The translations under genes and the position numbers were made by a program. From assembly GCA_011390985.1 (NCBI GenBank), contig JAABRJ010000423.1, forward strand, positions 1 to 27,062: a stretch of DNA of 27,062 nt. The letters run 5' to 3'. A model generated the notes under the pieces. It searched no databases and had not been told where the DNA came from. It saw only the letters and a list, made by a program, of their open reading frames with translations. The stretch comes from Desulfobacteraceae bacterium. GTDB taxonomy: Bacteria > Desulfobacterota > Desulfobacteria > Desulfobacterales > JAABRJ01. This document shows positions 1 through 27,062 of this stretch, in pieces; the stretch's first letter is position 1, and the number at the start of each line of letters is the position of its first letter.

Positions 1-95
1 CAAAACGCCCTTTGCTCGGCCCGGCCGGTGCCGTACGCACACGGGCCGGCAGCCGCTTGGCTGCGGCGGTTTGCGGCGGCTGTTTTGACCGGGCC

Positions 96-581
96 TCAAT
101 CGTCTTCGTCGCCGGCGGGGAAGTAGGCCATGGAGGTTTTTTTCAGTTCGCGGCGGCTGAAAAGCAGGGTGTATGCCGGCACGCCGGTCGCCGCCGAAAT
201 TCGGCGCGCGGCGTCGCGGCACGCGGCCTCGTCCCTGGCATGGATCATGGTGTAGACGTTGTAGGGCCACTGGGGGGTGGGGTTGCGGTGGTAGCAGTGG
301 GAGACCTCGCCGAAGCCGGCCATCTGGTCCCCGACCGCGTCGATCCGGTCCTCGGCCACCTGCCAGGCCACCATGGCGTTGGCTTCGAATCCGGATTTCT
401 GATGGCGCAAGGTGGCCCCGAAACGGCGGATGACCCCCATGCGGCACAGGATTTTGAGGCGATCCAGGAGCGCTTCTTCGGAGATCTCCAGGCTGCGGGC
501 GATTTCCAGGTAGGGCCGCGCGGTGATCGGGAGGTCGCCCTGGATGGATGCGATGATCTTTTTGTCGAGTTCGGTCAGCAT
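96..581 (-). CDS. ahbB: Siroheme decarboxylase subunit beta (AhbB/NirH-like, Lrp/AsnC fold)
   Basis: N-terminal HTH (LTELDKKIIASIQGDLPI), then GATLRHQKSGFEANAMVAW and VSHCYHRNPTPQWPYNVYTMIH, typical of AhbB. Start moved from 620 to ATG 581 (MLTELD), which matches the family N-terminus. Confidence 0.88.
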   Translation of the reverse strand: MLTELDKKIIASIQGDLPITARPYLEIARSLEISEEALLDRLKILCRMGVIRRFGATLRHQKSGFEANAMVAWQVAEDRIDAVGDQMAGFGEVSHCYHRNPTPQWPYNVYTMIHARDEAACRDAARRISAATGVPAYTLLFSRRELKKTSMAYFPAGDEDD

Positions 582-623
582 GGGGCGATTTAAGAATCTC
601 GGAGTCGAAAAGTCAAGCAAGAT

Positions 624-1733
<1,110 letters not shown>

Positions 1734-1751
1734 GAGGGTATCCTTGCGGGT

Positions 1752-3464
1752 TCAGGTTACAAAAAGGGGCACCGGCTCAAACCGGTTGACGTCGATCAGC
1801 CCCCGGTCGGTGATCTTCAGCTCTGGAATCACCGCAAGGGCCAGAAACGACAGGGTCATAAAGGGATCCTGCAGGCCTGCGCCGAGGTCCCGCGCCGCCC
1901 GCAGCAGCTGGTCCAGGGCGCTTTTGACCGCCTCGACCGGCTCGAGCGACATCAGGCCGGCCACCGGCAGGGGCAATTGCGCGTGGACCCCGCGCTGGCT
2001 GGCGACGACCAGCCCGCCGCCCATCTCGACCAGCGCCGCGAGAGCGGTCTGCATGGCGTGGTCATCGGCGCCGACCACGATCAGGTTGTGTGAATCGTGG
2101 GCCACGCTGGCGGCCAGGGCCCCCTGCTTCAGGCCCAGGCCGCGGACAAAACCGATTCCGGTGCGGCCGGTTCCCGTATGGCGCTCGATCACCGCGATTT
2201 TTAGCAGGTCGCGGTCGGGGTCGGCAACCGCAACGCCGTCCCGGGCGGTAACCCCCACGATCAGCTGGCGGGTGACGATCTGGTCGGGCACGATGGCGAT
2301 CGCCCGCATCCGGTCGCCGAGAATCGGGACCCGCAGATCCACCCGCTCCAGGGCAACGTGCATGCTGGCGGGCACAGCCGCGGCAGCCGGCGCGGGGCGC
2401 GCCAGGGTCATGCGCCCGTTACGGGCCACGACCGCGCCGCGGACATAGACCGTCTCGATCTGCGGGCAGGTCAAATCCGAGAAGACCACCAGGTCGGCCT
2501 GGCGCCCCGGCGCAATGGCGCCCAGGGTTTTCAGGCCGAAGTATTCCGCCGGGTTGAGGGTCGCCATTTGGATGGCGGTCAGGGGGCCGAGCCCCAGGTC
2601 GATCGCCTGGCGCACGATGCTGTCGATGTGACCCTCGCCGAGCAGGTCATGGGGGTGGCGGTCATCGGTGCACCACATCATACGGCGGGCGCTGTGGCGG
2701 TCCACCACTGGCAGCAGCGCGGCCAGATTGCGGGCCGCGCTGCCCTCGCGGATCATGATGTGCATCCCGGCGGCGAGTTTGGCCCGGGCCTCGGCCACCG
2801 TGCTGCATTCATGGTCGCTGGCGATCCCCGCCGCGGCATAGGCGTTGAGGTCCAGCCCGCTCAGCCCCGGTGCGTGGCCGTCGGCCGGTTGGCGGTGGGC
2901 CCGGGCGGCCTCGATTTTGCGCAACACCTCCGGGTCGGCCTGCAGCACCCCGGGGAAGTTCATCATTTCCCCCAGGGCCACGACCCGCTCGTTTTCAAAG
3001 TAAGGGGCCAGCTCCCGGGCGGTCAGGACGGCGCCGGCGGTCTCCATCGGCGTTGCCGGCACGCATGACGGGAGGGTGAAATAAACGTTCAGGGGCTGGT
3101 CGACAGCCGAGCGCAGCATGTATTCGATGCCCCTCAAACCCAGCACATTGGCGATTTCGTGGGGATCGGCGCACACCGTGGTGGTGCCGCAGGGCACCAC
3201 CGCCCGGGCAAATTCGCCCACCACCACCATGGCGCTTTCGATGTGCACATGGGGGTCGATGAAGCCCGGGGCCAGATAGCGGCCCTCCAGGTCAACATAC
3301 CGGCGACCCTTGTAGGGGCCGATCCCCAGGATCGTGCCGGCGCTCACGGCCAGGTCGCCGTGGACGATTTTACCGCCAAAAACGTCGATGATGCGGGCGT
3401 TTTTCAGGACCAGGTCGGCGGCCTGTTCTCCCCGGGCGGACCGGATGATGCTGGCAAGTGTCAT
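1752..3464 (-). CDS. ade: Adenine deaminase
   Basis: 570 aa; PGFIDPHVHIES, DPHEIANV, REGSAARNL, CTDDRHPHD, C-terminal ASVAHDSHN and FMTLSFLALAVIPELKITDRG. Confidence 0.95.
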   Translation of the reverse strand: MTLASIIRSARGEQAADLVLKNARIIDVFGGKIVHGDLAVSAGTILGIGPYKGRRYVDLEGRYLAPGFIDPHVHIESAMVVVGEFARAVVPCGTTTVCADPHEIANVLGLRGIEYMLRSAVDQPLNVYFTLPSCVPATPMETAGAVLTARELAPYFENERVVALGEMMNFPGVLQADPEVLRKIEAARAHRQPADGHAPGLSGLDLNAYAAAGIASDHECSTVAEARAKLAAGMHIMIREGSAARNLAALLPVVDRHSARRMMWCTDDRHPHDLLGEGHIDSIVRQAIDLGLGPLTAIQMATLNPAEYFGLKTLGAIAPGRQADLVVFSDLTCPQIETVYVRGAVVARNGRMTLARPAPAAAAVPASMHVALERVDLRVPILGDRMRAIAIVPDQIVTRQLIVGVTARDGVAVADPDRDLLKIAVIERHTGTGRTGIGFVRGLGLKQGALAASVAHDSHNLIVVGADDHAMQTALAALVEMGGGLVVASQRGVHAQLPLPVAGLMSLEPVEAVKSALDQLLRAARDLGAGLQDPFMTLSFLALAVIPELKITDRGLIDVNRFEPVPLFVT

Positions 3465-3474
3465 GGATGGGTCC

Positions 3475-4800
3475 CTAACTGCCTGTCGAAGGGCGGATTT
3501 TTCGGGCGATGGCCGTCACCTCGCGGCGGATTTCGCCGACATCGAGGCTTTGCAGCCTTCCGTTCGCCACCAGGTGCCGTCCGGCCACGAAAACCTCCCG
3601 GACGTCGTCGCCGCGGGCGGTGTACACCAGGTGCGAGGCCGGGTGGTAGATCGGCACCAGGTGCGGCGCATCGGTTGCGAGAACGGTGATGTCGGCGGCC
3701 TTGCCGAGTTCCAGCGAGCCGCTGACCGCACCGAGGCCGATGGCCTCGGCGCCGCGGATGGTGGCCATCTCGATGACGGTCCGGGCCGCGCAGGCCGTCG
3801 GGTCCCCGCTGCGAACCTTGTGGAGTTTGGCTGCGGTGTCCATTTCGTGAAACAGGTCGAGGTCGTTGTTGCTGGCGCACCCGTCGGTGCCGAGACCCAC
3901 GGTGATCCCGGCCGCCAGGAATTCGGGGACCGGCGCAATGCCGCTGGCCAGCTTCATGTTGCTTTGGGGGTTGTGGGAGATCGCGGCCCCACCGGCGGCG
4001 ATGCGCGCGATGTCGCGCTCGTCGGCCCAGACGCAGTGCACCAGGAGGGTCCCCGGCGTCAGGAGGCCGAGACCGTCCAGGTAGGCGATCGGTGAAACGC
4101 CGTGGCGGGCGCGGCTCTCGTCGCACTCTTGACGGGTTTCAGCGGCGTGGATCTGGAAGAGTGCGCCGAATTCGGCGGCCAGGGCCTTCGCTGCGCGCAG
4201 CGTTTCCGCGCTGCAGGTGTAGGGCGAATGACAGAACACCGCCGGGGAGATCAGCGGCGAGCGCGACCGGCAGTGCGCCAGGAAATCGCGGGCCGCGGTG
4301 ATATTGTCTTTGGGGTCGGGAACGCCCGGTGCCGCAAAATCGATGATCCCCTGCCCCAGGACCGCCCGCATCCCGGAGTCCGCAACGGCCGCGGCCACCT
4401 GGTTTTCGAGGAAATAGCCGTCACAGCAGGTGGTCGTGCCCGACAGGAGCATTTCGGCACACGCCAGGCGGGCGCCCCAGCCCACCGTCGCGGGGCTGAT
4501 ATGCTGCCGCTCCGCCGGGAAAATATGGTCGTGCAGCCATTTTTCCAGGGGCAGGTCGTCGGCCAGGCCGCGGAAAAGCGTCATGGGCAGATGGGTGTGG
4601 GTGTTGACCAGTCCCGGCATGATGATGCCGCCGCGGGCGTCGATGCACACCGCGGCCTGCGGGCGTGCGGCGCCTACGGCGGCCGGGCCCAGCGCGGCGA
4701 TCCGGCTGTTGCGGATCCCGACGAACCCCGGGGAAAAGATGTCAAAGTCGGGGTTGACGGTCAGCACGATGCCGTTGTGAACCAAGGTGTCGTAAGTCAT
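3475..4800 (-). CDS. Amidohydrolase, 5'-methylthioadenosine/S-adenosylhomocysteine/5'-deoxyadenosine deaminase family (distal paralog)
   Basis: Metal ligands NTHTH, HAAE, HCVW, GTDGCASNNDLD; MTLFRGLADDLPLEKWL substrate loop. Exact substrate cannot be determined from sequence alone. Confidence 0.88.
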   Translation of the reverse strand: MTYDTLVHNGIVLTVNPDFDIFSPGFVGIRNSRIAALGPAAVGAARPQAAVCIDARGGIIMPGLVNTHTHLPMTLFRGLADDLPLEKWLHDHIFPAERQHISPATVGWGARLACAEMLLSGTTTCCDGYFLENQVAAAVADSGMRAVLGQGIIDFAAPGVPDPKDNITAARDFLAHCRSRSPLISPAVFCHSPYTCSAETLRAAKALAAEFGALFQIHAAETRQECDESRARHGVSPIAYLDGLGLLTPGTLLVHCVWADERDIARIAAGGAAISHNPQSNMKLASGIAPVPEFLAAGITVGLGTDGCASNNDLDLFHEMDTAAKLHKVRSGDPTACAARTVIEMATIRGAEAIGLGAVSGSLELGKAADITVLATDAPHLVPIYHPASHLVYTARGDDVREVFVAGRHLVANGRLQSLDVGEIRREVTAIARKIRPSTGS

Positions 4801-4860
4801 TAAACGCCTTTTTGGGGTTTCAGCCGGACCCGCCGCCGCTGCGCCATTTAGGGTGCAGGG

Positions 4861-6180
4861 TCAGCGGGATGCGGCCCCGATTTGGGCTGCAATCGCCCGC
4901 ACGTCGGCGGTGATCCGCTCGAGATCCAGGGTCCGGAGTTCGCGCTTTTCCATGACCAAGCGCCCGTTGATGACAACCGTGTCCACGTCGCCGCCCCGCG
5001 CGGCGTACACCAGGTGCGAGGCCGGGTGGTAGAGCGGGGTCAGGTGGGGCTTGCGGCAGTCGATGACGATCAGATCGGCCCGTTTACCGGGTTCCAGGGA
5101 GCCGGTGATCGCATCCAGGCCCAGGGCGCGGGCGCCGTCGATGGTGGCCATTTTCAACACCTGTTCGGCCGGCAGGGCGGTGGGGTCCAGGGTGGCCACC
5201 TTGTGCAGTTTGGCGGCCGTGTCCATTTCCAGAAAGAGATCCAGGTCGTTGTTGCTGGCGCACCCGTCGGTTCCCAGGGCGACGCACAGGCCGGCAGCCA
5301 AGAGCGCCGGGACCGGGGCGATCCCCGAGGCCAGCTTCATGTTGCTCTCCGGATTGTGGGCGATCTTGACATCCGCCGCTTGCAGAAGGGCTATATCCTC
5401 GGGGGTCAGTTGGACGCAGTGGCAGGCCAGCAGGTTGGGGGCCAGGATCCCGAGATGCGCCAGATGGCCCACCGGCGTGCGGCCATAGCGCGACCTGATC
5501 TGGGCCACCTCGCCGGCCGTTTCCGAAAGGTGGGTGACCAGCGGCAGCTGGAGTTCACGGGCCAGATCGGCCGCCCGGCAGAGCAGATCGGGTGCGCACA
5601 GGTAGGGCGAATGGGGCTCGACTGCAACCCCGATCAGGGGGTCGTCGGCCCACCTGGCGGCCATGCGGCGGGTATAGGCCAGCCCGTTTTCCAGGGCGCC
5701 GTAATTGGGCGAAGGAAAGTCAAAGAGCACTTCACCCACCACCGCCCGCAGGCCGGCTGCGTGCGCGGCACGCGCGACGGCCTCCTCGAACAAGTACATG
5801 TCGCAGAAACAGGTGGTTCCCGAAAGGATCATTTCGGCGCAGCCCAGCAGGGCGCCCTTGGTGACCATCTCAGGGGTGAGGCGGGCTTCAGCCGGGAAAA
5901 TGTGGTCGTTCAGCCAGGTCATCAGGGGAAGGTCGTCGGCCAGCCCCCGGAAACAGGTCATGGCGGCATGCGTGTGGGTGTTGACCAGCCCGGGCATGAT
6001 GACGCCGCCGTGGGCATCGATGACCTTTTTTGCCTGGACCCCGGCCAGGCGTTCGGCCGGCGCGGCCGCCAGGATGCGATCGCCGGCAATCGCCACCGCC
6101 CCGTCATTGATCCGGGTGCCGGCGCCGTCCATGGTCAGAACGGTGCCGTGGGTGACCAGAATATCGGCGGCAGGCAGCAT
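4861..6180 (-). CDS. mtaD: Amidohydrolase, 5'-methylthioadenosine/S-adenosylhomocysteine deaminase family (proximal paralog, canonical DMY motif)
   Basis: NTHTH, RGLADDLPLMTWL, CDMYLF, PHSPY, HLSE, HCVQ, GTDGCASNNDLD. Confidence 0.88.
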   Translation of the reverse strand: MLPAADILVTHGTVLTMDGAGTRINDGAVAIAGDRILAAAPAERLAGVQAKKVIDAHGGVIMPGLVNTHTHAAMTCFRGLADDLPLMTWLNDHIFPAEARLTPEMVTKGALLGCAEMILSGTTCFCDMYLFEEAVARAAHAAGLRAVVGEVLFDFPSPNYGALENGLAYTRRMAARWADDPLIGVAVEPHSPYLCAPDLLCRAADLARELQLPLVTHLSETAGEVAQIRSRYGRTPVGHLAHLGILAPNLLACHCVQLTPEDIALLQAADVKIAHNPESNMKLASGIAPVPALLAAGLCVALGTDGCASNNDLDLFLEMDTAAKLHKVATLDPTALPAEQVLKMATIDGARALGLDAITGSLEPGKRADLIVIDCRKPHLTPLYHPASHLVYAARGGDVDTVVINGRLVMEKRELRTLDLERITADVRAIAAQIGAASR

Positions 6181-6224
6181 GCGGATTTTTTCTTTTCGGT
6201 CAAAGGGTTTTTAGGGAGCCGGTC

Positions 6225-7079
6225 TCAGGCACCGGAGAGCTCGGCCGCGATCCCCGCGAAAATTCGGCCCAGGTGCGGCGCCGCCTTTTCGGCCACCGCG
6301 ACGATCGCCTCGACGGTTGCCGGGGCCGGGTGGTCCGGGTCGTTGAGATTCGTGATGGTGGAGACCCCGAGGACCCGTATGCCCCCGTGGACGGCGGTGA
6401 TCGTCTCCTGGATGGTGGACATGCCGACGGCATCGGCTCCGATGGTTTTGAGGAATCGGATTTCAGCGGGGGTTTCCAGCGAAGGCCCTTTGAGGCCGGC
6501 ATAGACCCCGTGGGTCAAAGGGATGCCCGCCGCCGCCGCGGCTTTTCGCGCGGCTGCGGCCAGGACCGGATCGTACACCCGGCTCATGTCCGGAAAGCGG
6601 AGCCCCCAGCGGTCGAAATTGGGTCCGACCAGCGGGTTTTCGCCGGTTAGGTTGATGTGGTCGGTTATCAGCATCAGGTCGCCCGGGCGAAAAGACGGGT
6701 TCAGGCCCCCGGCGGCGTTGGACAGGAGAAGGGTGTCAACTCCCAGGGTCTGAAGCACGCGCACGGGAAAGGCCACCGCCAGCGGGGTGTAGCCTTCGTA
6801 GAGGTGGAAGCGGCCCAGAAGCGCCAGGGTGGGTGTTCCGGCCAGGGTGCCGTATAGCAGGCGGCCGGGGTGGCCTTGAACGGTGGCGGCCGGGAAATGG
6901 GGAATATGACTGTAAGGCAGCGCGGTGGCGACCATCAGGCCGCCGGTCACGGCGCCGAGGCCGGTTCCCGTCATCAACCCCAGGCGGGGGGGGGCGTCCA
7001 AGCGCGCAGCGATAAAGTCGGCGGCCTCCTGAACGTGAAGCTGATAGGGTGCGAACGGTGTTCCGCTCTCTCCTGGCAC
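6225..7079 (-). CDS. Purine nucleoside phosphorylase, trimeric PunA/XapA class (6-oxopurine type)
   Basis: GRFHLYEGY, NAAGGLNP, DHINL, RFPDMS, GPSLETPAE, VGMST, ITN. Start reassigned to GTG at 7079, which follows an AAGGAGG Shine-Dalgarno with a 7-nt spacer; the ORF-track start at 7130 lies inside the promoter. Confidence 0.92.
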   Translation of the reverse strand: MPGESGTPFAPYQLHVQEAADFIAARLDAPPRLGLMTGTGLGAVTGGLMVATALPYSHIPHFPAATVQGHPGRLLYGTLAGTPTLALLGRFHLYEGYTPLAVAFPVRVLQTLGVDTLLLSNAAGGLNPSFRPGDLMLITDHINLTGENPLVGPNFDRWGLRFPDMSRVYDPVLAAAARKAAAAAGIPLTHGVYAGLKGPSLETPAEIRFLKTIGADAVGMSTIQETITAVHGGIRVLGVSTITNLNDPDHPAPATVEAIVAVAEKAAPHLGRIFAGIAAELSGA

Positions 7080-7128
7080 GCGGCGGCCTCCTTGGCGGGC
7101 GGGTTGGCGTGTTTTGAAAACCGGCGGC

Positions 7129-7157
7129 ACTATAATTCATGGCTCCCCAACCGTCAA
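7129..7157 (-). promoter_or_regulatory. Sigma70 promoter of the salvage operon
   Basis: Minus strand TTGACG (7157-7152), 17-nt spacer, TATAGT (7134-7129). The -10 ends about 50 nt upstream of the PNP start. Confidence 0.75.
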
Positions 7158-7226
7158 CCCGACATTCAAGCGGCTGCAGGCGCAACTCCACGGCCCCGGG
7201 CGCCCTGTTTTGCGAAACGCTTGCAA

Positions 7227-7255
7227 TTGACTTTCGACCGGGTTTGTGAAAGATT
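7227..7255 (+). promoter_or_regulatory. Candidate sigma70 promoter for the DRTGG (and possibly rnfB-rseC) transcript
   Basis: TTGACT (7227-7232), 17 nt, then AAGATT preceded by TG (extended -10). The -10 is a weak match. Confidence 0.4.
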
Positions 7256-7267
7256 GCAGCTTCACAA
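7244..7267. promoter_or_regulatory. Perfect inverted repeat TTGTGAA-N10-TTCACAA, candidate operator
   Basis: 7-bp arms at 7244-7250 and 7261-7267, overlapping the -10 and predicted start of the candidate promoter. Confidence 0.5.
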
Positions 7268-7402
7268 TTATGCAATGAATATCCGGCCTTGGGGCAGCGA
7301 TTCGGTTCTCGGGGCGTTTTTTGGGTAGGGCCGCCGATGGCTTAAGTGGCAGCGAAATCATTGCCGTGCCGTTCCCCGTGGAGAAAGTGCAACCCGATTA
7401 CG

Positions 7403-7756
7403 ATGAAAATATCCGAAATCAAAGACATATTAAAGGCTGAAGTGCTGGCCGGTGAAGATCATCTGGACGATGTGGTGGTGGGCGGCGGCGCCGCCGATCT
7501 GATGGAGGATGTTCTCGCGGCGGTTGCCAAGGGCGCCGTTCTGCTGACGGGATTGAATTCGCATCAGGTTATCCGGACCGCCAAAATCGCCGGAGTGGGC
7601 GCCGTTGTTTTTGTCCGCGGCAAAAAACCGGCCAGCGACCTGATTGCGCTTGCCCAAGAATTCCATCTGCCGCTGCTGCTGACGAGCCACACGCTGTTTG
7701 TCTCCTGTGGGCGGCTCTACATGAACGGCCTGCGGGGCTTGGACGGTTCCTGGTAA
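7403..7756 (+). CDS. Stand-alone DRTGG-domain protein
   Basis: MKISEIKDILKAEVL, AADLMEDVL, VLLTGL, VIRTAKIAG, VVFVRGK pattern. Start set at ATG 7403. Confidence 0.82.
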   Translation: MKISEIKDILKAEVLAGEDHLDDVVVGGGAADLMEDVLAAVAKGAVLLTGLNSHQVIRTAKIAGVGAVVFVRGKKPASDLIALAQEFHLPLLLTSHTLFVSCGRLYMNGLRGLDGSW

Positions 7757-8124
7757 CCGTCCAAGATGGCGGAAGCTGCCAAATCGACCGGCCCGCAAGT
7801 CTGCAATTGAAAATGAGCGTCAACTTTGGTAAGCGTCCTTACGCATGCCAAGAAATCGGCGATGCTTGGGGCGGACCGCCGTCGCCGTTTTCAGAAATGA
7901 CCGAAGCGGTTCGTTTGGAGGAGATCAGCGCGAGCTGGAAAGCGCATCGCGGCCCGCCGCATTTTCTGGAGGACCGTGCCGTCGCCTTCCTGAACATTTA
8001 ATCCTTGGCGGCCGTTAAGGCTGCTTCGCGCACCGTCGCTTGTCCGGTCGGGCGGTTTCCGTCCGAGGCCGGGAAGGGCCTGCGCGGGTGGTCGCCGGTC
8101 ACGCTGCAAAGGGGAGAGTGCATT

Positions 8125-10179
8125 ATGCTGGAAGCCTTGTTTATGATGGGGGGGCTTGGTCTTTTGGTGGGTGTCGGTCTGGCCGCAGCTTCCAAAGCCT
8201 TTTTCGTTTACGTGGATCCGATGATCGAGGCGGTGGAAAGCGCTCTGCCGGGTGCCAACTGCGGCGGTTGCGGCCTGCCGGGCTGCAGCGCGAACGCCGA
8301 GGCCATTGTGTCCGGCCGGGCGGCACCCAACTCCTGTGTTGCGGCCGGCCCTGAAGTGGCTGCGGCGATTGCCACGATTCTGGGGGTGTCCATTGAAGTT
8401 AAGGAGCCGGACATTGCGCGCCCCGGCTGCACTTACGGGGTTCAGGATGCCGACATCAAGTACCTGTATGACGGTCTGAGCGACTGTCGGGCAGCGGCCC
8501 TGCTCAGCGGCGGCATGAAAGTCTGCACTGTCGGCTGCCTGGGGCTGGGCAGTTGCGCCAAGGCCTGTCCGTTCGATGCCATCACGATGGGTCCCGAGGG
8601 GCTGCCGGTGGTGAATGAAGCCCGCTGCACGGGCTGCGGCACCTGTGAGCGGGTGTGCCCCAAGCACATCATCACCCTTTCCTCGGTCACCCGCCGCATC
8701 ATGCGGGAATACACCGCCGATGAGTGCACAACCCCCTGCCAGCGCGCCTGCCCCGCCGGCATCGATATCTGTGAATATATCCGGCAGATCACGCTGGGCG
8801 ATTACCACCGTTCGGTTCAGGTGATCAAAGAGCGCAACCCCTTCCCCACCGTCATCGGCCGCATCTGTCCGCGTCCCTGCGAACAGGAGTGCCGGCGCGG
8901 GCTGGTCGACGAACCCGTGGCGATCAACTTTCTGAAGCGGTTTGTGGCCGATTATGAACGCGCAAAGGGGTCCCGGATTCAGCCCTTCAAGGCGCCCGCG
9001 ACCGGGCGCAAAATCGCGGTGGTCGGGGGAGGCGTGGAAGGCCTCTCCACCGCCTTTTTTGCCGCCCGGCTCGGGCATGAGGCCACTGTTTTCGAGGCGA
9101 CCGCCAAACTCGGCGGCTTGCTGCGCACCGCCATCGCCCGCAATCGTCTGCCCCAGGACGTGCTCGACTGGGACATCCAAGGGGTGCTAGAGATGGGCGT
9201 GGCCGCTGAAACCGGCAAAGCCCTGGGGAAAGATTTCAGCGTGGCGTCCCTTCTCCAGGACGGCTATGAAGCGGTCTTCCTTGCCGCCGGCGGGTGGGAC
9301 AGCCGACTGACCCGGCAGTCCGGGTCTGGCGTCGAAAGGCCGCTTCCCAACACCCATCTGCTCATCGATTTCCTGAAAGCTGACACGGCGCTTCAGGGCC
9401 AGATCGCCAAAAAAGGGGATGTGGTCATTGTCGGCGGCGGACCGGCCGGGTTGGAGGCCGCCCGCATCTGTCAGAAGGCCGGTGCCGGCAAGGTGAGCCT
9501 TCTGATCCGCGAACCCCGGGAAGACAACCCCCTGAGCGATGCCGAGACGAAAGTGCTGGAAGGCGTTGAAATCCTTTTCGCGACGGGTGTTACACGGCTG
9601 ATCGGAAGGGCCGACCAGCTTCAAGCCCTGGAGCTGGTGGCCCTCGGCACCCGCAAGAAATCCCGAATTGCGGCCAAAACCCTGTTGCTGGCGGCCGGGC
9701 GGTTTCCCCAGTTTATTTTCGGGCCGCCCCAGGTGGTCGAGGGCCAGGAGGCCGTGGCGGGCAGCTGGGAGGCGATTGAGGCCCACAAACCCCCGGTCGT
9801 CGGGTCAACTGACGGGCTGCTGGCCGATGGCGATCCGCTGTCGGATTTCAGCGCCGCCATCAAGGCCATCGGCGCCGGGCGGCGCGGAGCGGCCGCCATC
9901 CACCAGGTGATGTACGGGATTGAACCGGGGCTGCCCGCAAACGTGATTACACCGGATGCCTACATTCAGAACGTTGACACGGTTGAAAACGTGACGGCCG
10001 CCAGCCGCAAGGTGATGCCGCTGTCGCCGGAGGGTGTCGAGATCGAGAAAGGCTACGACCAGGCCCAGGCCATGGCAGAAGCCGGCCGTTGTCTGCAGTG
10101 CGGTCTGATCTGCTACCGCGGGTGCGGCGACCAGACCGGCGAGCGCGGACAACCAAGCCGGCTGATCTTGGGCCGTTAA
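8125..10179 (+). CDS. RnfB-like Fe-S membrane protein fused to an NfnB/GltD-like FAD oxidoreductase module (684 aa)
   Basis: N-terminal TM helix and LPGANCGGCGLPGC (RnfB FeS domain); CTVGCLGLGSCAKACP and CTGCGTCERVCP ferredoxin motifs; then CQRACPAGID...NPFPTVIGRICPRPCEQECRR (Fer4_20), two Rossmann motifs and C-terminal EAGRCLQCG. ATG 8125 follows AGGGGAGAG. Confidence 0.88.
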   Translation: MLEALFMMGGLGLLVGVGLAAASKAFFVYVDPMIEAVESALPGANCGGCGLPGCSANAEAIVSGRAAPNSCVAAGPEVAAAIATILGVSIEVKEPDIARPGCTYGVQDADIKYLYDGLSDCRAAALLSGGMKVCTVGCLGLGSCAKACPFDAITMGPEGLPVVNEARCTGCGTCERVCPKHIITLSSVTRRIMREYTADECTTPCQRACPAGIDICEYIRQITLGDYHRSVQVIKERNPFPTVIGRICPRPCEQECRRGLVDEPVAINFLKRFVADYERAKGSRIQPFKAPATGRKIAVVGGGVEGLSTAFFAARLGHEATVFEATAKLGGLLRTAIARNRLPQDVLDWDIQGVLEMGVAAETGKALGKDFSVASLLQDGYEAVFLAAGGWDSRLTRQSGSGVERPLPNTHLLIDFLKADTALQGQIAKKGDVVIVGGGPAGLEAARICQKAGAGKVSLLIREPREDNPLSDAETKVLEGVEILFATGVTRLIGRADQLQALELVALGTRKKSRIAAKTLLLAAGRFPQFIFGPPQVVEGQEAVAGSWEAIEAHKPPVVGSTDGLLADGDPLSDFSAAIKAIGAGRRGAAAIHQVMYGIEPGLPANVITPDAYIQNVDTVENVTAASRKVMPLSPEGVEIEKGYDQAQAMAEAGRCLQCGLICYRGCGDQTGERGQPSRLILGR

Positions 10180-10210
10180 GCGCACACTACCGTTTTACCG
10201 AGGGCTCGTT

Positions 10211-10696
10211 TTGGCGACTGAAGAAGGATTTGTCATCAAGCTGGAATCGGCTACCACCGCCCGGGTGAAGACCAACAAGAAAAGCGCCTGCGCGGGCTGC
10301 GCCGCCCGGAATTCCTGCAACGGCATGGGCGACGACACGGAGGTCGAAGCCCTGAACCCGGCCGGCGCCCAGGTGGGAGATCGGATTCTGCTCCGAATTG
10401 AAACCGCCTCCCTCCTGAAAGCCACCTTCCTGCTCTACCTTTTTCCGATTATCTGCATGCTCGTGGGTGCGGTTATCGGCCAACGTTACGCGTCCCTGAT
10501 AGGGTTTGACGCCTCTGCCCTCTCTGCCCTTCTGGGGTTTCTGTTCTTCTTTCTGTCGATTCTGTTTGTCAAGTTCAAGGGCAACCGGATGGCGACCCAT
10601 AGTGCCTATCGGCCCAAGATCGTCAAAATCCTGAACCCTGTGAAATTAGAGCAGGACGACCTTGCCCAGACCGTCGTCCCCGCCCCATCCCGCTGA
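10211..10696 (+). CDS. rseC: RseC/MucC family membrane protein (Rnf/Rsx-associated)
   Basis: TTG start, MATEEG N-terminus, CAGCAARNSC motif, AQVGDRILL, YLFP and two TM segments. Confidence 0.82.
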   Translation: MATEEGFVIKLESATTARVKTNKKSACAGCAARNSCNGMGDDTEVEALNPAGAQVGDRILLRIETASLLKATFLLYLFPIICMLVGAVIGQRYASLIGFDASALSALLGFLFFFLSILFVKFKGNRMATHSAYRPKIVKILNPVKLEQDDLAQTVVPAPSR

Positions 10697-10860
10697 CGGG
10701 CCGCGCTCCCTCAGTTCCCATCCAACGAGGACTGTCACGGCGCCGGCCCGAGGGGTCGGCGCTGATCTGCAGCTAGTGACGCACGACCGGGAGCCGCTCG
10801 CGTTCCGGCGGGCTCGGGCAGGCGGCCTGGACACCGCGTTCATCCAGGAGATGGTTTGCA

Positions 10861-11424
10861 ATGAGGCGGCGCTGCCACTGGGCAGGGGATGACCCGCTGT
10901 GCGTGGCCTACCACGACAGCGAGTGGGGTGTCCCGCTGCACGACGATACCCGGCTTTTCGAATTTTTGGTGCTGGAAGGGACCCAGGCCGGTCTCAGTTG
11001 GCGGACCATCCTTCGTAAGCGCGAAAACTACCGCCGCGCATTTGACGGCTTCGATCCGGTCAAGGTGGCCGGCTACTGCCCTGAAAAGGTTTCGGCCCTG
11101 ATGGCCGATGCCGGGCTGATCCGCAACCGGATGAAAATCGAAGCCGCAGTCGGCAATGCCCGGGCCTTCCGCTCGGTCCAGGATCGCTTCGGCAGTTTTG
11201 ACCGCTACATCTGGCAGTTTACCGGCGGCCGGCCGGTAAGAAACACCTGGCGCCGGCCGGCGGATGTTCCCGCCTGGACGCCCCTTTCGACGGCCGTCAG
11301 CCGCGATTTGAAAATCCGGGGGTTCAAGTTTGTCGGGCCCACCATCTGTTACGCCTTCATGCAGGCGGTGGGAATGGTCAACGACCATACCGTGGACTGC
11401 TTCCGCCATTACGAGATCGGGTAG
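10861..11424 (+). CDS. tag: DNA-3-methyladenine glycosylase I
   Basis: RCHW, YHDSEWG, LFEFLVLEGTQAGLSW, IRNRMKI, GFKFVGPTICYAFMQAVGMVNDH...C. Confidence 0.96.
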   Translation: MRRRCHWAGDDPLCVAYHDSEWGVPLHDDTRLFEFLVLEGTQAGLSWRTILRKRENYRRAFDGFDPVKVAGYCPEKVSALMADAGLIRNRMKIEAAVGNARAFRSVQDRFGSFDRYIWQFTGGRPVRNTWRRPADVPAWTPLSTAVSRDLKIRGFKFVGPTICYAFMQAVGMVNDHTVDCFRHYEIG

Positions 11425-11457
11425 CCGTCCCAAAACCCCCAAAATGGGAGTCGCGCT

Positions 11458-12162
11458 TTATCCCGCGGTGGCGGCACGGTAGTGGCACGCCAGCCTGTCG
11501 GGGGGGGTGCCGAGATAGAAGCGGGTCAGCAGCAGCCAGTTGCGCAGGGTGCAGTTGACAATGCCCTCCCGTTGCCAGCGGCGCGGCGAGGTCCGGACCC
11601 GGGCGGGCAGGATCCGGATCCGGTGGCCGCCCTTTTTCACCCGCCGCATCAGCTCCACGTCTTCCATGATCCCGATGTCTGAAAAACCGCCGATTCGTCT
11701 GAAAAAGCGGCGGTCAAAAAAGAGCGCCTGGTCCCCGTAGGGGATTCGGGTCAATCGGGTGCGCAGGCTGACGGCGCCCTCGATGACTCGGAAAAGGGGG
11801 TTGGGCGAGGCGATCCCGAGGTGGAAGGCCCCGCCGACGATGCGGGGGGACCTGAGGGCCGCGGCAACCGACTCGAGGGCATCGTGCGGCAGCCGGGTAT
11901 CGGCGTGCAGAAAAAGCAGGATGTCGCCCGCCGCCGCCGCTGCCCCTCGGTTCATCTGGGGCCCCCTGCCCCTGGGGGCGGTAATTTTGGCGACATCCGT
12001 GCGGCGGATGGCGCCGATGGTTGTCGGCGAGGGGGCAGCGTCCACCACAATGATGTCAAATCGCCCTGAAAAAGGCAGATCGATCAGATGATCGAGGGTA
12101 TGGTTTATGGTGTAGGCCTCTTGGAAGACCGGGATGACGATCGAAATCCCGCAGGCCTTCAT
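11458..12162 (-). CDS. Family 2 glycosyltransferase, TIGR04283-type
   Basis: ISIVIPVFQE, GRGPQMNRGA, LLFLHADT, PYGDQALF, MEDVEL, TSPRRW. Start set at ATG 12162. Confidence 0.88.
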   Translation of the reverse strand: MKACGISIVIPVFQEAYTINHTLDHLIDLPFSGRFDIIVVDAAPSPTTIGAIRRTDVAKITAPRGRGPQMNRGAAAAAGDILLFLHADTRLPHDALESVAAALRSPRIVGGAFHLGIASPNPLFRVIEGAVSLRTRLTRIPYGDQALFFDRRFFRRIGGFSDIGIMEDVELMRRVKKGGHRIRILPARVRTSPRRWQREGIVNCTLRNWLLLTRFYLGTPPDRLACHYRAATAG

Positions 12163-12200
12163 GCAACCGCCGGAAAAAATGAAATGAGCTGCATTAAAAA

Positions 12201-13169
12201 ATGACCCCTGACAGTTTTGTTGCACGCTTGGCAGCAGGTGCTGCCGCCGGCAGCCGCAAAGGCTGGCGCGGCTTTATCTGGATGCTGAAGATCCTCGTCC
12301 CCATTTCCCTCGTCACGGCACTCCTGGCCCACAGCGGCGCGTTCGATCAGCTGGACTTTCTGCTGGAACCGCTGATGGGCATCCTGGGCCTCCCGGCCAT
12401 GGCGGCGCTGCCCCTCGTGGCCGGACTGCTGACCGGAATTTACGGGGGGATTGCCACCATGACGGTTCTGCCCTTTACGGTGGCCCAAATGACCCTGATC
12501 GCGATTTTCCTGCTGATCTCGCACAACATCGTTCAGGAGGCCATCATCCAGGGGAAATCCGGCCTCCACCCGCTCAAGGCCACCGCCTTCCGCCTGGTCG
12601 TCTCCTGCGTGACGGTCATGGTGGTGTCACGTCTTGTCCCTGCCGACGCGGCGGCGATCGTATCACAGGCGCCGGGGGCTTTACCTTCGGTTTCGGTGGG
12701 GGCGATGCTGAGAGGCTGGAGCCTTGACGCCTTTTTGATGGCGCTCAAAATTTTCCTGATCATCATGCCGCTCATGATTCTGCTGGAGGAAATGAAACAG
12801 TTCAACCTGATCCGCCACCTGGTGAAGCTCGCCGGGCCGCTTTTGAAGGTGATGGGGGTGGACCGCAAGGTCGGGATGCTCTGGCTGACGGCCGTGATTT
12901 TCGGGCTCTCCTACGGGGCGGCGGTGATAGTCGAGGAAACCCGGGAGGGCCAGTTTTCGGCCGAGGAGCTATCCCGCCTGCAGCTCTCCATCGGGGTCAA
13001 TCACTCCATGATTGAAGATCCCGCGCTTTTCCTGCCCCTGGGCGTGAGCGCTTTCTGGTTGTGGGTGCCGCGTCTGGTGATGGCCATTCTGGCCGTCCAC
13101 CTTTACATACTCTGGCAGCGTATTCTCAGACGGCGCCGCCTGAAGACGGCCGCGGCTGCCAGGGCCTGA
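12201..13169 (+). CDS. Nucleoside-recognition (Gate) domain membrane protein
   Basis: Multi-TM protein with two Gate-like repeats (LEPLMGILGLP; AGPLLKVMGV...VIFGLSYGAAVI) and HSMIEDP. Substrate unknown. Confidence 0.75.
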   Translation: MTPDSFVARLAAGAAAGSRKGWRGFIWMLKILVPISLVTALLAHSGAFDQLDFLLEPLMGILGLPAMAALPLVAGLLTGIYGGIATMTVLPFTVAQMTLIAIFLLISHNIVQEAIIQGKSGLHPLKATAFRLVVSCVTVMVVSRLVPADAAAIVSQAPGALPSVSVGAMLRGWSLDAFLMALKIFLIIMPLMILLEEMKQFNLIRHLVKLAGPLLKVMGVDRKVGMLWLTAVIFGLSYGAAVIVEETREGQFSAEELSRLQLSIGVNHSMIEDPALFLPLGVSAFWLWVPRLVMAILAVHLYILWQRILRRRRLKTAAAARA

Positions 13170-13533
13170 ATCGGACAGGGCGTCTAGCTGCGGCCCCGAA
13201 TTCCCGACCGATGCCTACCGGCCCGGCTGCTTTGCTTCTCGCACCTTGGGCACCGGGCCTCTCAGCCTCCGCGCTGCAACACCGTATTTCAGGCCACGCC
13301 CACTTAGGCGGAATCCGCTTCAGTCATGGACCGCGCTTTTATAGCATAAACACCCGGTTTGATGAAGAACAATCCCGGTCTTGACGAAGATGGCGCCCCC
13401 TGAAGGCGGCTTTACAATCCCCCCCGGCTGTGCGATAAATTTGACCCGATTGAACCGGCCGGACGATGCCTTGCGGCGACCGATCCAATCGCTGCAAATG
13501 ACCTCCTTTCAGCCCTTGGGGCTGGGCACGTGT

Positions 13534-15237
13534 ATGCTTGAAGCGCTTTGCATTCGAAACTTCGCCATCATCGACGACCTGCGCATCCCCTTTCAGGACG
13601 GCCTCACGGTGCTCAGCGGCGAGACCGGTGCCGGAAAATCGATCATCATCAGCGCGGTCAACCTGCTTTTGGGCAGCCGTGCGAGCGCTAAGCTCATTCG
13701 CACCGGTGCGGATTGCGCTGAACTGGAGGCCTTGTTTCGGATTGCGCCGAACGGCGCGCTGGCGTCGATGCTGGCGGCGGCGGACTGCGCCGACGGGGAT
13801 GGTTTGGTGGTCCGGCGGCTGGTCTCACGCAACGAACGACACCGGGTCTATCTCAACGGTCGGCTGTCGACCATGCAGGCCCTCAGTTCGGCGACCGAAA
13901 ACCTGGCCAGCATATCCGGCCAGCATGCCCACCAGGGGCTGCTCAACGAGGATCAGCATCTGCTGATCCTGGATCAGTTTGGCGGTCAGCTGACCCTTCG
14001 GGAAGGGCTTGGGGCTTGCTTCCGGACCCTTCTGCCCCTGATTCAGGAGCTTAAAAGCTTAAACCTCCAAAAAGATCGCCAGACCGAGCGGCTGGAGCTG
14101 CTGCGATTTCAACACAAGGAAATTCTGGATGCCGACATCCAGCCCGCGGAAGATGAGCGGCTCGCCCAAGAGCAGCTGCGCCTGCGCAGCGCCGAAACCC
14201 TTTTCCGCACCGCCCAGGAGAGCATCGATGGCCTTTACGCCACCGAAGGCGCCGTCGTGGAGCGCCTGGCGGAAATTCAGAAAACCCTGGAAAAAGTCAG
14301 CGGCCTCGATGGCGGGCTTGCACCGGTCGCCCGGCGCCTGGCAGAGGCCTGCTACCAGCTGGAGGATACGGTCGACGAACTGCGCCACTACCGCGACTCC
14401 GTGACCATGGATGAGCGGCGGCTGGAGGCGGTCGAGGCGCGTCTGGACATGCTGCGCGCTTTGAAGCGCAAGTACGGCGGCAGCCTGACGGCGGTGGCCG
14501 AACGGCGCGCGGCCATCGAACGCGAACTGCTGCAGATCGGGGACATAGAGGGCAGGATGACCGCGGTCCGCCAACAGATCGAGGCGCAGCAGGCCCGCCT
14601 GGCCGACCAGAGTCGCAAGCTTTCGGCGAAAAGGAAAAATTCGGCCAGAAGTCTGGGTGCAAAGGTCGAAAGCGAACTGGCGTCGCTTAACATGGCCCAG
14701 ACCCGTTTCGAGGTGCTCCTTCAGACCCTCCCGGCAGACCCCGGTTTCGAGCCTTTTTTGACGGTGGATGGCTTCGCGGTGGGGGAAACCGGCTTCGATC
14801 GGGCCTGTTTCATGATCGCACCCAATGTCGGTGAGGACCCCAAGCCGCTTGCGGCGATTGCCTCAGGCGGCGAACTCTCCCGGGTGGTGCTGGCCCTCAA
14901 GGCGATCCTGGCGCAGTCCGATGCGGTCGGTACGATCATTTTTGACGAGGTCGATGCCGGCATCGGCGGTGGGGTCGCGGAAATGGTGGGGCAAAAACTG
15001 GCCGCTCTGGCGCGCTACCACCAGGTGATCTGCATCACCCATCTGCCCCAGATCGCCCGTTTTGCCCACCACCACTATCGGATTTCCAAGCATGTCGCCG
15101 GCGGCCGGACCCACACCCGGATCGAGCCGCTGGAGGCCGAGGCGCGGGTCCAGGAAATCGCCCGGATGCTGGGGGGTGCCACCATCACGCCCAAAACCCT
15201 GGATCATGCCCGCGAGATGCTTCAAGGACGCCTGTAA
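13534..15237 (+). CDS. recN: DNA repair protein RecN
   Basis: MLEALCIRNFAIID, Walker A SGETGAGKS, long coiled coil, signature ASGGELSR, Walker B IIFDEVDAGIGG, ITHLPQIA. True start at ATG 13534. Confidence 0.96.
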   Translation: MLEALCIRNFAIIDDLRIPFQDGLTVLSGETGAGKSIIISAVNLLLGSRASAKLIRTGADCAELEALFRIAPNGALASMLAAADCADGDGLVVRRLVSRNERHRVYLNGRLSTMQALSSATENLASISGQHAHQGLLNEDQHLLILDQFGGQLTLREGLGACFRTLLPLIQELKSLNLQKDRQTERLELLRFQHKEILDADIQPAEDERLAQEQLRLRSAETLFRTAQESIDGLYATEGAVVERLAEIQKTLEKVSGLDGGLAPVARRLAEACYQLEDTVDELRHYRDSVTMDERRLEAVEARLDMLRALKRKYGGSLTAVAERRAAIERELLQIGDIEGRMTAVRQQIEAQQARLADQSRKLSAKRKNSARSLGAKVESELASLNMAQTRFEVLLQTLPADPGFEPFLTVDGFAVGETGFDRACFMIAPNVGEDPKPLAAIASGGELSRVVLALKAILAQSDAVGTIIFDEVDAGIGGGVAEMVGQKLAALARYHQVICITHLPQIARFAHHHYRISKHVAGGRTHTRIEPLEAEARVQEIARMLGGATITPKTLDHAREMLQGRL

Positions 15238-15265
15238 ACGGGCGTTCACAGCGGCCGGCGCGCGC

Positions 15266-15294
15266 TTGACAAGCCCACGACGGGATATTAAAAA
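15266..15294 (+). promoter_or_regulatory. Candidate sigma70 promoter for the FmdB-pflX transcript
   Basis: Perfect TTGACA at 15266-15271. The AT-rich -10 region (TATTAAAAA) does not give a clean 17-nt match. Confidence 0.4.
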
Positions 15295-15335
15295 CACCAG
15301 CAGATGCTTTTTTGAGGGTCAAACGGAGGAATTCC

Positions 15336-15584
15336 ATGCCACTTTACGAATTCAAATGTCAGAAGTGCAACGAAATTTTCGAGCTCTTGGTCATGAGCCG
15401 CGGACAAGACGTCGAGATGAAATGCCCGCATTGCGGTGCCGAGTCCTTCGAGCGCGTCCTCAGCACCACCCACTATGCCATGGGCGGCGGAGCCGGTTCG
15501 GGAACTGATGCCCGGCCTGCGGTCCAGACGCGCACCTGTTCCGGCGGCTCCTGCACCACCTACGATATTCCCGGTCCGGCCTGA
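15336..15584 (+). CDS. FmdB-family zinc-ribbon protein
   Basis: MPLYEFKCQKC...CPHCG motif, GGAGGA RBS, Gly-rich tail with CSGGSC. Confidence 0.9.
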   Translation: MPLYEFKCQKCNEIFELLVMSRGQDVEMKCPHCGAESFERVLSTTHYAMGGGAGSGTDARPAVQTRTCSGGSCTTYDIPGPA

Positions 15585-15615
15585 GCCGCGTCGGCCGCGA
15601 CCGCAGGGAGATGCC

Positions 15616-16551
15616 ATGGCGACCCGCAAGCCGATCTATATCAGCTCCTTCCAACAGGGGGCGCTGAAAACCAAGATCAAGGCGGCGTGGAAAAAAATGC
15701 GGTCCTGCACCCTCTGCCCGCGGCGCTGCAAGGTCGACCGGCTGGCCGGCCAGACCGGAATTTGCAGAACCGGGCGGGCGGCCGTGGTCGCCAGCGTCGG
15801 CCCGCACTTTGGCGAGGAGGCGCCGCTGGTGGGACGCCACGGATCGGGCACGATTTTTTTTACCCATTGCAGTTTGCTGTGCCGCTTCTGCCAGAATTTC
15901 GATATCAGCCACCAGGGTGCGGGGGAACCCGCCAGCGCCGCGCAACTTGCCGAAATGATGCTGGCCCTGCAGGTGCAGGGGTGCCACAATATCAATTTGG
16001 TCACCCCGTCCCATGTGGTTCCCCAAATTCTGGCGGCGGTGGTAGAGGCCGTTCCCAAGGGTCTCAGCCTCCCGCTGGTCTGCAATACCAGCGGCTATGA
16101 CCAGGTGCAAACGCTGGAACTGCTGGACGGCGTAATCGATATCTACATGCCGGACTTCAAGTTTTGGGACCCCGAGGTGTCGCATGCCGTCTGCCGCGCC
16201 AGCGATTACCCGGCCGTTGCCCGTGCGGCGCTCAGGGAGATGCACCGGCAGGTGGGAGATCTTCGGCTGGATTCCGATGGCGTGGCGTACCGGGGGCTGC
16301 TGGTGCGCCACTTGGTGATGCCCCATGGTCTGGCCGGCACCCCCGCGGTCATGGACTTCATTGCCAGGGAAATATCCCCCGACACGTACGTCAACATCAT
16401 GACCCAATACCGGCCCTGCGGCCGGGCGGTTGAAGACCCCCTGCTGGCCGATACCCCAACCCAAGGCGATTTCGAATATGCCCTTGAAGCCGCCCGCGCG
16501 GCCGGTTTGACCCGGCTGGACAAGCCCCGCCGTGTATTTGCTTTTTTCTGA
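15616..16551 (+). CDS. Radical SAM protein, PflX (COG1313)-like
   Basis: CTLCPRRC, HFGEEAPL, GSGTIFFTHCSLLCRFCQN (CxxxCxxC), NINLVTPSH, YMPDFKF, LLVRHLVMP. ATG 15616 follows AGGGAG. Confidence 0.9.
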   Translation: MATRKPIYISSFQQGALKTKIKAAWKKMRSCTLCPRRCKVDRLAGQTGICRTGRAAVVASVGPHFGEEAPLVGRHGSGTIFFTHCSLLCRFCQNFDISHQGAGEPASAAQLAEMMLALQVQGCHNINLVTPSHVVPQILAAVVEAVPKGLSLPLVCNTSGYDQVQTLELLDGVIDIYMPDFKFWDPEVSHAVCRASDYPAVARAALREMHRQVGDLRLDSDGVAYRGLLVRHLVMPHGLAGTPAVMDFIAREISPDTYVNIMTQYRPCGRAVEDPLLADTPTQGDFEYALEAARAAGLTRLDKPRRVFAFF

Positions 16552-16659
16552 CGGGCGATTCGGTGCGGCTGATTTCAACCCGGGCGGCAGCAGAACCCGA
16601 CGCTCAAACGGCTCGGGTTCCTCCCAAAGAACGCGATGTTCGAAACCCGAGCGAATCCA

Positions 16660-17301
16660 ATGGCGCGCCACATCTATGCAATCGGCGACATTCACGGGTG
16701 TGCCGACAAACTTCGTCGCCTGATCGATCAACTGGATATCGACCCCACGCAGGACCAGCTGGTTTTCGTCGGGGATTATATCGATCGGGGGCCCGACTCC
16801 TTCGAGGTCGTGGATTACCTGTTGGGGCTGAAAATCATCTTCCCGAACGTGGTTTTTCTAAAAGGCAACCACGAACAGATGCTGGAGGATTACCTCGCCG
16901 GACCCGATAAGTTGACCTTCCTGATAAACGGGGGTCAAGCGACGTTGGACAGCTATCTTCGTCATCGCCCAAGCCCCCAAGGCCCGGTCTTTCCCTTGCG
17001 GCATCAGGTCTTTTTCAAGGGCTTGCGGCTCTTCTACGAAACCGAAAACTACGTTTTCGTGCACGCCGGCCTGAAACCCAAGGTGCCGCTGGCCCAGCAG
17101 CACCCCGGGGACTTGTTGTGGATTCGGTCCCAGTTTATTTATTCGGACGTTGACTTTGGCAAGCAGGTGGTTTTCGGGCACACGCCTTTTCCCGAGCCCT
17201 TGGTGCAGGCCAACAAGATCGGGATCGACACCGGTGCCGTTTACGGCCATCAACTGACTTGTGTAAAACTGCCGGATTTGGTCTTTTTCCAATCGGAATA
17301 A
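16660..17301 (+). CDS. Calcineurin-like metallophosphoesterase (PrpA/ApaH-like Ser/Thr phosphatase family)
   Basis: GDIHG, GDYIDRG, GNHE, FVHAG, LLWIR, FGHTP, IDTGA. Confidence 0.9.
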   Translation: MARHIYAIGDIHGCADKLRRLIDQLDIDPTQDQLVFVGDYIDRGPDSFEVVDYLLGLKIIFPNVVFLKGNHEQMLEDYLAGPDKLTFLINGGQATLDSYLRHRPSPQGPVFPLRHQVFFKGLRLFYETENYVFVHAGLKPKVPLAQQHPGDLLWIRSQFIYSDVDFGKQVVFGHTPFPEPLVQANKIGIDTGAVYGHQLTCVKLPDLVFFQSE

Positions 17302-17354
17302 ACGGCGGCGGTTTCCGGATGGTGAAATTGATGCCGCCAATCAGGGAGAGCGTC

Positions 17355-17840
17355 ATGGTTATGAAGGACTTCCAAACAGTGAAAACGGTTTTCCGAAAAT
17401 GCACGCCTGGGCTTTGCCCCGTGATGACGGTTTTTTTACTCCTGAGCCTCATGGCCACCACGGCGCTTGCCGAACGTCTCAGTGTGGCGGTGCCGATCGC
17501 CAACATTCGGTCGGGGCCCGGCGACAATCACGAACTTTTGTGGAAAGTAGAAAAATATCACCCCCTGGAGATTGTCAAAAAGTCGGGTTCCTGGTATCAG
17601 TTCAAGGATTTTGAAGGCGACAGCGGTTGGATCAGTTCACCCCTGCTCACGAATGCCCCTACGGTGATTACCAAAACCGATAAATGTAATATCCGTTCCG
17701 GTCCCGGAAACCAGTACGATGTGGTTTTTATCGTCGACCGCGGAATTCCCTTCAAGGTTGTCACCAAAAAGGAGAAGTGGCTTCAAATCGAGCACGCCGA
17801 TGGGGACAAGGGGTGGATTTACAACAATCTGGTGTGGTGA
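17355..17840 (+). CDS. Secreted protein with two bacterial SH3 domains
   Basis: Signal-peptide-like segment ending ATTALA, then two ANIRSGPG/CNIRSGPG...W...D..G..GWI repeats. ATG 17355 follows AGGGAGAG; the exact start is uncertain. Confidence 0.82.
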   Translation: MVMKDFQTVKTVFRKCTPGLCPVMTVFLLLSLMATTALAERLSVAVPIANIRSGPGDNHELLWKVEKYHPLEIVKKSGSWYQFKDFEGDSGWISSPLLTNAPTVITKTDKCNIRSGPGNQYDVVFIVDRGIPFKVVTKKEKWLQIEHADGDKGWIYNNLVW

Positions 17841-17892
17841 ATTTCTCGACCGGGGTAGGTATACAAAATTCTTTTTTGAATTTGGAGGCGGA

Positions 17893-18588
17893 ATGGCCAA
17901 GAATAAAAAAATAAGCCGCAAGGAGCTGCTCAGCCAGCAGGACGAGTTTTTGACGTATTCAGCCAAGTTGCTGCAATACGCGGCTCAGCATAAAAAACAG
18001 TTGGCGGCGGCGCTGGGGGTATTGTTCGCGGTGGGGATCGCGGTCAGCGGCTTCCAATATTTTTCGGCTCAGAATGAGAAAAAGGCCTTTGCCCTGGTGG
18101 CGCAACACCATCATCGCTACGAAACGCTGGCCTCCCAACAGTCCGGCGCGGAAGCCTACCGAGCGGTCGAAAAAGATTTCAAGGCGATTATCGACGACTA
18201 TTCCGGTACCCGTGCGGCCAGGATCGCCGCCCTCATGTTGGCCAATATCAGTTACCAGGGGGGCGACTATGATACCGCAATCGCCCTTTACGGCCAGAAC
18301 ATGAAAGCCTTCGAGCACGATCCGGCCATCCAGAGCCTGATGCTGAGCAACCTGGGATATTGCCAGGAGGCGAAAAAAGAATATGAGGCCGCCGCCCAAC
18401 ATTTTGACCAGATCGTTCAGGGAAACCGTTTTATAATGAAAGACGATGCCCTTTTCAGCCTGGCGCGTGTTTATGACGGGATGGGGGCAAAAGAAAAGCG
18501 GTTGGCGGCGCTCAACCGGCTTGTTTCAGACTACAAGGACTCGATTTACCACGACGTGGCGCGGGAACTCGTCGCCGGTTTGAAGTGA
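17893..18588 (+). CDS. Membrane-anchored TPR protein (YfgM-like)
   Basis: Basic N-terminus MAKNKKISRKELL, DEFL, one TM helix, then helical TPR-like repeats; GGAGG RBS. Confidence 0.8.
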   Translation: MAKNKKISRKELLSQQDEFLTYSAKLLQYAAQHKKQLAAALGVLFAVGIAVSGFQYFSAQNEKKAFALVAQHHHRYETLASQQSGAEAYRAVEKDFKAIIDDYSGTRAARIAALMLANISYQGGDYDTAIALYGQNMKAFEHDPAIQSLMLSNLGYCQEAKKEYEAAAQHFDQIVQGNRFIMKDDALFSLARVYDGMGAKEKRLAALNRLVSDYKDSIYHDVARELVAGLK

Positions 18589-18649
18589 GGCCGCCCCGAA
18601 GAGCTCAGACCGCCAGCGTAATCTGTATCTGATGATGGCGGCCTGCCGG

Positions 18650-20032
18650 TCACTCTCTGGACTTGACCTCCAAACCCAGCTTTTTGATTTTCATATTCAA
18701 TCCGCTTTTTCCAATCCCCAGCAGTTCCGCCGCATGGGCCTGGACATTATGGGTTATTTTCAGCGCCCGCTGGATCATTTTAGTTTCAATCAGGGTCAGC
18801 GTTTCGTTCAGTTTGGCGTTTGCCGGGATGCCTTCCAGGTACATGGTCGTGGTCAAGTTGTCCTTGAAATCGAGGGGCAGATCCGCTTCGCGGATGACAT
18901 CGGTGGGGCACAGGATCATGGCCCGTTCGATCACGTTCTCCAGCTGGCGTACGTTGCCCGGCCAACTGTAGTCATAAAAAAGCCGCTCCACTTTAGGATC
19001 CAGCCCTTTGATGGGGAGGTCGGTCTTGCGTTCGCCGGCGTACTTGTTGATAAAGTGATCCACCAGCAGCCGGAGGTCCTCCTGGCGTTTGCGCAGCGGG
19101 GGCAGGGCGATGTGGACGACATTGAGGCGATAAAATAGGTCCTCGCGGAAACGCCCGGCTTTGACCTCCTTTTCCAATTCCTTGTTGGTTGCGGCGATCA
19201 GGCGGATATCGACCGAAATCGGTTTGACGCCTCCCACCCGTTCAAAGATCTTCTCCTGAAGGACCCGGAGCAGCTTGACCTGCAGATTCTGGGACAGCTC
19301 TCCGATTTCATCCAGAAAAAGGGTGCCGGTGTCGGCCAGCTCAAAACGCCCCTTTTTCATAGAAACCGCGCCCGTAAAGGCCCCTTTCTCATGGCCGAAG
19401 AGTTCGCTTTCCATCAGGCTTTCGGTCAGGGCCGAGCAGTTGACCGCGATAAAGGGCTTTTTGTTGCGCGGGCTGTTGTAGTGGATCGATTTGGCCACCA
19501 GTTCCTTGCCGGTCCCGCTTTCGCCTTCGATCAGGACGGTTGCCGTGGCCGGGGCCACCTTGTGGACCATCTGGAAAACATCCCGCATCACCTTGCTTTT
19601 GCCGATGATGTTGCCGAAACGGTACTGGGATTCAACGGCGCTTCGAAGCTGTCGGTTTTCCTTGATCACCCGGTACATGGCGACGGCTTTCTTCACATGC
19701 AGAACCATGCGCTCGTTATCAAAGGGCTTTTGAAGGTAGGTGTAAGCCCCCTTCTGCATGGCCTCCACCGCTTTTTCCACGGTGCCGTGGGCCGTCATCA
19801 TGATGACGGGCAGTTCGGCTTCGATCGCCTTGATCCGCTCCAGCAACTCGATGCCGTCCATCGAGGGCATTTTCATGTCCGTCAGCACCAGGTCCACATC
19901 CGAATTTTCCAGCGTGGTCAGCGCTTTCGCTGCGCTGCTGGCCTCCAGGGTTTCAAAACCCTCTTCCCCCAGGACGGCGCTGAGAATGGCCAAGTAATTT
20001 TTTTCATCATCAACGATCAGAATGGTTTCCAT
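18650..20032 (-). CDS. Sigma54-dependent response regulator (REC-AAA+-HTH), PilR2-like by position
   Basis: ILIVDDE, DMKMP phosphoacceptor, [39 protein letters not shown]-terminal Fis-type HTH. Confidence 0.95.
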
Positions 20033-20072
20033 CGGAAGATCAAACGCTGTGGGTTAAATGGTTGTTGGCGCT

Positions 20073-20181
20073 GTCGGCAGCGGGGGTCGGCCGATGCTGC
20101 CGACCTTGATGCCGCTGCGCCGATGTTCAGATGCCGCCCCGCAAGGCCGATACAAGGGCCCTCGGCCTCTTTTGGGGGCGG
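20073..20181. repeat. Two GC-rich inverted repeats between the kinase and regulator genes
   Basis: GTCGGCAGC/GCTGCCGAC (20073-20081/20096-20104); CCGCCCC/GGGGCGG (20134-20140/20175-20181) enclosing AGGCCGA/TCGGCCT. Confidence 0.6.
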
Positions 20182-20183
20182 TT

Positions 20184-21602
20184 TCATTCAGGCAGCAGTG
20201 GAAGAGTCACCGTGACCCGGGTGCCGCCTTTGGAAAGATTGCCGATCCCGATTTTGCCCTCGTGAGATTCGATGATGTTCTTGACGATCCCCAAACCCAG
20301 ACCCGTGCCCATCTCCTTGGTGGTGAAAAACGGGTTCCAGATTTTTTCCTTGTTCTCTTCCGGTATGCCCTTGCCGTTGTCGTCGAAATGGATCAAGGCC
20401 TGCTGGTTGATCATTTCGGTTGTGATCTGCAGCCTGCCGCCGTCAGGCATTGCCTGCATCGCGTTGATCAGAATGTTGAGAAAGGCCTGGTAGAGCATGT
20501 CGGCGTCGGCAAGGATAGCGGGCAGGCGGCGGTCCAGGTGTTTTTCCACGACATAGCCCTTCTCAGTTAGCTGCGCATCCAGAAATGCCAGGTTTTTCTC
20601 GATAATATCCTCAACCCGGCACGATACCCGCTTCGGCTCCTTGGGCCTGGCATAGTTGAGAAAGTCGGTGATGATATCGTTCAATCTACCGGCTTCTTCG
20701 ACAATGATCTGCGGAATCCGGTTTTCTGGATCGAGTTGCGCCATTTTTTTCTGCAGGTGCTCGGCCGAACTCCTAATAATCCCTAAAGGATTTCGAATTT
20801 CGTGGGAAATACCGGCGGTCAATTTGCCCAGCGATGAAAGATGATCCGCCCGGCTCAGTTCCTCCTTGAGACGCAGACGCTCTTGGGACCGGCTTTCAAT
20901 GATGGCCTCGCCACGCTTGACGACAAAAAGGAGCGAGAGGAAGAGAAAGCCCATGACCACTGTGGAGGAAAGAATGACGACCATCTGAAATCTGAAAAAG
21001 GCCCGGTATTCGTCGGAAAGGTCCTGGACGATTTCAACAACCCCCAGAACCGGTCCTGAGATTCGGGAAAGCGGTTTTTCGGCCCGAAGGGCGGCAAAGG
21101 TGATAATTTTGCTCTCCTTGGGGATTCCAAGAAAAATTTCCAGAAAATTTCCCCGCTGAACCAGCCTAGAGGTCGGTCGCCCTTCCATGGCGTACCGGTA
21201 CTCTGGCCCGCCCAGATCCTGTTTCCCGATCAGATCCCTGTCGTAACTATAGGAGACGGTGTTGTTTTTGTCAAAAATATTAACGCTTTCGACCTTGAAA
21301 CTGTGAAAAGTGCTGCGCACCACCTTGTCCATGCGATCGAACTGCTCGGGGTTTCGCAGTTGGATTTTACCGTATTTGAGGGCCACCGGAATCACAAATT
21401 GCAAAAAGACCTGATGGTTGAGGTTTTCCACCAGCGCGAGGGCGTAGTCTTCACTCTTTTGGCGCTGAATGGCGCGCGCCCAGTGGGTGCTCAGTGCCGA
21501 TAAAACCAGGGTCCCGAGAAATATGGCGATCAGGCTGGAAAAAGTGAAGTATTTGACTAGTCGAAACGGTTTGGTTTTTTCTTCAGAGGACGGGGAGTTC
21601 AT
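20184..21602 (-). CDS. Sensor histidine kinase (2 TM, periplasmic domain, HisKA-HATPase), PilS2-like by position
   Basis: Two hydrophobic segments, H-box [12 protein letters not shown]-box [25 protein letters not shown]. Confidence 0.93.
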
Positions 21603-21849
21603 AACCTTCCAATTCTGCGTTCGTTTTTATTTGCGAAAACATCATGTAAAAGCTTTTGATAGTCAAACGCAAGTAAATTTTGAGTTCTGATCGGATTCCG
21701 GATGTTCATTCGCGGTTTTAACCTTGCGCGGCGTGAGGGGCGACGCGGCCGGTCGCGCCGCTCTCCGGTCAAAAACGCCCCCCCATTGGGTTCTGTATCA
21801 GCCTCACAAAAGGGTTGCACCACATCCTATGGTGCGGCGCACCGGGCTT

Positions 21850-21866
21850 CAGGCCCACATATAGCG
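21850..21866 (+). promoter_or_regulatory. Possible sigma54 (-24/-12) promoter
   Basis: CAGGCCCACATATAGCG has GG (21852-21853)-N10-GC (21864-21865) geometry but several mismatches to TGGCAC-N5-TTGC. The predicted start (~21877-21880) coincides with the 5' end of the rod-like RNA. Confidence 0.3.
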
Positions 21867-21882
21867 AGGCCCGGCTTCCACC

Positions 21883-22074
21883 CCTGTTGATTTTCCGAGT
21901 GCTAACTAGCTGGGAAAGTTATGTTAAAGTTTGAGATAGGCGTCTCCGATAACCTTAGTACCAGACAGAATCCGGTGGGTTTCAGCGCGATTCGATGGGT
22001 AACCAAAACGGTAGGCAATGGCGCTTTTAGGAGCATGGCGTTTTCCTTTCAGCCTCGGAATCAGAGGCCTTTTT
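21883..22074 (+). ncRNA. Candidate ~185-nt rod-shaped RNA or structured leader (6S-like) upstream of XRE-pilMNOPQ
   Basis: Hand-found pairings between the two ends: UGA/UCA, UUCCGAG/CUCGGAA, GCUG/CAGC, GGAAA/UUUCC, GUUAUGUU/AGCAUGGC (27 bp; G-U pairs favour the + strand). A central loop region and an inner GAAUC/GAUUC stem are enclosed. Confidence 0.45.
22052..22074 (+). terminator. Weak intrinsic-terminator-like hairpin
   Basis: GCCTC (22052-22056)/GAGGC (22064-22068), 7-nt loop, then C and five T. The stem is short. Confidence 0.4.
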
Positions 22075-22102
22075 AATCAATTCACGCCCTGGAACGCAAA
22101 GA

Positions 22103-22324
22103 ATGCAAGCAACAGAAACCCTCGAAGTGGGCAGAAATTCTCTGAAAGAAATCCGCGAATCCCTCTTGATGAGTAAGTCCGAACTCGCCAGAAACGCCCA
22201 TGTGTCGCCGATCACCATAAGCCGTATAGAAAAAGGTATGCCCTGTAGAATGGAAACAAAGCGAAAGATTATCCTGGCGCTGGGATTCAAACTCAAAGAC
22301 AAAGATAAAATTTTTAGCGATTAG
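22103..22324 (+). CDS. XRE-family helix-turn-helix protein
   Basis: LKEIRESLLMSKSELARNAHVSPITISRIEKG; this small HTH gene type precedes pilM in deltaproteobacteria. Start could be GTG 22127. Confidence 0.88.
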   Translation: MQATETLEVGRNSLKEIRESLLMSKSELARNAHVSPITISRIEKGMPCRMETKRKIILALGFKLKDKDKIFSD

Positions 22325-22335
22325 AAGAGAATACT

Positions 22336-23391
22336 ATGTTTTTCGGGAAAAAAGATCAGCTTGTTGGCCTGGACATCGGCTCGAGATCCATCAAGGTAGC
22401 CGAGTTAGCGGAAACCAAAAAAGGCCCCAGTCTAAAGAAGTTTGGGCTAATAGACCTTGCCCCGGGAGCCATTGAGGAAGGCCTCGTGCGGGACCCCAAA
22501 GCTGTTGCGGACAGTATTCGGGAGCTTTTCAAGCTGTATAATATCAGCGAGCAGAATGTTGCGATTTCCATCGGTGGTTATTCCGTTATCGTCAAAAAAA
22601 TCTTTGTGCCCTCGATAGCGGAAGAAAAGCTCCAGGAGACGATTCACCTCGAGGCCGAACAGTACATTCCCTTTGATATCAGTGATGTGAATCTCGATTT
22701 TCAGATTCTCGGAGAAAATGAACACAACGCCAGCCAGATGGCCGTGCTGCTGGTTGCCGCCAAGAAAGAAATGATCAACGATTACGTGCAACTGGTTCAA
22801 ATGGCGGGCCTGAATCCTTGCACCATCGATGTCGATGCTTTCGCCCTGCAGAACATTTTTGAAATCAATCACCAGGATTACGAGGAAAACGTGGCGTTGA
22901 TCGATATTGGCGCAAGCAAAACCTCATTGAATATCCTGAAAGCCAAAAGGTCTGTTTTCATGCGGGATGTTTCCCTTGGGTGTGCCCAGATCAATCAAAA
23001 AATGGTGTCCCTTTTGGGGTGTTCTTTTGAAGAAGCCGAACAGATCAAGCTCAGCGACCAGCCCGATGGGATCTCACCCGAGGGCCTGCGGGACATCACC
23101 TCTGCCATCGTAACGGACTGGTGCACTGAAATTCGGAGAGCGCTTGATTTTTTCTATTCCACCTACCCCGACGAACAGGTCAAGAGGATCGTTCTGAGCG
23201 GCGGCGGGGCCAATATCGCCGAATTCAGGGATCTTCTGGCGGTGGAAACTTCAGCGGACGTAGCGGCGATCAATCCTTTTGCCAGTTATTACGTAGACGA
23301 CGAAAAGTTTGATCCGGCATATTTGGAAAAAATCGGTCCCCAGGCAGCCATTTGCATGGGTTTAGCTAACAGAAGAGTAAATGACAAATGA
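22336..23391 (+). CDS. pilM: Type IV pilus assembly ATPase-like protein PilM
   Basis: VGLDIGSRSIK, EAEQYIPF, LVAAKKE, LIDIGA, LSGGGA (actin-like fold). Confidence 0.96.
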   Translation: MFFGKKDQLVGLDIGSRSIKVAELAETKKGPSLKKFGLIDLAPGAIEEGLVRDPKAVADSIRELFKLYNISEQNVAISIGGYSVIVKKIFVPSIAEEKLQETIHLEAEQYIPFDISDVNLDFQILGENEHNASQMAVLLVAAKKEMINDYVQLVQMAGLNPCTIDVDAFALQNIFEINHQDYEENVALIDIGASKTSLNILKAKRSVFMRDVSLGCAQINQKMVSLLGCSFEEAEQIKLSDQPDGISPEGLRDITSAIVTDWCTEIRRALDFFYSTYPDEQVKRIVLSGGGANIAEFRDLLAVETSADVAAINPFASYYVDDEKFDPAYLEKIGPQAAICMGLANRRVNDK

Positions 23392-23969
23392 TACGAATTA
23401 ATTTACTGCCATTTCGGGCGGCGCGAAAAAAAGAAAATGTTCGCAAGCAGACGTCTATTTTCATGCTTTCCATTTTTTTGGGCGTCATTCTGCTTGGCTA
23501 TTTGAATTTCACATTTGGCAGCCAGGTCCGTAAAATGTCGACTCAGGTTCAAGACACCAAAAATGTCCTGGCGCAATACGATGTTCAAGCCCAGGAAGTC
23601 GACCAGATTCAAAAAGATTTGGATGTCCTCAGAAAAAAGATAGACGTGATCACCAATCTTAAATCAAATCGCAAAGGGCCGGTCCTGCTTTTGGATAGTC
23701 TGACCCAGTTGGTGATACCCAAGCGCATGTGGTTAACCAATCTTGAGGCCAAGGGCAATGGGGTCAACATCAATGGCGTCGCCCTCGACAACCGCACCGT
23801 TGCGGATTTCATGACCCAACTGGAAAAATCCAAACTGTTTGCCAGCGTCAACTTGTCGACACTCAATCAGAAGCCCATCAGGGAAGATATGAATCTGAAG
23901 AGTTTTGTAATCACCTGCAACAAAGCGGCAGCAGAAAACACGGTGACGAGCGAGGCCAAAAAACAATGA
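23388..23969 (+). CDS. pilN: Type IV pilus assembly protein PilN
   Basis: MIRINLLP motif, TM helix, coiled coil, MWLTNL...VADFMTQLEKS; ATGA overlap with pilM. Confidence 0.95.
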   Translation: MIRINLLPFRAARKKENVRKQTSIFMLSIFLGVILLGYLNFTFGSQVRKMSTQVQDTKNVLAQYDVQAQEVDQIQKDLDVLRKKIDVITNLKSNRKGPVLLLDSLTQLVIPKRMWLTNLEAKGNGVNINGVALDNRTVADFMTQLEKSKLFASVNLSTLNQKPIREDMNLKSFVITCNKAAAENTVTSEAKKQ

Positions 23970-24661
23970 AAAAGTCAGGCAGCCCTTTGCAGCTTTTGGA
24001 TCCGGTTTTCGAAAAAATTGAAAACTTATCGAAAATTCACCGGATTGTTATTTTCTGCGCAACCATCGCGATTCTTATCGGCGGCTTCACTTATTTTTCC
24101 TACTACCCAAAGCTGAAGACTTTGAACGCTCAGAAAAAGGAGTACACCCTTCTCCAGCAAAAGCTGGCCGCGGCCCAGCAGAAAGCGGCCAATCTGGAAA
24201 AATTTCGGGAGGAAAAGCGCAAAGCCGAAGCCCACTTTCAGGTGGTCAAAAAAGCCCTGCCGGAAAAGGAGGATATTCCTTCCCTGCTGGCAGGCGTCTC
24301 GCAGTCCGGCCAGGACTCGGGGTTGGAGTTTGTCCTGTTCCAGCCCAACCCGGAAGTTGTCAAGGACTTTTACGCCGAAATTCCGGTTTCCATCAATGTG
24401 ACCGGTGAGTATCACAATGTGGCGTCCTTTTTTGACCGGGTATCCCGTCTTTCCAGGATTGTCGACATCAAGGACATTGAAATGACACCGGTTTCGGATG
24501 TTAAAACGGTCAGGAAGTCCTCAGCCAACAGTTCGCAGGCGGTCCCTGCCAACATCCTGAGCACAAAATGCACCGCCGTCACTTATAAGTTCGTCGAAAA
24601 AGCTCCCGAGCAACCGGACCAAAACGCCACTACGTCCAAAAAATCCGAAAAGAAGAAATAA
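23966..24661 (+). CDS. pilO: Type IV pilus assembly protein PilO
   Basis: TM helix plus coiled coil, LPEKEDIPSLL, FYAEIPVSINVTGEYH, LSRIV; ATGA overlap with pilN. Confidence 0.95.
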   Translation: MKKSGSPLQLLDPVFEKIENLSKIHRIVIFCATIAILIGGFTYFSYYPKLKTLNAQKKEYTLLQQKLAAAQQKAANLEKFREEKRKAEAHFQVVKKALPEKEDIPSLLAGVSQSGQDSGLEFVLFQPNPEVVKDFYAEIPVSINVTGEYHNVASFFDRVSRLSRIVDIKDIEMTPVSDVKTVRKSSANSSQAVPANILSTKCTAVTYKFVEKAPEQPDQNATTSKKSEKKK

Positions 24662-24664
24662 GCC

Positions 24665-25420
24665 ATGGATAAAAAACACGCCATTAAAGTGACCGCCGCC
24701 TGTTTCGTTCTTTCGTTTGTAATCCTCTTGGGTTGCGACACGCACAGCAAAACGGCCCGGAACCCGGAAGTGGTTAAAAAGAAGATCGTTGTGGCCCAGA
24801 CCGACGACCGATCGGTGGAAGTCAAGGAGGCCCGAACGGAAACTGCTGACAGCGACGAGATCCCCGGGGCCGAAAAAGCCGACGATCTGGAAATCAACAC
24901 CCTGGAAACCGCCGAGCTTTACAATCCAGAAGGCAAAGCCGATCCCTTCGCGCCGCTTTTCAAGGAAGAACCGGTGGCGGCCTCCGGCGCCCTGGCGGTC
25001 AAAACCCAGCGAGCCCAGCAACGGATTCCCTTGACGCCCCTGGAAATGGTGGATCTCAGCCAACTCAAACTGGTGGGTATCCTTCGCGCGGACAGCGGAA
25101 ACAAGGCCCTCGTTGAGGAGTCCAACGGAAAGGGGTACGTCGTTAAAAAGGGCGTCTATCTGGGGTCTCGCGGCGGGCGTCTGGAAGAGATCCTCAAGGA
25201 CAGCATCATCGTCTATGAACCCCTGCTGCCGGTGCATGAGGTCGACGAAAAGTCCATTTACGACGTGGAAGGCAAAAATTTCTCAATATTTGAAGCTGAG
25301 GGCAAAAAATTCGCCAATGTTGATGGAAAGAAGTTCGAGGCGCTTGTCAGCACTATAGATGGTAAAGCTTTTTTTGTTGACCCCAAGGAACTAAAACTTC
25401 AGAAACCTGCTGGAGATTAA
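24665..25420 (+). CDS. pilP: Type IV pilus lipoprotein PilP with a C-terminal repeat insertion
   Basis: Lipobox LLGC, YNPEGKADPFAP, PLEMVDLSQLKLVGI, ALVE...GKGYVVKKG. Confidence 0.92.
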   Translation: MDKKHAIKVTAACFVLSFVILLGCDTHSKTARNPEVVKKKIVVAQTDDRSVEVKEARTETADSDEIPGAEKADDLEINTLETAELYNPEGKADPFAPLFKEEPVAASGALAVKTQRAQQRIPLTPLEMVDLSQLKLVGILRADSGNKALVEESNGKGYVVKKGVYLGSRGGRLEEILKDSIIVYEPLLPVHEVDEKSIYDVEGKNFSIFEAEGKKFANVDGKKFEALVSTIDGKAFFVDPKELKLQKPAGD

Positions 25421-25424
25421 CAAC

Positions 25425-27062: not shown

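Follow-up and report, generated by a model that had tools for sequence, protein, structure and literature searches.

Desulfobacteraceae play a major part in the carbon and sulfur cycles of marine sediments. In the canonical Rnf complex, as in Acetobacterium woodii and Clostridium tetanomorphum, RnfB has soluble ferredoxin as its electron source, and its gene lies in rnfCDGEAB. Rnf2 is reported to be a core, abundant and constitutively formed redox complex of the Desulfobacteraceae (PMC11887813). The published mark of Rnf2, the type of Desulfobacula toluolica Tol2, is an RnfB of about 700 aa with an NAD-binding domain (PMC5109826, citing Woehlbrand 2013; PMC11887813 supplement), and PMC5109826 also describes an RnfC without an NADH/FMN domain. 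Rnf2 combines an RnfC devoid of an NADH site with an RnfB that has an extra flavoprotein. To our knowledge, the large RnfB of Rnf2 has so far never been characterized biochemically. Flavoprotein modules of a similar type occur in NfnABC and Stn enzymes, and for StnC of Sporomusa ovata the corresponding FAD has been shown to be a non-bifurcating entry site for NADPH (PMC10482914). A further gene, rseC, has a genetic tie to Rnf/Rsx in other organisms (PMC9124969; PMC12174285).

The window analyzed here, a stretch of 27,062 nucleotides from a Desulfobacteraceae bacterium (genome G000), contains a gene for a large RnfB in a cassette with two small genes. The features are:

7346..7756, + strand: gene that opens the cassette, for a small protein of 136 aa with a DRTGG domain (PF07085, E 2.9e-8)
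8125..10179, + strand: large RnfB, paralogue group A (684 aa), RnfB module plus GltD/StnC-like FAD-NAD(P)H module
8125..8199, + strand: N-terminal membrane helix (residues 1-25), hydrophobic MLEALFMMGGLGLLVGVGLAAASKA, helix at residues 2-25 in the AF2 model
8245..8340, + strand: RnfB-type FeS domain (residues 41-72; PF04060, E 6.9e-12) with Cys46, 49, 54 and 71
8524..8676, + strand: 2x[4Fe-4S] ferredoxin domain of the RnfB module (residues 134-184), Fer4_7/Fer4 matches
8725..8970, + strand: Fer4_20 with two [4Fe-4S] sites (residues 201-282; PF14691, E 1.2e-23)
9010..9708, + strand: FAD and NAD(P)H Rossmann folds (residues 296-528), Pyr_redox_2 / NAD_binding_8, E 4e-20
10090..10125, + strand: C-terminal Cys motif CLQCGLICYRGC (residues 656-667), Cys656/659/663 invariant in groups A and B
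10211..10696, + strand: RseC/MucC-family membrane protein (161 aa; PF04246, E 5.6e-32), 31 bp 3' of the window gene

The window gene runs from the ATG at 8125 to the stop codon at 10177-10179 with zero internal stops, and AGGGGAG lies a few bases 5' of the ATG. A longer frame from TTG-8005 finds no support in the homologues, all of which align from residue 1 of the ATG-8125 protein. Residues 1 to about 195 comprise the membrane helix and a complete RnfB Fe-S module, and residues from about 196 to 667 a GltD/NfnB-type module with two [4Fe-4S] sites and the FAD and NAD(P)H folds. The first-pass annotation of this DNA had described a complete RnfB that continues in frame, at about 8700-8750, into a Fer4_20 plus FAD/NAD(P) module with EAGRCLQC near its end. 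This description agrees with the intact frame and with the Pfam, NCBIfam and structure matches: the junction is at residues 191-200 (approximately; window about 8695-8724), and EAGRCLQC forms residues 652-659, the protein finishing at the RCLxCG motif region. With the NCBIfam model TIGR01944 (rnfB; cut-off 68.7) the protein reaches 81.2 bits, and 95.2 bits are summed in its frame in a whole-genome scan. NCBIfam RnfB equivalogs cover residues 2-220, the GltD-like models PRK12771/PRK12814 cover residues 190-664, and a Pfam 4Fe-4S dicluster match spans residues 137-184. An identity as GltD was rejected (TIGR01317, 121.8 versus a cut-off of 447.7; TIGR01316, 204.7 versus 471.75), and a GltB partner gene is absent from the 27-kb window. 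An Rfam scan of 7000-11000 gave zero matches, and sigma-70 or sigma-54-like sites above chance were not found 5' of the window gene.

Comparison with solved structures divides the protein into two parts of different affiliation. Residues 5-193 match the RnfB chains of A. woodii (9eri_B) and C. tetanomorphum (7zc6_B) with E values of about 1e-50; the alignment starts at residue 5 and includes the membrane helix, the FeS domain with its four Cys, and the ferredoxin-type clusters. In contrast to these canonical RnfBs, the window protein has about 490 extra flavoprotein residues. For residues 191-667, the best solved matches (E 1e-62 to 1e-69) are the GltD-like domain of StnC of S. ovata (8oh5_C) and the large subunits of NfnABC (9bov_A, 9n5u_A). 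With StnC/NfnABC the window protein shares an RCLxCG motif and, near the flavin-proximal clusters, the positions of Cys and Lys; however, the window protein has no NuoG/FdhF-like domain and carries the RnfB module at its N-terminus instead, and StnA/B genes are absent from this window. NfnB/NfnL of Thermotoga maritima (4ylf_B) and Pyrococcus furiosus (5jca_L) as well as GltD share the fold with FAD and two [4Fe-4S] clusters, but the NfnB chains match more weakly, with E values of 1e-39 to 1e-41. A Foldseek search with an AF2 model placed StnC/NfnABC on ranks 1-4, in the same order as by sequence. The whole-protein model, built from an alignment of 56 sequences that all have an identity of 62% or more to the query, has a mean pLDDT of 65; values are mostly 80-94 in the FAD/NAD(P)H folds (296-528) and below 50 in the RnfB module, specifically residues 22-140, and in the C-terminal tail, so that the cluster-to-cluster geometry cannot be read from it.

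Across 56 homologues, all Cys ligands of the RnfB module, six of the Cys in Fer4_20, and the motifs GGGxxG (301-306) and GGG (437-439) vary little or not at all. Groups A and B share Cys134, 138, 144, 148, 168, 171, 174 and 178 without exception, and also the four Cys of the FeS domain, apart from one orthologue (L009). Cys201/205/209 and Lys271 align with C100/C104/C108 and K170 of StnC and are invariant in group A, to which Cys201 is restricted; the second Cys set of Fer4_20 is Cys248/252/256. In addition to the two glycine motifs, the Rossmann-fold residues E324 and R341, the latter the equivalent of NfnB R201, are kept, and the C-terminal Cys motif corresponds in the alignment to RCLECG in StnC and Csac NfnABC.

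The fused RnfB architecture as such is already described and not new. The window gene shares with the Tol2-type large RnfB the length of about 700 aa and the order of TM helix, FeS, 2x4Fe-4S, Fer4_20 and FAD/NAD(P) domains, and the genome also has a cytochrome c gene and an RnfC without an NADH/FMN domain. The refuting condition set in the first-pass annotation, that this is the standard, already characterized RnfB of its family, applies to the architecture as such, which has been published for Rnf2, though without biochemical characterization. However, by identity and phylogeny the window gene is a paralogue in a group (group A) that is distinct from the published operon-type large RnfB (group B). 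It is about 39% (36-40%) identical to operon-encoded group B, compared to 91% to the same-genus orthologue and 55-68% to other group-A genes, and a tree separates the two groups with 100% SH-aLRT support. The window protein differs from the operon-type also in having Cys201, in lacking Cys660, and in R462-E463, which is typical for group A, versus an R462-R463 that is invariant in group B. StnC likewise has two arginines in its YRR stretch, the second of which is Glu in the window protein. The replacement of the Arg-Arg of NADPH-dependent relatives by Arg-Glu suggests a preference for NADH, or at least a specificity that is changed compared to the operon-type. Between the two groups the RnfB module is about 50% identical, versus about 31% for the flavin domain. 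Within group A the RnfB module is 72-77% identical, and the within-group identity of the flavin domain is 50% in A versus 69% in B. The flavin domain evolves faster in A than in B, and the nucleotide site of A could therefore be altered or weakened.

Groups A and B occur together in 50 of the 101 sampled genomes of the order. An orthologue of 61% identity is present in Desulfatitalea alkaliphila, and D. multivorans, whose subproteomes are published (PMC5109826), has both A and B, with the gene at about 3.22 Mbp. RnfA/E-family genes are present in 87 of 87 genomes with a large RnfB, and a large RnfB is absent from all five sampled genomes without RnfA/E-family genes. In 14 of 15 loci group B comes immediately after rnfA, where the Tol2-type gene also lies, whereas group A is encoded apart from the rnf genes, in its own cassette, in every genome examined. 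Among the loci of 24 relatives, an orthologue of the DRTGG gene (52-85% identical) was found 5' of the group-A fusion in 18 and an rseC gene 3' of it in 20; no rseC follows group B in any of 15 loci. The rseC gene of the cassette is the sole one found in the genome of the window. Like RseC of Rsx/Rnf, implicated in SoxR reduction in E. coli and in autotrophy in Clostridium ljungdahlii, its product is small, belongs to PF04246 and has hydrophobic stretches after a Cys motif. In 17 orthologues this motif, CxxCx5C (Cys27/30/36), does not vary. In the known cases rseC lies upstream of rnfC or in rseABC, whereas here it pairs with a stand-alone rnfB paralogue. A complex prediction for the RnfB module (residues 1-200, with 3 [4Fe-4S]) and RseC had a score of 0.00, a "no answer" that counts neither way. 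The first-pass annotation was silent on the distinct paralogue status and on the pairing with rseC and the DRTGG gene, and a literature search found no paper on the second paralogue, on its link to rseC, or on rnf operons without rnfB.

The other rnf genes (rnfA/C/D/E/G) are absent from the 27-kb window; rnfCDGEA sits on other contigs of the genome. Contig C250 carries a partial rnfC followed by rnfD, G, E and A and ends 103 bp past rnfA. In the same-genus genome G066 this region is contiguous and contains a gene for a cytochrome c with five CxxCH motifs, rnfCDGEA, and then a pseudouridine synthase gene in convergent orientation and CarD; an rnfB is present neither upstream nor downstream of this operon. 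The contigs C435 and C250 of the window's genome abut on the G066 map, with about 124 bp missing. The RnfC of the operon consists of RnfC_N and 2x4Fe-4S alone, without a Complex1_51K or SLBB domain, which agrees with the Rnf2 description in PMC5109826. Above the TIGR01944 cut-off, the window gene is the only match in its own genome, and the group-A gene is the only match in G066, G035 and G088. All ten informative group-A-only genomes have an rnfA without a following rnfB, and an eleventh (G054) has a decayed rnfB remnant after rnfA. A quick tree of group A gives eight changes for the loss of group B, but it is poorly resolved, and a single origin may also fit. Other PF04060 proteins were rejected as hidden RnfBs, being below the TIGR01944 cut-off or otherwise not RnfB: C535 of G000 encodes FeS plus DUF3786, the translations from C187, C393 and C259 of G066 have no RnfB-like membrane helix or ferredoxin domain, and C347 of G066 resembles Nqr. 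The genome of the window is 85% complete and fragmented, and the absence of a second rnfB from it therefore rests on the synteny with G066, which is 98% complete in 400 contigs.

The rnfCDGEA operon without rnfB, together with a sole rnfB-family gene, indirectly ties the window gene to Rnf, and comparative genomics supports the link to an Rnf complex that had been proposed earlier. The presence of RnfA/E-family genes wherever a large RnfB occurs, the RnfB module as the part best conserved between A and B, and the genetic tie of rseC to Rnf/Rsx point the same way. We regard it, with moderate confidence, as the B subunit of this genome's cytochrome-linked Rnf2-type complex, supplied in trans. 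The N-terminal helix and the FeS domain would dock on RnfA/RnfE as in canonical RnfB. The FAD would be reduced by NAD(P)H and would be a plain non-bifurcating entry site as in StnC, and single electrons would travel through both Fer4_20 clusters, then through those of the RnfB module, and enter the RnfA/E-RnfG-RnfD path. From there they would go to periplasmic cytochrome c and/or to RnfC, which has Fe-S clusters only, or flow in reverse, coupled to ion translocation. RseC may be a membrane helper of the group-A head in assembly or anchoring. Against a B subunit in trans speak the coexistence with an operon-encoded group B, as group A is not needed in those genomes and may do something else, the NuoE/NuoF genes that flank group A in many relatives and suggest a complex of its own, and the fast-evolving flavin domain of group A.

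The separate clade, the cassette away from the rnf genes and the coexistence with operon-encoded large RnfBs would also fit an independent membrane-tethered NAD(P)H oxidoreductase, which works with RseC (and the DRTGG protein) and exchanges electrons with NAD(P)H on one side and with soluble ferredoxin or a different acceptor on the other, its RnfB-like N-terminus being an anchor and Fe-S wire only, without docking on the Rnf core. We consider this unlikely, because it leaves the rnfCDGEA of group-A-only genomes without any B subunit, because large RnfB is absent from the five genomes without RnfA/E-family genes, and because conservation is high in the membrane helix and FeS domain, which make the contact with RnfA/E in solved Rnf structures.

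The flanking genes lead to another reading, namely, that the protein is the membrane-anchored arm of a Stn/NfnABC-like bifurcating transhydrogenase, in which the GltD module passes electrons from NADPH to a StnAB-like NuoE/NuoF module that would have to be encoded elsewhere in this genome. The closest solved relatives are StnC and the NfnABC of Csac and T. sibiricus, the equivalents of StnC C100 and K170 are kept in group A, and NuoE and/or NuoF genes adjoin the group-A gene in the orthologous cassettes of G049, G054, G088 and G084. NuoF-like genes are also present elsewhere in the genome of the window, on C393 (62% identity) and C211. However, the cassette is without NuoE/NuoF in this window and in ten other genomes, and neither genes nor remnants were found in the window, including the intergenic DNA in 7101-8130. 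The NuoF-like genes elsewhere are 49-62% identical, compared to 68-76% for those in the orthologous cassettes, and are probably parts of other complexes, and the protein lacks the NuoG-like domain by which StnC binds StnAB. Such a transhydrogenase arm is therefore improbable.

The original proposal of an NfnB-type flavin that bifurcates by itself and feeds low-potential electrons straight into Rnf can draw on the conservation of R341, of the GltD/NfnB fold and of the two Fer4_20 clusters, but is very improbable, because no NfnA-like gene adjoins the window gene or is present in the 27-kb window, StnC/NfnABC match far better than NfnB chains (1e-62 to 1e-69 versus 1e-41), StnC has this conserved Arg too and yet its flavin is not made bifurcating by it (PMC10482914), and one Fe-S chain leaves the flavin, a second branch not being evident from sequence.

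Returning to the B subunit supplied in trans, the earlier suggestion of an "exchangeable input subunit" fits the two paralogous large RnfBs of the 50 genomes. As a tentative and rather doubtful extension, the Rnf2 core might take two interchangeable B heads: the operon-encoded NADPH-type B, or the cassette-encoded A with a changed nucleotide site (Arg-Glu), RseC-dependent docking and, in many species, a bifurcating NuoE/NuoF module, whereby lineages like this one would have lost B and use A alone. If true, Rnf2 would be a modular hub for NADH, NADPH, ferredoxin and periplasmic cytochrome c, and RseC, long called a regulator, would gain a structural role, a role that is testable and would go beyond its so far only genetic tie to Rnf. 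The group-A-only lineages represent a natural test of the exchangeability of B heads, and the Arg-Arg and Arg-Glu heads are a natural pair for asking which nucleotide the pump uses. A minor observation concerns the orthologue L009, in which an in-frame TGA is found at the position of Cys46.

The gene at 8125-10179 on the plus strand is real and intact, forming one unbroken reading frame of 684 codons with AGGGGAG before its ATG. The Pfam domains of the protein are:

residues 41-72: RnfB-type FeS domain
residues 137-184: 2x[4Fe-4S] ferredoxin domain
residues 201-282: Fer4_20 domain
residues 296-528: FAD/NAD(P) Rossmann folds

The protein scores 81.2 bits with TIGR01944 (NCBIfam rnfB; cut-off 68.7), and GltD-like NCBIfam models match residues 190-664, all under their cut-offs. 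In a search against solved structures, residues 5-193 matched RnfB of A. woodii and C. tetanomorphum (E about 1e-50), and residues 191-667 matched the large subunits of Csac NfnABC, T. sibiricus NfnABC and S. ovata StnABC (E 1e-62 to 1e-69), with NfnB (1e-41), DPD and GltD ranking well behind. Foldseek with the AF2 model, which is poor in the RnfB module, returned the relatives in the same order. Across 56 homologues, little or no variation is seen in any of the cluster-ligand cysteines or in GGGxxG (301-306), E324, R341 and GGG (437-439). Reading frame, domain matches and motifs thus bear out in every detail the fusion of RnfB with a flavoprotein seen in the first-pass annotation, including where the two parts join, near 8700, and EAGRCLQC at its end.

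The fusion architecture is already described in the literature. An RnfB of about 700 amino acids with a NAD-binding domain, the "large RnfB", marks the Tol2-type Rnf complex, Rnf2 (PMC5109826; PMC11887813 and supplement), in which RnfC lacks the NADH/FMN domain and a cytochrome c is encoded in the cluster; experiments on its mode of action are awaited (PMC5109826; PMC11887813). The window protein has over 3,700 database matches, and the best 120 of these all have the same length and domain set. Among sampled genomes, 87 of 101 from the order and 29 of 201 from across the phylum encode a full-length match; the named records belong to the Desulfobacterales, including Desulfobacteraceae, Desulfococcaceae, Desulfatitalea, Desulfamplus and Desulfosalsimonadaceae.

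The window-type copy, by comparison, is a paralogue not described in the literature found, and it has conserved partners of its own. A tree separates two groups of large RnfB (SH-aLRT 100%), and matches in the order are 55-91% (group A) or 36-43% (group B) identical to the window protein, a member of group A. Group B corresponds to the operon gene of the literature and sits directly after rnfA in 14 of 15 loci examined. A closed 4.46-Mb genome with group B has two rnf clusters at 3.09 and 3.11 Mbp, matching the positions published for the two clusters of D. multivorans (PMC5109826). The sole group-B gene without an adjacent rnfA in the 6 kb fetched (L058, G078:C1:132500-138500) belongs to a genome without group A.

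Group A was found away from the rnf operon at all loci examined, in a cassette [NuoE]-DRTGG-[NuoF]-rnfB(A)-rseC. Two genomes (G049, G054) have the five-gene form; in G088 and G084, too, NuoF adjoins the group-A gene. The window, the same-genus sister genome G066 and nine more genomes have a three-gene form that lacks NuoE and NuoF. The window contains:

96-620: AsnC/NirD-like regulator
624-7130, minus strand: nucleoside/purine salvage gene run, comprising
624-1733, minus strand: IF-2B/MtnA-like gene
1752-3464, minus strand: adenine deaminase
3475-4800 and 4861-6180, minus strand: two amidohydrolases
6225-7130, minus strand: PNP/MTAP-type phosphorylase
7346-7756: DRTGG-domain gene (136 amino acids), upstream of the fusion gene
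10211-10696: RseC/MucC gene, 31 bp downstream of the fusion gene
17000-25000, region of lower G+C: TPR gene, sigma-54 two-component pair (response regulator/histidine kinase) and pilMNOPQ
elsewhere: DNA glycosylase, glycosyltransferase and RecN-like gene

None of rnfA, C, D, E and G lies within the 27-kb window, and its intergenic spacers hold no NuoE/F remnants. In the RseC/MucC protein, hydrophobic stretches come after a CxxCx5C motif that is invariant; RseC was never found downstream of group B at the loci examined.

Most likely, the window protein is the B subunit of an Rnf2 complex, supplied in trans, a reading that rests on an rnfCDGEA operon lacking a B-subunit gene together with a single rnfB-family gene elsewhere. 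In the window's genome, rnfC(partial)-D-G-E-A lies on contig C250, which stops 103 bp past rnfA. The orthologous region of G066 is contiguous and encodes a pentahaem cytochrome c, an RnfC with RnfC_N and two 4Fe-4S only, and rnfD, G, E and A; beyond rnfA come a convergently oriented gene for a pseudouridine synthase and CarD, and the 3.8 kb to each side contain no rnfB. On this map, contigs C435 and C250 of the window's genome are separated by about 124 bp. The completeness of the two genomes is 85% (window) and 98% (G066), and the argument for a missing operon rnfB in the former leans on the latter. Only the window gene passes the TIGR01944 cut-off in its genome, and only the group-A gene in G066, G035 and G088; the remaining proteins with an FeS domain belong to other types. 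All ten informative genomes with group A only have rnfCDGEA without rnfB (G000, the window's own, and G066, G035, G088, G006, G092, G087, G084, G033, G042). In an eleventh genome, G054, which retains group A alone, a degraded rnfB directly follows rnfA in the cytochrome-linked operon (L033:6884-7395, G054:C4): an N-terminal frame of 92 residues covers just the helix and FeS domain, and the C-terminal stretch ...EADRCLNCCRLC is in a different frame. This rnfB is apparently a remnant of the operon-type group-B gene. RnfA/E-family genes are present in 87 of 87 genomes with large RnfB, and the five genomes without them have no large RnfB, counts whose weight is limited by kinship. In this lineage the Rnf2 pump probably has no B subunit other than the window protein.

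As the trans-supplied subunit, the protein would accept electrons from NAD(P)H at its FAD and pass them through both Fer4_20 clusters, then through those of the RnfB module, to RnfA/E, RnfG and RnfD. From there they could exit to the cytochrome c, to the Fe-S-only RnfC or to both, coupled to ion translocation, and flow might occur in either direction. The main argument against reading A simply as RnfB is its coexistence with B in half of the genomes (both in 50, A only in 18, B only in 19, of 101), which makes an exchangeable head attractive. That the window protein acts on its own with RseC, its cassette partner, is unlikely. More doubtful still is a membrane arm of a Stn-like bifurcating enzyme with NuoE/F encoded elsewhere: NuoF-like genes exist on other contigs of the genome, but at 39-62% identity, against 68-76% for cassette orthologues. 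NfnB-like bifurcation by the protein itself is very improbable; its flavin probably serves just for electron entry, judging by its closest solved relative, StnC, which has the same fold and conserved Arg and Lys and was shown not to bifurcate.

Identity between A and B is highest in the RnfB module and Fer4_20 (about 50%) and lowest in the flavin domain (about 31%), which fits a shared docking site and a diverged nucleotide end. Within groups, the flavin/NAD(P) domain (residues 286-600) averages 50% identity in A and 69% in B, and the RnfB and Fer4_20 parts are conserved in A equally to or above B. The pair Arg462-Glu463 marks group A, with Glu or Asp as its second residue in 54 of 56 sequences; Arg-Arg is invariant at this position in group B and also present in StnC. 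Going by Rossmann folds in general, the group-A pair may point to NADH rather than NADPH. Cys201 is invariant in A and absent from B, which has an extra cysteine, Cys660, in the C-terminal motif.

In one group-A orthologue (L009:1452-3580, G094:C145), the codon that aligns with residue 46 of the window protein, the first FeS-domain cysteine, is an in-frame TGA (ALPGAN*GGCGLPGC), which suggests selenocysteine as a ligand of the N-terminal [4Fe-4S] site; the window gene has TGC (Cys). Similar flags in L008 and L045 were plain C-terminal stop codons. Both genomes of the genus also have a NuoF/HydB-like frame of 616 amino acids that contains a single in-frame TGA (G000:C211:1886-3136, G066:C184:5555-6805); it could encode a selenoprotein, or two genes may have been read through as one. 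Upstream of the cassette, the divergent PNP/MTAP-type gene is syntenic between the window and G049. The G+C content falls from 0.60-0.70 over 1-17 kb to 0.47-0.57 over 17-26 kb, the latter part covering a TPR gene, the sigma-54 regulator/kinase pair and pilMNOP(Q).
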